Notes under the pieces: model-generated
The model's database searches: none
Told to the model about the DNA's origin: nothing
What the model saw: only the letters and a program-made list of their open reading frames with translations
Translations under genes and position numbers: made by a program
Shown here: one piece after another, positions 1-64,000 of the stretch
How positions within the stretch are numbered: position 1 is the stretch's first letter
Layout of the letters: each line of letters opens with the position of its first letter
NCBI GenBank assembly: GCA_041663665.1
Contig: JBAYMG010000001.1
Location: 1,482-65,481 of the forward strand
Direction of reading: 5' to 3'
DNA: 64,000 nt
DNA from: Candidatus Omnitrophota bacterium
GTDB taxonomy: Bacteria; Omnitrophota; Gorgyraeia; Gygaellales; Profunditerraquicolaceae

Positions 1-253
1 TTTGGATATGTCAGGTTTTGAAGGAAGAGACCCGGTAGATGATTATAAGAATATAAATTTAGAATTAAAAAATTATAGCCAAGAAGTTTACCGGAAGAAG
101 CAAATTATCTGCGCAAATAAAATGGATTTACCGGGAGCTGAGAAGAATTTAAAGCGATTTAAGAAATTAGTCAAGAAACCGATTCTTGCAATCTCAGCTT
201 TAGCGAAAACGAATTTAGGAGAGCTAGTTGATGCAGTCGCGAAAAAATTATAA
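1..253 (+). CDS. obg: GTPase Obg/CgtA, C-terminal fragment (gene starts upstream of window)
   Basis: The translation carries the G4 NKxD motif (CANKMDL) and the G5-like SAL motif (ISALAKTNLGEL) typical of the Obg C-terminus. The ORF is open to the window edge. Confidence 0.75.
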   Translation, partial: LDMSGFEGRDPVDDYKNINLELKNYSQEVYRKKQIICANKMDLPGAEKNLKRFKKLVKKPILAISALAKTNLGELVDAVAKKL

Positions 254-998
254 ACGAATTGTAATTAAAATCGGTTCAAGTATATTTGCTAAGGGCAAAA
301 ATAATCTTGATACCGCTTTGATTAGTAACATTGCAAGCCAGATTTATGATTTATTAAAACAAAACAAAGAAATAATCCTAGTTTCTTCAGGCGCGATTGC
401 TCTAGGTATGTCAATTTTAAAACTTAATAACCGGCCTAAGGATTTAGAGCATCTGCAGGCAACTGCCGCTATCGGCCAGCATGAGTTAATGCATGTTTAT
501 AAAATTGCCTTAAAGAAATACAGTTTAAATTGCGCACAATTACTTTTGACCTGGGATGACTTTAGAGAGAAACGCTATCTTAATGCTAAGCAGACATTAA
601 ATACTTTACTCAAACTAAAGTGTGTTCCGATCATTAATGAAAATGATACCGTGGCTACCGAAGAAATAAAATTTGGCGATAACGATAAGCTTTCGGCACT
701 AGTTTCAATATTAGTTGATGCACAGCTTTTAATTATTCTTTCCGACGTTGACGGTTTATTGGACAAAAATAAGAAGGTTATCCGTTCGGTGGATAGAATT
801 ACTCCGGGAATAAAGTCCTTGGCTTGCCCGAGCAGCAAAAAAACCTGCGTCGGAGGCATGATTACAAAATTGGATGCGGCGCAGATTGCGACAAGTGCCG
901 GAATTCCCTGCGTAATTGCTAACGGTAGTAAAAAAGGGATCATCGCTAAGATTGCAACTAATCCCTGCAGTGAAGGGACTATATTTTTACCTAAATAA
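228..998 (+). CDS. proB: glutamate 5-kinase
   Basis: 256 aa. The amino-acid-kinase fold N-terminus (RIVIKIGSS) and a PUA-like C-terminus are present, and the gene lies immediately upstream of proA as in the conserved proBA operon. Confidence 0.85.
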   Translation: MMQSRKNYKRIVIKIGSSIFAKGKNNLDTALISNIASQIYDLLKQNKEIILVSSGAIALGMSILKLNNRPKDLEHLQATAAIGQHELMHVYKIALKKYSLNCAQLLLTWDDFREKRYLNAKQTLNTLLKLKCVPIINENDTVATEEIKFGDNDKLSALVSILVDAQLLIILSDVDGLLDKNKKVIRSVDRITPGIKSLACPSSKKTCVGGMITKLDAAQIATSAGIPCVIANGSKKGIIAKIATNPCSEGTIFLPK

Positions 999-999
999 A

Positions 1000-2262
1000 A
1001 TGGCCGCACTTCTATTTAAGAAACTTGAAAATATTGCTAAACTTGCCCAAAGTTCATCGCGCAAGTTAGCTTTGCTTTCCTCAGATGCCAAAAATATGGT
1101 GTTAGAGGATATGGCTTGCGCTTTATTGACTAATCAGGCTGCAATTCTTAAGGCCAATAAAAAAGACATTTCAGCGGCTAGCAAGGCCAAGAAGAATAGG
1201 GCTTTTATTGACAGGTTGTCTTTAGATGAAAAAAGAATTAAACAGATGGCATCTCAATTGCTTGAAGTTGCCAGGTTAAAAGACCCGGTTGGCCAGACTA
1301 TCAGTGCCTGGGATGTTCCCAGCGGTTTAAAGATTGAGAAGGTGCGCACGCCAATCGGGGTAATCGCTATTATTTATGAATCCCGTCCGAATGTTACCTC
1401 GGATTGTATCGGTTTGTGTTTTAAATCCGGCAACAGCGTGATTTTACGGGGCGGCAGCGAGTCGTTAAATTCGAATCTGGCAATTTTTAATATTTTAGAG
1501 AGCGTTGTACTTAAGGCCGGGCTGCCCAAAGGCACAATCAATTTAATTGATACTACCGAACGCCTGGCAATTGACCTATTGCTTAAGATGAATAATTACA
1601 TTGACCTGGTTATGCCTCGCGGCGGTGAAGAGCTAATTAAAAAGGTAATCAAAGTTTCGCGCATACCGGTAATTAAGCATTACAAGGGTATTTGCCATGT
1701 TTATGTTGATGAAGATGCGGATTTAAATATGGCTCAAAAAATTTGTTTTAATGCCAAGGTGCAGCGTCCGGGAGTATGTAACGCTATGGAAAGTATGCTG
1801 GTGCATCGCGATGTTGCTGCAAGATTCCTCCCCGGGATGCTTAAGGAATTTAAAGATGCGGGAGTTGAAATTCGCGGTTGTGCCGTAACTCGAAAAATTG
1901 CCAAGTGGGTGAAGCGGGCGACTGAAAAAGATTACCGTACTGAATATTTAGATTTAATTTTATCAGTTAAGGTCGTCGAGGATATCGATCAAGCGATTGC
2001 GCATATTAATGATTATGGTTCGCATCATTCCGACAGTATTGTTACTGATAACCAGGAACAAGCTATAAAATTTTTAAAACAGGTGGATTCAGCCTGTGTT
2101 TATGTTAATGCCTCGACCCGTTTTACTGACGGCAATCAATTTGGAATGGGTGCTGAAATCGGTATCTCAACTGATAAGTTGCATGCGCGCGGGCCGATGG
2201 GCTTAGCTGAATTGACTACTTATAAATACCTGGTTACCGGTGACGGCCAGGTTAGAGTATGA
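1000..2262 (+). CDS. proA: gamma-glutamyl phosphate reductase
   Basis: Aldehyde-dehydrogenase-family sequence with the conserved catalytic Cys region. I set the start at the in-frame ATG directly after the proB stop; the tracker ORF from 916 overlaps proB. Confidence 0.85.
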   Translation: MAALLFKKLENIAKLAQSSSRKLALLSSDAKNMVLEDMACALLTNQAAILKANKKDISAASKAKKNRAFIDRLSLDEKRIKQMASQLLEVARLKDPVGQTISAWDVPSGLKIEKVRTPIGVIAIIYESRPNVTSDCIGLCFKSGNSVILRGGSESLNSNLAIFNILESVVLKAGLPKGTINLIDTTERLAIDLLLKMNNYIDLVMPRGGEELIKKVIKVSRIPVIKHYKGICHVYVDEDADLNMAQKICFNAKVQRPGVCNAMESMLVHRDVAARFLPGMLKEFKDAGVEIRGCAVTRKIAKWVKRATEKDYRTEYLDLILSVKVVEDIDQAIAHINDYGSHHSDSIVTDNQEQAIKFLKQVDSACVYVNASTRFTDGNQFGMGAEIGISTDKLHARGPMGLAELTTYKYLVTGDGQVRV

Positions 2263-2825
2263 AAGTCGGGATCCTTGGCGGAACTTTTAACCCGGTACAC
2301 ATCGGCCATCTGATCTTAGCTGAAGAGGCAAGGGAGAAATTAAAATTAGATAAAATTATTTTTATTCCTACTGCGCTTCCTCCGCATAAGGACAATTTAA
2401 ACATCGCTGCCGCTTGCGATCGTTTATTGATGCTTAAGTTGGCAATTAAAAGTAATAAGTTCTTTTCAGTTTCGGATATTGAAATCAAGCGTTCGGGGCG
2501 TTCTTATACAATCGATACTTTAAATGAATTAAAGGCTAAATATGCGCAGGATGAGCTTTATTTTATTATTGGCTCAGATTTGCTTAAATATTTAAGCGAG
2601 TGGAAAGATTTAAATAAGATAATTCAAATGGTTAATTTTGTGGTGGCTACCCGCCCGGGGTATCCGCTGGAAAAAATACCTCCTTATATGCAGACTATCG
2701 CCATCCGGGCAGTTGATGTTTCAGGTTTTGAGGTGCGTACTTGTATTCAGGAAAATAAATCATTCGGTTATCTAGTTCCGGATAGGGTTTTTGATTATAT
2801 AAAAAAAAGAAAGTTGTATAAATGA
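2259..2825 (+). CDS. nadD: nicotinate-nucleotide adenylyltransferase
   Basis: N-terminal GGTFNPVHIGHL (HxGH nucleotidyltransferase motif) in a 188-aa protein, with an ATGA overlap onto proA. Confidence 0.8.
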   Translation: MKVGILGGTFNPVHIGHLILAEEAREKLKLDKIIFIPTALPPHKDNLNIAAACDRLLMLKLAIKSNKFFSVSDIEIKRSGRSYTIDTLNELKAKYAQDELYFIIGSDLLKYLSEWKDLNKIIQMVNFVVATRPGYPLEKIPPYMQTIAIRAVDVSGFEVRTCIQENKSFGYLVPDRVFDYIKKRKLYK

Positions 2826-3454
2826 TTAAGATAGCTCCGTCAATATTATCGGCAGATTTTAGCAAGCTTGGGAATGAACTTAAGAAAGCCGAGTCTGCCG
2901 GTGCAGATTTAATCCACGTTGATGTTATGGATGGGCATTTTGTTCCTAACATTACTATTGGCCCGGTGGTTGTAAAATATATGCGTAAGGCTACTAAGCT
3001 TGCTTTGGATGTGCATTTAATGATCGAGAATCCTGCTAAATACGTCGATGCTTTTGTTAAGGCCGGAAGCGATATGATCACAGTGCACATTGAGACAGTC
3101 AGCTTGAAAGAATTATCAACTATTGCTGATTTGTTAAAAGCCAGGGGGGTGAAGCTGGGGATCTCTTTAAATCCGGCAACACCTTTAGTTAAAATTAAGA
3201 AAGCTTTAGGGTTAGTTGATTTTGTTTTGATTATGTCAGTTAATCCCGGTTTTGCCGGCCAGGCATTCATACCCGGGGCAATAAATAAAATAAAGCAATT
3301 ACGTGCTGTTTTTAATAAAGATATTTCGGTTGACGGCGGGATTAATGAAATTACTGCAAAGTTAGCAATTGCCGCCGGAGCAAACATTTTAGTTGCCGGT
3401 TCATATATCTTCGGCGCAAAAAATATTAAAAAAGCAATTAACAGCTTAAGATGA
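2822..3454 (+). CDS. rpe: ribulose-phosphate 3-epimerase
   Basis: 210-aa TIM-barrel protein with MKIAPSILSADF, HVDVMDGHFVPN and MSVNPGFAGQ motifs. Confidence 0.85.
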   Translation: MIKIAPSILSADFSKLGNELKKAESAGADLIHVDVMDGHFVPNITIGPVVVKYMRKATKLALDVHLMIENPAKYVDAFVKAGSDMITVHIETVSLKELSTIADLLKARGVKLGISLNPATPLVKIKKALGLVDFVLIMSVNPGFAGQAFIPGAINKIKQLRAVFNKDISVDGGINEITAKLAIAAGANILVAGSYIFGAKNIKKAINSLR

Positions 3455-3512
3455 CACGCCGCGCTTAAAGGAATTGCGCGGGTATGCCTTTTTGGGCAAG
3501 GAGAAAATTAAA

Positions 3513-4901
3513 ATGAGTAATACAGCTTCACAGATTAAGTTTGGTACTGATGGATGGAGAGCAATTATCGCCGACACTTATACTTTGGAAAATGTTAAAA
3601 TTTTAACTCAGGCAGTAGCTGATTACCTGGGTGCCGGAAAAAAAGTCGCAATTGGTTTTGATACACGTTTTATGTCGGAAAAATTTGCGTTAGCCTGCGC
3701 CATAGTTTTTAAAAGTAATAATATCGATGTAATTCTTTCTGACCGTCCCACGCCGACACCGGCGTTGAGCTTTGCGGTTAAATCGCTAAAGTTGGATTTA
3801 GGGATCATGATTACTGCTTCGCATAACCCGGCAGAATATAATGGTTTTAAAATTAAGAACTCAAGCGGAGGCGGGGCAAGCCAGGAGATAACCAAGGCAG
3901 TTGAGTTACTGATTAGCAAAACCCCGGTTAAAGAAAATGTTTTGGCCGGTTCAATTGCGAAAGTTGATATTATCAAAGATTACATAAAGTTTATCCGTAA
4001 TTATATTGATTTGAAGAGAATTAGAAATAAGAAGTTTAAAGTTTTGGTCGATTCGATGTATGGCTCAGGCGATAGTTTTATCGCTCAGGTACTTAAAGGC
4101 ACAAATATAAAATTAGAGTTTATGCGCAATACGATTAATCCATCTTTTGATGGCGGCAGGCCTGAACCGGTTGAAGAAAATTTAAGCGAACTTAAAGCCC
4201 GGGTTAAGAAAGAGAAATTCGATTTAGGTATTGCTCTTGATGGTGATGCCGACAGGATTGCTGCGGTTGCTCCCGGGGGAGTATTTATCCATCCGCAAAA
4301 AATCTTGGGCCTTTTAGCGCTGCATTTAAATCAAGACCGTCATTGGTCCGGCGGTTTAGTTAAAACTATTTGCGGATCTACGATGATGGATAATATCGCG
4401 CAATTTTTAGGAATTAAGCTTTATGAGACGCCGGTTGGTTTTAAATATATTTCTAACCTCATGGAAACTGAAAATATTGTTGCCGGGGGGGAAGAGGCAG
4501 GCGGTATGGGGGTAAAAGGGTACATTCCTGAGCGCGACGGGACTATGGCTGGCTTGCTTTTAATTGAAATGATGGTCTACCGTAACAAAAATATGTTAAA
4601 AATTTTAAATGAAACTGAAAAAAAGTTTGGTAAATTCTATTATGTGCGCCAGGATTTTCATTTGGATAAACGGGTTGAGCCAAAAAAAGAAAATCTGCCG
4701 AACATATTATTAGGCAAGCAGGTTGTGGATATCAAGGATTACGATGGGATAAAGCTTATCTGCGAAGACCAGAGCTGGTTAATGTTCCGCGGGTCAGGCA
4801 CTGAGCCGATTATGCGTTCCTATGCCGAGGCTAAAAGCCTTGCTCAAGCCCAAAAGCTATTAGCTTTAGGTAAGGAAATAATCTTAAAAGCAGGGGTATA
4901 A
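3513..4901 (+). CDS. phosphoglucomutase/phosphomannomutase (alpha-D-phosphohexomutase family)
   Basis: Contains GTDGWRA and the active-site phosphoserine loop TASHNP. I chose the ATG at 3513 because it follows an AGGAGA ribosome-binding site. Confidence 0.75.
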   Translation: MSNTASQIKFGTDGWRAIIADTYTLENVKILTQAVADYLGAGKKVAIGFDTRFMSEKFALACAIVFKSNNIDVILSDRPTPTPALSFAVKSLKLDLGIMITASHNPAEYNGFKIKNSSGGGASQEITKAVELLISKTPVKENVLAGSIAKVDIIKDYIKFIRNYIDLKRIRNKKFKVLVDSMYGSGDSFIAQVLKGTNIKLEFMRNTINPSFDGGRPEPVEENLSELKARVKKEKFDLGIALDGDADRIAAVAPGGVFIHPQKILGLLALHLNQDRHWSGGLVKTICGSTMMDNIAQFLGIKLYETPVGFKYISNLMETENIVAGGEEAGGMGVKGYIPERDGTMAGLLLIEMMVYRNKNMLKILNETEKKFGKFYYVRQDFHLDKRVEPKKENLPNILLGKQVVDIKDYDGIKLICEDQSWLMFRGSGTEPIMRSYAEAKSLAQAQKLLALGKEIILKAGV

Positions 4902-5097
4902 AATTAATAAGTTTTATGCTTTTGAACAAATTCGCGAGGAAAGGGGGAGCCGAATCATGGAATTTTGCTCATGATTTTGGCTGGTTCAAATTATTTTAAA
5001 AATAATGAAATAAAACCGGATTGCTTCAAGCACTTTTAAGCGCTTAGGCAATGATGAAAGTTAAAAAAATAAAAATAAAGAAAGGAAGTAATTTAAA

Positions 5098-6642
5098 ATG
5101 TCAGATGCTACTAGAGCAGAATTAGAACAGTTGTATAACCAAAGTATTAAAGTTTTAAAAGAGGGGCAGGTAGTTAGCGGTAAAATTGTTGGAATTAAAA
5201 CTAAAGAGGTCTTAGTAGATGTTGGTTTTAAGTCCGAAGGTATTGTCGCAATTACCGAATTTAGTACCGGCGATTTAGAAATCGGTAAAGAGATGGAATT
5301 TCTACTTGAGACCATGGAGAATGATGCCGGGGTCATGACTTTGTCACGTGAAAAAGCCATGCGTATGCAGGGCTGGGATAAAATTGTTAAATTATCCAAT
5401 GACGGCACCTTGGTTGAAGGACGCCCGGTTAAGAAAGTTAAAGGCGGATTCTTGGTCGACATTATGGGAATTGAAGGATTCCTTCCGAGTTCACTTTCTT
5501 CTTTCCGTAATATTGCTGATAAGGATATTTTATACAAAGTATTTAAATTCAAAATTGTTAAAGTTAACAACCTTCGTCGTTCGATAATTGTCAGCCGTCG
5601 TGAGGCAGTGCAGGCAGATCGAGATGTAGCTAAAGGCAAAATCTGGGGAGAACTAAAGATTGGAAATATTTATCCCGGATTGGTTAAAGCGATTACTGAT
5701 TTTGGCGCATTTATTGATTTAGGCGGAGTCGACGGGCTATTGCATATTACGGATATGTCTTGGTCAAAGATCAGCCATCCTTCCGAGATAGTAGCCATTG
5801 GAGATAAAATCGAGGTTATGATTTTAAATCTTGATCAGGCTTCGGGAAAAGTTTCCTTAGGATTAAAGCAAAGATTATCTGATCCTTGGAAAGATATCGA
5901 AGGCAAATTCACGATTGGCGCAAAAGTAAAAGGTAAGGTAGTAAATATTCTCCCTTACGGAGTTTTTGTAGAATTAGAAAAAGGCATCGAGGGCTTAATC
6001 CATGTTTCAGAGATTTCCTGGACTAAGCGTGTAAATAACCCGGGCGAAATGTTTGCCGTCGGAGATACTGTTGAGACGCAAATCTTAAGCGTGGAAAAAG
6101 ATTCGCGCAGGATTTCGCTTAGCTTAAAACAGTTAGAAGCTAATCCCTGGTTGGAAGCAGAAGCAAAATATCCGGTTAGTTCAACGATCTCCGGTAAAGT
6201 GCGCGGATTTACTGAATATGGTGCATTTGTCGAGCTGGATTCAAACTTAGAAGGTATGATCCATGTTTCTGATATTTCCTGGACCAAGAGAATCGGGCAT
6301 CCTCAGGATGTTTTGAAAAAAGGACAGAAGATAGATGTTTCAGTGCTTTCAGTTGATTCAAGTAACCGCAGGATTGCTTTAGGACTAAAGCAATTACAGG
6401 AGAATCCGTGGGTGAAAATAGCTGAAAATTATCCTCTGGACACTCAGCTAGAAGTTGAAGTCTCAAGCTTAACTGAGTTTGGCGTATTTGCTAAAATTGA
6501 CGCTGATCTGGAAGGTTTAATTTACTCCAGCGAAATTGAAAAAGAAACAGTTGCCAATTTAAAGCCCGGAGATAAAATTAAAGTTAAAGTAATTAAAGTT
6601 GATGTTGAACAAGCTAAGATTGGATTAACTGCCAGATTATAA
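5098..6642 (+). CDS. rpsA: 30S ribosomal protein S1
   Basis: 514 aa built from repeated S1 domains, each with recurring G-x-V and GLxHxS(E/D)ISW motifs. Confidence 0.85.
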   Translation: MSDATRAELEQLYNQSIKVLKEGQVVSGKIVGIKTKEVLVDVGFKSEGIVAITEFSTGDLEIGKEMEFLLETMENDAGVMTLSREKAMRMQGWDKIVKLSNDGTLVEGRPVKKVKGGFLVDIMGIEGFLPSSLSSFRNIADKDILYKVFKFKIVKVNNLRRSIIVSRREAVQADRDVAKGKIWGELKIGNIYPGLVKAITDFGAFIDLGGVDGLLHITDMSWSKISHPSEIVAIGDKIEVMILNLDQASGKVSLGLKQRLSDPWKDIEGKFTIGAKVKGKVVNILPYGVFVELEKGIEGLIHVSEISWTKRVNNPGEMFAVGDTVETQILSVEKDSRRISLSLKQLEANPWLEAEAKYPVSSTISGKVRGFTEYGAFVELDSNLEGMIHVSDISWTKRIGHPQDVLKKGQKIDVSVLSVDSSNRRIALGLKQLQENPWVKIAENYPLDTQLEVEVSSLTEFGVFAKIDADLEGLIYSSEIEKETVANLKPGDKIKVKVIKVDVEQAKIGLTARL

Positions 6643-6647
6643 AAATC

Positions 6648-6695
6648 GGGGACGCTCCTATTTAATTTCAACCGTAAATAAATAGGAGCGTCCCG
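6648..6695. repeat. Perfect palindromic element, copy 1: GGGACGCTCCTATTT(A)-16-nt loop-AAATAGGAGCGTCCC. Sits just after the rpsA stop and may act as a terminator-like hairpin.
   Basis: A 15/15 inverted-repeat stem at 6649-6663 pairs with 6680-6694. The same arms recur at 11409-11450 and as half-sites at 13485-13559. Confidence 0.7.
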
Positions 6696-6715
6696 GATTT
6701 ACTACTTAGGCTATT

Positions 6716-7885
6716 ATGAATATTGATGAGCAATTAGGCATTATCAAGCGCGGAGTTGTTGAGATAATCTCTGAAGAAGAGCTTCGTAAGAAGCTCGAAA
6801 AGAGCATTGCCTCCGGGCGCCCCTTAAAAATAAAAGCCGGTTTTGACCCGACTGCTCCGGATCTGCATTTAGGCCATACTGTACTTTTGCGTAAACTGCG
6901 ACAATTCCAGGATCTGGGCCATGAAGTTTATTTCTTGATTGGTGATTTTACCGCTCAGATTGGCGATCCTACCGGACGCTCTGAAATTCGCAAGCAGCTG
7001 ACCAAGCAGGAAGTAGCCAAAAACGCCCAGACCTATAAAAAACAAGTGGCTAAAATTCTGGACGTCCGCAAACTAAAAATAGTTTTTAACAGTAATTGGT
7101 TTGAGAAAATGTCCGGAGTCCAGATGCTGGGCCTTACAACGCATGCTTCAGTTTCTCAGATGCTTACCCGGGATGATTTTAAAAAACGTTACACAGGGGG
7201 AGAAAATATTTCTATTTTAGAGTTTGTTTATCCGTTGATGCAGGGATATGATTCAGTGAAATTAGAAGCAGATGTCGAAATTGGAGGTACTGACCAGATC
7301 TTTAATTTATTAGTCGGCAGGCAATTCCAAAAAGACTATAATCAAGCTCAGCAGGTAGTTTTGACTATGCCATTATTAGAAGGTACTGATGGTATCCAGA
7401 AGATGAGCAAGTCTTATGGTAATTATATAGGAATTAGCGAATCAGCAAAAGAAATGTTTGGTAAAGTTATGTCGATTTCTGATGAGTTAATGCTTAAATA
7501 TTATGAGTTGCTTACTGATGAGGATTTAGGAAAAGTTAAAGCAATGCATCCTAAAGAGGCAAAAGTAAATTTAGCTAAAATTATTATTACGCAATATCAT
7601 TCAGCTTTAGATGCGCAAAAAGAAGCTGATGAATTTACGCGGGTTTTTACTCAAAAAGAAGTTCCTCAGGATATGCCTAAGTTTAAAACCGACGGCAAAA
7701 AAAATATTCTACTTATCTTAACTGAGAGCAAGTTAGTGGCAAGCGGCAATGAAGCTCGTCGGTTGATTAGACAAGGCGCAGTGAGTTTTAATGATCGAAA
7801 AATAGAAAAAGATGATTTTGTCCCCAATGAGCCTGGCATCCTTAAGGCCGGTTCACGCAGGTTCCTGAAAATTGCACTCTCGTAG
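6716..7885 (+). CDS. tyrS: tyrosyl-tRNA synthetase
   Basis: HIGH motif (DLHLGHTV), KMSKS motif (KMSKSYGN) and a C-terminal S4-like domain. Confidence 0.9.
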
Positions 7886-8004
7886 ACAGTTTACGTAACC
7901 CCATATTTCCCATCCATATCTGTAAGAAATGTTTCCCATCTAAAATAAATACGGTTAGATTTTTCTCTCCTTTACGTCAATTATAGTAGGAGGAGGGGAA
8001 GGCT

Positions 8005-8691
8005 ATGCCATCATATGCGCGTAAGCATCAACTGCAACAGTCGTTATTGTATCATGCCTTTAGCCGAAGCAATGGACGCAGGGTGATTTTTCAAGAACCA
8101 GGGGATTTTGATCATTTTAAGAAATTAATCGGAGAGTATAATGATAAATTTAATTCAAAAATATATCATTGGGCAATTATGCCGAATCACTACCATCTTG
8201 TAATTGAGCTTGAATGCCCGGAATTAATTTCGAAATTTATGGCAGGATTGCATAGGGCGTATAGCCATTATTACCATAATCAATATAACGCGGTGGGTTT
8301 TTTATGGCAAGGCAGGTTCAAATTGCAGCCGATACAAAAAGAATTATATTTGAAGAGTTGTGGAAGATATGTCGAGAGAAATCCGGTGCGTGCGGGAATA
8401 GCTGCGGAAGCTTTTGAATATGCATATAGCAGCGCGCGATTTTATTGTTTAGGTCAAGAGGATGGCATAACGCGAGTCAGTCCTGATTTTGATGATTTTG
8501 GGAAAGAGGCTACTGGGCGGCAGGTGGCTTATAAGAAATTTCTTAGAGATTTTAACAGTAAAGAAGATGCTTTTTTCTCGAATATAGAGGCTCCTTGTGG
8601 TGATCCGGATTTTATACGGAAGTTGGTGAAAATAGGAAAACATTATTTCCCCAGGAGGAAAGGCCGGAAAGCCAGAATATTTGTTTTGTAA
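8005..8691 (+). CDS. IS200-like Y1 (HUH) transposase, possibly RAYT-like given the 228-aa length
   Basis: HUH motif (MPNHYHLVIE) and conserved downstream Tyr region. A strong ribosome-binding site (GGAGGAGGGGAAGG) precedes the ATG. Confidence 0.7.
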   Translation: MPSYARKHQLQQSLLYHAFSRSNGRRVIFQEPGDFDHFKKLIGEYNDKFNSKIYHWAIMPNHYHLVIELECPELISKFMAGLHRAYSHYYHNQYNAVGFLWQGRFKLQPIQKELYLKSCGRYVERNPVRAGIAAEAFEYAYSSARFYCLGQEDGITRVSPDFDDFGKEATGRQVAYKKFLRDFNSKEDAFFSNIEAPCGDPDFIRKLVKIGKHYFPRRKGRKARIFVL

Positions 8692-8733
8692 CTACCTATC
8701 ATTAATAGGATTGCGTAAACTGTCTATACTATA
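8672..8733 (+). repeat. ~60-bp IS-end-like repeat, copy A (right end of the transposase element)
   Basis: GCCAGAATATTTGTTTTGTAACTACC...ATTGCGTAAACTGTCTATACT. Its 5' box encodes the last transposase residues (ARIFVL*). Confidence 0.6.
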
Positions 8734-8771
8734 TATACATATAAAGATATGTATGATAGTATTGACATTAT

Positions 8772-9083
8772 ATGAGGGATATGTTATATTCTAATCGGAA
8801 CGACAAAATTCATGGAAGCTTTATCTGGGATATTAAGCGTGAGCTAGCAAATATATATAAGCATGGAGTAGGTTTTGCTATTGCTACAGAAGCGTTTAAA
8901 GATCCCAGGAGAAAGATTTATATTGATTCAAAACACAGCTTAGATGAAGAGCGGCTATTTTGTATTGGTAAAGTGGCAAAAAAGATTGTGACTGTAAGAT
9001 TCACTTATAGGGATGGTAAAATAAAGATTTTTGGAGCTGGATATTGGAGGAAAGGAAAGGCCTATTATGAAAAAGAAGATTAG
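8772..9083 (+). CDS. brnT: BrnT-like ribonuclease toxin (DUF497)
   Basis: 103 aa carrying the DUF497 signature FIWDxxKxxxNxxKHGVGFxxAxEAFKD. Its partner gene overlaps the 3' end. Confidence 0.65.
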   Translation: MRDMLYSNRNDKIHGSFIWDIKRELANIYKHGVGFAIATEAFKDPRRKIYIDSKHSLDEERLFCIGKVAKKIVTVRFTYRDGKIKIFGAGYWRKGKAYYEKED

Positions 9084-9306
9084 AGATTCAGAGATGCCTA
9101 TTGGTGGGCTCGCGAGGATTAAAGATTTTCTTCCTTCTCCGGAGGAATTGGTAAATACCGAGAAGACAGTTAAAGTTACTATATCACTTAAAAAAAAGAG
9201 CGTTGATTTTTTTAAACACAAGGCAGGGCAATATCATACAAAATATCAAAAAATGATACGCGAGCTTTTGGACAAATATGCAATGCAATATTCTCAGATT
9301 TCTTGA
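9067..9306 (+). CDS. brnA: BrnA-like antitoxin
   Basis: 79 aa with the KDFLPSPEEL...TVKVTISL...DFFKHKAG...GYQT-like pattern of BrnA-family antitoxins. The gene overlaps the brnT stop. Confidence 0.6.
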   Translation: MKKKIRDSEMPIGGLARIKDFLPSPEELVNTEKTVKVTISLKKKSVDFFKHKAGQYHTKYQKMIRELLDKYAMQYSQIS

Positions 9307-9330
9307 GCTATATAAGTAGTCTGTAAAAAA

Positions 9331-9392
9331 GCCACAATATTTGTTTTGTAACTATCTAAGCTCCATAAAATTACGTATACTGTCTACAGTAT
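9331..9392 (+). repeat. ~60-bp IS-end-like repeat, solo copy B, upstream of the SemiSWEET gene and followed by an extended -10 (TGTGATATAAT at 9393-9403)
   Basis: GCCACAATATTTGTTTTGTAACTATC...ATTACGTATACTGTCTACAG. The first 25 nt match copy A at 23/25. Confidence 0.6.
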
Positions 9393-9411
9393 TGTGATAT
9401 AATATTTTATT

Positions 9412-9669
9412 ATGCTTTGGACATTAATTGGCGCAATCGCTGCAACCCTTACCTCACTTTCCTTTATTCCGCAAATAGCCAGGTCTATAAGAACTAAATC
9501 GGTACAGGATGTCAGTTTGATTACTTTATGCCAATTTCTTTTAGGCGTTTTGCTTTGGATGATTTACGGTATTTCCAAGCGTGATCCGATAATAATCAGC
9601 GCCAATTTTGTAAGCGTTATAACCTTAGTCGTGCTTATTTCTTTATATTTTAAATATAAAAAGAGGTAA
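9412..9669 (+). CDS. SemiSWEET-type small sugar transporter (PQ-loop, 3 TM)
   Basis: 85 aa with three hydrophobic helices and a PQ motif in TM1 (SFIPQIARSIRTKS). No Shine-Dalgarno sequence is visible before the ATG. Confidence 0.55.
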   Translation: MLWTLIGAIAATLTSLSFIPQIARSIRTKSVQDVSLITLCQFLLGVLLWMIYGISKRDPIIISANFVSVITLVVLISLYFKYKKR

Positions 9670-9672
9670 AAA

Positions 9673-10539
9673 ATGAAAGGAATTATCCTTGCAGGTGGTA
9701 AAGCTACGCGGCTTTATCCGATAACTAAAGGCGTCTGCAAACAGATGCTGCCGATTTATGATAAGCCGATGATTTATTATCCTTTGTCGGTTTTAATGCT
9801 GGCGGGAATTAAAGATATTCTGGTTATCTCAACTTCAAAAGATGTTCCAAGGTTTAAGGATTTACTGGGTGATGGTGCAAGCATAGGGATTAAGCTTTCA
9901 TATGCGATTCAGCCTGAGCCCAAAGGGATAGCTCAGAGTTTTATTATCGCTGAGGATTTTATCGGCAAAGACAGTGTCAGTCTTATTTTGGGGGACAATA
10001 TTTTTTACGGTTTTAATTTAAGCGAGCTACTACAACGTTGCGCTAAACTCAAAAACGGAGCAGCGATCTTTGGTTATTATGTAAAAGATCCTCACCGGTA
10101 TGGTGTGTTAGCATTTGATAAAAAGTGTAAAGTAACTTCAATTGAAGAAAAGCCTTTGAAACCAAAATCTAATTGGGTGGCTTCCGGGTTATATTTTTAC
10201 GATAACAATGTGGTTAAAATTGCTAAAAATATTAAGCCTTCTAAACGAGGGGAGCTTGAAATTACGGGTGTGAATAATGAATATATTAAAAAAGGTAAAC
10301 TTCACGCAGAGTTTCTTGGCCGCGGGTATGCCTGGCTTGATACCGGTACTTATGAGTCGTTGATTGACGCTTCAATCTTTATTAAGACAATTGAGGCGCG
10401 GCAAGGGCTAAAGATTGGTTGTATTGAAGAAGTGGCTTATCGTATGGGGTATATTAATAGCAAACAATTGCTTAAGCTAGCTTCTGCTATACCGACTAGT
10501 TATGGCGAATATTTAAAGGATTTGCTTAAAAATGAATAA
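9673..10539 (+). CDS. rmlA: glucose-1-phosphate thymidylyltransferase
   Basis: [44 protein letters not shown] is near-canonical for RmlA. Confidence 0.9.
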
Positions 10540-11353
10540 AAATATCTTAATTCTGGGGAAAGGTTTTATTGGCCAGCGCCTGCAAAAAGAGTTTGGCTGT
10601 AAAATAGACGGCTCCTTGATAAATTGTTTTACGGACGCCTGGAAACTGGTTAAAAAATATAACCCTAAAATAATTATTAATTGCATCGGTACGACCGGTA
10701 AAAACAATGTTGACGGATGTGAACTGGAAAAGGATGCAACCTTGTTAGCGAACAGTTTTATTCCGGTCATATTAGCTGAGGCGGCCCTGCGCAATGATAT
10801 TAAGTTGGTACATATTTCAAGTGGTTGTATTTTTAATTTTGATTATAAAAAAGATAAACCGATTGAAGAATCCGGCCAGGATTATTTTTTTAAGTTGTTT
10901 TATAGCCGGAGCAAGATTTATTCTGAAAGAGCGCTTGAAGTATTGGCAAGAGACTATAATATTTTAATCGCCAGGATTAGAATTCCTTTGCTTAATGCCA
11001 AGCATCCTAAAAATGTCCTGGATAAACTTCTTAAATATAAAAAGGTTATTGATTTGCCTAATTCTGTAACCTATATTCCTGATTTCATCCAGGCAATCAA
11101 GCATTTGATAAAAATTGACGCCCGCGGAATTTATAACGTGGTCAATAGGGGCGGTTTGCGTTATCCTGAACTTATGAATATCTATCAGAAGTATGTTCCG
11201 GAATTTAAATATAAAGTTATTGATTTGGCCGAGATTGGTTTAGAGAGGACTAATTTGCTTTTGTCGACCAGTAAACTTGAGAAATCTGGTTTTAAAGTCA
11301 GGAATATTAACTCGGTGCTTGAAGAATGCGTAAAAGAATACCTAAAATCCTAG
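10532..11353 (+). CDS. rmlD: dTDP-4-dehydrorhamnose reductase (SDR fold)
   Basis: 273-aa Rossmann protein ([13 protein letters not shown]) sitting between rmlA and rmlB, with a C-terminal substrate-binding half like RmlD. Confidence 0.65.
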
Positions 11354-12348
11354 TCACCGGGGGCGCAGGTTTTATCGGCAGTGCTTTTCTTCGCCAGCTA
11401 ATAAATCCGGGACGCTCCTATTTGTTTTCTAAAACAAATAGGAGCGTCCCCGTTTTAATTGATTGCCTTACATATGCAGGGGATCTTAAGCGCCTTGAAG
11501 AAGTAAAAGGCAAATTTAAATTCTATAAAACCGATATCTGCGATAAGAAGAAAATCGAATCAATTTTTGCCAAAGAGAAGCCAGATATTGTAGTTCACTT
11601 TGCCGCTGAAAGCCATGTTGACCGCAGCATTAATGATGCCACGCCGTTTATTGAAACTAATATTAAGGGGACGCAAATTCTTATTGATGCCAGCCGTAAA
11701 TATCATGTAAATAGATTTATTTATATTTCTACTGATGAGGTTTACGGGGAAATAGCTAATGGTAAATTTAATGAAAATTCTCCGATAAGGCCTAACAGCC
11801 CTTACGCAGCTTCTAAAGCCTCAGCCGATCTTTTGGTCCAGTCATATATTCGTACTTATCAATTTCCGGCAATAATTATCCGGCCGTCGAATAATTATGG
11901 GCCTTGGCAGTATCCTGAAAAATTAATTCCATTAGCTATTCTTAAAATATTAAGCGGTGAGAAAGTTCCGGTTTATGGTAAAGGTCTAAACGTGCGCGAA
12001 TGGCTTTATGTTGATGATTGCGTACAGGGTATCATGGCGATTATGCACAAGGGTAAAATCGGAGAGACGTATAATTTAGGCAGCGCTTGCGAGAGTAAAA
12101 ATATTGATACAATAAAATTACTGTTAAAAACTCTGGAAGCCGGACAGGATAGATTTGAGTTTGTTAAGGATCGTTTAGGCCACGATATAAGATATAGCCT
12201 TAACTTTAAAAAAACTACCAGGGATCTTGGCTGGAAGCCGAATATTAAGCTTGCGCAAGGCCTAAAGCTTACCGTAGATTGGTCGCTTAAGCATCAGGAT
12301 TGGCTTAAGAGTAAATTGGGTGAGATAAATAAACTTTATATAAAGTAG
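11326..12348 (+). CDS. rmlB: dTDP-glucose 4,6-dehydratase carrying an in-frame palindromic insertion
   Basis: TGGAGFIGS...DCLTYAG...HFAAESHVDRS...YAASKASADLL are canonical RmlB motifs. An extra ~15 aa (PGRSYLFSKTNRSVP) is encoded by the palindrome at 11409-11450. Confidence 0.9.
   Translation: MRKRIPKILVTGGAGFIGSAFLRQLINPGRSYLFSKTNRSVPVLIDCLTYAGDLKRLEEVKGKFKFYKTDICDKKKIESIFAKEKPDIVVHFAAESHVDRSINDATPFIETNIKGTQILIDASRKYHVNRFIYISTDEVYGEIANGKFNENSPIRPNSPYAASKASADLLVQSYIRTYQFPAIIIRPSNNYGPWQYPEKLIPLAILKILSGEKVPVYGKGLNVREWLYVDDCVQGIMAIMHKGKIGETYNLGSACESKNIDTIKLLLKTLEAGQDRFEFVKDRLGHDIRYSLNFKKTTRDLGWKPNIKLAQGLKLTVDWSLKHQDWLKSKLGEINKLYIK
11409..11450. repeat. Palindromic element copy 2 (GGGACGCTCCTATTTG-loop-CAAATAGGAGCGTCCC), located inside the rmlB reading frame without breaking it
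   Basis: 16-nt perfect arms with a 10-nt loop. The arms are identical to the copy after rpsA. Confidence 0.75.
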
Positions 12349-12364
12349 CGCGTTTTTTGGTTTA

Positions 12365-12420
12365 CTATATTTCTTCTGTAATTATTAGTTATTAAAAGGG
12401 TTACGTACACTGTCTACACT
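12365..12420 (+). repeat. ~60-bp IS-end-like repeat, solo copy D, ending 9 nt before the 12429 start codon
   Basis: ATTTCTTCTGTAATTATTAG...GGGTTACGTACACTGTCTACACT. Confidence 0.55.
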
Positions 12421-12428
12421 ACAAACAT

Positions 12429-13478
12429 ATGGCGATTGTGATTGTTACAGGTTCTTGCGGATTGGTTGGTTCAGAAACAGTTAGTTTCTTCGCGCAAAAA
12501 GGGTTTGATATCGTCGGTATTGATAACAATATGCGCCAAAGTTTTTTCGGCGCAGACGGCTCAACCTTTTGGAATCAAAAACGCCTTCAGAAACTGTACA
12601 AGAATTATCATCATTATTCCGTAGATATCCGCAATCAAAGTAAAATAAATTCCATATTTAAAAAATATAACAAAGACATAGCTTTGGTGGTGCATGCTGC
12701 TGCTCAGCCGTCTCATGATTGGGCGGCCAAAGACCCAGTAGTTGATTTTACCGTTAATGCCCAGGGTACATTAATTATGCTGGAAGCTTTTCGCCAATTT
12801 TGTCCTCAAGCCGTTTTTATTTTTACTTCAACCAATAAAGTTTACGGTGATACTCCTAATCGACTGCCGCTAGTTGAACAAGAAAAACGTTTTGAGATTT
12901 CTCCAGATCATCAATATGGTAAGGGTATAGACGAAGCAATGAGTATTGATCATTCTTTGCATTCAGTTTTTGGCGCTTCCAAGGCTGCTGCAGATATTAT
13001 GACTCAGGAATACGGAAAGTATTTTCATCTGCGTACCGGGATTTTCCGCGGCGGCTGTTTAACCGGGCCGGCGCATTCCGGAGCTGAGCTGCATGGATTT
13101 TTATCTTATTTTATCAAATGCGTGATTACCGGGCGCAAATATGTAATTTACGGCTATAAAGGCAAGCAGGTGCGCGACAATATTCATTCTTATGATTTGG
13201 TTAATGCCTTTTATCATTTTTTTAAATCACCGCGTTGCGGCGAAGTTTACAACATAGGCGGCGGCAGATTTGCTAATATTTCTATTTTAGAAGCAATTGA
13301 ACTTTGCCAGAAAATAACCGGCAAGAAACTAAATTTTGAATATATTGAAAGAAATCGCATTGGCGATCATATTTGGTGGATTTCAGATGTTTCTAAATTC
13401 AGGTCCCATTATCCTGATTGGAATTACAAATTTGGCATAGAGGAGACAATTAAACAGATATTTGATGCACAAGCATAA
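12429..13478 (+). CDS. NAD-dependent CDP-sugar epimerase (CDP-paratose/tyvelose 2-epimerase family, RfbE-like)
   Basis: Extended SDR protein whose motifs [11 protein letters not shown], DNxxRxxFFGxDG, [10 protein letters not shown] and [12 protein letters not shown] match the paratose-epimerase family. Confidence 0.6.
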
Positions 13479-13484
13479 TTTATA

Positions 13485-13559
13485 AATAGGAGCGTCCCCA
13501 GATTATAATTGCGCGGTGGGGATAATTGGAAGGTTACAGAAATAAATAGAAACGTCCCC
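13485..13559. repeat. Two degenerate right-arm half-copies of the palindromic element (AAATAGGAGCGTCCCC and AAATAGAAACGTCCCC)
   Basis: Direct sequence match to the right arm of the 6648 and 11409 copies. No left arms are present. Confidence 0.5.
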
Positions 13560-13574
13560 GCAGGGAGGTAGCGT

Positions 13575-14428
13575 ATGAAAAATAAAATTCTTGAAATAAC
13601 GTCCAGGGGTGAAATTGTCATCTATAGGGCTAAAAACAAAAAATACAGCTTGAGGTTAAACTGGAGCATGAGACTGTTTGGCTAACCCAAAAACAAATGG
13701 CTGATTTGTTTACTAAGAACATCCGAACAGTTAACGAACATATACAGAACGTATTTAAAGAAGTGGAGTTAAAGAAAAGTTCAGTTATCCGGAATTTCCG
13801 GATAACTGCCGCTGATGGTAAAAGTTATGAAACCAATTTTTATAATCTTGATGTAGTAATTTCGGTAGGTTATCGTATCAAATCTCAGAATGGCACTCGG
13901 TTTCGTATTTGGGCAACAAATGTTCTTAAACAGCATCTAATTGATGGATATACATTAAATGAGAAACGCCTAAAAGAACAAGCTCAAAAACTTCAGGCCT
14001 TACAGCGAGCAGTGAAGTTAATTAGCAGTATGAAAGATCGCAAGCAACTTGAATATAAAGAAGCTATGGGGTTGCTTGAAGTTATCAGCGACTACAATTA
14101 CGCGCTTGGATTGTTGGATGATTATGATTATAAGCGGCTCAAAATAAGCCAAATCTCTAAAAAGGAAAGGTTTATCTTAAGCTACAAGTTTGCAATAGAA
14201 GCCGTTAATAAGCTTAAAGAAAGAATTAGTAGTTCAAATCTTTTTGGTGTAGAGCGCGATAAATCATTTAAAAGTTCTGTATCCTCAATTTATCAAACAT
14301 TTGACGCAAAGGAATTATACCCAAGCATTGAAGAAAAAGCGGCGAATCTCCTTTATTTTATTTCAAAAATCATTCATTCGTTGATGGCAATAAGCGAATT
14401 GCAGCCTCGATATTTATATGGTTTTTAG
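13575..14428 (+). pseudogene. rhuM: RhuM-family (virulence/DNA-binding) gene with a frameshift in its N-terminal region; the intact ORF begins at 13697
   Basis: The ORF from 13697 carries the RhuM N-domain (ETVWLTQKQMADLF...IRNFRITAADGKSYETNFYNLDVVISVGYRIKSQNGTRFRIWATNVL). The expected first ~25 aa (MKNKILEITSRGEIVIYRAKNKK) lie in another frame, and the switch is at the A-rich tract at 13632-13643. Confidence 0.5.
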
Positions 14429-14629
14429 AGAAAAATGGTATCTTGCATAAGGAAGACGGCTCAAAGGGGATTGCCGATAATGCTTTAGTTGCTCTGATTT
14501 TAATGATTGCAGAAAGCAAGTCCAGCGAGCGAGAGATCATTGTTACACTGGTTGTGAATTTAATAAATAGAAATAATTGAAGTTAATCGAATAAGCTTTA
14601 ATTGTTTTGTTGATAACTGGTAGCGGATA

Positions 14630-14688
14630 GTAGTATTTCTTTTGTAACTGTTTAGATTCAATTAGGTTGCGTACACTGTCTATTAAGC
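14630..14688 (+). repeat. ~60-bp IS-end-like repeat, solo copy C, ending 2 nt before the ATG at 14691
   Basis: ATTTCTTTTGTAACTG...GGTTGCGTACACTGTCTATTA. Confidence 0.55.
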
Positions 14689-14690
14689 CT

Positions 14691-15437
14691 ATGATTAAGC
14701 CAAAGAAAACCCTGCATAAACGTTTTATCGCCGCAGAATCTGACACCCTCGTAATTGAAACAATCCAAACTGAAAGTTTAACTAATCACCAGAGTTTAAG
14801 AATACTCAAGCTTAAAGGCACTTGGCATGCCAATGAATATAACGAACTTGTATTTGAAGCCATTTTGCGTAAAGGGCCTCCGGAAAATTATACTTTTAAA
14901 GGAAGTTGGAAATTAAACGATAACCAGCAAATTGAATATGCTTCCGTCGATGGTCTGGATACTTTAACTTTCAAAGGTTATTGGCAACTGCGTTCAGAAG
15001 ATCGCTTAGTCTATATTTTCGAAGGTAATTCAGATTCGCGTTTTGAATTTAAGGTCCAGCTTGAATCTTCCACGCTTTATCCTAAGAAAGGCCAGATTCG
15101 TTATCGCATTGGCGTAGGTATGCGCCAAAACCGTTTGAAGTCAGCTGCTCAGGTAATTATTTTATATGGAGAATGGAAGTTTGGCCGCAATTTAGGGTTA
15201 TCTTTCCAAATGGATTATGGCCAGGGAGTAATCAAGTCGATTGAGTTTCAAGCAGTGGTGACCTTTGGCAGGAATAAAGTTATTTTTGCGCTTAAAGATG
15301 AGGTAGGCAAGCCTTTGGGAATAACTTTAACTATGACCTATAAATTTCTAAAGTCTTCTGATGCTGAAGTATTTATCAGGCTTAAATCCCGCAGAAATCA
15401 ACAAAGCATTGAGGCCGGAATAAGCATTCCATTTTAG
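14691..15437 (+). CDS. hypothetical beta-repeat protein (about four units of KG-x-W-x-L...L-x-F)
   Basis: Internal repeats KGTWHANEYNELVFEA, KGSWKLNDNQQIEYAS, KGYWQLRSEDRLVYIF and YGEWKFGRNLGLSFQM. No signal peptide. I use the ATG at 14691; the tracker's 14667 start is a TTG inside the repeat. Confidence 0.45.
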   Translation: MIKPKKTLHKRFIAAESDTLVIETIQTESLTNHQSLRILKLKGTWHANEYNELVFEAILRKGPPENYTFKGSWKLNDNQQIEYASVDGLDTLTFKGYWQLRSEDRLVYIFEGNSDSRFEFKVQLESSTLYPKKGQIRYRIGVGMRQNRLKSAAQVIILYGEWKFGRNLGLSFQMDYGQGVIKSIEFQAVVTFGRNKVIFALKDEVGKPLGITLTMTYKFLKSSDAEVFIRLKSRRNQQSIEAGISIPF

Positions 15438-15446
15438 GGAGAATAA

Positions 15447-16196
15447 ATGAAAAACAAAAAATTTGATTATAGTTATGGTTGGGTTCCGGATGCTCCGGAC
15501 CAGAGGGATTTTCTGTACAAAGCGATTAAGCCTAAAGTGCGGTTAAAGAGGGAGGTAGATTTGAGCAATATTTGCTCGGCTGTTGAGCAGCAGGGCAGGC
15601 TTGGCAGCTGTACGGCACAAGCTTTGGCGGGGAATTTAGAATTTCTAGATAATAAGCTAGACGGTGGATATACGGATGTCAGCCGGTTGTTTATTTATTA
15701 TAATGAACGCATGTTGGCAGATACAATGGAGTATGATTCAGGTGCATCTTTACGCGATGGTATTAAAACGCTAAAAAATAACGGAGCTTGTGCTGAAAAG
15801 CTCTGGCCATATGTAATAAAGCGGTTTGATCAGGTGCCTCCGCTAAATTGCTACAAAGAGGCAAGGGAGCATAGGATTGTTTCCTATCATCGGCTTAAGG
15901 GGGTTCCAGAATTGTTAGCATGTCTGACTGAGGGGTATCCATTTGTATTTGGTTTTACAGTTTATGAAAGCTTTGGAAACGCTAAGGTAACCAAGACTGG
16001 AGTGGCCGAGATGCCTAAAAAGAATGAGCGCGTTGTTGGAGGGCATGCAGTAATGGCGGCAGGATATTCTCAAAAAGAGGAGCGATTTCTAGTGCGTAAT
16101 TCCTGGGGAAAAAAATGGGGTATGGAAGGTTATTTTACCATGCCGTTTAAGTACATAGAGACGCTGGCATCTGATTTTTGGACGATACGAAAATAA
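15447..16196 (+). CDS. papain-like cysteine peptidase (C1A family) without signal peptide or propeptide
   Basis: Catalytic triad contexts are present: QGRLGSCTAQAL (Cys), VGGHAVMAAGY (His) and NSWGKKWGMEGYF (Asn/Trp). Confidence 0.7.
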   Translation: MKNKKFDYSYGWVPDAPDQRDFLYKAIKPKVRLKREVDLSNICSAVEQQGRLGSCTAQALAGNLEFLDNKLDGGYTDVSRLFIYYNERMLADTMEYDSGASLRDGIKTLKNNGACAEKLWPYVIKRFDQVPPLNCYKEAREHRIVSYHRLKGVPELLACLTEGYPFVFGFTVYESFGNAKVTKTGVAEMPKKNERVVGGHAVMAAGYSQKEERFLVRNSWGKKWGMEGYFTMPFKYIETLASDFWTIRK

Positions 16197-16310
16197 ATTA
16201 AAACCCTTAAAAAACTTGTTTTTTTCCGTATAATGAGCTAAAATATTATTTCATGCTTAAGTGGTTATTTTTGATGGAGTTAGCAACATTATGCATACGG
16301 AGAAAACAAA

Positions 16311-17138
16311 ATGAAGGATACCAATATGAACCAATTAAATCAGCAAAATTGTGAAGAAATAGAGATCGATTTAAGGGAATATATAAATGTAATTATTAAG
16401 CACAAAGCTATAATTATAACCACATTCTTCTTATCAATTATTGTTGCTTTTATTCTTAGTTTTTTAAGCCCAAAAGTTTTCGAAACGCATGCCATTATAA
16501 GGCTTGGCAGCATTTCTACAGTATTAATCTCAAAACCTAATGCAATGGCAGAATTGCAGGGCCAAGGATTAATGAATTTAGTCTTGAAGGAAAACAATTT
16601 AAATAATGATAAGGGAGAATTTAGCTCAAAAAAAATATTAAAAGTAGAGGATACTAAAGATACAGAATTTCTTAAAATTACAGTAAGAAATTCTAGTCCT
16701 ATCTTATCCGAGACTATTTGTAATGCCATCGCCAGTAAGTTTGTTTCCGAAAAGAAAGAATTATTTAAGAAGAATATTTTATTTCTAAATGAGCAAATTA
16801 ATGAATTCCAAAAAAGATATCAAATAGTTGTAACCGAGATAGATAATTTTAATAAGAAAATATTAGATTTTACAGTGAATCCCAACTATCCTTTACTTCA
16901 GAATACTATAACTAATTATGAAAGTATTTGTTTTAGTTTAAGAGAAAGAGTCTTCTCACTTAAAGAACAAGAACTTAAATCTCAAGATTTTGAAGTCTTT
17001 GAGCCTGCAGTTATTCCAGGATTTGCTATAAAGCCAAGTGTGCGTAAAAATGTTGCTGTAGCCGGAGCGATTGGGTTAATTTTTAGTTTGTTTTTGGTTT
17101 TTATTATTGAATATTGGAGAAAACTAAATCAAAAATGA
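16311..17138 (+). CDS. wzz: polysaccharide chain-length determinant (Wzz/PCP family)
   Basis: TM helices at the N- and C-termini bracket a coiled-coil-rich periplasmic domain. The 3' end overlaps gmd (ATGA). Confidence 0.6.
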
Positions 17139-18277
17139 AAAAAGCTCTCATTACCGGTATAACTGGCCAAGATGGCTCATATTTAGCAGAATTTTTACTT
17201 TCTAAAGGCTATGAAGTTCATGGGATAAGACGGCGTGCCAGTACTTTTAATACTGGGCGAATCGATCATATATATGTGGATCCTCATGATCCTAACGCCA
17301 AGCTTTTTCTTCATTTTGGTGATTTATCCGATGCCGAACAAATTAATGATTTAGTTTACAATATCAAGCCGGATGAAATTTATCATTTAGCTGCCCAGTC
17401 TCATGTGCGTGTGAGTTTTGATATTCCTGAATATACCGGTAATGTTACAGCTCTGGGTACTGTTCGTATTTTGGAAGCCATCCGTCGTAGCGGACACAAA
17501 ATAAAATTCTATCAAGCGTCCAGCAGTGAAATGTTTGGCGCAGCTCCTGCTTCGCAATCCGAAGCTACTGCTTTTCAACCACAAAGCCCGTATGCTTGCG
17601 CAAAAGTTTATGCCTATTGGATGGTAAAAAACTATCGCGAAGGTTATGGGCTTTTTGCTTGCAATGGCATTCTTTTTAATCATGAAAGCCCCCGCAGAGG
17701 TGAGACGTTCGTTACAAGAAAAATTACTCGTGGCCTGGCTGGTATAATTTCTGGTAAGCAAAAGAAACTTTATCTAGGTAACTTAGAGGCAAAACGCGAT
17801 TGGGGTTTTGCTCCAGAGTATGTCGAGATGATGTGGTTAATGCTTCAACAGAATAAACCCGATGATTATGTTGTTGGCACGGAGGAAACTCACTCGGTTA
17901 AGGAATTTGTTCAAAAAACTTTTGAATATGCAGGAATAAAAATCTCTTGGCAAGGTAAGGGTGTTGAAACCAGAGGGATTATTGAGTCTTTGAGTTTACA
18001 TCTGCAAAGATCTGCATTTTTAAAAAAAGGAGATACTGTCATTGAAGTTGATCAGCGATATTTTAGGCCTAATGAAGTAGATTGTTTGTGCGCAGATATC
18101 GCTAAAGCGAAAAAGCAGCTTCATTGGCAACCAAAAGTTAAATTTGATAGCCTGGTTAAAATTATGGTTGATTATGATTTAAGTGCTGCCGGGATTGAGC
18201 CCCCAGGTGAAGGGGTTAAAATTTATAAACAAAAAGAATTTAGTTTTTTATCAGAAGATTTTTGTGTTAAAGGGTAG
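17135..18277 (+). CDS. gmd: GDP-mannose 4,6-dehydratase
   Basis: [37 protein letters not shown] and [20 protein letters not shown] are canonical Gmd motifs. Confidence 0.9.
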
Positions 18278-18280
18278 CCA

Positions 18281-19537
18281 ATGTTTAAAGAAATTAAAAA
18301 ATGTCTAATCTGTGGTAATAAAAATTTAGTACCAATTCTTAATTTAGGCATGCAATCTTTAACAGGCGTGTTCCCAAAACGGAAAAATATGCTGGTTGAG
18401 CAAGGTCCATTGCAATTGGTAAAATGTGAAGAAGGTCGTAATGGAAAAAATTGTGGTTTAGTTCAGATGCGACATATTTATGATTCAAGGAATTTATATG
18501 GGGAAACATATGGGTACCGCTCGGGTCTAAATGATTCGATGGTTAAGCATTTACACCTTAAAGTAAAACGAATTTTAAAAAAAGTAAAACTGAGTCCTAG
18601 GGATGTTGTGATTGATATTGGTAGTAATGATAGTACCCTTTTACAGGGCTATTCTGGTAAAACTCTTAGACTTTTTGGTATAGATCCGCTTGGTGAGAAA
18701 ATGCGTAAATACTATCCTTCTCATATTCATTTGGTTGCAGATTTTTTTAATAAGAAAGTATTAGAGCAATACATTGGTTCTCAAAAAGCAAAGATTATTA
18801 CCTCTATATCAATGTTTTATGATTTGGCGGATCCACTTGCGTTTATGCAACAGGTTTATGAATTATTATCAGATAATGGCGTGTGGGTTTTTGAACAAAG
18901 CTATATGCCGACAATGCTTGCGATGAATTCATATGATACGGTTTGTCATGAACATTTGGAATACTACCGTTTAAAACAAATTAAGTGGATGACTGATCGG
19001 GTGGGATTTAAAATTATTGATGTGGAATTTAATAAGATTAATGGAGGCAGTTTCTCAGTGATGGTCGCTAAGCAGGGTTCTTCTTACTGTGAGGCCCAGG
19101 TTCTTGTATCGCGAATTTTAAAAACCGAAGAGAAGCTGGGATTAGATACGCTGGCACCGTATCGGGCTTTCCGGAAAAAAGTATCGCAGCATAAGAAAAA
19201 GTTTCAAATACAAATTCGGAAACTAAATAAAAGCGGAAAAAAAGTTTTTGGATATGGTGCTTCTACTAAAGGTAATGTTATTTTGCAGTACTGTGGTTTA
19301 AGGGAAAAGGATATTCCCTTTATTGCTGAAGTTAATGTAGATAAATTTGGTGCTTATGCTCCTGGTACTCGAATTCCGATTATTTCGGAGCAAGATGCAA
19401 AAGCTATGAAGCCGGATTACTTTGTAGTCTTGCCTTGGCATTTTAAGGATAATATAATTTTGCGCGAAAAAAGGTTCTTAAAGGAAGGCGGGAAACTATT
19501 GTTTCCTTTGCCGTACCAGGAAGTCGTGAAATCATGA
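18281..19537 (+). CDS. SAM-dependent sugar methyltransferase with N-terminal Zn-ribbon (TylC3/TcaB9-like C-methyltransferase architecture)
   Basis: N-terminal CLICGN...C Zn-ribbon followed by a class I methyltransferase core (VVIDIGSNDS) and a C-methyltransferase-like C-terminal domain. 418 aa. Confidence 0.5.
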   Translation: MFKEIKKCLICGNKNLVPILNLGMQSLTGVFPKRKNMLVEQGPLQLVKCEEGRNGKNCGLVQMRHIYDSRNLYGETYGYRSGLNDSMVKHLHLKVKRILKKVKLSPRDVVIDIGSNDSTLLQGYSGKTLRLFGIDPLGEKMRKYYPSHIHLVADFFNKKVLEQYIGSQKAKIITSISMFYDLADPLAFMQQVYELLSDNGVWVFEQSYMPTMLAMNSYDTVCHEHLEYYRLKQIKWMTDRVGFKIIDVEFNKINGGSFSVMVAKQGSSYCEAQVLVSRILKTEEKLGLDTLAPYRAFRKKVSQHKKKFQIQIRKLNKSGKKVFGYGASTKGNVILQYCGLREKDIPFIAEVNVDKFGAYAPGTRIPIISEQDAKAMKPDYFVVLPWHFKDNIILREKRFLKEGGKLLFPLPYQEVVKS

Positions 19538-20505
19538 AGCGAGCGATTATTGTTGGCGTTGGTGGTCAAGATGGTCAATTACTTTATGAGTTGTTAACGA
19601 AGAACCGGTATTTGGTGATAGGAATTGATAAAAATAAAATTCAATCTTCTTTCAAAGTTTTATTTAAGCAAGTTAATATTTTGAATTTTATTGATGTCGC
19701 GAATCTTATTAAGAAATTTCAGCCTCAGGAGGTTTATTATTTAGCGGCTTTTCATCATTCAGCAGAAGATTTACCAATTGAAAATGCTGAACTTTTGCAA
19801 CGTAGTTATAATGTCCATGTTGTTGGACTTGTGAATTTTTTAGAAGCCATAAAAAAATTCTCTCTAAAATCGCGGATTTTTTATGCAGCTTCATCACATA
19901 TTTTTGGTGAGACAAAAAATGATATTCAGGATGAAGATACGCCGATTAATCCTAACGGTCTGTATGGCATTACTAAGGCGACTGGGCTAGCTCTTTGTAG
20001 ATTTTATCGCTCTAATTATGATATTTTTGTTTCGGTAGGCATACTTTATAATCATGAATCTGCTTTTCGGACTGGAAATTTTGTTTCTATGAAAATCATT
20101 CAAGGAGCGATTAATATCAAAAAAGGGAAACAAAAGCAACTATTTCTTGGGGATTTGGATGCGGTAATTGACTGGGGGTATGCTCTGGATTATGTTCGGG
20201 CGATGCATCTTACGCTAAAAAGCAGGAAGCCCGATGATTTTATTATTGCTACAGGTAAGCGACATACAGTTTTGGATTTTATTAAAGTAGTTTTTAAAAC
20301 ACTTCAATTGGACTGGAAGTTATATATTAAAGAGGATGGCTCTATTGTGCGTAAACAGAGTTTTTATCGTATTGGTAATTCTGCTAAATTAAGAACTAGC
20401 ACTGGGTGGGGGCCCGAATTTAGTTTTAAAGAAATGATAAATAGGATGATAGAAATGAATTTGGAAAAGTTTTCGCTTAATTCAAAGAACAAAATTAAAA
20501 GGTGA
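19534..20505 (+). CDS. Gmd-paralogous SDR, probable GDP-4-keto-6-deoxyhexose reductase (Rmd/Gts-like)
   Basis: Carries GQDG and a Gmd-like C-terminal half (ILYNHESAFRTGNFVSMKII...LGDLDAVIDWGYALDYV) but lacks a dehydratase-type N-terminus. Confidence 0.5.
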   Translation: MKRAIIVGVGGQDGQLLYELLTKNRYLVIGIDKNKIQSSFKVLFKQVNILNFIDVANLIKKFQPQEVYYLAAFHHSAEDLPIENAELLQRSYNVHVVGLVNFLEAIKKFSLKSRIFYAASSHIFGETKNDIQDEDTPINPNGLYGITKATGLALCRFYRSNYDIFVSVGILYNHESAFRTGNFVSMKIIQGAINIKKGKQKQLFLGDLDAVIDWGYALDYVRAMHLTLKSRKPDDFIIATGKRHTVLDFIKVVFKTLQLDWKLYIKEDGSIVRKQSFYRIGNSAKLRTSTGWGPEFSFKEMINRMIEMNLEKFSLNSKNKIKR

Positions 20506-20507
20506 GA

Positions 20508-21485
20508 ATGAATAAAACAGTTTTAGTAACAGGTGCCGGAGGTTTTATTGGCAGTCATTTAGCTGAGAAATTATCTTCTTCCGGATACAGGGTAAAGGCT
20601 TTTGTGCATTATAACTCCAAGAATTCCTGGGGCTGGCTGGACGCATCTAAATGTAAAGAACGCATAGAAGTAATTTCTGGCGATATTAGGGATGCGGATA
20701 TTGTCCGGTATGCGATGCGTGATGTTGAAATAGTTTTTCATCTTGCCGCTTTAATTGGTATTCCTTATTCATATCATTCTCCCGAAGCTTACGTTGATAC
20801 AAATATTAAAGGAACTTTAAATATCTTGCAGGCAGCAAAAGATTTGGGTGTTAAGAAGACTGTCATTACATCTACTAGTGAAATTTACGGCACTGCTCAG
20901 TTTGTCCCAATTACCGAAGCTCATCCGATTAATCCCCAATCTCCATATGCAGCAACTAAATCCGCCGCAGATCTTCTTGCGCTGTCTTTTTACCGGTCTT
21001 TTAATTTACCCGTAGCTATTGTCCGGCCTTTTAATACTTATGGACCGAGGCAGTCTGCGCGGGCGGTTATCCCTACGATTATTACTCAGATACTTAATGG
21101 TAAAAAAAAGATAAAACTTGGGGTGATATCTCCTACCCGTGATTTAACCTACGTAGAAGATACGGTTAATGGGTTTATCTGTGCAGGTAAATGCCCGAAA
21201 TCAGTAGGAGAAATTATTAATCTTGGCACTCATTCAGAAATTTCAATTGGTGACTTAGCTCGGTTGATTTCTAAATATCTTAATAAAAATATAGAAATTG
21301 AATCTGAAAAAGATCGAAAAAGGCCGGTCAAGAGTGAAGTTGAGCGGTTGATGGCGGATAATACTAAAGCCAAGCGGATATTGAATTGGGCTCCAGAATA
21401 TAGCTTAGAAAAAGGCCTAAAGATGACGATTGAATGGTTTAAGAAAAATAAAGATATCTATAAATCAGAAATTTATAACGTGTAG
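20508..21485 (+). CDS. legB: NAD-dependent nucleotide-sugar 4,6-dehydratase (LegB-like)
   Basis: Extended SDR (VTGAGGFIGSHL, YAATKSAADLL) immediately upstream of a legC-ptmE-legH-legI-legG run. Confidence 0.55.
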   Translation: MNKTVLVTGAGGFIGSHLAEKLSSSGYRVKAFVHYNSKNSWGWLDASKCKERIEVISGDIRDADIVRYAMRDVEIVFHLAALIGIPYSYHSPEAYVDTNIKGTLNILQAAKDLGVKKTVITSTSEIYGTAQFVPITEAHPINPQSPYAATKSAADLLALSFYRSFNLPVAIVRPFNTYGPRQSARAVIPTIITQILNGKKKIKLGVISPTRDLTYVEDTVNGFICAGKCPKSVGEIINLGTHSEISIGDLARLISKYLNKNIEIESEKDRKRPVKSEVERLMADNTKAKRILNWAPEYSLEKGLKMTIEWFKKNKDIYKSEIYNV

Positions 21486-21490
21486 GTGTT

Positions 21491-22663
21491 ATGAAAAATA
21501 TCCCACTTTCTGTGCCTAATTTAAACGGTAGAGAATTGCAGTACATTAAAAAATGCATTGATACTAATTGGATTTCTTCTTCCGGCAAGTTCGTTGTCGA
21601 TTTTGAAGATAAAATCTGTAAATATACTAAAGCTAAATTTGCTGTTGCTTGTGTAAATGGCACATCCGGTTTACACATTGCTTTAAAGGTTTGCGGTGTT
21701 TCCAGGGGTGATGAAGTTATCGTCCCGACTCTTACGTTTATTGCTCCGGTTAATGTAGTTAAATATGTAGGAGCTGAGCCGGTTTTTATGGATTGTGATA
21801 ATTATATGAACATTGATCCTGTTAAGCTGCGGGAATTTTGTTCTAAGGAATGCCGAATTACAAGATCGGGTTTAAAAAATAAAAGAACAGGAAGGATTAT
21901 CCGGGCGGTAATTCCAGTCCATATTTTCGGCAATCCTTGTGACATGGAAGAAATTATGAGTATTGCCCGGCAATATCATTTTAAAGTAATTGAAGATGCA
22001 ACTGAGAGCCTGGGTTCGTATTACACAAGAGGAGCCTATAAAAATAAATTTACCGGTACGGTATCTGATGTTGGAGTTTATTCATTTAATGGCAATAAGA
22101 TAATTACTGCCGGCGGCGGCGGGATGATTGTGACGAATAGCAGGGTCATGTCGGATAAAGCCAGGTATTTGACTAATCAGGCTAAAGATGATCCTGTGAG
22201 GTATATTCATAATGAAATTGGGTATAATTTCCGTTTGACCAATTTACAGGCGGCACTGGGTTTGGCGCAGCTAGAGCAGTTAAAAGGTTTTATTAAAACT
22301 AAGAAGTATAATTATGAATTATATAAAAAGCTTTTAAGTGGCATTCGTGGAATTAATATACTGGATCTCCCAGCAGGTACTGCTCCGAATTATTGGTTCT
22401 ATTCGTTGATTATGGAAAAAAATGAATTTGGTATGAACAGAGATGGTGTTATGGAACATTTACAAACAAAAGGCATCCAAGCAAGGCCGGTATGGTATTT
22501 GAATCATCTTCAGAAGCCGTTTAGAAAGAACCAATCATATAAAATTGAGAAAGCGGCGTGGTTTTGGGAAAGAGTTTTAAATTTTCCTTGTAGTACAAAT
22601 TTAGAAATAAAGCAGGTAAAATATATAGTTTCAGTAATTCGAAATTTACACGGAAATAACTAA
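21491..22663 (+). CDS. legC: DegT/DnrJ/EryC1-family PLP aminotransferase (LegC-like)
   Basis: DegT-fold protein with the catalytic Lys context YSFNGNKIITAGGGG. Confidence 0.7.
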   Translation: MKNIPLSVPNLNGRELQYIKKCIDTNWISSSGKFVVDFEDKICKYTKAKFAVACVNGTSGLHIALKVCGVSRGDEVIVPTLTFIAPVNVVKYVGAEPVFMDCDNYMNIDPVKLREFCSKECRITRSGLKNKRTGRIIRAVIPVHIFGNPCDMEEIMSIARQYHFKVIEDATESLGSYYTRGAYKNKFTGTVSDVGVYSFNGNKIITAGGGGMIVTNSRVMSDKARYLTNQAKDDPVRYIHNEIGYNFRLTNLQAALGLAQLEQLKGFIKTKKYNYELYKKLLSGIRGINILDLPAGTAPNYWFYSLIMEKNEFGMNRDGVMEHLQTKGIQARPVWYLNHLQKPFRKNQSYKIEKAAWFWERVLNFPCSTNLEIKQVKYIVSVIRNLHGNN

Positions 22664-22667
22664 TACT

Positions 22668-23726
22668 ATGGAAAAACTTAAGAAGATACTTATAAATCCT
22701 GAGCAAGCTATTAAACATGTTTTAAAGCACATGGATGCAGTTGGAGAGAAAACCATGTTTGTGGTTGATAAAGAAAATAAGCTTTTAGGTACCGTTACAG
22801 ATGGTGATATCAGGAGATGGATATTAAAGGGGAGAAGTTTATTGGATAATGTCTCAAGCGTTATGAATTGTAAGCCGATAAGCTTAAGCAAGGAGTTCAA
22901 ACAGGAGCAAGCTAAAGTAGTAATGATTAAGAAGGAGCTTGGGTGTTTGCCGGTTATAGATAATGAAGGGAGTGTTGTTTCTGCTGTTTGGTGGGTGGAT
23001 CTTTTTAAAAATAAGTTAAAGAAGCAGAAATCTCTAAAATTACCTGTAGTGATTATGGCCGGAGGTGAAGGCGCCCGTTTACACCCCTTTACTAAGATTC
23101 TTCCTAAGCCATTGATGCCAATAGGTGATAAGCCGATTATCGAATTAATTATAAATAAATTTTTTGATTATGGCTGCCAAGATTTTTACCTCTCTTTGAA
23201 TTATAAATCTAATATAATTAAAGCATACTTCAGCGATTTTGAGCATAAATATAAAATCAATTATATTTTAGAGAATAAGCCTTTAGGCACAGCGGGAAGC
23301 CTGCATTTTCTAAAGAATAGGATCAAAAAGACATTTTTTGTTAGTAACTGCGATATTCTTATTGAGGCAGATTACGCGGATATATTAAAATTCCATCACC
23401 AGCGGAAGAATAAAATTACTTTGGTTAGTTCAATGAAAAATTTCACTATTCCTTATGGTGTATGTAAAATTCAAAATGGTGGAATTTTAAAGAATATCCG
23501 GGAAAAGCCGGAATATGATTTTTTAGTTAATACCGGTATGTATATTTTGGAAGCATCAGTTCTTGTAGATATACCCAGGAATCAATTCTATGATATAACT
23601 GATCTTATAAATGATTATCTTAAAAAAGGCGAAAAAATCGGCGTTTATCCTGTTTCGGAAAAATCATGGCTGGATATGGGGCAGTTTGAGGCTCTTCAGG
23701 AAACATTGAAAAAATTTGAGGTTTAA
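22668..23726 (+). CDS. ptmE: CBS-domain sugar-phosphate nucleotidyltransferase (PtmE-like GlcN/GlcNAc-1-P guanylyltransferase)
   Basis: Tandem N-terminal CBS domains followed by an NTP-transferase domain (VVIMAGGEGARLHPFTKILPKPLMPIGDKP). Confidence 0.65.
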   Translation: MEKLKKILINPEQAIKHVLKHMDAVGEKTMFVVDKENKLLGTVTDGDIRRWILKGRSLLDNVSSVMNCKPISLSKEFKQEQAKVVMIKKELGCLPVIDNEGSVVSAVWWVDLFKNKLKKQKSLKLPVVIMAGGEGARLHPFTKILPKPLMPIGDKPIIELIINKFFDYGCQDFYLSLNYKSNIIKAYFSDFEHKYKINYILENKPLGTAGSLHFLKNRIKKTFFVSNCDILIEADYADILKFHHQRKNKITLVSSMKNFTIPYGVCKIQNGGILKNIREKPEYDFLVNTGMYILEASVLVDIPRNQFYDITDLINDYLKKGEKIGVYPVSEKSWLDMGQFEALQETLKKFEV

Positions 23727-23735
23727 GCTAATTTT

Positions 23736-24383
23736 ATGAAACATAAAATATTACTTATTGGGGCAGGCGGGCATTGTAAGGTAATTTTGGATTTGTTTTT
23801 ACAGATTAAGAAATATGAGATATCCGGTATACTTGATTTGAAAGAGAATCTGGGTAATAAGATTCTGGGAGTTTCGGTTATTGGTACTGATGCAGATTTG
23901 CCGCGTTTTTTTAAAACAGGTATTAAATATTGTTTTATTTCAGTAGGAAGCGTAGGTAATCCCCGTTTGCGTATTAAATTGTATAATTTTGCTAAGCAGT
24001 CAGGGTTTTTGTTTCCGAATTTAATCAGCCCTAATGCTCAGGTGTCTTCGCATGTTATTCTGGGAGAAGGTAACTATATTGCCCCGGGAGTAATTATAAA
24101 TGCCGGAACTCAAATCGGCAATAATTGTATTCTTAATACCGGAGCAATTATTGAGCATGATTGTAAGATCGGTAATTTTGTTCATCTTTCTCCGGGGTCA
24201 GTGTTAAGCGGCGGCGTAAACATAGGTGATAATTGTCATGTTGGGACCGGAAGCGTAGTAATTCAGGGTGTTCAGATTGCCGGGCAAACGATTATCGGAG
24301 CTGGAAGCGTGGTTACGAAAAACATTCTTAAAGGAATGATTGCTTACGGCAATCCGTGTAAAGAAAGAAGAACAAATGGATAA
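23736..24383 (+). CDS. legH: NeuD/PglD-family hexapeptide N-acetyltransferase (LegH-like)
   Basis: N-terminal Rossmann-like KILLIGAGGHCKV followed by left-handed beta-helix hexapeptide repeats. Confidence 0.7.
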   Translation: MKHKILLIGAGGHCKVILDLFLQIKKYEISGILDLKENLGNKILGVSVIGTDADLPRFFKTGIKYCFISVGSVGNPRLRIKLYNFAKQSGFLFPNLISPNAQVSSHVILGEGNYIAPGVIINAGTQIGNNCILNTGAIIEHDCKIGNFVHLSPGSVLSGGVNIGDNCHVGTGSVVIQGVQIAGQTIIGAGSVVTKNILKGMIAYGNPCKERRTNG

Positions 24384-25380
24384 GGTGTTTATTATCGCTG
24401 AAGCCGGAGTCAATCATAACGGTTATCTTAAAATTGCGAAGAAAATGGTAGATGCGGCGGCAGAATCCGGAGCTGATGCAGTTAAATTCCAAACGTTTAA
24501 TGCTGAGTCGCTGGTTTCTAAGTATGCACCTAAGGCTGCATATCAGAAGAAAAATACGGACAAAGGCGAAAGCCAGTTGGAAATGATCAAAAAGCTGAGG
24601 CTAGATTTCAATGCCCATAAGGAATTGATAAGATATTGCCGAATAAAGAAAATTATGTTTCTTTCCTCGCCATTTGATTTAGAGAGTATTGATCTTTTAT
24701 CCGGGCTTGGCCTGGAAATATTTAAAATACCATCTGGAGAAATAACTAATTTGCCTTATTTGCGTAAAATAGGTTCTTTGAGGAAGAAAATTATACTTTC
24801 AGCTGGAATGGCGGATCTTAAAGAGATAGGCATTGCTTTAGAGATTTTAATCTCTTCAGGCACTAAAAAAAGCAACATAACTGTTTTGCATTGTAATACT
24901 GAATATCCTACGCCTTTAGAAGACGCTAATTTAAGGGCTATGCTGACGATCAGAGATAAGTTTAAGGTTAAGGTGGGCTACTCCGACCATACCTTGGGTG
25001 TTGAAGTGGCTATTGCCGCTGTTGCTATGGGTGCTTCGATCATTGAAAAACATTTTACTTTAAATAAAAAAATGGCTGGGCCGGATCATAAGGCCAGCCT
25101 TGAGTGTGATGAATTAAAACAGATGGTTACTTTAGTCAGGAATATCGAAAAAGCGATTGGAAGTGGGATAAAAGAGCCTTCTAAATCAGAAGTTAAGAAC
25201 ATTAATCTTGTAAGAAAAAGTATCGTTGCGGCAAATAATATTAAAAAAGGCGAAAGATTTAATAAAAATAACATTACCGTAAAGAGGCCGGGATTTGGTT
25301 TAAGTCCGATGCTGTGGGACGCAGTTGTTAATAAAAAAGCCAAACAGGATTTTAAGGCAGGCGATTTAATAAAAACATGA
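24376..25380 (+). CDS. legI: N-acetylneuraminate-synthase-family enzyme (legionaminic acid synthase, LegI/NeuB)
   Basis: VFIIAEAGVNHNG opens the NeuB TIM barrel, and a C-terminal SAF/antifreeze-like domain is present. Confidence 0.85.
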   Translation: MDKVFIIAEAGVNHNGYLKIAKKMVDAAAESGADAVKFQTFNAESLVSKYAPKAAYQKKNTDKGESQLEMIKKLRLDFNAHKELIRYCRIKKIMFLSSPFDLESIDLLSGLGLEIFKIPSGEITNLPYLRKIGSLRKKIILSAGMADLKEIGIALEILISSGTKKSNITVLHCNTEYPTPLEDANLRAMLTIRDKFKVKVGYSDHTLGVEVAIAAVAMGASIIEKHFTLNKKMAGPDHKASLECDELKQMVTLVRNIEKAIGSGIKEPSKSEVKNINLVRKSIVAANNIKKGERFNKNNITVKRPGFGLSPMLWDAVVNKKAKQDFKAGDLIKT

Positions 25381-26546
25381 AGAAAAGAATATGGGTAGTA
25401 ACTGGTTCAAGAGCAGAATATGGTTTATTGAAACCTTTAATTAAAAATATAATTGAAGACGGCAAATTTGCCCTTGAAGTAATTGTTACAGGCCAACATT
25501 TAGACAGCCGGTTTGGTTTGACATTTAAGGATATTGAGAAAGATGGTATTAGAATAAGTAAAAAAGTAAGGATGCTTGCTGATGGTGATTCTCAGTATTC
25601 TATTGCTCAATCCGTAGGTTTGGGTATTTCAAAATTTGGAGCAATTTTCGCTAAAGAGAAGCCTGATCTTTTAATTGTGCTTGGAGATAGGTTTGAGATT
25701 TTTGCTGCTACAAGCGCTGCCTTTATTTTCAAAATCCCAATTGCCCATTTACATGGAGGGGAGCTGACTTCCGGATCGATGGATGATGTTTTTAGGCATG
25801 CGGTTACTAAAATGAGCATACTGCATTTTGTCTCTACTTCCGAGTACAAAAGAAGAGTGGTGCAATTGGGGGAGGATCCGCAAAGGGTGTTTAATGTCGG
25901 GGCCATAGGAATAGATAATATTAAACAGGCAAAACTATTACCGATTTTAGAGCTAGAAAAAGAACTTAAGTTTAAACTAGGTAAAAGAAATATTTTGGTT
26001 ACATTCCATCCTGCAACATTAGAGGAAGATAAGTGCGTATCTTCATTTAATCAGCTGCTTTTGGCTTTGGATGATTTTAAGGATGTAAAAATAATTTTTA
26101 CTAAGCCCAATGTTGATATCGGGAGCCTTGAAATCGGTAAGATGATTGATGATTATGTAAAACGAAATGAGGATAGGGCAAAGGCATTTGTTTCTTTAGG
26201 GACATTAAAATACCTTTCATTGATAAAAAACGTAGATGCGGTAATTGGAAATTCGTCTAGCGGAATAATCGAAGTTCCGTCATTTGGTAAGCCTACGGTT
26301 AACATTGGTAATCGGCAAAAGGGCAGAATTAGGGCAAAAAGTGTGATTGATTCTAAGTCGCAAATGAAACAGATTTCAAACTCGATCAAGAAGGCGCTTT
26401 CTCCTGAGTTTGCGGAGTTTTGTAAGTCAGTAAATAATCCCTATGGTAATGGAAATACCGCTAGAAAGATTTATAACTTGATTAAAAGAGATATTAATAC
26501 CTTGAGCAATCTTCAGAAGATTTTTTATACGATGGGAGAAAAATGA
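25377..26546 (+). CDS. legG: hydrolysing UDP/GDP-N-acetylglucosamine 2-epimerase (LegG/NeuC)
   Basis: VVTGSRAEYGLL...GDRFEIFAATSAAFIFKIPIAHLHGGE match NeuC. Confidence 0.85.
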   Translation: MKKRIWVVTGSRAEYGLLKPLIKNIIEDGKFALEVIVTGQHLDSRFGLTFKDIEKDGIRISKKVRMLADGDSQYSIAQSVGLGISKFGAIFAKEKPDLLIVLGDRFEIFAATSAAFIFKIPIAHLHGGELTSGSMDDVFRHAVTKMSILHFVSTSEYKRRVVQLGEDPQRVFNVGAIGIDNIKQAKLLPILELEKELKFKLGKRNILVTFHPATLEEDKCVSSFNQLLLALDDFKDVKIIFTKPNVDIGSLEIGKMIDDYVKRNEDRAKAFVSLGTLKYLSLIKNVDAVIGNSSSGIIEVPSFGKPTVNIGNRQKGRIRAKSVIDSKSQMKQISNSIKKALSPEFAEFCKSVNNPYGNGNTARKIYNLIKRDINTLSNLQKIFYTMGEK

Positions 26547-27313
26547 ATTACAAATCACTTTTTGATTTAAATAATAAAGTAATAGTTGTGGTTGGCGGAG
26601 CCGGATTAATCGGCAGCGAAATCGTAAAGGGCTTAAGGGATTTTGGGGCAGATGTGTATATTGCTGATACTAACGAGGAAACCGGAAAGAAAATAAAAAC
26701 TAAAGGCACTAAGTTTGTTTATTTAGACATAACTTCCGAAGGTTCTATCCATAAGGCTTTAAAACAAATTTGTAATGACACAAAGAAAATTGATGTATTA
26801 ATTAATTGTGCATATCCCAGAACCAGTGATTGGGGATTAAAAATGGAAAAAGTTACTTTTGATTCCTGGAAAAAAAATGTAAATAATCATTTGGGTGGAT
26901 ATTTTCTCTGCTCTAAAGTTACGGCAGAATTGATGAAGAAAGAATCAAGAGGGGTTATTATAAATTTTGCTTCAATTTACGGTGTAGTGGCACCGGATTT
27001 TGATATATATAAAGGCACCAAAATGACAATGCCGGTAGCTTATTCCGCGATAAAGGGAGGAATTATAAATTTTACTAAATATTTGGCTACCTATTATGCA
27101 AAATACAACATTAGGGCTAATGTTGTATCTCCGGGAGGAGTTTTTAATCAGCAATCTGCTTCGTTTCTAAAAAAATATGCCAGTAAAACTCCGCTTAAGC
27201 GGATGGCAAAGCCACAGGATATTGTCGGGGCAGTGATATATCTTTGTTCAGAAGCCTCTTCTTATGTTACCGGCCAGAACATTTTAGTAGACGGCGGATG
27301 GAGTGTCTGGTAA
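26543..27313 (+). CDS. short-chain dehydrogenase/reductase (PtmA-like)
   Basis: Classical SDR with GGAGLIGSEI and YSAIKGG. The position matches ptmA in Campylobacter legionaminic-acid loci. Confidence 0.5.
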   Translation: MNYKSLFDLNNKVIVVVGGAGLIGSEIVKGLRDFGADVYIADTNEETGKKIKTKGTKFVYLDITSEGSIHKALKQICNDTKKIDVLINCAYPRTSDWGLKMEKVTFDSWKKNVNNHLGGYFLCSKVTAELMKKESRGVIINFASIYGVVAPDFDIYKGTKMTMPVAYSAIKGGIINFTKYLATYYAKYNIRANVVSPGGVFNQQSASFLKKYASKTPLKRMAKPQDIVGAVIYLCSEASSYVTGQNILVDGGWSVW

Positions 27314-28251
27314 TGAAAATATTGCTTGTCGGCTGTGGGTCTATTGGTAGAAGACATCTAGAAAACTTAAATCAACTATCTGAAGTCAGCCAGATATTTG
27401 TTTATTCTAAAGTTAAGCATTGCTTAGATTGCCTAGAAGATAAGCATAAAGTTTCAATGGTAAAGTCTTTGAATGCTATTCAGCCCGATGTAGCTATTAT
27501 TGCTAATGAGACTAATAGGCACATAAATACAGCGGTAATTTTAGCAAAAAAAGGAATTCATTTATTTGTCGAAAAGCCGCTTGCGCATAATTTATCCGGC
27601 AAGCTTGAGCTGTTAAAAAAAATTATTAAATTAAAAAAAATAAAGCTTGGGGTTGGATATAATTTAAGATTTTTGGGAGCGTTTGAATTTATTAAAACCA
27701 AACTTTCTCAAGGTGCTATCGGCAAAATATATTTTGCCAAGATCGAAGTTGGACAGTATCTACCTTTTTGGAGAAGTAAATGTGATTATAGCATTTCTTA
27801 TAGCGCTTCAAAAAAACGCGGTGGAGGCGTGGCTTTAGATTTATCGCATGAAATAGATTATATGCGTTTTCTTTTTGGCGACCCTAATTCATGTAAAGTA
27901 GCCAAAGCTAAAGTGAGCAGTCTAAAAATTGATTCAGAGGACGTATTCGAAGGAATTTACGTTTACGATAATTTTATCTGCAATGTCCATATGGATTATT
28001 TGCAGAAAAACAAAAAAAGAGTTATCAGAATAGAAGGTGAAAAGGGGGAGCTTATTTGCGATCTAATCAATAAGAAAATAGTAATAGATGTTTTAGGTAA
28101 GAAAACGATAGTTTCTGATAAAAAACTTTTTGATCTGGATAAAACGTACAAAGATGAAATCTTTAGTTTTATAAAATCAGTAAAATTTAATCGTAAGCCA
28201 GCAGTTACTTTTGAAGACGGAGTAAAAGTGCTCAAGCTTATTGAGGCTTAA
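27313..28251 (+). CDS. Gfo/Idh/MocA-family oxidoreductase (PtmF-like)
   Basis: KILLVGCGSIGRRHL Rossmann N-terminus followed by a GFO_IDH_MocA C-terminal domain. Confidence 0.5.
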   Translation: MKILLVGCGSIGRRHLENLNQLSEVSQIFVYSKVKHCLDCLEDKHKVSMVKSLNAIQPDVAIIANETNRHINTAVILAKKGIHLFVEKPLAHNLSGKLELLKKIIKLKKIKLGVGYNLRFLGAFEFIKTKLSQGAIGKIYFAKIEVGQYLPFWRSKCDYSISYSASKKRGGGVALDLSHEIDYMRFLFGDPNSCKVAKAKVSSLKIDSEDVFEGIYVYDNFICNVHMDYLQKNKKRVIRIEGEKGELICDLINKKIVIDVLGKKTIVSDKKLFDLDKTYKDEIFSFIKSVKFNRKPAVTFEDGVKVLKLIEA

Positions 28252-28252
28252 A

Positions 28253-28969
28253 ATGTATAAAAATAAAAAAATAGTTTGTATTATTCCGGCTAGAGGCGGA
28301 TCAAAAGGTTTGCCCGGCAAAAATATTAAAATGCTTCTTGGTAAGCCGTTGATTGCTTATAGCATCCGGCAGGCTAAGCAATCTGAGTTGATTGATAGAG
28401 TTATCGTTTCTACGGATGATAAAAAGATTGCGAAAATATCAGAAAAGTATGGTGCTGAAGTTCCTTTTATCAGGCCGAAGTCTTTAGCACAAGATAAAAG
28501 CAGCACAATGGATGTTTTATTGCATGCTATGGAGTGGCTTAAGAAAGATAACTATTCGTTTGATGTCCTGGTTTTATTGCATGCAACAGCACCATTAAGA
28601 TTGGTAGGAGATATTAATAATAGTATTAAATTGTTATTCAATAAGAATGTGTCCAATGTTTTTTCTGTTACCGAGGCGCATAGGAATCCTTATTTTAATA
28701 TGGTGGAAGTAAAACGGGGTAGAGTCAAGCTTGTTAAAAAAAGCTGTTTTACCGCCAGGCAAGCAGCACCCGAGGTTTATGATATGAATGCTTCAATATA
28801 CGTCTGGTGGAAGGATGTTTTAATAAAAGGGAAAGGGGTATTCTTAAGCAACAGCCGTATCTATGTTATGCCCAAGAGAAGATCTATTGATATTGATGAT
28901 TATATAGATTTCAGAGTAGCGGAAATACTAATGATTGAACAAAGCATAATAAGGAGAAATAAAAAATGA
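28253..28969 (+). CDS. legF: CMP-nonulosonic acid synthetase (acylneuraminate cytidylyltransferase family, LegF-like)
   Basis: IVCIIPARGGSKGLPGKNIK is the CMP-NeuAc synthetase P-loop. Confidence 0.8.
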   Translation: MYKNKKIVCIIPARGGSKGLPGKNIKMLLGKPLIAYSIRQAKQSELIDRVIVSTDDKKIAKISEKYGAEVPFIRPKSLAQDKSSTMDVLLHAMEWLKKDNYSFDVLVLLHATAPLRLVGDINNSIKLLFNKNVSNVFSVTEAHRNPYFNMVEVKRGRVKLVKKSCFTARQAAPEVYDMNASIYVWWKDVLIKGKGVFLSNSRIYVMPKRRSIDIDDYIDFRVAEILMIEQSIIRRNKK

Positions 28970-29865
28970 AACAAATTCTTAAGGATACAATCCGCCGGAT
29001 ATTTCACATATTTGGTGTTCATCTGTCCCGCTACCCGTTAAAACACAAAACACCTGTTCTTAATAACGTTTTTGGTCATACAGTATTCCAAAATACCCAA
29101 GATATTGGTACAGCCTATGGACGACTCGCTAATGTCGATATTCATGGCCTCGGCAAACTTTGGGAAGACGGCGAAATCAACTTTATTGTCAACGCAGTCA
29201 AGCAGGGAAATACTGTAATTGATATCGGTGCCAACATCGGTATAGTTACGCTCCTATTGGCGAAATTAGTTGGACCAAAAGGGCGCGTGGTGTCATTTGA
29301 ACCAGGGCCGATGAGTTTTGCTTTGTTGACCACAAATGTTCTTGTTAACAACTATAAAAACATCACACTTGTGAATAACGCAGTATCTTCTATAAGTGGT
29401 ACGGAACAACTCTTTATCTGTCCTAGTGGCGAGAGCGACAATCAAGTATCTAAATTGCCTTTGGATTGGGAAGAAGACCGAATCAGTATTCCCTGTCACA
29501 CAGTTAGTTTGGATGATTACTTCAGCAGGGGGGGCAATGATGGAGCAATTGATTTTATCAAGATAGACACGCAAGGGGGAGAGTACAAAGCGTTATTGGG
29601 TATGAAAAATCTTCTTGCCAGGAATAAGAACATCCGGCTGACAGTTGAATATGCGTCATATCTTCCTCTGTGGTTGGAATCAGAAAAGCATGAATTTTTT
29701 GACTTAGTGCGTTCGTTAGGATTTTATATATACGATCTTAAATCTGTAACTCCAAAACTGGTAAGCGAAAAGGATCTTCTGGAAATGTATCCTCGCAACA
29801 CCTATAGATCCACAGGATCCGGTCTATGTACGACTTTGCTTTTGCAAAGAGATAGAAACATCTGA
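28966..29865 (+). CDS. FkbM-family SAM-dependent methyltransferase
   Basis: IDIGANIGIVTLLLAKLVGPKGRVVSFEP is FkbM motif I. Local GC rises from this gene onward. Confidence 0.65.
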   Translation: MKQILKDTIRRIFHIFGVHLSRYPLKHKTPVLNNVFGHTVFQNTQDIGTAYGRLANVDIHGLGKLWEDGEINFIVNAVKQGNTVIDIGANIGIVTLLLAKLVGPKGRVVSFEPGPMSFALLTTNVLVNNYKNITLVNNAVSSISGTEQLFICPSGESDNQVSKLPLDWEEDRISIPCHTVSLDDYFSRGGNDGAIDFIKIDTQGGEYKALLGMKNLLARNKNIRLTVEYASYLPLWLESEKHEFFDLVRSLGFYIYDLKSVTPKLVSEKDLLEMYPRNTYRSTGSGLCTTLLLQRDRNI

Positions 29866-29985
29866 CCCAGTGCAAATATTTTCTCCCTTACCTGGAAGTA
29901 TATAGGGAGATAATATCTGACACACAAGAGGTCTATTTTGGGCATAGAGATATTGATTTTAAGTAGCAGAAATGTTGATTAAAAG

Positions 29986-30843
29986 ATGACTAAAAATATA
30001 CGAATCATCCCTAGGCTTGATATTAAAGGGCCTAACCTTGTTAAAGGTATTCATTTAGAAGGATTACGTGTTCTTGGTAAACCGGAAGATTTTGCCAGGT
30101 TCTACTATGAAAATGGGGCCGATGAGCTTATTTATATGGACGTTGTTGCTAGTTTATATAATCGAAACAGCTTGCACGATATAATTAATAAAACCGCGCA
30201 GGAAATTTTTATTCCTTTGACAGTTGGGGGAGGGTTAAGAACCATAGAAGATATTCGTAGCGTTTTGCGGGCTGGTGCGGATAAGGTTTCTTTGAATACT
30301 GCGGCTATTAGAAATCCTAACTTTATTCATGAGGCATCGCGTATATTCGGCTCTTCCACAATTATTGTTACTATTGAAGCAATTAAGCAGCCTAACGGAG
30401 AATATTTTGCATATATTGATAATGGCAGGGAATATACGGGGATAGAAGTTTCTTTCTGGGCAAAACAGGTAGAGCAGTTAGGAGCTGGTGAAATATTGTT
30501 GACATCTGTAGATCGTGATGGAACAGGAGCAGGATACGATCTTGATCTGGTGAAAACCGTATCCGAATTAGTATCTATTCCCGTGATTGCCTCCGGCGGA
30601 CCAGGAAAAATTGAGGATATTAAACAAGTCGTAACCGAAGGCTATGCTGATGCTGTGGCAATCGCCTCTATGTTGCATTATGATGCTATCAAGTACTTAG
30701 AATCTAATTTAGATTCGTTTGTCGAAGGGAATGTCGAATTTCTTAAGAGCGGCCGTATTCTTACTAAATTTGAGCCTGTATCGCTACCGAGTATAAAAAA
30801 ATATCTTGTTAATCAAGGTGTTCAATGCCGTTTCGCTAATTGA
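29986..30843 (+). CDS. HisF-like cyclase subunit (WbuZ-type) for acetamidino-sugar synthesis
   Basis: (beta/alpha)8 HisF motifs ([18 protein letters not shown]) found in a glycan locus next to HisH-like and amidotransferase genes. Confidence 0.75.
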
Positions 30844-30847
30844 AATA

Positions 30848-31543
30848 ATGCTTATGTTTAATTTAGATGAGAATCAGGTAGCGATTATTGATTATGGCAT
30901 GGGTAATTTGTTTAATGTTCAACGAGCTTGTGCCAAGGTTGGATTACGCAGCGTTATTACCGCGGATAAGAATGTTATTATGCAATCAAACGGCGTAATT
31001 CTTCCCGGGGTAGGAGCATTCGGAGATGCCATTGCTAATCTAAAACGATTGGATTTGATTGGTTTAATAAGAGAGCAGATTAGCCGGAACATACCTTTTT
31101 TGGGGGTTTGTCTGGGAATGCAATTATTAATGACTGAAAGTGAAGAATTCGGCGGGCATAAAGGTTTTGATATTATCAGGGGCAGAGTTGTTAAGTTTAA
31201 TAACTCTGATCAGAGAAATCCAATGATTAAAGTTCCTCATGTTGGCTGGAATCGGATACTTTTTAAAAAAAATCAATCTATGAATTTAGGCGATTCTGTT
31301 TTGCAGGATATATCTAATGGTGAGTATATGTATTTCGTGCATTCCTATTATCCTGTACCTGAGGATGACGCGGTTACTGTTACGACGACCTGTTATGAAG
31401 GCATTGAATACTGTTCATCGTTATCTAGGGGGTCGGTTTTTGCTGTGCAGTTTCATCCTGAAAAAAGCGGATTAGAAGGTCTTAAGGTCTATGAGAATTG
31501 GGCAAATAAGGTGAATCAATATGAGGAGTTGAAACACAAATGA
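30848..31543 (+). CDS. HisH-like glutamine amidotransferase subunit (WbuY-type)
   Basis: Class I GATase with the GVCLGMQ catalytic Cys and a His-Glu pair (FHPEKS). Confidence 0.75.
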   Translation: MLMFNLDENQVAIIDYGMGNLFNVQRACAKVGLRSVITADKNVIMQSNGVILPGVGAFGDAIANLKRLDLIGLIREQISRNIPFLGVCLGMQLLMTESEEFGGHKGFDIIRGRVVKFNNSDQRNPMIKVPHVGWNRILFKKNQSMNLGDSVLQDISNGEYMYFVHSYYPVPEDDAVTVTTTCYEGIEYCSSLSRGSVFAVQFHPEKSGLEGLKVYENWANKVNQYEELKHK

Positions 31544-32760
31544 GCGAAAAATTAGAAGTTAAGTATGGATTGCCGGAAGAAGTCAGGTTTTGTAACCGTT
31601 GTGTTATGTCCAATCAAAGGCCTTCTTCTGCTGTAGAATTTAAACATACAATAAATAGCAAAAAAAATACGCTAAATATCGGAAAAGATGGTGTATGCGA
31701 TGCATGCATGCAGGCAGAAAAAAAAGAAAAAATTGATTGGAAAAAGAGGGAAGAGGAACTTGTTCAATTATTGGATAAACATCGGCGTAACGACGGTTAC
31801 TACGATTGCATTGTCCCTGGAAGCGGCGGTAAAGATAGCGCCTTTCAATCACACATTTTAAAATATAAATATGGGATGCATCCCCTGACAGTAACTTGGC
31901 CGCCAATCATTTATACGGATTATGGATATAAAAATTTTAGGAAATGGATTGAAGTTGGCGGGTTTGACAATTTAAGTTTTAATCAAAATGGGCGGGTTAT
32001 GAAGTTATTAACTCGTTTATCTATTGAAAATTTACTACATCCATTTCAAACGTTCATTTTAGGGCAAAAGAATCTGGGGCCGAAGGTTGCTTTGAAATAT
32101 GATATTCCTTTAATTTTTTACGGTGAAAATGAGGCAGAATACGGAAATCCGATTGCGGATAATGCGACATCGCTGCGTGATAAATCATATTATAGTATGA
32201 AGAATATTGATGAAATGTATCTGGGGGGTGTTTCTGTTAGGGAGCTAAGAGATAAGTATGATATTGATTTAATTGATTTAATGACATATTTGCCTGCGCC
32301 GCATGAACAGTTGGAGAAATCCAAGATTGAAGTACATTATCTTGGCTATTATTTAAAATGGACACCGCAGGAAGTTTATTATTATGCTGTTGAAAATACC
32401 GGTTTTGAAGCTAGGCCGTTTAGAACTCAGGGCACTTACAGTAAATATAATAGCATCGATGACAAAATTGACGATCTCCATTATTATACAACATTTATTA
32501 AGTTTGGTATTGGGCGGGCTACTTATGATGCTTCTCAAGAGATAAGAAATAAGCATCTGACGCGTGAGGAAGGTGTCGCTCTGGTAAAGAAATTTGACGG
32601 AGAGTTTCCGGATAAATATTTTAAAGAAATTATGGATTACATTAGCATCGATCCTAATTATTTTATAGAGCTTTGTGATAAGTTCCGGTCGCCGCATTTA
32701 TGGAAGGAAGAAAACGGTGAATGGAAATTAAGGCATGCAGTTTGGCATGATCAGATCTAA
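31540..32760 (+). CDS. N-acetyl sugar amidotransferase (LfnA/WbuX/PseA-type PP-loop ATP pyrophosphatase)
   Basis: PP-loop SGGKDS (VPGSGGKDSAF). The gene follows the hisH/hisF-like pair exactly as in acetamidino-sugar clusters. Confidence 0.7.
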   Translation: MSEKLEVKYGLPEEVRFCNRCVMSNQRPSSAVEFKHTINSKKNTLNIGKDGVCDACMQAEKKEKIDWKKREEELVQLLDKHRRNDGYYDCIVPGSGGKDSAFQSHILKYKYGMHPLTVTWPPIIYTDYGYKNFRKWIEVGGFDNLSFNQNGRVMKLLTRLSIENLLHPFQTFILGQKNLGPKVALKYDIPLIFYGENEAEYGNPIADNATSLRDKSYYSMKNIDEMYLGGVSVRELRDKYDIDLIDLMTYLPAPHEQLEKSKIEVHYLGYYLKWTPQEVYYYAVENTGFEARPFRTQGTYSKYNSIDDKIDDLHYYTTFIKFGIGRATYDASQEIRNKHLTREEGVALVKKFDGEFPDKYFKEIMDYISIDPNYFIELCDKFRSPHLWKEENGEWKLRHAVWHDQI

Positions 32761-32811
32761 GCTGATGTTTTAATCGGTTTAGGTATAATTTAAAAAAGAG
32801 GGGCCTGTTCA

Positions 32812-33618
32812 GTGTATCAACGAACAATTCAAGATAAATTTATTTCGGGATTCAATGGCATCAGGTATTCGATATCCGAACCTATATTCTTACGCATAGT
32901 ACGTGCCCTATACGAACATCATTATTCTGATTCCCAAGAAACACCTCTCGTATCAATTGCCATTCCGACTTACAACAGGGGAAAATTGTTGGTTGAACGG
33001 ACCCTGCCGTCGATATTTGCGCAGACGTATAAAAATATAGAAATAGTAATTGTTGGTGATTGTTGCCCGGATGATACTGTAAAACTTCTCAGGAAAGTTG
33101 AAGATTCCAGGCTAAGGTTCTTTAATCTTTCCCAACGAACCAAATATCCAAATGACCCCGCATGCAGATGGTTCATTTCAGGATTGGTGCCTCTTAACAA
33201 AGGAATGGAGTTGGCACGCGGGAAATGGATCGCTTATTTTGATGATGATGATATTATGGCACCTGACCATGTTGAAAGCCTGTTGCGGTTTGCTCAACAT
33301 GGGAATTACGAATTTGTAGCTGGACTTTATGAAGAAGAGCGCGATGGCCAAAAACATATTTTAGGGCAAAAAAATGCAGACTATCCTGAGTTCGGCGGGC
33401 ATGGCACGTCGCTATACCGAAGTTACTTGCGTTGTTTTAAGTATAACATAAACAGTTGGCGCAAAGTTTACAATAGACCTCAAGATATCGATAGGCAGCT
33501 CAGGTTGAGGTGTGCAGGAGTTAGAATGGAACTTCTAGAAAAGGTTGTGAGTTGTGTTGCACCAAGGCCGGGATTGAATACGGTTGGATTAGCTGCCAGG
33601 ATGATAAAACCTGAATAA
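32812..33618 (+). CDS. family 2 glycosyltransferase
   Basis: VSIAIPTYNRGKLL...DCCPDDT...DDDD is GT-A/GT2. GTG start after an AGAGGGG ribosome-binding site. Confidence 0.6.
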   Translation: MYQRTIQDKFISGFNGIRYSISEPIFLRIVRALYEHHYSDSQETPLVSIAIPTYNRGKLLVERTLPSIFAQTYKNIEIVIVGDCCPDDTVKLLRKVEDSRLRFFNLSQRTKYPNDPACRWFISGLVPLNKGMELARGKWIAYFDDDDIMAPDHVESLLRFAQHGNYEFVAGLYEEERDGQKHILGQKNADYPEFGGHGTSLYRSYLRCFKYNINSWRKVYNRPQDIDRQLRLRCAGVRMELLEKVVSCVAPRPGLNTVGLAARMIKPE

Positions 33619-33649
33619 CTAAGATTTTTTCCTATTGGAGGTTTATTTA

Positions 33650-34831
33650 ATGATTCCTTTGATGAAAAGCGCTTTTTTTAATGAACGGGATACAAAAAAA
33701 GCGTTATCAAAATTAATTTTAAAAGCAAAACGTTTAAGCATGGGGGAACAGGTTGAAGCTTTTGAGGAGGAATTCGCTTTGTTTCAAGGCGCAAAGAATG
33801 CAATCCTCGTGAACAGCGGAGGAAGTGCTAATCTTGCCATGCTCCAGGTGCTTAAAAATCTTGGCCGGCTGAAAGATGGGGATAAAATTGGTTTTTCTGC
33901 GTTAACTTGGTCTACAAATGTTATGCCTATTCTACAGCTTGGAATGCAACCAGTACCTGTTGATTGCGATAGAAATACTCTCAACGCCATGGCATATCAG
34001 CTTAAACACCGGCTTAATAAGACAGATCTTAAGGCGTTTTTTATTACCAATGCACTTGGTTTTTCCGGCGATCTTGATAAAATTCGTGAGATTTGTAATG
34101 AATCTAAGATTATTCTTATTGAAGATAATTGTGAGGCATTGGGAACGGAATTACCTTCCGGTAAAACCGGTAGTTTTGGGCTAATGTCGTCTTTTTCCTT
34201 ATTTGTCGCGCATCATATGTCCACTATTGAAGGTGGAATAATCTGTAGTAGTGACGGAGATATCGAAGAAATGCTTAAGATTGTTCGAGCTAATGGGTGG
34301 GATCGGAATTTAAAAAAATATCAACAACTTAAGTGGCGCAAAAAACATTGTATTGATTCCGAATTCGAGTCTAAGTATACTTTCTACGATCTTGGTTACA
34401 ATATACGGCCAACAGAAATAACAGGGTTTCTTGGACGTAATCAACTTAAATATCTAAAGCGGAATATAGTGATAAGGGAGAAAAATTATTTAACTTTGGA
34501 AGCCTGTGTGCAGGATAACGCTGATCTAATAAAACTCGACAGATCGCATATTTCACTGCTTTCAAGTTTTGCGTTCCCTGTTCTATGTAAGTCGCCTAAA
34601 CTGAAAAGCAGATATATGGACCGGTTTTTTAGGGCGGGAGTCGAGATCCGCCCTATGATCGCCGGCAACATCCAAAGGCAGCCTTTTTATAAAAAATATG
34701 TAGCAACTTTCTACGAACTTCCGGATACTGATTTCATCAATGAATGCGGATTCTACTGCGGTAATTATCCCGAATTAAGCAAGCCGGATATTAAAACCAT
34801 AATCGGCTGTCTTAGGGGGGATCGATCATGA
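33650..34831 (+). CDS. PMP-dependent nucleotide-sugar 3-dehydratase (ColD / E1-DdhC family)
   Basis: DegT fold in which the Schiff-base Lys is replaced by His (SFSLFVAHHMSTIEGG). LIEDNCEALG and RANGWDRNL match ColD-type dehydratases. Confidence 0.7.
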   Translation: MIPLMKSAFFNERDTKKALSKLILKAKRLSMGEQVEAFEEEFALFQGAKNAILVNSGGSANLAMLQVLKNLGRLKDGDKIGFSALTWSTNVMPILQLGMQPVPVDCDRNTLNAMAYQLKHRLNKTDLKAFFITNALGFSGDLDKIREICNESKIILIEDNCEALGTELPSGKTGSFGLMSSFSLFVAHHMSTIEGGIICSSDGDIEEMLKIVRANGWDRNLKKYQQLKWRKKHCIDSEFESKYTFYDLGYNIRPTEITGFLGRNQLKYLKRNIVIREKNYLTLEACVQDNADLIKLDRSHISLLSSFAFPVLCKSPKLKSRYMDRFFRAGVEIRPMIAGNIQRQPFYKKYVATFYELPDTDFINECGFYCGNYPELSKPDIKTIIGCLRGDRS

Positions 34832-35637
34832 TCATCGTTAGATTGATAGGGGGGCTCGGGAATCAACTGTTTCAGTATGCCGCCGCGCGGCAGTTATCTA
34901 AAATTCATCAAACAGGGCTAAAGATCGATATTTCGGGATTTAAAGAATATAAAAACCATAGATATTCGTTGACGCACTTTAGTATAATCGAAGATTATAT
35001 TTCTAAAGAAGAGACTTTCGGGATCGAAGAAATAAAGGCAAAATATTTTCATTTCGATCCTGAATTTAGGGAAATACCAGATAATATTATTTTAACTGGT
35101 TATTGGCAGACAGAAAAATATTTTATCGGAATATCGGAAATTATCAGAGATGAGTTTACTGTGAAGTATCCATTGAAGGATAAAGATCTTGAAATCTCCC
35201 GATTGATCAAAGATTCTAATTCTGTCAGTATGCACATCCGGCGCTGTGATTATCTCCCTGGCACGTTCAAAGATCAAATTTTCGATTGTTTAAGCCCGGA
35301 TTATTATATTAATGCGGTTAAACGCTTATCCGAAGAAGAGAGTAATTTAGTGTTTTTCATATTTAGCGACGATCCGGAATGGTCCAAAGACAATATTAAA
35401 TTAGAATATCCATGTATATTTGTAGAACATAATACAGCTGATACAAATTATGAAGATCTTCGTTTAATGAGCCTGTGTAAGCATAGTATCATCGCTAACA
35501 GTTCCTTCGGTTGGTGGGGAGCCTGGTTAAATAAAAACCAAAATAAAAAAGTTTATGCCCCGAAAAGATGGTTTAATTCTAATGTCAGGAATTTAGACCC
35601 AAAAGATATCATACCTTCTGCCTGGATTAAGATATGA
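34828..35637 (+). CDS. GT11-family alpha-1,2-fucosyl(-like) transferase
   Basis: N-terminal MIIVRLIGGLGNQLFQYAAA is the GT11 signature. Confidence 0.7.
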   Translation: MIIVRLIGGLGNQLFQYAAARQLSKIHQTGLKIDISGFKEYKNHRYSLTHFSIIEDYISKEETFGIEEIKAKYFHFDPEFREIPDNIILTGYWQTEKYFIGISEIIRDEFTVKYPLKDKDLEISRLIKDSNSVSMHIRRCDYLPGTFKDQIFDCLSPDYYINAVKRLSEEESNLVFFIFSDDPEWSKDNIKLEYPCIFVEHNTADTNYEDLRLMSLCKHSIIANSSFGWWGAWLNKNQNKKVYAPKRWFNSNVRNLDPKDIIPSAWIKI

Positions 35638-37631
35638 AAAAAAAGTATAAAGATAAAGAACCTCTAAAGAAAATCAAAATTCAGGCAGTGCAATTTAATA
35701 ATTCGTACGATAAGAATGTGTTTATTCCCTATAGTGTGGGTGTATTGCAGGCTTTCAGCCAGAAGTACCGGCGGATCAAGGAGCATTTTGAGTTTTTGCC
35801 GTATTTATACCGACGGGGAGCTGTTGAGGAACTTGCGAAAAAAGCCAGTGGTGCGGATATCCTGTGCGTTTCTTGCTATATGTGGAACTGGAAATTGAAT
35901 ATGGCTTTACTCGCACGGGTCCGCCGGCTCAATGAACGCTGCCTTATTATTGTCGGTGGCCCCCAGGTCCCGGACGAAGCGGAGAACTTGTTTAAAGAAC
36001 ACTCGGAGATAGATATTGCTATTCATGGTGAGGGTGAGGAAACATTTCATGAGATCCTCAATACGTATCTTCAGAGGGGGGATTTTCGCGGAGTCAAGGG
36101 GATGTCTTACCATGACCGTCGAACCGGGGAGTTCTTTTATGGAGGAATGCGGCCGGAGATAGCTCGGCTTGATGATATTCCGTCTCCGTATCTAACGGGA
36201 GTTTTTGACCGGTTGATGGCCGATGACAAAGCCGATTGGGTTGCTTCCTGGGAAACCAACAGAGGGTGCCCTTTCTCCTGCACGTACTGTTATTGGGGGC
36301 GGCGCTCGCAGACATTACGCAATTTCAGTATGGACCGGTTGTTTGCGGAGATTGAATGGTTTGGTCAGAACGATATCCCTTTGATCTTTGGCTGTGATGC
36401 CAATTTTGGGATATCGAAACGGGATTTGGACCTGGTGAAACGGCTGGCCGGGACCAAGAAAAAACACGGTTATCCGCAAACCTTCAGGGTTTGCAATATG
36501 AAAAACAGCAATGATGTTGTTTTTGACGTCGAAAAAGTACTGCACGAATCCTGTATGTCTAAAGGGACATCGATAAGTTTCCAGAGTCTTTCTCCGAAAG
36601 TCCTGCATAATGTAAAACGTAAGAATATCCGTATAGATTTATTTCATACACTGCAGAAACGTTATATGAAAGCGGGAATGCCGACCTATACGGAAATAAT
36701 CATTGCCTTACCGGGCGAGACTTATGAGACATTCGTTAACGGCATCAATACCTTGCTGGAGAATGGCCAGCATAGCCAACTTCATCTTTATAATTGCACG
36801 ATTCTTGTGAATTCCGAAATGGGACAGGAAAGTTATTTGAAGAAATACGGGATAAAAACAGTCGAAGGCCCTATCTTTCAACAGCATGTGACGCCGGATA
36901 CATCCGTGGATCGCGTAACTGAGTATGAGAAAATCGTTGTGACCACTGATGCCATGTCTTTAGCTGACTGGCGACGAACTTATGAATTTGCCTGGGCCGT
37001 ACTCTGTTTTCATTGTTTGGGCATATTTCAGATGATTTCGGTTCTCATTTATGGGCGATATAGGATTTCTTACCGCGTGTTTTATGAATCATTAGTCATT
37101 TTTGCAAAAAGTAACCCGAAGAGCCTTATTGGCCGGGAACTCATCGCGCTTAACGATATCCTGGACAATGTTCTTAAGGGGATAGGTTTTGATCAATTCC
37201 TGCCGGAGTTCGGCGAAGTGAACTGGCCTTCTGAGGAGGCCACCTTTTTACGATTATCTAATGGTATTGATTTGTTATACGGGGAATGCAGGCAGTTTCT
37301 TAAATCTTTTTTTAAGGCGCAGCATATAAAACCGGATTTAGATATTCTTAACGATCTTTTAAAATATCAAAGGCAGCGGCTAGTGCATTATGACGACGAT
37401 TATAACTCTGATCATGTCTTTGTGCTTAATTTCAATATCGTAGAATACATTAATGCCGTTATGCAAGGAGAGTCCTGCTCTCTACGCCGCGGGAAAAAAT
37501 GGTATCGCATCGTACGTGATCAGAATTTTAATGGCGATAAAAAGCGATTCGCTCGGGAAGCCGTTTGGTATGGTCGCAAAGGCGGGAAATTTTTGTATGC
37601 GGTTTATTCCATTGCGAAACCGGTAAAATAA
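35634..37631 (+). CDS. cobalamin-binding radical SAM enzyme (class B-like), 665 aa, with an uncharacterised ~300-aa C-terminal extension
   Basis: N-terminal B12-binding-like Rossmann region followed by CxxxCxxC (RGCPFSCTYCYWG). It sits in a GC-richer block. Confidence 0.7.
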   Translation: MKKKYKDKEPLKKIKIQAVQFNNSYDKNVFIPYSVGVLQAFSQKYRRIKEHFEFLPYLYRRGAVEELAKKASGADILCVSCYMWNWKLNMALLARVRRLNERCLIIVGGPQVPDEAENLFKEHSEIDIAIHGEGEETFHEILNTYLQRGDFRGVKGMSYHDRRTGEFFYGGMRPEIARLDDIPSPYLTGVFDRLMADDKADWVASWETNRGCPFSCTYCYWGRRSQTLRNFSMDRLFAEIEWFGQNDIPLIFGCDANFGISKRDLDLVKRLAGTKKKHGYPQTFRVCNMKNSNDVVFDVEKVLHESCMSKGTSISFQSLSPKVLHNVKRKNIRIDLFHTLQKRYMKAGMPTYTEIIIALPGETYETFVNGINTLLENGQHSQLHLYNCTILVNSEMGQESYLKKYGIKTVEGPIFQQHVTPDTSVDRVTEYEKIVVTTDAMSLADWRRTYEFAWAVLCFHCLGIFQMISVLIYGRYRISYRVFYESLVIFAKSNPKSLIGRELIALNDILDNVLKGIGFDQFLPEFGEVNWPSEEATFLRLSNGIDLLYGECRQFLKSFFKAQHIKPDLDILNDLLKYQRQRLVHYDDDYNSDHVFVLNFNIVEYINAVMQGESCSLRRGKKWYRIVRDQNFNGDKKRFAREAVWYGRKGGKFLYAVYSIAKPVK

Positions 37632-37651
37632 CTTTAGCTAGCGGTAGGTAT

Positions 37652-38692
37652 ATGATGAAAAGTAAGCTTAGATGGGGGATTCTTGGTACAGGGAATATCG
37701 CTCGAATCTTTGCTAAAGGTATAGCTGATTCCAGTACTGGTCAGCTTTTTGCGGTTGCCAGCCGGAATTTATCTGATGCTCAAAAATTTGGTGAAGAGTT
37801 TGACGTGCCGGTCCAATATGGCAGTTACGAGGCTCTCATCGCGGATCCCAGAGTTCAGGTAGTCCATATTGCGCTTCCGCATGTTTTTCATGCTGAATGG
37901 GCTATCCGTTCCGCCTATGCAGGAAAACATATCCTTTGTGAGAAGCCTCTCGCTATAAATTATGCTGAGGCCAAAACAATTATCGATGCAGCCAGTCGTA
38001 ATGATGTTTTTTTAATGGAAGCTCTTATGTACCGCTGCCATCCTCAAACCGTGAAGCTTATTGAATTGCTTCGTTCCAAAGTGATAGGAGATATTAGAAT
38101 CATTCAGGCCACATTCAGCTTCCAGGCGGATCGAAATTTTAACAACCGTGCATTGAGCAATGATTTTGGGGGCGGAGGCATCTTGGATGTCGGTTGTTAT
38201 CCGGTTTCTATGGCTCGATTAATTGCTGGAATAGCGCTTAACAAAGAATATGCCGAACCAGTTGAGGTCTATGGTGTGGGGCATGTTGGTTCCGAAAACC
38301 TGATAGATGAATGGGCGATTTGTTGTTTAAAGTTTCCTAATGATATTCTTGCCCAAGTCGCTGCAGGCGTATATCTTGCTCAAGAAAATGTCGTGCGTAT
38401 TTTCGGTTCAGAGGGGCATATATTTATTCCTTCGCCGTGGGTTCCGGGAGGGCGTGAGCCGGGAACCACGAGAATTATTGTATACAAACGTAGTGAAAAT
38501 AAACCTCAAGAGTTCATTACCGAAACCGCGATGGGTTTGTATTCGCTTGAAGCGGATATGGTTGCAAATAATATAAAGATGCGCCAGGCTCCTGTAATGA
38601 AATTGGAAGATAGTCTGGGAAACATGAGAGCGCTTGATCGTTGGAGACAATCCGTAGGTGTAGCCTATCCGCGGGATGGGCAGGTGAGGTAA
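37652..38692 (+). CDS. Gfo/Idh/MocA-family NAD(P)-dependent sugar oxidoreductase
   Basis: WGILGTGNIARIFAKG...EKPLA motifs. Confidence 0.7.
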   Translation: MMKSKLRWGILGTGNIARIFAKGIADSSTGQLFAVASRNLSDAQKFGEEFDVPVQYGSYEALIADPRVQVVHIALPHVFHAEWAIRSAYAGKHILCEKPLAINYAEAKTIIDAASRNDVFLMEALMYRCHPQTVKLIELLRSKVIGDIRIIQATFSFQADRNFNNRALSNDFGGGGILDVGCYPVSMARLIAGIALNKEYAEPVEVYGVGHVGSENLIDEWAICCLKFPNDILAQVAAGVYLAQENVVRIFGSEGHIFIPSPWVPGGREPGTTRIIVYKRSENKPQEFITETAMGLYSLEADMVANNIKMRQAPVMKLEDSLGNMRALDRWRQSVGVAYPRDGQVR

Positions 38693-38693
38693 T

Positions 38694-39608
38694 ATGCGCA
38701 TAACTAAGAATAGTGAGCTTGTTTTAACAGCTGAGTTTAAAAAAACTATCGCTAAAATAGTTAATGATTCTTTAGATAAGAATGCAATCGACGGCGCATG
38801 GCTTACTAATGCCGATCGTTTGTGCCGGAAAATTTTAACCTGTGATCCCGGGGATTTCCTGCAATGGGATGTGATCCTTAGAACAATGGTTGTTGGTAAC
38901 GCTAATTTTGTCCGCGATGAGTTAGATTTTCTCCAGGCTCTTCCTGATTGGGAAAGTCGGTGGAAAGACGCCATTGAAGAATCTTCAGTGGGTAATCCAA
39001 CCTATTACGATGAGTTTCCTTCTAGTAGCGGAAATCTAATCCATCTTGCTTACCATCTGGCGCAGTTTGAGAAGAAAACGGGAATAGATATTAACCGCGC
39101 GGGTTTTATTCTCGAATTTGGCGGCGGTTATGGGGGCATGTGCAGGTTAATCCATAAATTGAATTTTAAAGGCAGGTATATTATTTTTGATCTGCCGCCC
39201 TTGTCCGCCTTGCAGCATTTTTTTATTAATATGAATGGTATACCGGTCGGGTATTATAATAAATTTCTGGAAAAAGATTCAAACGGGGTAATTTGTGTGT
39301 CTGATTTTGCGCATTTAGGAGCCGTTGTTTCTGATTATCCGAACATTGATAATGCCGTATTTCTTGCAACCTGGTCGCTGAGCGAGACGCCGATCAGTTT
39401 GCGGCAGTCTATTTTATCTCTGGTAGAACCATTTAAAGCTTTTCTCCTCGCATACCAGGGATATTTCGGTAATATAGACAATTCAGGATTTTTTTTAGAA
39501 TGGGCTGATGCGATGAATGATATTGAATGGCATAGCTGGAAAATCAAACATCTGCCAAATAAATTATACCGGGATAACTATTATCTGATGGGGAAGAGAA
39601 TATGTTGA
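38694..39608 (+). CDS. hypothetical protein, possible SAM-dependent methyltransferase
   Basis: Contains a motif-I-like EFGGGYGGMCRL, but no other confident motifs. Confidence 0.3.
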   Translation: MRITKNSELVLTAEFKKTIAKIVNDSLDKNAIDGAWLTNADRLCRKILTCDPGDFLQWDVILRTMVVGNANFVRDELDFLQALPDWESRWKDAIEESSVGNPTYYDEFPSSSGNLIHLAYHLAQFEKKTGIDINRAGFILEFGGGYGGMCRLIHKLNFKGRYIIFDLPPLSALQHFFINMNGIPVGYYNKFLEKDSNGVICVSDFAHLGAVVSDYPNIDNAVFLATWSLSETPISLRQSILSLVEPFKAFLLAYQGYFGNIDNSGFFLEWADAMNDIEWHSWKIKHLPNKLYRDNYYLMGKRIC

Positions 39609-40561
39609 AAGTGAGGAACCCAATGGATAAAAAAGATCGCGTATACGTTGCTGGCCATAGAGGTATGCTGGGATCAGCGATCGTGCGTTTACTCAAGAAA
39701 AATGGGTTCGAGAATCTTATTTTATGTAGTCATCGGGAACTTGATTTGAGAGATTTTCGTGCGGTTAAAAATTTCTTCGTGGCGCAAAATCCGGAAATAG
39801 TTATTCTTGCAGCAGCACGGGTCGGGGGGATCCAGGCGAACCTTGAGCATCCCGCGGAATTTCTCTATGACAATCTGGCAATCCAGAATAATGTAATACA
39901 GCAATCATTCTTGAATAAAATCAAAAAGTTTTGTTTCGTTGGCAGTTCCTGCATTTACCCGCGTGAATGTCCACAGCCCATGAAAGAACAGTATTTGCTA
40001 ACGGGGTTGTTAGAGCCGACAAATGAGGGGTACGCGCTGGCAAAGATCGCCGGACTGAAGATGGTTGAATATTACCGCAGGCAATACGCTTTTGGCGGAA
40101 TCAGCGTTATGCCCTGTAATTTGTACGGCACCAATGATAGTTTCGACCCTTTGCACTCGCATGTGCTGGCTGCCCTTATCAGGAAATTTGTTAACGCTGT
40201 AGACACAGGAACAGAAAATGTTACCGTTTGGGGTACAGGTTCGGCAAGGCGGGAGTTTATGCATGTAGATGACGCCGCTCAAGCTATTCTTTTTCTGATG
40301 GATAATTATAATGAACCTGAATTCATTAATATCGGCTGGGGCATCGATATTTCGATCCGTGATTTAGTGGAATTTATAGCCCGAAAGACAGGCTATAAAG
40401 GCTCTATAAATTGGGATACCGCAAAGCCCGATGGAATGCCGCGTAAATGCCTGGATGTTTCAAGGTTAAATGCTTTGGGATATACTCCAAAAATATCATT
40501 AGAAGACGGAATAAAGAAGACGATAGAAGAATATAAAACAGTAGCTTTGCCACTAAAGTAA
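39602..40561 (+). CDS. fcl: GDP-L-fucose synthase family enzyme (Fcl / ColC-like 3,5-epimerase-4-reductase)
   Basis: VYVAGHRGMLGSAI, AAARVGGIQAN and VGSSCIYP are Fcl/WcaG family motifs. Confidence 0.7.
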   Translation: MLKVRNPMDKKDRVYVAGHRGMLGSAIVRLLKKNGFENLILCSHRELDLRDFRAVKNFFVAQNPEIVILAAARVGGIQANLEHPAEFLYDNLAIQNNVIQQSFLNKIKKFCFVGSSCIYPRECPQPMKEQYLLTGLLEPTNEGYALAKIAGLKMVEYYRRQYAFGGISVMPCNLYGTNDSFDPLHSHVLAALIRKFVNAVDTGTENVTVWGTGSARREFMHVDDAAQAILFLMDNYNEPEFINIGWGIDISIRDLVEFIARKTGYKGSINWDTAKPDGMPRKCLDVSRLNALGYTPKISLEDGIKKTIEEYKTVALPLK

Positions 40562-42067
40562 ATGAATCAACTGCGTAATCGGCTTCGTATAATTAAAGAT
40601 GTATTGTATTGCAGCGCTAGCGCATTTGCATCACAGGCCATAGGCCTAGTTGCGGGTTTTTGGGTTGCCCGTTTGCTGGGGCCGCATGATTATGGTATTT
40701 GGAATGCGGTTTCATTAGTTTTAACATATGGGGCTTATACGGAATTTGGCGTACTTGCAGCGATGGGGCGTGATCTACCTTTGTATTTAGGACAAGGAAA
40801 TTTCCAAAAAGCTGCGGCTGCTGATGGTGCGGCTCGGTATACTACAGTTTATGGAGCTATTTTTGCATCTATGGTCGTGCTCGTGTTTTCTTTTTTTTCG
40901 GTCCATTCATCAATGATGGCCTTGGGACTGCGAGTTATGGCAGTTGTTTTGGTTCTGCAGCAAGTTTATACGTATCAACGAATCGTACTGCGATCTCATA
41001 ATCATTTTAAGGAGTTAGGTCAACAGCAAGTTTTATTTGCCATAGCTAGCGCAGGACTGGCAGTATTGTTTGTGGTTTTTAGTGGTTTGAAAGGTCGGCT
41101 AATCGCCGCAATCCTAGCTCAGGCGGTAATTATAATGTACGCTTTATATCGTAATCCCTGGCATCCAGTGCCGAAGTTCAACTTGCCTTTTTCATGGTCA
41201 TTAGTGTGTGTAGGTACACCGATCATACTTTCAGGCTTGATAATAACCATGTTAACATCCGTTGATCGACTTATGGCTATAACTTTCTTGGGCGAGACAC
41301 AATTAGGTTATTTTGGATTGACTCTTTTGTTAGTAAGTGTAATATCTCTGGTACCGGCAATGGCAAGCCAGGTATTGTATCCCCGAATCAACTATCATTT
41401 TGGAAATACAGGAAAGAATATTGAGGCGTTGCGTTCGTATATTCTCATCCCACCTATGGTTTTAAGTTCTTTATTACCTTTGTTAATAGGCCCGCTGTAT
41501 CTAATTCTCCCCTTTGTTGTTAAGACTTTTCTCCCAGCTTATACTCCTGGTATTGTTGCTGCTAGGATTGTTGTTGTAGGAATTTTCTTTTACGGCATCT
41601 TGGGTTTAACCGATTACTTCTTAGTGACTACCGGCAAGTTGAAGCAATATGCTCTTTTTGGCGGTATTGCGCTTGTAATTAACATAATACTGGATTTTCT
41701 GTTTATCCGTATGGGTTATGGGATCGTGGGAATAGCTGTTGGCGGGACCCTACTTACTTATTTTTTTTATTCCTGCATCGTGATCGGGTATGCGTTGTCC
41801 CATTACACAAAGAGATGTAAGGATTGGATCCGGTTTTTTACCCAGCTCTGGATACCGTTTGTCTACATGTTGATATTATTATGGTCTGTTGAGAGAATAG
41901 TGGATTATTTTGCTTTTTTCTACACATATACAGACCCGTTGGTGAACGCTAGTCTTAAAGTAATTCTGTATTTACTCGGCTGCCTACCGCTTATGTATAT
42001 AGTAGGTAGAGAATTGAAACTGGATTTTTCACAAGCAAGTTTGGCGCGTTTCGGCATTATGCGTTAA
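40562..42067 (+). CDS. wzx: oligosaccharide flippase (Wzx / MOP superfamily)
   Basis: 501-aa polytopic membrane protein with about 12-14 TM helices. It has the position and topology of Wzx. Confidence 0.65.
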   Translation: MNQLRNRLRIIKDVLYCSASAFASQAIGLVAGFWVARLLGPHDYGIWNAVSLVLTYGAYTEFGVLAAMGRDLPLYLGQGNFQKAAAADGAARYTTVYGAIFASMVVLVFSFFSVHSSMMALGLRVMAVVLVLQQVYTYQRIVLRSHNHFKELGQQQVLFAIASAGLAVLFVVFSGLKGRLIAAILAQAVIIMYALYRNPWHPVPKFNLPFSWSLVCVGTPIILSGLIITMLTSVDRLMAITFLGETQLGYFGLTLLLVSVISLVPAMASQVLYPRINYHFGNTGKNIEALRSYILIPPMVLSSLLPLLIGPLYLILPFVVKTFLPAYTPGIVAARIVVVGIFFYGILGLTDYFLVTTGKLKQYALFGGIALVINIILDFLFIRMGYGIVGIAVGGTLLTYFFYSCIVIGYALSHYTKRCKDWIRFFTQLWIPFVYMLILLWSVERIVDYFAFFYTYTDPLVNASLKVILYLLGCLPLMYIVGRELKLDFSQASLARFGIMR

Positions 42068-42085
42068 ATTATCATCAACTTGAGA

Positions 42086-43714
42086 ATGAAATATACGACG
42101 CAACCAGATTTCCAAGATACGAAAAAAGACAAACCTAAGCTAAATGCTACGGATGCTCTGAATTATTCTGCTTCTTTAGTCGAGAATTTCGGTAGGACTG
42201 AGCTTTCTAACGGAAAAACCCTGGCAGAAATACTTACTGTGGAAGGCATCTCTTTCTGGGATGTGTTTTCTGCCGAATTCGCGCATAGTCATATCCCGAC
42301 TTTATTAGCGTCCGAAGCTTTACCCGAGACCATAATACAGCGGATAAGGCCGGACTTGATACGATTGAAGTATACGGTTAAGGATTTAATTTGTAACCGC
42401 CGTAATACATATGGATGCTCAACGTGGCCAACAGGGCAAACTTTTCTTTGTCTTGGCTTCACTAATCAGATGTATAGGGATGTTCTTCATCCGGTAGTCG
42501 CCCGTCTGGTGCTGCGTGAAGATTGTTACGTAGTGGTGCTGAGCGATCAATATTTGCCTGGCATGAAGCCGTTTTTCTCTGAGAATTGTAAATATCAAAC
42601 ATTATGGCAGCATTGGAATGAACAAGTAAGAAAGCAGGTTTCTGAACTACAGAAATCAATTTACCATATTGAAGCAGATATTCAATTATCGAGCTTTTTA
42701 TCGCGGATAATACCTGATGTTGACCGGCGGCTGGCAACTAATTTCAAAAACCTCTTTGACCGGTTTTTCCGGGCCTATTTACCTCACATTATTCCGCATG
42801 TTGCCGTGGCCCGGCATATTTTAGAGAACCACCGCCCCGCGATGATAATTACGTCTGATACGGCCGATCCCCGGACTAGGGTTTATGCTTTACTTTGTCG
42901 TCTTATGAATATCCCTTGTATGGATGTTCAGTTCGGTCTAGCCGGTGATGAAGGGGTTGAGTGGCGTTTCCTTGCGGCTGATCGCGTTGCCGTTTGGGGG
43001 GATACTTCGAAAGAGTCCATGTTGAAACAGAAAGTTTCCGAAGAGAGAATAATTGTAACAGGTTCGCCGCGTCACGATTGTTTGGTCAATTCGTCTAAAG
43101 CGGAAATAAGGTTAAAACGAGCCATGCTGCGTATTCCGGAAAAAAGCGCACTGGTTGTGATGGCCTCCACTTATCATTTTAAGGTCCATGACAAATACTC
43201 AAATCCGGAACTCTTGCGTTCAATGAAGCGCGCAGTATTCGAGGCGGCCGATAAAACGGAAGGAATATGCCTTGTGGTTAAGCCTCATCCGGTTGAAAAT
43301 GTGCGTGAGACGCGAGCACTGTTGGGAAAATTCCGGAATGTTATTTTTGTTGAACGGCAGTCTGATATCCGGGAGTTGATCAGAGTTTGTGATGCTTTCA
43401 TTTCATTTGGTTCCACAGCGACTATTGATGCGCTTATTGCCGGTAAGCTTACTATTTGTCCCATTTTTCCGAGCTGGGTTTTTAGCGATACTTTTAGAAG
43501 AAGTGGGGCAACTCTTGTTCCTGAATCAAGCGAGGAGATTATAAATATATTCAAGATGATTGCAAGTGGTTCTGATGTTAATACTAAGGCAAGGCTTGAG
43601 TCTGCACGTCAGGATTTTTTAAAGCATTATGTGTATCAGACAGACGGAATGGCTGCCGCCCGCGTTGAAGCGCTGGCATTAAAGATGGTCGATATGAATC
43701 GCGAGCATGGATAA
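42086..43714 (+). CDS. hypothetical GT-B-like transferase (capsule-synthesis / CDP-glycerol glycerophosphotransferase-like); candidate nonulosonic-acid transferase
   Basis: 544-aa soluble protein with a Rossmann-like C-terminal half (VVMASTYHF...VVKPHP...FISFGSTATIDALIAGK) reminiscent of GT-B or Capsule_synth folds. No confident family assignment. Confidence 0.3.
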   Translation: MKYTTQPDFQDTKKDKPKLNATDALNYSASLVENFGRTELSNGKTLAEILTVEGISFWDVFSAEFAHSHIPTLLASEALPETIIQRIRPDLIRLKYTVKDLICNRRNTYGCSTWPTGQTFLCLGFTNQMYRDVLHPVVARLVLREDCYVVVLSDQYLPGMKPFFSENCKYQTLWQHWNEQVRKQVSELQKSIYHIEADIQLSSFLSRIIPDVDRRLATNFKNLFDRFFRAYLPHIIPHVAVARHILENHRPAMIITSDTADPRTRVYALLCRLMNIPCMDVQFGLAGDEGVEWRFLAADRVAVWGDTSKESMLKQKVSEERIIVTGSPRHDCLVNSSKAEIRLKRAMLRIPEKSALVVMASTYHFKVHDKYSNPELLRSMKRAVFEAADKTEGICLVVKPHPVENVRETRALLGKFRNVIFVERQSDIRELIRVCDAFISFGSTATIDALIAGKLTICPIFPSWVFSDTFRRSGATLVPESSEEIINIFKMIASGSDVNTKARLESARQDFLKHYVYQTDGMAAARVEALALKMVDMNREHG

Positions 43715-43831
43715 CAATATTATTCTATATTGGCATACCATATTCAAGCGCATTGTTTTTTTAGATAAATGTTAAGTCTCATTATTAAGTGGTTTTATCT
43801 ATATATTAAAATAAGATAAAGGGGGGGTAGG

Positions 43832-44776
43832 ATGTATGAGAATTTTGATGAACTAAAACAAGCAGAAGCTAGATATTTTGATTATATTGCCGATATACGA
43901 ACTCTTAATGGACATATTCCTATGGAAGCTGATATTCGTCGAGCAACAAAATTTATTCCAAAACGGACAGATGTGAACAGGTTGCCTATGGTTGATCCGG
44001 AAATGGTAGCTATTCTGGATGGATACGCTCGAGATAAATATATTAGCTGGGTTGCGCATAAGCCAGGAGGACGAGTTCTTGATATCTGCTGTGGTTCGGG
44101 GTGGTTGGCGTTGGAATTGGGGAGGCGTGGCCAACACGTTGATGCCTATGATATATCACCGAAAGCTATTGTTCTGGCAAAACGTATGCTTTTAGAGAAT
44201 CCTTACCGTGATGGATTTGGCCAGGTAAATTACTATTTGCAGGATGTTACAAAAGTAGATTTGGGCGTAGAAAAATATGATGCGGTTTCTGGGTGGTCAG
44301 CTTTTCATCATCTTCCTAATTTGCCGGTTTTTATGGAAAAAGTTTTCCGCGCGCTGAAGCCTGACGGGATCGTGGCAACAATGGATGACATGCCAAGAAA
44401 TATGCTAGAAAAGTATCTTGAGTATTTCTTATTGTTAGTTCTGCCAATTTATCCATTATCGTATGTGAAAAAAATTTCTTTTGCTTTTCAATTAGTTATG
44501 GGGAAAAAGCAGTTTCCGGTTGAGTTCTTTACTCCTATGGAGAAGGCAAAACATTCAAGCGTTGATGATATTGATAAGATATGGCATGAGCAATTTGAGA
44601 TTGTTATGAGTGTGCGGCAAAATGCTTTTGCTCCAGCGCCGTCCTCATTTCTTCTTGGTCCGGATAGTTTTCGATATACTACAGCTCGAGTGCTTGTTGC
44701 CCTTGATAGATTATTTTGCCGTCTTGGTATTACCAAAGGTTTTGATCGCAAAATGATTGCACGTAAACGAACTTAA
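43832..44776 (+). CDS. class I SAM-dependent methyltransferase
   Basis: Motif I VLDICCGSGWLALEL and motif post-I DAYDIS. Strong ribosome-binding site. Confidence 0.6.
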   Translation: MYENFDELKQAEARYFDYIADIRTLNGHIPMEADIRRATKFIPKRTDVNRLPMVDPEMVAILDGYARDKYISWVAHKPGGRVLDICCGSGWLALELGRRGQHVDAYDISPKAIVLAKRMLLENPYRDGFGQVNYYLQDVTKVDLGVEKYDAVSGWSAFHHLPNLPVFMEKVFRALKPDGIVATMDDMPRNMLEKYLEYFLLLVLPIYPLSYVKKISFAFQLVMGKKQFPVEFFTPMEKAKHSSVDDIDKIWHEQFEIVMSVRQNAFAPAPSSFLLGPDSFRYTTARVLVALDRLFCRLGITKGFDRKMIARKRT

Positions 44777-44980
44777 AATAAAAGTGCAAAAGGGAGCTAT
44801 GGATAAATCTTACAGAGACAATCCTTTTAACATTATCGCTATATTTGGCAGTGTTCTTGTGGGGGGGATATAAGATTGTTGTTACAAATTAGATCGAATA
44901 CTTGTTTTTTGAATCAGTTTATCTTCTTAACAATGAACTGTGAACAAGTGTTATATATATTATAAAAGAAAGACATTAAT

Positions 44981-46015
44981 GTGAACAAGATCCGTTTATC
45001 CATATGTATAGCTACATATAATCGTGGCAAGTACATCAGTGCAACTTTGGAAAGTATTATTTCGCAAGTGACCGATGAGGTTGAAATTGTTATTGTGGAT
45101 GGAGGGTCGACTGACGATACGAGAGTAGAAGTTGAGCAGTATATTGCGACCGGTAAACAGGTACGCTATATACGACTTCCAGTAAAAGGCGGGGTTGATC
45201 AAGATTATTGTCGTGCGCTTGAATTAGCGCGAGGAGAATATTGTTGGTTATTCACCGATGATGATATTTTAAAATCGGGTGCAATTCAGGCCGTATTGGT
45301 TGCGATGGAGTATGATTATGGGCTGATTCTTATAAATGCTGAAGTAAGAGACATAAATCTTTCTAGGATTCTGAATAGTCGGTTGCTGCATCTTACAAGC
45401 AATATGATTTATCGAAAGCTGGATTTTGAGCGGTTTTTTGTTGATACTGCAGATTATCTATCTTTCATTGGGTGTGTTGTTATCAAACGCTCGCTATGGA
45501 ATGAGCGAGAAAAAGAGAAATATTTTGGAACCGTTTTTGTTCACGTTGGTGTTATTTTTCAAAAACCACTGGATGATAAAATATTAGTAATTGTTGAACC
45601 ATTGATATCAATTAGATATGGAAACGCTTTATGGACATCTAAAAGTTTTGAAATATCCTTTTTCAAATGGCCTGAGTTAATTTGGTCATTTTCCCTATTT
45701 TCTGATATAGCAAAGCGGCAAGTATGTAAACGTGAACCTTGGCGAAGCTACAAAGCTTTGTTAATTTGTAGGGCACGAGGTGTTTTTTCTTTAAAAGAGT
45801 ACCGAATGTTAGTTGAGTCGAATTTGCGCTCTAATATGAAACGTTTATTTGTTTGGATAATTGCACAATTTCCAGGCCACTTGCTTAATTTAAGCCTATT
45901 TATTTATTTTTCTATTTTTCGTAATTTTTATTCTAAATCAAGCATTCGTTTGGATGATTTAAAAAACAGCCGATTTTATTATAAGAACCACATGAATAAA
46001 AAGATTAGAGAATAG
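44981..46015 (+). CDS. family 2 glycosyltransferase
   Basis: LSICIATYNRGKYI...VIVDGGSTDDT...DDD motifs. GTG start. Confidence 0.7.
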   Translation: MNKIRLSICIATYNRGKYISATLESIISQVTDEVEIVIVDGGSTDDTRVEVEQYIATGKQVRYIRLPVKGGVDQDYCRALELARGEYCWLFTDDDILKSGAIQAVLVAMEYDYGLILINAEVRDINLSRILNSRLLHLTSNMIYRKLDFERFFVDTADYLSFIGCVVIKRSLWNEREKEKYFGTVFVHVGVIFQKPLDDKILVIVEPLISIRYGNALWTSKSFEISFFKWPELIWSFSLFSDIAKRQVCKREPWRSYKALLICRARGVFSLKEYRMLVESNLRSNMKRLFVWIIAQFPGHLLNLSLFIYFSIFRNFYSKSSIRLDDLKNSRFYYKNHMNKKIRE

Positions 46016-46056
46016 TTTGTGAATGCAATAGGGCATGGAATAAATTAAATAATTCT

Positions 46057-47076
46057 ATGGATATATGTCACTCAAAATCGAACAAAGAAGATATTGATTT
46101 ATCCATTGTTATTGTAAGCTGGAATTCCTGGATCTATCTGCAGAAATGTATTATGTCTGTTATGGAAAATACTGGTAAATTACAGTATGAAATAATCGTT
46201 GTGGACAATTGTTCTTCTGATAATTCGGTTGAAAATATTATTGGTTGTTTTCCCAATGTAGTATTAATTAAGAATAAGAATAATGTCGGTTTTCCTATAG
46301 CAAACAATCAAGCTTTTAATATTGCCCGCGGCCAATATTTTCTTATGCTTAATCCTGATACTTTAGTCAGGCAGGATACTCTTCAGGAGTCCCTGCGTGT
46401 TTTAAAAAATGATGTTTCTATTGGTTGTGTTGGTGTTAAAACACTTAAGGGTAATGGCGAAGTTTTGTTTTCTTGTGCCAGATCGGTTCCATCGATATGG
46501 AGTACATTCTGGCATCTTTTTTATATTGATATGGTATTTAAGAATTGGAAGTTTTTTGGATCTTCAGATATGCCATATTGGGACCATAATAATAGTTGTG
46601 AAGTAGATTTGCTTCACGGCGGGTATATGATGTTCCCAAATTCTATTTATAAAAAATTAGGCGGATTGAATGAAGAAATACCGATGTTTTATGAAGATGT
46701 CGAATATTGCTGTAGGATAAAGAAAGCTGGTTTTAAAATTTATTATTTGGCAGATGTTGAAATAGTGCATTTTGTAGGGATAAGTTGTTCTAAGGCGGAT
46801 CCAAAATGGATAACAAATTTGTATTTTGAAACCGATTACCTTTATTTTTTAGAGTATGGGGGAGGCAACAAAACAGCTTTATTTTACGCATTGATGATTC
46901 TTTTATGTTTTCCTCTTCGTATTCTATATAGTCCTATTATATGGTTAGGGTACTTAATTAAGAATAGAAAAATTAAAAAAATGACTCTAATAAATTTACA
47001 AATTATAGCTTCAGGCGCATGGGCTGCGAAAAAATTGCAAAGTATTCTGGGTACAAGATTCTCTGTTGAAATCTAG
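46057..47076 (+). CDS. family 2 glycosyltransferase (WbbL/rhamnosyltransferase-like)
   Basis: LSIVIVSWNSWIYL...VVDNCSSDNS...NPDT motifs. Confidence 0.7.
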   Translation: MDICHSKSNKEDIDLSIVIVSWNSWIYLQKCIMSVMENTGKLQYEIIVVDNCSSDNSVENIIGCFPNVVLIKNKNNVGFPIANNQAFNIARGQYFLMLNPDTLVRQDTLQESLRVLKNDVSIGCVGVKTLKGNGEVLFSCARSVPSIWSTFWHLFYIDMVFKNWKFFGSSDMPYWDHNNSCEVDLLHGGYMMFPNSIYKKLGGLNEEIPMFYEDVEYCCRIKKAGFKIYYLADVEIVHFVGISCSKADPKWITNLYFETDYLYFLEYGGGNKTALFYALMILLCFPLRILYSPIIWLGYLIKNRKIKKMTLINLQIIASGAWAAKKLQSILGTRFSVEI

Positions 47077-47092
47077 AATTAGAAGGAATGTT

Positions 47093-48097
47093 ATGTCGTA
47101 TAATTTGAAAGAAAAGGAAATATCCTTATTGTCATTTTTAGCCTGTCCTTTGTGCCGGGGAGGATTGACGAGTATTGGGGTTAATCAGATGGAATGTTTA
47201 TCCTGTAAAACGGTGTATCCTGTGGAAGATAGAATTCCGATTATGTTGCCGCCGAAAATGGATAAGTTTAAAACACTTGAGGCTGAGTTTCATTCAAAGG
47301 AAGCTGATGAATTTGTAGAGCGCCACATGAAGCATTCGTACCGCGTTGCCCGATATCTTAATGATTACCTGAAATGTTTTAATGGTTGTCAAAAAGGGGC
47401 TGTTATCCTTGAGGTAGGAGGAGGAGGAGGACTTGAAGCTGTCTATCTGAAAAATATGGGGTTTACACTTATCGAGAGCGATATTTCTGTTGGCATGGTT
47501 AAAACAGGGCGAAGGCGGGCAATTGCTGCTGGACAAAATTCTGCTTCGTTATTTGTTGTTTGTGATGCTGAACAGTTGCCATGTCTGGATCAGTGTCTAG
47601 ATGTAATATTGATCGTGGGGGCGCTTCATCATCTTCCTTCTCCTGAACGTTTTTTTGCAGAAGCTAAACGTGTTCTTAAACCGGGTGGCCGGCTGGTTAT
47701 TGGTTTTGAGCCTAATCGATGGCCTTATCTTACCATTTATCCGGCATTGCGTTTGCTCAGAAAGCTTTTATACCCTAGTAAAGTTGTTGCTGGAGGAATA
47801 TCAATAGGTGATATGGTAAGTACCGGGTTTACTGAGGCAGATTTCGAGCGTTTTCTTAGAATAGCTGGTTTAAAAAAAGTTAGTTTGCAGCGTATTTGGT
47901 ATATTGATGGATTTATACAATTGGCTATGGAGCAAATTAATAGGAGACGGCCGGTTGGACGGTTATTAGACTTACCAGATACATTGCAGCGCGTATTTGT
48001 CGCTGTTGATAATTTCTTGTCGCGAATTCCCCTTTTGTGTAGATTGTGTTGGCATTGGACATTGGTGGCACAGCAGCCTTGTTCGGACTCAGACTGA
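47093..48097 (+). CDS. methyltransferase with N-terminal Trm112-like Zn-ribbon
   Basis: CPLCRGG...CLSCKTVYPVEDRIPIML (Trm112-like) followed by VILEVGGGGGLEAVYL and LKPGGRLVIGFEPN (class I methyltransferase). Confidence 0.55.
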   Translation: MSYNLKEKEISLLSFLACPLCRGGLTSIGVNQMECLSCKTVYPVEDRIPIMLPPKMDKFKTLEAEFHSKEADEFVERHMKHSYRVARYLNDYLKCFNGCQKGAVILEVGGGGGLEAVYLKNMGFTLIESDISVGMVKTGRRRAIAAGQNSASLFVVCDAEQLPCLDQCLDVILIVGALHHLPSPERFFAEAKRVLKPGGRLVIGFEPNRWPYLTIYPALRLLRKLLYPSKVVAGGISIGDMVSTGFTEADFERFLRIAGLKKVSLQRIWYIDGFIQLAMEQINRRRPVGRLLDLPDTLQRVFVAVDNFLSRIPLLCRLCWHWTLVAQQPCSDSD

Positions 48098-48142
48098 TCA
48101 TGAACCTTTTATTTTTAAACATATAGGATTCTGGAGTAATTT

Positions 48143-49348
48143 ATGGATATTCAAAATCATAATCAGTTGAATTGTGCAGGCGAATCAAATGCTATTTTTT
48201 CTTCAAGTTATAATTTTAATAAATTATTTTTTACTATACTTTATTCGCTTTTTCTTGTTTTATCGTTAACTTCTTTTATCTGGGATATTGATACGCTGAT
48301 TAAAGTAAATGCCTTTATTGGTGTGTTTGTCTTTATCCTTTTAAACATCAGGATTAAAAAGGAATATATTCCGATATATGCGTATATCGGAATTCTTATC
48401 GCATCTTTTCTTGTTTCATCATTTTTTGTTGACCGGACAGGATGGCGATTTTTTACTCCGATTATTTTTATTTTGTCTAGTATTGGTCCTGCCATGATCC
48501 TGCTCAAGAGGTATGTTTATAGCTGGGGTGGATATGTGGTGTTTTATAGCTTAACTGGATATTTTTTGATGTTAATGTTATCTGGCGTTGATGGCAATTC
48601 TGCTTTGAGATTCTGCAGCTTTAATGGTATTTCGATTGTTATGCTGATCGCCTGTATCTCTTTATATATTATTTTGAACATGGAAGGTAAAAGAATTGAT
48701 CTAAAACCGGCAGTAATTACTTTTATTATTTTAATTTGGGGAATTGGCCGCTCTGGAATTATTTCAAGTTTTATACTTTTGCTTGGCCTATTGTTTATCA
48801 GGTTTCGGGCTAAGAAAAAATATATTTATATTATGATAATTTGTTTGTCCGCTCTTTTAATTCTCGCCTATTTGCGCTGGGAAACTTTGCTACTGTTTTT
48901 TAGGGATAACTCATTTTTAAAGAATGCGATTGATCATTATTTTAGAAGAGGAGGAGGTTGGGATTCTGTGCGTACGACTATTTGGATGAACTATTTTAAT
49001 AATTTAGATATATTCCGGGTTATGTTCGGCGTTAATGTAGTTACAGATCCATGGCCTGCTGGTGAACTTAACGAATATAATTATCACAATTCGTTTATAA
49101 ACCTTCATTCGCAAACGGGATTTATGGGTCTAGTTACCTTGGGAATAATGATTTTTGCGGCTTTTAAATTTTATAACACTAATAAGGCTTTTTTTATTTT
49201 ATTGTTGGTTCTAATTTTACGTTCTTCTACCGATTTGTTAATTTTCTTCGGCCGTTTTGATTTTATTCCATTTTTCTTTATCTTCTATTTTTTAAAAAAC
49301 CGGTCAGTTAAGGAACCTGCTACAGGAAATAGACTCAATCTAAACTGA
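48143..49348 (+). CDS. polytopic membrane protein, probable O-antigen polymerase (Wzy-like)
   Basis: 401 aa with about 10-11 TM helices and a periplasmic loop near the C-terminus. No enzymatic motifs. Confidence 0.45.
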   Translation: MDIQNHNQLNCAGESNAIFSSSYNFNKLFFTILYSLFLVLSLTSFIWDIDTLIKVNAFIGVFVFILLNIRIKKEYIPIYAYIGILIASFLVSSFFVDRTGWRFFTPIIFILSSIGPAMILLKRYVYSWGGYVVFYSLTGYFLMLMLSGVDGNSALRFCSFNGISIVMLIACISLYIILNMEGKRIDLKPAVITFIILIWGIGRSGIISSFILLLGLLFIRFRAKKKYIYIMIICLSALLILAYLRWETLLLFFRDNSFLKNAIDHYFRRGGGWDSVRTTIWMNYFNNLDIFRVMFGVNVVTDPWPAGELNEYNYHNSFINLHSQTGFMGLVTLGIMIFAAFKFYNTNKAFFILLLVLILRSSTDLLIFFGRFDFIPFFFIFYFLKNRSVKEPATGNRLNLN

Positions 49349-49349
49349 T

Positions 49350-50426
49350 ATGAAAAAAATATTGTTTGCTATCGGTTATTCAGCCCAGCTTGGGGGCGGC
49401 CAAAAAGTATTTGTAACTACTATTAAAGAGTTGTTAAAGATGGGTTGCCAGATTACTGTTATATTGCCTGATAAGTCTTTGGCCTCTTTTTTAAAATCGT
49501 TGGATATAAAAATTTATATCATAGATTTTCGTTCGATAAAATGCCTAGCCTCAATATGTAAAATATTAAAAGAGAGCGATTTTGATATTATTAATACTTA
49601 TCTACCCAAATGTAGCTTGCTTGTTTCGTTTGTTAATTTATTCTATCGCAGGCCTATTTGTTGTACTTTGCTTAATGCCATTATACATGAGAAGTTGAAT
49701 TGGTTTCAGAAGAATATTTATCCTTTATTATATTTTATCCTATCTAAGATGTGTGATGGGTTTATTGTAAATTCAGAGCACAATAAACAACATTTTATGA
49801 AAGTTTCCGGGATAGATGGTAATTTCATTAAAGTTATATATTCCGGAATTGATCTGGATGAATTTATGAATGTTCCTGAAGAAGTAAGGATGAAGGGTAA
49901 GCTCGTTTTAGGTTATGTTGGCCGGCTGTCACCTGAAAAAGGTCCTGATTACTTGTTAAAGTCTCTTGCTTATTTAAAAGATATTAATTATGAATGTTTA
50001 ATAGTTGGGGATGGTCCAATGAGGGGTGAGTTGGAGAAATATGCAGTAGTTAACGGGCTTGGAAGAAGGGTAAAATTTCTAGGCTACCAAGATGAGATTG
50101 CCCGGTTTATCAATAAGATGGATATTGTAGTAGTTCCTTCATTGAATGAAACGTTTGGATTGACTATTATTGAAACCTTTGCTTTAAAGAAGCCGGTAAT
50201 TGCATCTAATGTGGGTGGGATTCCGGAAGTAGTTATTCAAGGAGTGACTGGTTTTCTTTTTCCGGCAAAAGATCCTTTGGCTTTATCTGAGTGTGTGCTT
50301 CGCGCTTATAATAACAAAGAAGAAATTAAGGTAATGGGATCGCGGGCTTACGAATATGTTGTGCAGAACTTTTCAAGTTCAATTATGGCAAAAAATACGT
50401 TTGACTATCTTAAAACATTAGTATAA
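49350..50426 (+). CDS. family 4 (GT-B) glycosyltransferase
   Basis: GRLSPEKGPDYLL...PSLNETFGLTIIETFALKKPVIASNVGGIPEVV is the GT4 E-x7-E region. Confidence 0.75.
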   Translation: MKKILFAIGYSAQLGGGQKVFVTTIKELLKMGCQITVILPDKSLASFLKSLDIKIYIIDFRSIKCLASICKILKESDFDIINTYLPKCSLLVSFVNLFYRRPICCTLLNAIIHEKLNWFQKNIYPLLYFILSKMCDGFIVNSEHNKQHFMKVSGIDGNFIKVIYSGIDLDEFMNVPEEVRMKGKLVLGYVGRLSPEKGPDYLLKSLAYLKDINYECLIVGDGPMRGELEKYAVVNGLGRRVKFLGYQDEIARFINKMDIVVVPSLNETFGLTIIETFALKKPVIASNVGGIPEVVIQGVTGFLFPAKDPLALSECVLRAYNNKEEIKVMGSRAYEYVVQNFSSSIMAKNTFDYLKTLV

Positions 50427-50492
50427 TGGCGTATCTTGATAATTATTAAAGAAATTATAATTTGGTTAAATTGAATAACGGAGACTAATGTT

Positions 50493-51932
50493 ATGAAGAT
50501 ATTGATGTTGAATCCCCCATTTCTTCCTAAATTTTCGCGATTTTCCAGGAGCCCGGCAGTCACTAAAAGCGGAACAATTTATTATCCGATATGGCATGCC
50601 TATGCTACGGGTGTCTTGGAAAAGGAAGGGCATGAGGTGCGGTTAGTTGATGCTCCGGCAGAGAGGTTATCTAGAGAACAGTGTTATCAAATTGCCAAAG
50701 AATTTCAGCCCAAACTGGTTGTTATCTACACATCTACGCCAAGTATATATAATGATATTGAGATAGCCGGCCAGATTAAAGATTTATTAAAAGACAGCTT
50801 TATTGTTTTAACAGGCCCCCATGTTTCAGCTTTACCTGAAGAGTCTCTGAAAATAGATAAGAGGATAGACGCCATAGCGCGGCGTGAATACGATCAGACA
50901 TTAGTTGAATTAGCCGGAAAACTGGAAGCTAGGCAAAGTCTGATTGACCTTCGGGGGCTTACTTTACGGCTTGACCAAGAGATAAAATCAAATCCGGACA
51001 GAGAGTTGATTAATGATTTAGATTCTATTCCGTTTGTATCAGATGTTTATAAACGGCATTTAAAAATTGAAAACTATTTTTATGCTCACTGTAAGTATCC
51101 GGTAGTTTCTATATTTACTAGCCGGGGCTGCAATGCTCAATGTGATTACTGTGTTTATCCGCAGCAAATGTTTGGCAGACAGCAAAGACAAAGAATGCCT
51201 GAAAATATAGTTGCTGAATTTGAATATATTGAAAAAGAATTGCCTCAGATTAAAGAGGTGCTTATTGATGATGATACGTTTTCATTTAATCAAGAATATA
51301 TTATAAAATTTTGCCAGCTTATGCTACAAAAGAAAATTAAGCTTTCTTGGATTGTTGAGTGCCGTGCTAATTTAGGATATAAAACGATGGTGATGATGAA
51401 AAAAGCAGGGTGCCGGTTAATTGTTACCGGTTTTGAAAGCGCTGATAACCAAGTATTAAAGAATATTAAAAAAGGTCTGACGTTCGAAAGAATGAGGCAG
51501 TTTGTTCAGGATGCAAAGAAGGCGAAAATAGCTATTCATGCTTGTTTTATGGCTGGTAATAAGGGTGAAACAAAGGAAACATTGAAGAAATCTTTAAAAT
51601 TTGCCAAAGAAATTAATGCGGATACTTGTCAGTTTTTTCCCCTAATGGTTTATCCCGGTACGGAAGCTTATGATTGGGCAAAGACTAATAATTATTTAAC
51701 AACTGAAGATTTCAGGAATTGGTTAACTAGCGAGGGATTACATAATTGTGTAGTGAGCACTCCTGAGTTAAGTGCTAAAGAATTAGTCGATTTTTGCGAT
51801 CACGCAAGGAAGAATTATTATTTAAGCCTGAAATATATGGTGCATAAGTTTAAACAAGTATTATTTGTTCCGGGAGAATTTAAGAAAACTTTTAAATCTG
51901 CGAAAATATTTTTAAAATATTTGTTTCGTTAG
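50493..51932 (+). CDS. cobalamin-binding radical SAM enzyme (class B-like), 479 aa
   Basis: N-terminal B12-binding-like domain followed by the CxxxCxxC cluster motif (SRGCNAQCDYCVYP). Confidence 0.7.
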   Translation: MKILMLNPPFLPKFSRFSRSPAVTKSGTIYYPIWHAYATGVLEKEGHEVRLVDAPAERLSREQCYQIAKEFQPKLVVIYTSTPSIYNDIEIAGQIKDLLKDSFIVLTGPHVSALPEESLKIDKRIDAIARREYDQTLVELAGKLEARQSLIDLRGLTLRLDQEIKSNPDRELINDLDSIPFVSDVYKRHLKIENYFYAHCKYPVVSIFTSRGCNAQCDYCVYPQQMFGRQQRQRMPENIVAEFEYIEKELPQIKEVLIDDDTFSFNQEYIIKFCQLMLQKKIKLSWIVECRANLGYKTMVMMKKAGCRLIVTGFESADNQVLKNIKKGLTFERMRQFVQDAKKAKIAIHACFMAGNKGETKETLKKSLKFAKEINADTCQFFPLMVYPGTEAYDWAKTNNYLTTEDFRNWLTSEGLHNCVVSTPELSAKELVDFCDHARKNYYLSLKYMVHKFKQVLFVPGEFKKTFKSAKIFLKYLFR

Positions 51933-51948
51933 GTAATAAGGAGGTAGG

Positions 51949-53109
51949 TTGATTCTGCTTGAAATAACTTTTTGGTTTGGTTTATTTTTATTATTTTATT
52001 CCTATATTGGTTATCCTTTGGTACTTATGTTTTTAAATAAAGTACTGGTCCGTAAAATTGCACTTAAGACGGAAACAATGAGGCAATTAACCGTGAGCAT
52101 CCTTATTGCTGCTTACAATGAAGAAGCAGTAATAAGGGGCAAGTTAAATAATTGCTTAGCACTTAATTATCCTTTTGAGCTTCTAGAGATTTATGTTGCC
52201 TCTGATGGTTCTTTGGATAGAACCAATGAAATTGTTAAAGGTTACATTCTGAAAGATAAAAGAGTCAAGCTATTAGATTTTTCTAGAGTTGGCAAAGCCA
52301 ATGTTTTGAATCAGGCAATGCCCAATATAAAAAGCGAGATTGTAATTTTTTCGGATGCTAATACGGAATATCTGCCTGATGTATTAATAAATTTGGTTAA
52401 GCACTTTACGGATGAAAAAGTAGGTTGTGTTTGCGGAAGGCTAATTTATAGAAATCCCGGAGAAATTGTCAGCGGTAAGGGAGAGAGTGCCTATTGGCGC
52501 TATGAAACTACATTGAAGAAGATGGAAAGTAGGCTTGGATATGTTGCTGGGGCTAACGGCGCTATTTATGCAATTAGGAGAGAGTTGTTTGATTCGTTAC
52601 CCTCAAAAACAATTAATGATGATTTTATGATTTCTATGAAAATTGTTGAGAAAGGATTCAAATGCATTTACGATGAAAATGCAGTTGCCTTTGAATATGT
52701 TGCCCCGACTATTGGTGGGGAATTTAAGCGGCATATCCGCGATGGCGCTGGCCACTATCTTGCAATTGGAAATCTTTTAGGGCTTTTAAATCCTTTTTTA
52801 GGGATAAGGGCCTTTATTTTTTGGTCGCATCGTATTCTAAGGTGGCTGGCTCCATTCATTCTTATTGTTCTTTTGTTGGCCAATGTTTTTCTTGCTAGCT
52901 TAAATTTCTATCAACATGTTTTGTATTTACAGGTGTTATTTTATGTTTTAGCTATAAGTGGATTATTGTTGGTTAAATATAAAAAGATTCCATTTATATT
53001 ATATGTGCCATTTTATTTTTGTAGCCTTAATTTGGCTCTTCTTATCGGTTTTGTAAAGGTAATTTCAGGCAATCAGAAGGTAACGTGGGACAGAACCGAA
53101 AGATTATAA
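51949..53109 (+). CDS. membrane-embedded family 2 glycosyltransferase (processive/NodC-IcaA-like architecture)
   Basis: An N-terminal TM helix and C-terminal TM bundle flank a GT-A domain (SILIAAYNEE...ASDGSLD...SDANTEY). TTG start after an AAGGAGG ribosome-binding site. Confidence 0.6.
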   Translation: MILLEITFWFGLFLLFYSYIGYPLVLMFLNKVLVRKIALKTETMRQLTVSILIAAYNEEAVIRGKLNNCLALNYPFELLEIYVASDGSLDRTNEIVKGYILKDKRVKLLDFSRVGKANVLNQAMPNIKSEIVIFSDANTEYLPDVLINLVKHFTDEKVGCVCGRLIYRNPGEIVSGKGESAYWRYETTLKKMESRLGYVAGANGAIYAIRRELFDSLPSKTINDDFMISMKIVEKGFKCIYDENAVAFEYVAPTIGGEFKRHIRDGAGHYLAIGNLLGLLNPFLGIRAFIFWSHRILRWLAPFILIVLLLANVFLASLNFYQHVLYLQVLFYVLAISGLLLVKYKKIPFILYVPFYFCSLNLALLIGFVKVISGNQKVTWDRTERL

Positions 53110-53202
53110 AGATATAAGTTTCTTATGAAATAGTTAATTCCAATTATTTTAGTTAGATCTTGTCTTCTTTTCTGTCTATTGGTAATAGAAAGGAAGGCGA
53201 AG

Positions 53203-53484
53203 ATGAATGATAAAGAGATTTCGATAGAACTATTGGTAACTAAAATTTTGTTGGTGAGAGGTAAAAAAGAAGCGGTAGACGATATGCTCCATATGTCTTT
53301 ACAGAGCAAGGGGTTGCAATGCTCTCAGTAGTTTTGAATTCTGAACGACTTAGCCGAAAAACTCGATGAACTAAACCGTAAATATCAATTGCACGAAACT
53401 GATATTCAAGTAATATCCGAAGCAATTAAGAAATTACTTGAGCCTCCACCTGAACCGCCAAAACCACGCTTTGGATTAAATTAA
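53203..53484 (+). pseudogene. disrupted small ORF (~93 codons) with in-frame TAG (53329) and TGA (53335) inside a 414-bp gap
   Basis: [91 protein letters not shown] all lies in one frame and is preceded by an AAGGAAGG ribosome-binding site. Confidence 0.25.
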
Positions 53485-53523
53485 AAACTAGACGCGTCCC
53501 CTGATTTTTAGTATACTATTTCA

Positions 53524-54084
53524 ATGAAACGTATTATTGATTTAATCACCGCAGTTTTCCTATTGGTATGCTTGAGTTTACCGTTAATTGTGCTTGCCGT
53601 AATTATTAAATTGACCTCCCCTGGGCCGGTGTTATACTGGTCTGATCGCGTTGGAAAGAATAATCAGATATTTAAAATGTGTAAATTCCGTACAATGCGC
53701 ATGGATGCTCCGGCAGTTGCCACCCATCTTTTTAAGGACGCTGAGCATTATCTTACTTTCGTCGGTTCATTTTTACGTAAATTTAGTTTAGATGAACTGC
53801 CGCAATTGTTTAATATAGTATTAGGCAATATGACTTTTGTAGGGCCCCGGCCGGCATTGTTTAATCAGGATGATTTGATAACGTTAAGGACTCAAAAGAA
53901 GGTGCATTTTCTTACCCCGGGAGTTACCGGATGGGCGCAGATTAATGGTAGAGATGAGCTGCCGATTCCTGTAAAAGTTGAATTTGATGAATATTATTTA
54001 AAGAATAAAAGCTTATTTTTAGATGCAAAAATTATAATGCTCACAGTGTTTAAGGTTATAAAAAAAGAAGGCGTAGCTCATTAG
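53524..54084 (+). CDS. small monotopic phosphoglycosyl transferase (PglC/WbaP C-terminal-domain family), initiating enzyme
   Basis: Single N-terminal membrane helix followed by the bacterial sugar-transferase motifs (DELPQLFNVLxGxMSxVGPRP-like: DELPQLFNIVLGNMTFVGPRP). Confidence 0.75.
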   Translation: MKRIIDLITAVFLLVCLSLPLIVLAVIIKLTSPGPVLYWSDRVGKNNQIFKMCKFRTMRMDAPAVATHLFKDAEHYLTFVGSFLRKFSLDELPQLFNIVLGNMTFVGPRPALFNQDDLITLRTQKKVHFLTPGVTGWAQINGRDELPIPVKVEFDEYYLKNKSLFLDAKIIMLTVFKVIKKEGVAH

Positions 54085-54089
54085 TAATT

Positions 54090-55937
54090 ATGAAAAAAGC
54101 TTACAAGGCATTTATATTAAAATATCGCCGCTGGATTATTATATCTACGCATGTGTTTTTGGTGGCATTGTCTTACTATTTCTCTTTTGTTTTACGATTT
54201 GATTGTAATTTACCCGCCGATTATTTCAATGTTTTTATTAAAACATTGCCTTTCTTGCTACTGATTAAACTTTCAATTTTTTATTATTTTGGTTTATTCC
54301 GCGGGCTTTGGAAGTATGTCAGCATGTACGATCTTAAACAAATAATAAAAGCTAATATAATCGCTACTGTGGTTTTTATTTTGGGTGCTGTTTTTCTATA
54401 TGGAACTAGTATTATACCAAGGTTCATCTTTGTAAACGATTTCATTATCTGTTTATTTTTTATCGGCGGGATACGTTTTTTAACCCGCATTATCCGGGAG
54501 CGATACCGCTCTCCGCTTTTAAAAAATGAGCAGATTAATGTTCTTATTGTTGGGGCTGGTGAGGCTGGCATATTGCTTTTGAAAGAATATAAGCGTAACC
54601 CGGCGTTGGGAGAGGTGGTTGGTTTTATTGATGATGATAAATCAAAGCTGAATGAAGCTATCGAAGGGGTGCGGATTTTAGGGAATAGGAATGCTATTTC
54701 CAAGGTGGCTAAGGATTATGATGTAGATGAAATTGTTTTAGCTATTCCTTCAGCCAAGGGCGAGGTAGTTAGGGATTTAATTGCTTGCTGCAATGCGCCC
54801 AATATTAAGTTAAAAATTGTTCCGGGTTTAAGTAAAATCATTAGTGGCGAAATAAAGATAAACTTAAGAGAGGTAAGGCCCGAGGATCTTTTGGGCAGGG
54901 AAACCGTAAATATTGATGAGTGTCAGATAGCTAAATATTTAAAAGATAAGAAAGTGCTAGTTACCGGTGCTGCCGGCTCAATCGGTTCGGAGCTGTGCAG
55001 GCAGGTAGCTTTACGTTTCCATCCGGCAGAACTTATTTTAATTGATCATAATGAAAATAATCTTTATTTTTTAATACTTGAGCTTAAAGCTAAGTTTAAG
55101 GATTTAAACATCAAATCAGTTATCGGAGACATCACTGATATCGGCCTCTTAAAGAAAGTTTTTTCTGAATGCAAGCCTCAGGTAGTTTTTCACGCCGCAG
55201 CTTATAAGCATGTGCCGCTGATGGAGGAAAATCAGATATCCGCGGTAAGGAATAATGCTTTGGGTACCAGGAATATGATTTATGCAGCGCATCACTATAA
55301 GGTGGATAGATTTGTTTTGATTTCAACTGATAAAGCTGTAAATCCGGTAAATGTGATGGGATTAACTAAAAGATTAGCCGAAATATTCCTGCAGGCCAAA
55401 GCCCGGAACAGCAAAACTAAATTTATGGCAGTGCGTTTTGGCAATGTTTTGGGTTCTGACGGAAGCGTTGTGCCTTTATTTAAAAAACAAATAGAAGCCG
55501 GCGGGCCGATAACTATTACCCATCCGGATACTACGCGTTATTTTATGAGTATAAAAGAAGCCGTGCTTTTGGTGCTGCAGGCAGGAGCCATTGGAGTAGG
55601 CGGTGAGATATTTATTCTGGACATGGGAGAGCAAATTAAGATCCTTGATTTAGCCCGCGATTTAGTTTCGTTGTCCGGGTTAGAGCTGGGTAAAGATATT
55701 GGTTTAGAGTATATCGGTTTGCGCCCGGGAGAAAAAATCCGGGAGGAACTATTACTGGATAGGGAAAAGGACAAAGTTACAAAGCATAATAAGATTTATG
55801 TCAGCCAAGCTGATGAGCTTGATGTTGTTGCTTTAAGGAAACAAATGAAAGAATTAGAGGGGTATGTTAATTTAACAGATGTCGAGAAGGCTGTTAAGAA
55901 AATGAAAGAAATAGTCGGCAAAAGCCATGTTAAATAA
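54090..55937 (+). CDS. membrane-anchored UDP-HexNAc 4,6-dehydratase (PglF/CapD/WbpM family)
   Basis: Four N-terminal TM helices and two Rossmann domains (VLIVGAGEAG; VLVTGAAGSIGSEL...YKHVPLME). Confidence 0.8.
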   Translation: MKKAYKAFILKYRRWIIISTHVFLVALSYYFSFVLRFDCNLPADYFNVFIKTLPFLLLIKLSIFYYFGLFRGLWKYVSMYDLKQIIKANIIATVVFILGAVFLYGTSIIPRFIFVNDFIICLFFIGGIRFLTRIIRERYRSPLLKNEQINVLIVGAGEAGILLLKEYKRNPALGEVVGFIDDDKSKLNEAIEGVRILGNRNAISKVAKDYDVDEIVLAIPSAKGEVVRDLIACCNAPNIKLKIVPGLSKIISGEIKINLREVRPEDLLGRETVNIDECQIAKYLKDKKVLVTGAAGSIGSELCRQVALRFHPAELILIDHNENNLYFLILELKAKFKDLNIKSVIGDITDIGLLKKVFSECKPQVVFHAAAYKHVPLMEENQISAVRNNALGTRNMIYAAHHYKVDRFVLISTDKAVNPVNVMGLTKRLAEIFLQAKARNSKTKFMAVRFGNVLGSDGSVVPLFKKQIEAGGPITITHPDTTRYFMSIKEAVLLVLQAGAIGVGGEIFILDMGEQIKILDLARDLVSLSGLELGKDIGLEYIGLRPGEKIREELLLDREKDKVTKHNKIYVSQADELDVVALRKQMKELEGYVNLTDVEKAVKKMKEIVGKSHVK

Positions 55938-57195
55938 AGATAAGATTTTTTTATATCTAGATTGGGCAATAATCGCTTCTTTGTGTATTTTGTTTTTTTG
56001 CCTGCCATTTGCAAAGGCCGGAGCCGAAAGTTTTACTCTGCTTGCCTTTTTCTTATGGATAATAAAGAAGATATTAGGGTACCGCGTCGAGGCACTATGG
56101 GGGATGTTGCCTAGAACTGAATTAAACAAAGTTTTGGCGATATTTATCGCAGCTAACGCGTTATCAGTGATTTTTAGTTCTCATCTGGGTTTATCTTTGC
56201 GGGCATTTTTCGGTAAAGAATTGAAATTTCTAGCTATATATTTTATGTTGGTTGAAGTTATTAATAGTAAGAAACGCCTTAAAGTTGTTTTAATTACAGT
56301 TATTGTTTCTGCGCTATTGTTAGTTCTTGATGCCGGTGTGCAGTATTCTAGAGGATTAGATTTTTTAAGAGGTTTCCCGTTAAACCGGCTTACTGCTTCT
56401 TTTCAAACCGCGAACGGTTTTGCTGGTTGGTTAATTGTAGTTATTTTATTGTTTTTAGGCCTGTTAATTTCAGATAAAATTATAGGTAAGGGATTAAAGG
56501 TTCTATTATTAATGTTAATCCCGTTGTTAGGGGGTTGCTTATTAGGAACTTACGCGCGTGGTGCCTGGTTGGGTTTTGCAATCGGAGTTTTTTTCATAGT
56601 TGTATACGCTTTTAAAGGTTTTTCATTCAAAATTAAGTTATTATGCGTATCTATTAGTGTGTTTTTTTTAGCTACCTGTTTAATTTTTCCGCAGGCTTTG
56701 TTGTCTAGGGTTAAGGCTCTTGGCCGGATTAATTTTAAATCCAGCGAAACAGTTAATGCACGAGTAAAATCAACATTAAAAATTGATGCAGGCTCAACCC
56801 CGATTAGATTAAAGCTCTGGAAGGAAGCTTTGAGGATAACCAGGGATTATCCTCTCTTTGGCTGTGGATTAAATACTTATTCTAAAATTGGGCCAAAGTA
56901 CAAAAGTTTTGATTGGGGAGGAGTGTATCCGCATAATTCTTATTTGCAGATGTCAGCGGAAATTGGTTTAATCGGTTTATTTGCTTTTCTTTGGGTTTTG
57001 TTTAGTTTTTTTAAGGTAGGGCTGCGGCATTTTAACCAGAAAAAAGATTATCTGGCTTTGGGGCTTTTAGCCGGTATTTTAGCATTTTTAGTACATGCTT
57101 TTTTTGACACACATCTTTATTCTTTACAATTAGTAGTTTTATTTTGGTATATGCTTGGATTGACGGTTGCAGTGATTAAGCTAAATCTTGAATAA
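55927..57195 (+). CDS. O-antigen ligase family (Wzy_C domain) membrane protein
   Basis: 422 aa and polytopic, with a large periplasmic loop before the last TM helices, which is typical of WaaL or Wzy_C proteins. Confidence 0.5.
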   Translation: MLNKDKIFLYLDWAIIASLCILFFCLPFAKAGAESFTLLAFFLWIIKKILGYRVEALWGMLPRTELNKVLAIFIAANALSVIFSSHLGLSLRAFFGKELKFLAIYFMLVEVINSKKRLKVVLITVIVSALLLVLDAGVQYSRGLDFLRGFPLNRLTASFQTANGFAGWLIVVILLFLGLLISDKIIGKGLKVLLLMLIPLLGGCLLGTYARGAWLGFAIGVFFIVVYAFKGFSFKIKLLCVSISVFFLATCLIFPQALLSRVKALGRINFKSSETVNARVKSTLKIDAGSTPIRLKLWKEALRITRDYPLFGCGLNTYSKIGPKYKSFDWGGVYPHNSYLQMSAEIGLIGLFAFLWVLFSFFKVGLRHFNQKKDYLALGLLAGILAFLVHAFFDTHLYSLQLVVLFWYMLGLTVAVIKLNLE

Positions 57196-57226
57196 AGAGA
57201 TTATCTATGGTTTAAAAAAAAGTATT

Positions 57227-57955
57227 ATGAAAAAAATAAAACCGAATCATTTGCTTGAAGCAGTAGTTAATATTTTTGCCAATCTTCCAAGAGGTAAGGT
57301 ATTAGATTTAGGTTGTGGTGATGGAGATTATGCCAAGAGATTAAAAGATCTGGGTTTTGATGTTATTGCAGGCGATATCGATTTAGATAGGTTTAAATAT
57401 AGAAATGATATCGAATTTAAGCTTTGCGACATAACCAGGGAAATGCCGTTTGTTGCTAATTATTTTGATTATGTTTTATTAATGGAGGTCGTAGAGCATT
57501 TAAGAAATCCGTATATAGTTATTCCTGAGATTAATAGGATTATTAAGAATAACGGCTCCTTGGTTTTATCAACTCCTAATATATTAAATCTTAAATCAAG
57601 GTTTCGTTTTCTCTTTGAAGGTGCTTATGAGTATTTTAGAGAGCCGCCGTTAGATCAAGCGAAAAACAAAAAAGAAGTTATTTTTAATTTACATCTTGTC
57701 CCATATAGATATCAGGAATTAGAGTATTTATTGTCGGTGAGCGGATTTAAGGTTTATAAAATTTTTACTAGTATCTATGAATGGTTTGGTTTAGGGTTTG
57801 TTCTTCCAATTATTTTTTTCCAAGCCTGGATAAAAGAAAAGCGAGCAATAAAAAAAGGCGGTATAGATTATAAAAGAATAAATAAAAATTTATTATCCAA
57901 GGAGTTGCTTTTTGGCAGGCATTTAATTGTGCAGTCCAAGAAATATTCGGTTTAA
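57227..57955 (+). CDS. class I SAM-dependent methyltransferase
   Basis: VLDLGCGDGDYAKRL and DVIAGDID motifs. I chose the ATG at 57227; the tracker's TTG start at 57188 overlaps the preceding stop. Confidence 0.55.
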   Translation: MKKIKPNHLLEAVVNIFANLPRGKVLDLGCGDGDYAKRLKDLGFDVIAGDIDLDRFKYRNDIEFKLCDITREMPFVANYFDYVLLMEVVEHLRNPYIVIPEINRIIKNNGSLVLSTPNILNLKSRFRFLFEGAYEYFREPPLDQAKNKKEVIFNLHLVPYRYQELEYLLSVSGFKVYKIFTSIYEWFGLGFVLPIIFFQAWIKEKRAIKKGGIDYKRINKNLLSKELLFGRHLIVQSKKYSV

Positions 57956-57972
57956 AATTATCGGAGGCACTA

Positions 57973-58749
57973 ATGAAAGTTGTAATTTTAGCAGGCGGCA
58001 GGGGCACGCGGATTAGCGAGGAAACAGAGGTTTTACCAAAACCGATGGTTGAAATCGGCGGCAAGCCGATGCTTTGGCATATTATGAAGATATATTCCAG
58101 TTATGGATTTAATGAATTCATAATTTGCCTAGGCTATAAAGGTTACCTGGTAAAAGAATATTTTTCCCATTATCTTATGCATATGAGCGATATTACGATC
58201 GATTTATCTAAGAATAAAACTGAGATTCATTCTACTGTTTCTGAGCCTTGGAAGATAACTTTAGTAGACACGGGGTTAGATTCTATGACCGGCGGAAGGT
58301 TAAGAAGAGTTCAAAAATATATCGGCAATGAACCGTTTTTGCTTACCTATGGCGATGGTTTGTCGGATGTGAATATAGGCAAACTGGTTGATTTTCATAA
58401 AGAAAGTAATAATTTAGCTACTTTAACTGCAATACAGAATGCCGGAAGATTTGGCGTATTAGACCTGGATTCGAAAGCTAAAGTTACTTCGTTTCTTGAG
58501 AAGCCAAAAGATGAAAGCGGGTGGATTAACGGTGGATTTTTTGTTTTAGAGCCTAAGGTTTTTGATTTTATTCCTAATAGCGATTCTGTTGTTTGGGAGA
58601 GAGAGCCATTGGAAAATCTAGCTAAGCAGGGCAAGCTAAACGCTTTTAAACACAATGGTTCTTGGAGCTGCATGGATACTTTAAGAGATAAAATTGAATT
58701 GGAGCGGACTTGGCAATCCGGCCAGGCTTTCTGGAAAGTTTGGGAATGA
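57973..58749 (+). CDS. rfbF: glucose-1-phosphate cytidylyltransferase
   Basis: MKVVILAGGRGTRISEETEVLPKPMVEIGGKPMLWHIMKIYS is canonical RfbF/DdhA. GGAGG ribosome-binding site. Confidence 0.85.
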   Translation: MKVVILAGGRGTRISEETEVLPKPMVEIGGKPMLWHIMKIYSSYGFNEFIICLGYKGYLVKEYFSHYLMHMSDITIDLSKNKTEIHSTVSEPWKITLVDTGLDSMTGGRLRRVQKYIGNEPFLLTYGDGLSDVNIGKLVDFHKESNNLATLTAIQNAGRFGVLDLDSKAKVTSFLEKPKDESGWINGGFFVLEPKVFDFIPNSDSVVWEREPLENLAKQGKLNAFKHNGSWSCMDTLRDKIELERTWQSGQAFWKVWE

Positions 58750-59738
58750 TAACTATCAATAAAGAGTTTTGGAAGAATAAAAAGGTTCTGATAACTGGTT
58801 TTGAGGGTTTCTTGGGTTCGCATTTGACCAAAGTGATACTTAAGACCGGCGCTAAAGTTGTCGGTTTGGATATTAAAACCTGCCGTAAACAAACCATTTT
58901 TACTCCCCAAGATTATAAGAAAATAACTATTTTTAAAGGGAGCGTTGCAAATCGTAAGTTTGTTCGCGGTATCTTAGCTAAGCAGCCAATTAATATAATT
59001 TTTCATTTGGCTGCTGAAGCTATAGTCAGCCGGAGCCAAGAGAATCCTCTTGAGGCGTTTGAATCTAATATCTCCGGGACTTGGGAAGTTCTAGAAGCTG
59101 CGCGATTGAATAAAAATATTCTGGCGGTGATCGTTGCTTCAAGTGATAAAGCTTATGGCAGCCATAAAGTGCTTCCTTACCATGAAGATGCTCCGTTAAT
59201 TGCAAACCATCCTTATGATGTCTCTAAAAGCTGCGCGGATTTAATCGCTAAAACATATGCTCATACTTACGGTTTGCCGGTGGCAGTTACCCGCTGTGGT
59301 AACATTTATGGCCCGGGAGATTTTAATTTTAGCCGGTTAATACCTGATGCATTAAGATGTGTAGCTTTAAATAAAAAATTAGAGATACGCAGCGATGGGA
59401 AGTTTGTGCGTGATTATGTATATGTAGATGATATTGTCTCCGGTTATATTCAAATAGCCCAGGAGTTTAAACGGCGCAAGCTTTCCGGGGAAGCTTTTAA
59501 CCTAAGTGATGAGAAGCCGATAACCGTAATTAAATTGTTAAATGAACTTGAGAAATGTGCTTTTGGAGTAAAAAAATTAAATTATCAAATTATGAATACG
59601 GCTAAATATGAAATAAAGAAACAATATCTTGCCTCATCTAAGGCCAGAAAAATTTTGGGCTGGAAGCCTGAGTGCAGCTTAGAAGAAGGCCTTAAAAATA
59701 CAAGCAGATGGTACGCACAATATTTTAAACAAATATGA
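58746..59738 (+). CDS. rfbG: CDP-glucose 4,6-dehydratase
   Basis: VLITGFEGFLGSHL, SSDKAYG, YDVSKSCADLI, RCGNIYGPGD and RLIPDALR all match RfbG/DdhB. Confidence 0.8.
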   Translation: MITINKEFWKNKKVLITGFEGFLGSHLTKVILKTGAKVVGLDIKTCRKQTIFTPQDYKKITIFKGSVANRKFVRGILAKQPINIIFHLAAEAIVSRSQENPLEAFESNISGTWEVLEAARLNKNILAVIVASSDKAYGSHKVLPYHEDAPLIANHPYDVSKSCADLIAKTYAHTYGLPVAVTRCGNIYGPGDFNFSRLIPDALRCVALNKKLEIRSDGKFVRDYVYVDDIVSGYIQIAQEFKRRKLSGEAFNLSDEKPITVIKLLNELEKCAFGVKKLNYQIMNTAKYEIKKQYLASSKARKILGWKPECSLEEGLKNTSRWYAQYFKQI

Positions 59739-60475
59739 AGCTGCATTTTTTAGGGACTAACGGTTGGTATGACACGCAACTGGGTAATACGCTTTCAGTT
59801 TTATTGGATACGGATCAGGCTTATATTGTTTTTGATGCCGGCACCGGATTTTACAAGCTGGATCAGTATGTAAAAGGGAATAAGCCGATAATAGTTTTAC
59901 TCAGCCATTTTCATTTAGACCATATTATTGGCTTACATGCTCTGGCTAAATTTAATTTTGCTCAAGGAATTAAGGTTTTTGGGCCGCCGGGAATAAAGAA
60001 ATTATTTAGCCAGATTATTAACAGCCCTTATTCTATGCCGCTTAATCAGCTTAAGACTAAAGTTACGGTAAAAGAATTTTCGAATAATTTAAAACTGCCT
60101 GTAGATATTCAATATCGGAAGTTACGCCATGTTGGAGTTTGTTATGGATATAAAGTAACAGCGGATAATAAATCAATAGTTTTTTGTACAGATACCGGGC
60201 CATGTAGTAATTTTAACCGGCTAGCTAAAGGCGCGGATATTTTAATAACTGAGTCTTCTTTACCTGCGGGGAAAATAAATAACAAATGGCCGCATCTTAA
60301 TCCGGAACAAGCGGCCAGGTTAGCTAAAATTGCAAAAGTTAAGAAATTATTCCTGGCTCATTTTGATGCCAGTATTTATTTTGATATGGGGGATAGGATG
60401 GATGCGGCAATGGTTGCTCGAGAAATATTTAGAAATACATTGGTAGCAGTTGACGGATTAACTATAAATTTATAA
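59735..60475 (+). CDS. metallo-beta-lactamase-fold hydrolase
   Basis: HxHxDH metal-binding motif (SHFHLDHIIG) in a 246-aa protein. Confidence 0.6.
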   Translation: MKLHFLGTNGWYDTQLGNTLSVLLDTDQAYIVFDAGTGFYKLDQYVKGNKPIIVLLSHFHLDHIIGLHALAKFNFAQGIKVFGPPGIKKLFSQIINSPYSMPLNQLKTKVTVKEFSNNLKLPVDIQYRKLRHVGVCYGYKVTADNKSIVFCTDTGPCSNFNRLAKGADILITESSLPAGKINNKWPHLNPEQAARLAKIAKVKKLFLAHFDASIYFDMGDRMDAAMVAREIFRNTLVAVDGLTINL

Positions 60476-60476
60476 A

Positions 60477-61364
60477 ATGCGGAAAGTAAAAGTAGGCATA
60501 ATTGGAACCGGAAATATCGGTACAGATCTTTTAATTAAAATACAAAGATCGAAGTTTTTAGAATGTGGTATTTTTGTTGGAAGAAATGCTGATTCTGAAG
60601 GGATAAGAAGGGCTGAATTAATGGGGATTAATACTTCTTGTGAATCTATTGAAGCCATTTCAAAAAATCCAGGCTTGTGTGAAATTGTTTTTGATGCTAC
60701 TTCTGCAAGTGTGCATTTAAAAAATGCCCCGATTTTGAAGAAATTGAAAAAATACACTATTGATTTAACTCCTTCAAGGATTGGGAAAATGTGCGTGCCG
60801 GCGATTAATATGAAAGAATGCCTTGATGTTAGCAATATTAATTTAGTCACCTGCGGAGGACAGGCGGCAATTCCAATTATGGTTGCGATTATGAAAGTTC
60901 ACCCGGATACTGAATATATTGAGCTAGTATCTAGCATTGCTTCAAAATCAGCAGGTTCTGGAACAAGATTGAATATTGATGAGTTTACGCAGACAACTAT
61001 AGACGCGATAGAGAGTTTTACGAAAGTTAAAAAGGCAAAAGCAATTATTATTCTTAATCCTGCTGAACCTCCGGTATTAATGCACAATACTATTTATGCA
61101 AATATTAAAAAACCGAATCTAGCGAGATTAAAAAGGGAAGTTAATAAAACTGCGAATGTGATTAAAAAATATGTTCCGGGATATAAAATTACTCTGGGGC
61201 CTGTATTTGAGAATGATAGAGTGACAACTATGATCGAAGTTATTGGCTTGGGTGATTATCTGCCCAAGTATTCAGGAAATCTTGATATTATTACTTGCGC
61301 TGCTGTTAATATGGCCGAGGAATACGCTAAGCGGAAACTATTATCAAAAACTATGAATAATTAG
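60477..61364 (+). CDS. acetylating acetaldehyde dehydrogenase (DmpF/MhpF type)
   Basis: VGIIGTGNIGTDLLIKI, FDATSASVH, VTCGGQAAIP, SKSAGSGTRLNIDEFT and AIIILNPAEPP closely match DmpF. Confidence 0.85.
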   Translation: MRKVKVGIIGTGNIGTDLLIKIQRSKFLECGIFVGRNADSEGIRRAELMGINTSCESIEAISKNPGLCEIVFDATSASVHLKNAPILKKLKKYTIDLTPSRIGKMCVPAINMKECLDVSNINLVTCGGQAAIPIMVAIMKVHPDTEYIELVSSIASKSAGSGTRLNIDEFTQTTIDAIESFTKVKKAKAIIILNPAEPPVLMHNTIYANIKKPNLARLKREVNKTANVIKKYVPGYKITLGPVFENDRVTTMIEVIGLGDYLPKYSGNLDIITCAAVNMAEEYAKRKLLSKTMNN

Positions 61365-61370
61365 AATACT

Positions 61371-62414
61371 ATGAGTGAAATAATATTTTTTGATTCAACT
61401 TTACGCGATGGTTCCCATGCAATAGGCCATCAATTAAGCGCTGGCAATATTAAAGAATATTGCAGGCAAATAGATGATGCCGGTTTGTATACTACTATTG
61501 TTGGCCATGGCAATGGACTGGGAGCCTCATCGCTGCAGGTTGGGCTTTCAGCCATAACTGATAAGGATATGCTTAAATGTGCTCGCAAAGAACTTAAAAA
61601 AACTAAATTAGGCGTATTTTTAATTCCGGGTTTTGGGACTATAAATGATGATATTAATCCGGCTATAGATGTTGGAGTTGATTTATTTTGCGTAGCTACC
61701 CATTGCACAGAAGCAGATGTTACAAGACAGCATATAGAATATTTGAGAAAGAAAAATAAAGAAACTTATGGCGTATTAATGATGTATCATATGACGTCAA
61801 AAGAAAAACTAGTTGAAGAAGCTTTAAAAATGCAAAGCTATGGCGCGCAGGGCGTAATTATTATGGATTCTGCGGGCGCTTCAACTCCAGAAATGGTTTC
61901 TGACACAGTTTCGTATCTTTCCCAAAATATTGAAATCAAGCTTGGATTTCATGCCCATAATAATCTTGGTCTTGCTGTAGCAAATTCATTAATTGCTATC
62001 CAAAACGGAGTTTTAATTATAGATGGGACTTTACGCGGATTTGGTGCGGGAGCGGGGAATTGTCAATTAGAGGTATTGATTGGGCTTTTGTTAAAGATAG
62101 GGATTTCTACTAATCTTGATCTCTATAGAATGATGGATGTAAGCGATAATATTGTTGCAAAAATAATGAAAAAACCGCAGGAAATTTCTTCAATTTCTTT
62201 AATAAGCGGTATTGCCGGAGTATTCTCAGGATTTGCTAATCACGTAAAACAAGCAGCAGAGAGATTTAAGGTTGATCCAAGGGACATTTTTATGGAATTG
62301 GGTAAGCGTAAGATGGTTGCCGGACAAGAGGATTTTATTGTTGATGTAGCGATGTATTTGGCCAGCAAAAAAGGCTCAGAGAAAGAAAGTTATGATATTG
62401 AATCTTTGCTCTAG
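61371..62414 (+). CDS. 4-hydroxy-2-oxovalerate aldolase-type class II pyruvate aldolase (DmpG/MhpE type)
   Basis: DSTLRDGSHAIGHQ, CVATHCTEADVTRQHIEYLR, FHAHNNLGLAVANS, GAGAGNCQLE and RKMVAGQEDFIVDVA closely match DmpG. Confidence 0.85.
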   Translation: MSEIIFFDSTLRDGSHAIGHQLSAGNIKEYCRQIDDAGLYTTIVGHGNGLGASSLQVGLSAITDKDMLKCARKELKKTKLGVFLIPGFGTINDDINPAIDVGVDLFCVATHCTEADVTRQHIEYLRKKNKETYGVLMMYHMTSKEKLVEEALKMQSYGAQGVIIMDSAGASTPEMVSDTVSYLSQNIEIKLGFHAHNNLGLAVANSLIAIQNGVLIIDGTLRGFGAGAGNCQLEVLIGLLLKIGISTNLDLYRMMDVSDNIVAKIMKKPQEISSISLISGIAGVFSGFANHVKQAAERFKVDPRDIFMELGKRKMVAGQEDFIVDVAMYLASKKGSEKESYDIESLL

Positions 62415-62431
62415 CTTTACGGAGGTATTTT

Positions 62432-64000
62432 ATGAGAGTTGCTGATTTCATTTTTAAGTTTTTATCTGATAGGGGAGTTGAGACTATATATATGGTTTCT
62501 GGCGGGCAAGCGATGTTTTTGGTTGATGCCGTTTATCAAAACAAAAAGCTTAAGGCAATATGCACACATCATGAGCAGTCAGCTGGGATGTCTGCAGATG
62601 CATACGGTAGATTAACCGGTAAGTTAGGTGTTGCTTTGGTTACTGCTGGTCCAGGTGCAGTAAATATTACTAATGGCGTAGTTGGGGGCTGGACTGATTC
62701 TGCCCCAATGATGGTTATCTCAGGACAATCTAGTTTGTCCTGTGTCCGGTATCAGCAGGAACATCCTATTCGACAATTTGGTATTCAAGGTATTAACATT
62801 AAGCCGTTAGTGGAAGACGTAACTAAATATTTTGTTACAATAGATGATCCGGCAAAGATTCTTTTCTATATGAGCAAAGCTTATTATTTAGCTTTAAATG
62901 GCAGGCCTGGGCCAGTATGGATTGATGTTCCTCTTGATGTGCAAAAAATGGAGGTTCCTGCCGGATTGTTAGAAGAATACCAGCCTCCTCTAGAAAAAAC
63001 AAATAATGATATTTTAAATAAAGAAGTTGAGGAACTATTGGTAATGCTCTCTAAGGCGAAACGGCCAGTTATATTAGCTGGGCAAGGAGTAAGGTTATCC
63101 CATGCACTTAATGATTTTTTAAACGTTGTTGACAGATTAAAAATCCCTGTTTTAACATCAAGGTTGGGTATTGATTTAATAAACAGTGATAACCAACTGT
63201 ATGTTGGCCGGCCAGGTAATTATGGGGAAAGAGCAGCAAATTTTGCAATTCAAAATTCAGATTTGATTATCTCGATGGGCTGCCGGCTGGCTTCAGCGTT
63301 AGTTGGACATGATGCTAAAAATTTTGGAAAATATGCGAAAAAAGTAGTTGTGGATATTGATAAGGAAGAGCTGGAAAAACCGGGGTTTAAAATAGATTTA
63401 AAAATTAATTTTGATCTAAAAAGAGTTTTGCTTGAAATTCTTAAAACGTTAGATAAAGAAAATATTTTAAAATATAAGAATTGGGTTGATCAGTGTAATC
63501 ATTGGAAATTAACTTATCCGGTAGTTTTGGATAGCTATAAACATGAGAAACCCGTAAATTCGTATTATTTTACGGATAAACTTTCTGATTATGCCACTAA
63601 AGATGATGTGGTTATTGTGGATACCGGCACTTGTTTTCATGTTGCTTGTCAGACTTGGAAGATAAAAAAAGGCCAGAGATTTCTTACTACTGGCGGGTTG
63701 TCTTCTATGGGGTACTGGGCAGCTTCCATAGGTGGTTGCATAGCTAATAATCGGAAAAGAACAGTGGTTATCACAGGAGATGGAAGCCTGCAAATGAATA
63801 TTCAGGAGCTGGCTGTGATCAAGCATAATAACTTACCAATTAAAATTGTTATTTTTAATAATAATGGCTATTTGCTTATTCGCCATACCCAGAAGAATTT
63901 TATGGCAGGCAGGTTGTTGGGGGAAGGGCCGGATACAGGAGTATGGTGTCCGGATTCACTGAAAGTTGCTCAGGCATATGGAATAAAGGGGGTAAGGATT
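62432..64000 (+). CDS. thiamine-diphosphate enzyme of the acetolactate-synthase/YerE type (partial; runs off the 3' edge)
   Basis: It was absent from the ORF track because no stop codon falls in the window. My own translation is open from the ATG at 62432, which follows a GGAGG ribosome-binding site. It carries the Pyr domain (GVETIYMVSGGQAMFL), a central domain and the ThDP-binding GDGSLQMNIQEL...NN motif. Confidence 0.75.
   Translation, partial: MRVADFIFKFLSDRGVETIYMVSGGQAMFLVDAVYQNKKLKAICTHHEQSAGMSADAYGRLTGKLGVALVTAGPGAVNITNGVVGGWTDSAPMMVISGQSSLSCVRYQQEHPIRQFGIQGINIKPLVEDVTKYFVTIDDPAKILFYMSKAYYLALNGRPGPVWIDVPLDVQKMEVPAGLLEEYQPPLEKTNNDILNKEVEELLVMLSKAKRPVILAGQGVRLSHALNDFLNVVDRLKIPVLTSRLGIDLINSDNQLYVGRPGNYGERAANFAIQNSDLIISMGCRLASALVGHDAKNFGKYAKKVVVDIDKEELEKPGFKIDLKINFDLKRVLLEILKTLDKENILKYKNWVDQCNHWKLTYPVVLDSYKHEKPVNSYYFTDKLSDYATKDDVVIVDTGTCFHVACQTWKIKKGQRFLTTGGLSSMGYWAASIGGCIANNRKRTVVITGDGSLQMNIQELAVIKHNNLPIKIVIFNNNGYLLIRHTQKNFMAGRLLGEGPDTGVWCPDSLKVAQAYGIKGVRI

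Follow-up and report, generated by a model that had tools for sequence, protein, structure and literature searches.

Two described pathways place a branch at C4 of a CDP-activated sugar with a thiamine diphosphate (ThDP)-dependent enzyme. The erwiniose cluster of Pectobacterium atrosepticum SCRI1043 encodes a ThDP enzyme (ErwE), a reductase (ErwF), an aldolase (ErwI) and a dehydrogenase (ErwJ) (Steitz et al. 2022, PMC9306805). ErwJ converts acetyl-CoA to acetaldehyde, ErwI joins acetaldehyde and pyruvate to give 4-hydroxy-2-oxopentanoate, ErwE, which accepts this acid and rejects pyruvate, places a C4 unit on CDP-4-keto-3,6-dideoxyglucose, and ErwF reduces the product (PMC9306805). The yersiniose A pathway of Yersinia pseudotuberculosis (DdhA-D, YerE and YerF) differs in that YerE installs a C2 branch taken directly from pyruvate, with no need of an aldolase or dehydrogenase (PMC9306805, PMC12247030). 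More than 200 YerE-like clusters come from a 2024 genome-mining study, as cited in PMC12247030. A further relative, JanthE from Janthinobacterium sp. HH01 (PDB IDs: 8rph, 8rpi and 8rpj), has 4-hydroxy-2-oxovalerate among its accepted donors (PDB ID: 8rph). Aldolase/dehydrogenase pairs of the same two families (DmpFG, BphIJ, MhpEF and HsaFG) act in aromatic and steroid meta-cleavage catabolism.

The window analyzed here is the whole 64,000-nucleotide stretch of a Candidatus Omnitrophota contig (JBAYMG010000001.1), and genes past its end were read from an identical contig (L001) that extends further. Positions 57973 to 64000 hold six closely packed + strand genes, with open reading frames where a first-pass annotation had placed them; its description of these genes as fused holds for their adjacency and not for the proteins. 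We consider the block to be probably an operon whose product is a CDP-activated 3,6-dideoxyhexose bearing a four-carbon, acyl-derived branch at C4; this sugar would be of the erwiniose type and destined for a cell-surface glycan. By described enzyme set the block matches the erwiniose cluster: next to the genes that make CDP-4-keto-3,6-dideoxyglucose, both encode a dehydrogenase like BphJ, an aldolase like BphI, a ThDP enzyme like YerE and a reductase that uses NAD(P)H. The genes are ordered J-I-E-F here and E-F-J-I in Pectobacterium, the latter judged by accession order, and the present locus differs further in its host phylum, Omnitrophota, in the lack of an E3 gene and in an extra metallo-β-lactamase (MBL)-fold gene. 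The earlier view that an aldolase/dehydrogenase pair in a glycan operon was undescribed is wrong, since Steitz et al. 2022 give the same logic for erwiniose and the pair is already present in that cluster (PMC9306805).

The first gene, ddhA (57973 to 58749, + strand), encodes a glucose-1-phosphate cytidylyltransferase forming CDP-D-glucose; it scores 407 bits against the TIGR02623 equivalog (cutoff 300) and also matches PF00483. Its stop is overlapped by 4 nt by the ATG of a ddhB-like gene for an NDP-hexose 4,6-dehydratase, putatively of the CDP type (58746 to 59738, + strand, with an alternative TTG start at 58710). The top NCBIfam model for the dehydratase is TIGR02622 (CDP-glucose 4,6-dehydratase), at 217 bits and so below the cutoff of 278, and its PDB matches are RmlB (PDB ID: 6bi4, 146 bits) and CDP-glucose dehydratase (PDB ID: 1wvg, 133 bits). 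The protein has a YDVSK motif, and its SSDKAYG aligns with the Asp-Lys of TSDKCY in 1wvg, unlike STDEVYG of RmlB 6bi4. The rfbG/ddhB identity proposed in the first-pass annotation can be kept on this motif and the gene context, and not on an equivalog cutoff. Just past the window end lies RfbH (L001 13897 to 15210), by its residues an authentic E1 3-dehydrase, with 713 bits against NF011936 (cutoff 423), a His that replaces Lys (SFYPPHHITMGEGG) and Cys residues spaced as C191...C249-x-C251-x7-C259. The start from CDP-glucose, the cytidylyltransferase, 4,6-dehydratase and E1 that would lead to a 4-keto-3,6-dideoxy acceptor, and ThDP-dependent branching at C4 followed by reduction are all features in common with yersiniose A. 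E3 (DdhD) also belongs to the yersiniose A pathway. Extension past 64 kb yielded the reductase that had been sought there (an SDR) and also the true E1, but neither the window, nor the 10 kb downstream of it, nor any of the related loci contains an E3/DdhD reductase gene, so that the reductant for 3-deoxygenation is not accounted for.

Two further genes had been linked to the same CDP branch. The one at 12429 follows rmlA-rmlD-rmlB and was not upheld as a member. The one at 33635 is ColD-like, as proposed (His-His for Lys, no Fe-S insert), but its membership in the branch found no support either: it sits 24 kb away, between a GT2 gene and a GT11/B12-radical-SAM pair, and the operon has its own E1 for the 3-dehydratase role.

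The fourth and fifth genes encode the aldolase/dehydrogenase pair. The acylating acetaldehyde dehydrogenase of the DmpF/BphJ/ErwJ type (60477 to 61364, + strand) scores 384 bits against TIGR03215 (cutoff 282) and is 49% identical to DmpF (PDB ID: 1nvm_B) and 50% to PDB ID: 7z3s, whose shorter form it resembles in lacking an insertion of ∼20 residues found in DmpF. Its catalytic Cys126 (DmpF Cys132) is kept in 66 of 66 homologs. The class II pyruvate aldolase (4-hydroxy-2-oxovalerate aldolase) of the DmpG/BphI/ErwI type (61371 to 62414, + strand) scores 392 bits against TIGR03217 (cutoff 286), is 41% identical to DmpG (PDB ID: 1nvm_A), and conserves Arg12, Asp13, His16, His194 and His196 (DmpG Arg17, Asp18, His21, His200 and His202). 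Distances of this order from the catabolic enzymes are reported for ErwI and ErwJ, at 43% and 41% identity to BphI and BphJ (PMC9306805). As the catalytic Arg/Asp/His/His-His and Cys residues and the DmpG communication domain (DmpG_comm) are all present, as in the DmpFG-type complexes, the two proteins likely form a channelling complex. In contrast to those complexes, the pair has no catabolic neighborhood and its proposed direction is the opposite, biosynthetic one. By analogy with ErwJ and ErwI, the dehydrogenase would run in reverse, from acetyl-CoA and NADH to acetaldehyde, and the aldolase would condense acetaldehyde with pyruvate to 4-hydroxy-2-oxopentanoate. The suggestion of a 2-keto-3-deoxy acid sugar built by the aldolase itself found no support.

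A further difference from the DmpFG-type enzymes is that Phe and an aromatic residue stand where BphI has the 4S-determining Tyr290/Leu87 pair. The Tyr290 position is Phe285 in the window aldolase and Phe in 71 of 71 cluster aldolases, and the Leu87 position is Phe83 (Phe in 44, Tyr in 26 and His in 1 of the 71 homologs). BphI Y290F combined with L87W or L87N is 4R-specific (PMC3962088); the Phe285/Phe83 pattern resembles this engineered variant and fits the (R)-donor proposed for ErwE (PMC9306805). Judged by these residues, the aldol product is probably the 4R enantiomer, and the clade-wide swap of stereochemistry determinants points to selection on that product. At the position of BphI Leu89, which restricts how long the aldehyde can be, a bulky residue is kept (Ile in 66/71, Leu in 5/71), and this favors a short aldehyde.

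The sixth gene (62432 to 64000, the window end, + strand) covers residues 1 to 523 of a YerE/ErwE-like ThDP carboligase and continues for ∼225 nt past the window to a full length of 597 aa, with three TPP_enzyme domains and a GDG...NN ThDP motif. Its closest solved relative is JanthE (PDB ID: 8rph, 410 bits, 36% identity), followed by PDB ID: 5ahk (241 bits) and plant AHAS (238 bits). The JanthE alignment runs end to end and includes a common C-terminal tail, whereas that with 5ahk stops at query residue 563; the two differ at the ThDP motif, which reads CDG in JanthE and the canonical GDG in the window enzyme. IlvB (acetolactate synthase large subunit) has the same three-domain ThDP fold and AHAS (TIGR00118) is the top NCBIfam model, but the full-length enzyme reaches 371 bits, short of the cutoff of 538, and its gene lies inside a glycan operon, followed not by ilvN or ilvC but by an extended SDR gene (L001 12855 to 13904), rfbH and a GT2 gene (L001 15207 to 15914). 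Gene identities, the JanthE match and synteny support the first-pass proposal that the CDP-hexose genes lead to a C-branched sugar, with a YerE-like ThDP enzyme at the center of the pathway.

We compared the best 80 related loci, among which Pectobacterium does not figure. The dehydrogenase-aldolase-ThDP cassette is present in all 67 loci with enough upstream DNA, from more than ten phyla including CPR/Patescibacteria and Omnitrophota; the dehydrogenase gene is directly upstream of the aldolase gene in every one, and the pair directly abuts the ThDP gene in 66 of the 67 (median gap 20 nt). Because this order recurs in 67/67 loci from many phyla, the adjacency is not due to chance. We know of no aromatic catabolism in CPR/Patescibacteria or Omnitrophota. 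Cultured carriers are Clostridium gasigenes DSM 12272 and Lachnotalea glycerini DSM 28816. Of the loci, 42 have 6 kb or more of DNA on each side, and in these ddhA (32), the 4,6-dehydratase gene (40) and rfbH (35) lie near the cassette. The opposing view, which makes the DmpFG-like genes the opening of a meta-cleavage catabolic operon, the ThDP gene an ordinary ilvB and their contact with the CDP-hexose genes an accident, could appeal to the equivalog cutoffs that the pair passes, in families defined on catabolic enzymes, and to the AHAS model as top match. Against it stand the low AHAS score, the loss of the catabolic Tyr/Leu pair from the aldolase, and sugar-gene synteny kept over more than ten phyla. 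There is also no intergenic space or signal to part the genes: the junctions from ddhA to the ThDP gene are two 4-nt overlaps and gaps of 1, 6 and 17 nt, and from ddhA to the GT2 gene, over the window and the identical contig, every junction overlaps or spans at most 17 nt. Neither promoter-like matches (41 against 46 expected) nor terminator-like matches (6 against 9.4 expected) were enriched, and the terminator-like and best promoter-like ones fall inside coding sequence. No meta-cleavage gene was found in the window or the 10 kb downstream, and the genes near the block include no hydratase, decarboxylase, dioxygenase, ilvN or ilvC. An accidental catabolic operon with an ordinary ilvB is refuted by the absent promoter/terminator signal and the absent ilvN/ilvC, and we give it practically no credence.

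A SAM methyltransferase gene (class I, Methyltransf_11/23; 57188 to 57955, + strand) ends 17 nt upstream of ddhA. Its product is a possible tailoring enzyme of uncertain operon membership; it forms a singleton cluster, with no conserved homolog among the related loci.

The third gene of the block (59735 to 60475, + strand) encodes an MBL-fold metallohydrolase (PF12706/PF00753, HFHLDH motif) with every NCBIfam score far under cutoff. In Foldseek, its AlphaFold model (pLDDT 87) matched RNase Z (PDB ID: 1y44), YhfI (6kns) and BA1088 (1zkp) best, and a PhnP-family diphosphatase (6b9v) ranked lower, consistent with an arm-less RNase Z/YhfI-type phosphodiesterase. Present in only 7 of the best 80 related loci, the gene is accessory and has no step in the proposed pathway. 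An MBL homolog also lies 3' of ddhA-ddhB in a locus where a split transketolase replaces DmpFG/ThDP.

As to the donor, the first-pass annotation had favored a two-carbon unit. On a yersiniose-type scheme, the ThDP enzyme would use pyruvate to install an acetyl and then 1-hydroxyethyl branch, and the DmpFG-like pair would scavenge acetaldehyde from hydroxyethyl-ThDP or balance pyruvate and acetyl-CoA pools. The chemistry of YerE is established and its acceptor is the same (PMC9306805, PMC12247030), and JanthE takes pyruvate as well as longer donors. However, the pair is invariant and translationally close to the ThDP gene, which argues for obligatory substrate supply and not housekeeping; ErwE, with the same neighbors, rejects pyruvate (PMC9306805), and the aldolase stereochemistry determinants have changed clade-wide. 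We therefore regard a pyruvate-derived branch as improbable. That the pair feeds the ThDP step, as also first proposed, agrees with the conserved cassette and the erwiniose precedent, by which the donor would be the C5 acid 4-hydroxy-2-oxopentanoate and the branch C4 (PMC9306805).

The same logic could also serve another product, an undescribed erwiniose relative made from a different 4-hydroxy-2-oxo acid (for example, a C5 branch by way of propionyl-CoA and propanal) or on the non-3-deoxygenated acceptor CDP-4-keto-6-deoxyglucose. BphI-type aldolases take propanal as well as acetaldehyde (PMC3962088), the ThDP enzyme is at most 36% identical to any characterized enzyme, and E3 is missing near all of the loci. 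The gene after the cassette nearly always encodes an extended SDR, UXS-like here and one of at least five subtypes at that position, and the final reaction may therefore vary from locus to locus; in some, GNAT and aminotransferase genes take the place of the reductase, and in others an FkbM-type methyltransferase follows an SDR2-type reductase. Yet RfbH, with intact E1 hallmarks in the operon and a place in most well-covered loci, argues that 3-deoxygenation occurs, and the bulk kept at the Leu89 position weighs against a longer aldehyde; such a product has a slim chance.

For the erwiniose-type sugar, reaction directions, donor, acceptor and product follow by analogy from the published work on ErwE, ErwI, ErwJ and ErwF. 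DdhA would form CDP-glucose, the 4,6-dehydratase CDP-4-keto-6-deoxyglucose, and RfbH, by removing the 3-hydroxyl, CDP-4-keto-3,6-dideoxyglucose. In parallel, the DmpF-like enzyme would hand acetaldehyde to the DmpG-like aldolase for 4-hydroxy-2-oxopentanoate synthesis, the ThDP enzyme would decarboxylate this acid and join the resulting C4 acyl anion equivalent to the sugar at its C4 ketone, the downstream SDR would reduce the branch ketone, and the GT2 would hand on the sugar, predicted to be a 3,6,8-trideoxy-4-C-(1-hydroxyethyl)-octose or a stereoisomer. The locus would thus extend to an uncultivated bacterium a kind of pathway known since 2022 from the plant pathogen Pectobacterium.

The distal part of the window (57973-64000) carries six open reading frames on the plus strand, joined by two 4-nt overlaps and then by gaps of 1, 6 and 17 nt, and both their positions and their family profiles bear out the tightly packed gene run described in the first-pass annotation. 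The first gene, ddhA (57973-58749), encodes a glucose-1-phosphate cytidylyltransferase (TIGR02623, 407 bits against a cutoff of 300). It is followed by a ddhB-like SDR 4,6-dehydratase (58746-59738), for which the best model was CDP-glucose 4,6-dehydratase at 217 bits, below the cutoff of 278; at the active site the protein reads SSDKAYG, which has the CDP-type Asp-Lys and lines up with TSDKCY in the CDP-glucose dehydratase structure 1wvg rather than with STDEVYG in the RmlB structure 6bi4. The remaining genes encode a metallo-β-lactamase (MBL)-fold protein recognized by a domain match (59735-60475), an acetylating acetaldehyde dehydrogenase (60477-61364; TIGR03215, 384 bits against a cutoff of 282), a 4-hydroxy-2-oxovalerate aldolase with a DmpG communication domain (61371-62414; TIGR03217, 392 bits against a cutoff of 286), and a three-domain ThDP enzyme that starts at 62432 and continues past the window end. 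Consensus scans returned no excess of promoter-like sites (41 versus 46 expected) or terminator-like sites (6 versus 9.4 expected), and the listed terminator-like sites and the strongest promoter-like sites lie inside coding sequence. Neither the window nor the 10 kb beyond it contains a meta-cleavage gene (dioxygenase, hydrolase or dehydrogenase, hydratase). A separate catabolic operon for the DmpFG-like pair is ruled out by the spacing, the absent signals and the gene context.

The locus was extended by an exact-match look-up of the aldolase, which retrieved identical contigs, one of which (L001, from an ENA contig of 114 kb) gives window coordinates on addition of 51370. The stop codon of the ThDP gene overlaps the start of an extended SDR of 349 aa (L001 12855-13904), a UXS-like protein that by family and position would fit the reductase of an erwiniose-type cluster. 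Next comes a DegT-family protein of 437 aa (L001 13897-15210), identified as the 3-dehydrase RfbH/E1 (NF011936, 713 bits against a cutoff of 423), in which His replaces the PLP lysine in the motif SFYPPHHITMGEGG and the cysteines are arranged as C191...C249-x-C251-x7-C259, which we take to be the E1 iron-sulfur motif, C-X57-C-X-C-X7-C. Genes for a GT2 glycosyltransferase, a polysaccharide deacetylase, a Wzy-like protein and more glycosyltransferases follow.

The full-length ThDP enzyme has 597 aa. Its best solved relative is 8rph (410 bits, E 1.6e-121, 36% identity), to which it aligns end to end, including the C-terminal tail; the next are 5ahk (241 bits), presumably the entry for YerE of Pseudomonas protegens, with an alignment that stops at query residue 563, and plant acetolactate synthases (AHAS, about 238 bits). 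The 8rph structure is that of JanthE, a YerE-like carboligase whose accepted donors include 4-hydroxy-2-oxovalerate (PMC12188165). Judged by its sequence and its flanking sugar genes, the enzyme is YerE-like rather than an AHAS, and it is encoded within a glycan locus. An ordinary ilvB is ruled out by its score of 371 bits with the AHAS equivalog, against a cutoff of 538, and by its neighbors, with SDR, RfbH and GT2 genes downstream in place of ilvN or ilvC. Thus neither of the two outcomes that the first-pass annotation had set against its own proposal was found: no signal or catabolic genes set the aldolase pair apart from the CDP-hexose genes, and the ThDP gene does not belong to an acetolactate synthase operon.

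A published precedent exists for this arrangement. Pectobacterium atrosepticum SCRI1043 has genes for a ThDP enzyme, ErwE, and a reductase, ErwF, beside those for the BphI-like pyruvate aldolase ErwI and the BphJ-like acetaldehyde dehydrogenase ErwJ (ErwE/ErwF/ErwI/ErwJ, accessions WP_011093010 to WP_011093013), and these genes also adjoin those for CDP-4-keto-3,6-dideoxy-D-glucose (Steitz et al. 2022, PMC9306805). ErwE takes 4-hydroxy-2-oxopentanoate and related γ-hydroxy keto acids and rejects pyruvate; in the deduced route, ErwJ converts acetyl-CoA to acetaldehyde, ErwI condenses acetaldehyde with pyruvate, ErwE transfers the C4 unit left after decarboxylation to the keto sugar, and ErwF reduces the product to erwiniose (PMC9306805). 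The first-pass annotation had proposed that the aldolase-dehydrogenase pair serves a ThDP-dependent sugar-branching step and had regarded a glycan operon containing such a pair as undescribed; its chemical intuition was largely right and its interpretation is partly supported, whereas the supposed novelty is contradicted by the erwiniose cluster.

The operon resembles that cluster in having a YerE-like ThDP gene adjoining a BphI-like aldolase and a BphJ-like dehydrogenase, both above cutoff, with gaps of 6 and 17 nt. Among the acceptor genes, ddhA scores above cutoff, the ddhB-like gene scores below it but has the CDP-type Asp-Lys, E1 is present, and no gene for its reductase partner E3 turned up in the window or the following 10 kb. 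The likeness is one of gene content. We conclude that the operon is an erwiniose-type acyl-branched sugar cluster, with an arrangement and a pathway logic that have already been published. For the mechanism as a whole, namely addition by the ThDP enzyme of a C4 branch derived from 4-hydroxy-2-oxopentanoate to CDP-4-keto-3,6-dideoxyglucose, followed by reduction by the SDR, we consider the case a good one, and we hold the scheme to be probably correct.

The dehydrogenase-aldolase-ThDP gene order (hereafter, the cassette) is widely conserved. A scan of one genome per GTDB species, with an alignment of the ThDP enzyme and 14 homologs as the query, identified 171 relatives, of which the best 80 (58-82% identity) were analyzed. 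The hosts of these 80 loci are Omnitrophota, Elusimicrobiota, Firestonebacteria, Goldiibacteriota, many Clostridia (including Clostridium gasigenes DSM 12272 and Lachnotalea glycerini DSM 28816), about 19 Patescibacteria/CPR genomes, gammaproteobacterial and deltaproteobacterial MAGs, Phycisphaerae, Lentisphaerae, Verrucomicrobiota, Gastranaerophilales, Fibrobacter and Spirochaetia; Pectobacterium is absent from them. According to a 2025 review (PMC12247030), a 2024 in silico study found more than 200 YerE-like clusters. Searches with the window proteins (tblastn) located the dehydrogenase-aldolase pair on the same strand in all 67 loci whose ThDP gene has at least 2 kb of sequence before it, directly abutting that gene in 66 of them (median gap 20 nt), the exception having an SDR inserted between. 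Where at least 6 kb was available on both sides (42 loci), a 4,6-dehydratase-like SDR was present in 40, RfbH in 35 and ddhA in 32. ORF clustering and Pfam scans showed that the gene after the ThDP gene is nearly always an extended SDR of one of five subtypes; in five loci (L005, L018, L039, L042, and L045) a GNAT acetyltransferase and a class I/II aminotransferase take its place, and the branch ketone may there be converted to an amino or acetamido form. Genes for GtrA-like and GtrB-like proteins are common in the related loci, and the neighbors throughout the best 80 of the 171 are sugar genes. Because of this conserved synteny, and with no meta-cleavage gene in the window or the 10 kb beyond it, a biosynthetic role for the pair in substrate supply is much likelier than a catabolic or scavenging one. 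By analogy with ErwE, the donor of the ThDP enzyme would be 4-hydroxy-2-oxopentanoate and not pyruvate, as its invariant link to the aldolase pair indirectly indicates.

The operon pair shares its family HMMs and catalytic residues with the catabolic DmpFG and BphIJ systems. The aldolase is 41% identical to DmpG (PDB ID: 1nvm, chain A), and DmpG Arg17, Asp18, His21, His200 and His202 are all conserved, as Arg12, Asp13, His16, His194 and His196; the catalytic Cys132 of DmpF corresponds to Cys126 of the dehydrogenase and is kept in 66 of 66 homologs. The difference from the catabolic enzymes, besides the missing meta-cleavage neighbors, lies in the 4S-determining Tyr290 and Leu87 of BphI, which the operon aldolase lacks. 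At the site of BphI Tyr290 (DmpG Tyr291) it has Phe285, with Phe in 71 of 71 full-length cassette aldolases, and at the site of Leu87 it has Phe83, with Phe in 44, Tyr in 26 and His in 1 of the 71; four solved catabolic aldolases have Tyr and Leu at these sites. The position of BphI Leu89 is occupied by Ile85. BphI is strictly 4S, loses stereocontrol in the Y290F variant and becomes 4R-specific in the L87W/Y290F and L87N/Y290F variants, and Leu89 restricts aldehyde length (PMC3962088). Since the Phe, aromatic and Ile residues fall at these mutagenesis sites, we infer a natural 4R selectivity, and a short aldehyde as substrate, for the cassette aldolases. Such selectivity would fit the (R)-4-hydroxy-2-oxopentanoate donor proposed for ErwE. 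We found no mention of the Phe-290/aromatic-87 signature in the literature examined; Phe at BphI 290 with an aromatic residue at 87 offers a sequence marker for a likely 4R-selective natural pyruvate aldolase, and this marker, combined with the abundance of ThDP carboligases yielding tertiary alcohols, has biocatalytic interest.

The clade reading was supported by a full HMMER search across 1.84 billion representatives, in which three motif classes appeared at the Tyr290 site: G[VIL]FSGF (Phe), nearest to the window aldolase; AGVYSSF (Tyr, with Leu87), the catabolic type; and FHSSF (His), an uncharacterized group of approximately 330-aa or 680-aa proteins. The FHSSF group within the DmpG family is large (proteins P0279 to P0390 of the HMMER listing), and many members are approximately 650-710 aa long with a C-terminal half of unknown type.

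The operon also raises the question of how E1 works without E3. Pfam annotation revealed no E3/DdhD-type reductase in the window or the 10 kb downstream, and a ferredoxin-plus-FNR motif screen of 1191 ORFs from the related loci, a crude screen that makes for weak evidence, revealed none either. Two explanations offer themselves: a different acceptor, or reduction of E1 in these anaerobes by ferredoxin or flavodoxin from housekeeping metabolism.

The MBL-fold protein was modeled with confidence (pLDDT 87). A PDB sequence search and Foldseek matched it to arm-less RNase Z/YhfI-type enzymes and, lower in the list, to PhnP-type phosphodiesterases and a PhnP-family diphosphatase. Taken together with the HMMs, these results point to a predicted phosphodiesterase fold of the RNase Z/YhfI/PhnP type and indicate no pathway step; roles as a lactonase for the hydroxy-keto acid or as a thioesterase find no support in the fold matches. 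The gene is present in 7 of the best 80 of 171 loci. More distant homologs stand in the same block in loci L088 and L089, and in L086 one follows ddhA-ddhB where a split transketolase replaces the cassette. This distribution ties the MBL gene to the CDP-hexose genes rather than to the aldolase pair.

A split transketolase, composed of a Transketolase_N protein and a Transket_pyr/Transketolase_C protein, lies beside the cassette in six related loci, mostly from CPR (L030, L031, L032, L036, L049, and L081; for example, L032 13761-14693 and L030 6771-7613), and that of L086 (9858-11587) comes after ddhA-ddhB-MBL-DegT. The predicted sugar-branching split transketolases are all from Streptomyces according to a review (PMC12247030), and those of these cell-surface loci may be a further, undescribed source. 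In addition to the ThDP gene that accompanies the aldolase pair, each of seven glycan loci (L019, L020, L022, L025, L037, L051, and L075) has two or three ThDP paralogs, whose products share 33-44% identity with the window enzyme; several different branched sugars may be produced there in parallel.

Two further genes of the window had been tentatively assigned to the CDP branch in the first pass; as judged from neighbors and profile scores, the CDP operon requires neither of them and has no link to either. The SDR at 12429-13478, then read as CDP-paratose-2-epimerase-like, comes after rmlA, rmlD and rmlB and matched no specific epimerase model. The DegT protein at 33635-34831 (start previously placed at 33650) is ColD-like, with SFSLFVAHHMSTIEGG, no Cys insert and 213 bits against the RfbH cutoff of 423, and is encoded between a GT2 gene and a GT11/B12-radical-SAM pair. 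Within this segment (33635-37631), the ColD-like 3-dehydratase, with His-His for Lys and no Fe-S insert, adjoins a GT11 fucosyltransferase-like gene and a B12-binding radical SAM protein of 665 aa, which reaches 272 bits with the KedN5-type C-methyltransferase family, short of the cutoff. The window has another B12-radical-SAM gene at 50493-51932, and such genes recur in the related loci L006, L088, and L089. At 18281-19537, a TylCIII-type sugar C-methyltransferase (Methyltransf_13 and Methyltransf_14) is flanked by three SDRs, and the 64-kb locus may also make a methyl-branched sugar.

The region 21491-28969 holds what looks like a full gene set for a nonulosonic acid, with a DegT aminotransferase retaining the normal Lys, a CBS-NTP transferase, a PglD-like acetyltransferase, NeuB, a NeuC-like Epimerase_2 protein, a short-chain dehydrogenase, a GFO/IDH oxidoreductase and a CMP-sugar synthetase, followed by an FkbM methyltransferase. 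HisF-like and HisH-like genes, followed by a gene for a 406-aa protein with no Pfam hit (29986-32760), presumably resemble the three-gene amidotransferase set by which sugars acquire acetamidino groups. Housekeeping genes (ribosomal protein S1, tyrosyl-tRNA synthetase) precede the glycan locus, with an IS200-type Y1 transposase and a BrnT toxin gene at 8005-9300 between them and its start, and RhuM and Peptidase_C1 genes interrupt it at 13697-16196. The window has a positive GC skew along its whole length, and all its likely real ORFs of at least 150 aa are on the plus strand. Between 36 and 44 kb, GC content rises from about 0.36-0.39 to 0.42-0.44, and this segment (rSAM, GFO-IDH, SDR, Wzx, and Glyphos_transf) may have a different origin.

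The strict conservation of the cassette in Omnitrophota, Patescibacteria/CPR, Elusimicrobiota, Clostridia, PVC phyla, Fibrobacter, Spirochaetia and others invites the bolder reading that it forms a separate, very widespread lineage of long-branch sugar biosynthesis, and not a copy of the Pectobacterium system; we advance this only tentatively and think it rather unlikely. Such a lineage would be marked by a ThDP enzyme with no more than 36% identity to any characterized one, by 3-deoxygenation that depends on E1 but has no dedicated E3, and by a class II pyruvate aldolase of natural 4R selectivity, stereo-inverted like the engineered BphI L87W/Y290F, whose natural counterpart it would be. If this were true, uncultivated anaerobes would commonly display dideoxy sugars with branches of C4 or longer on their surfaces, and variants of the product (amino or acetamido branches, added transketolase steps) would still await description.

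For the erwiniose-type cluster that we favor, the worth of the finding lies in its phylogenetic breadth, in the signature of a naturally stereo-inverted aldolase and in the missing E3. The cell surfaces of Omnitrophota, of CPR and of many anaerobes from gut and sediment are predicted to carry an erwiniose-like branched sugar; to our knowledge, no glycan chemistry exists for these hosts. The cultured carriers C. gasigenes DSM 12272 and L. glycerini DSM 28816 are sources from which the sugar could be isolated.
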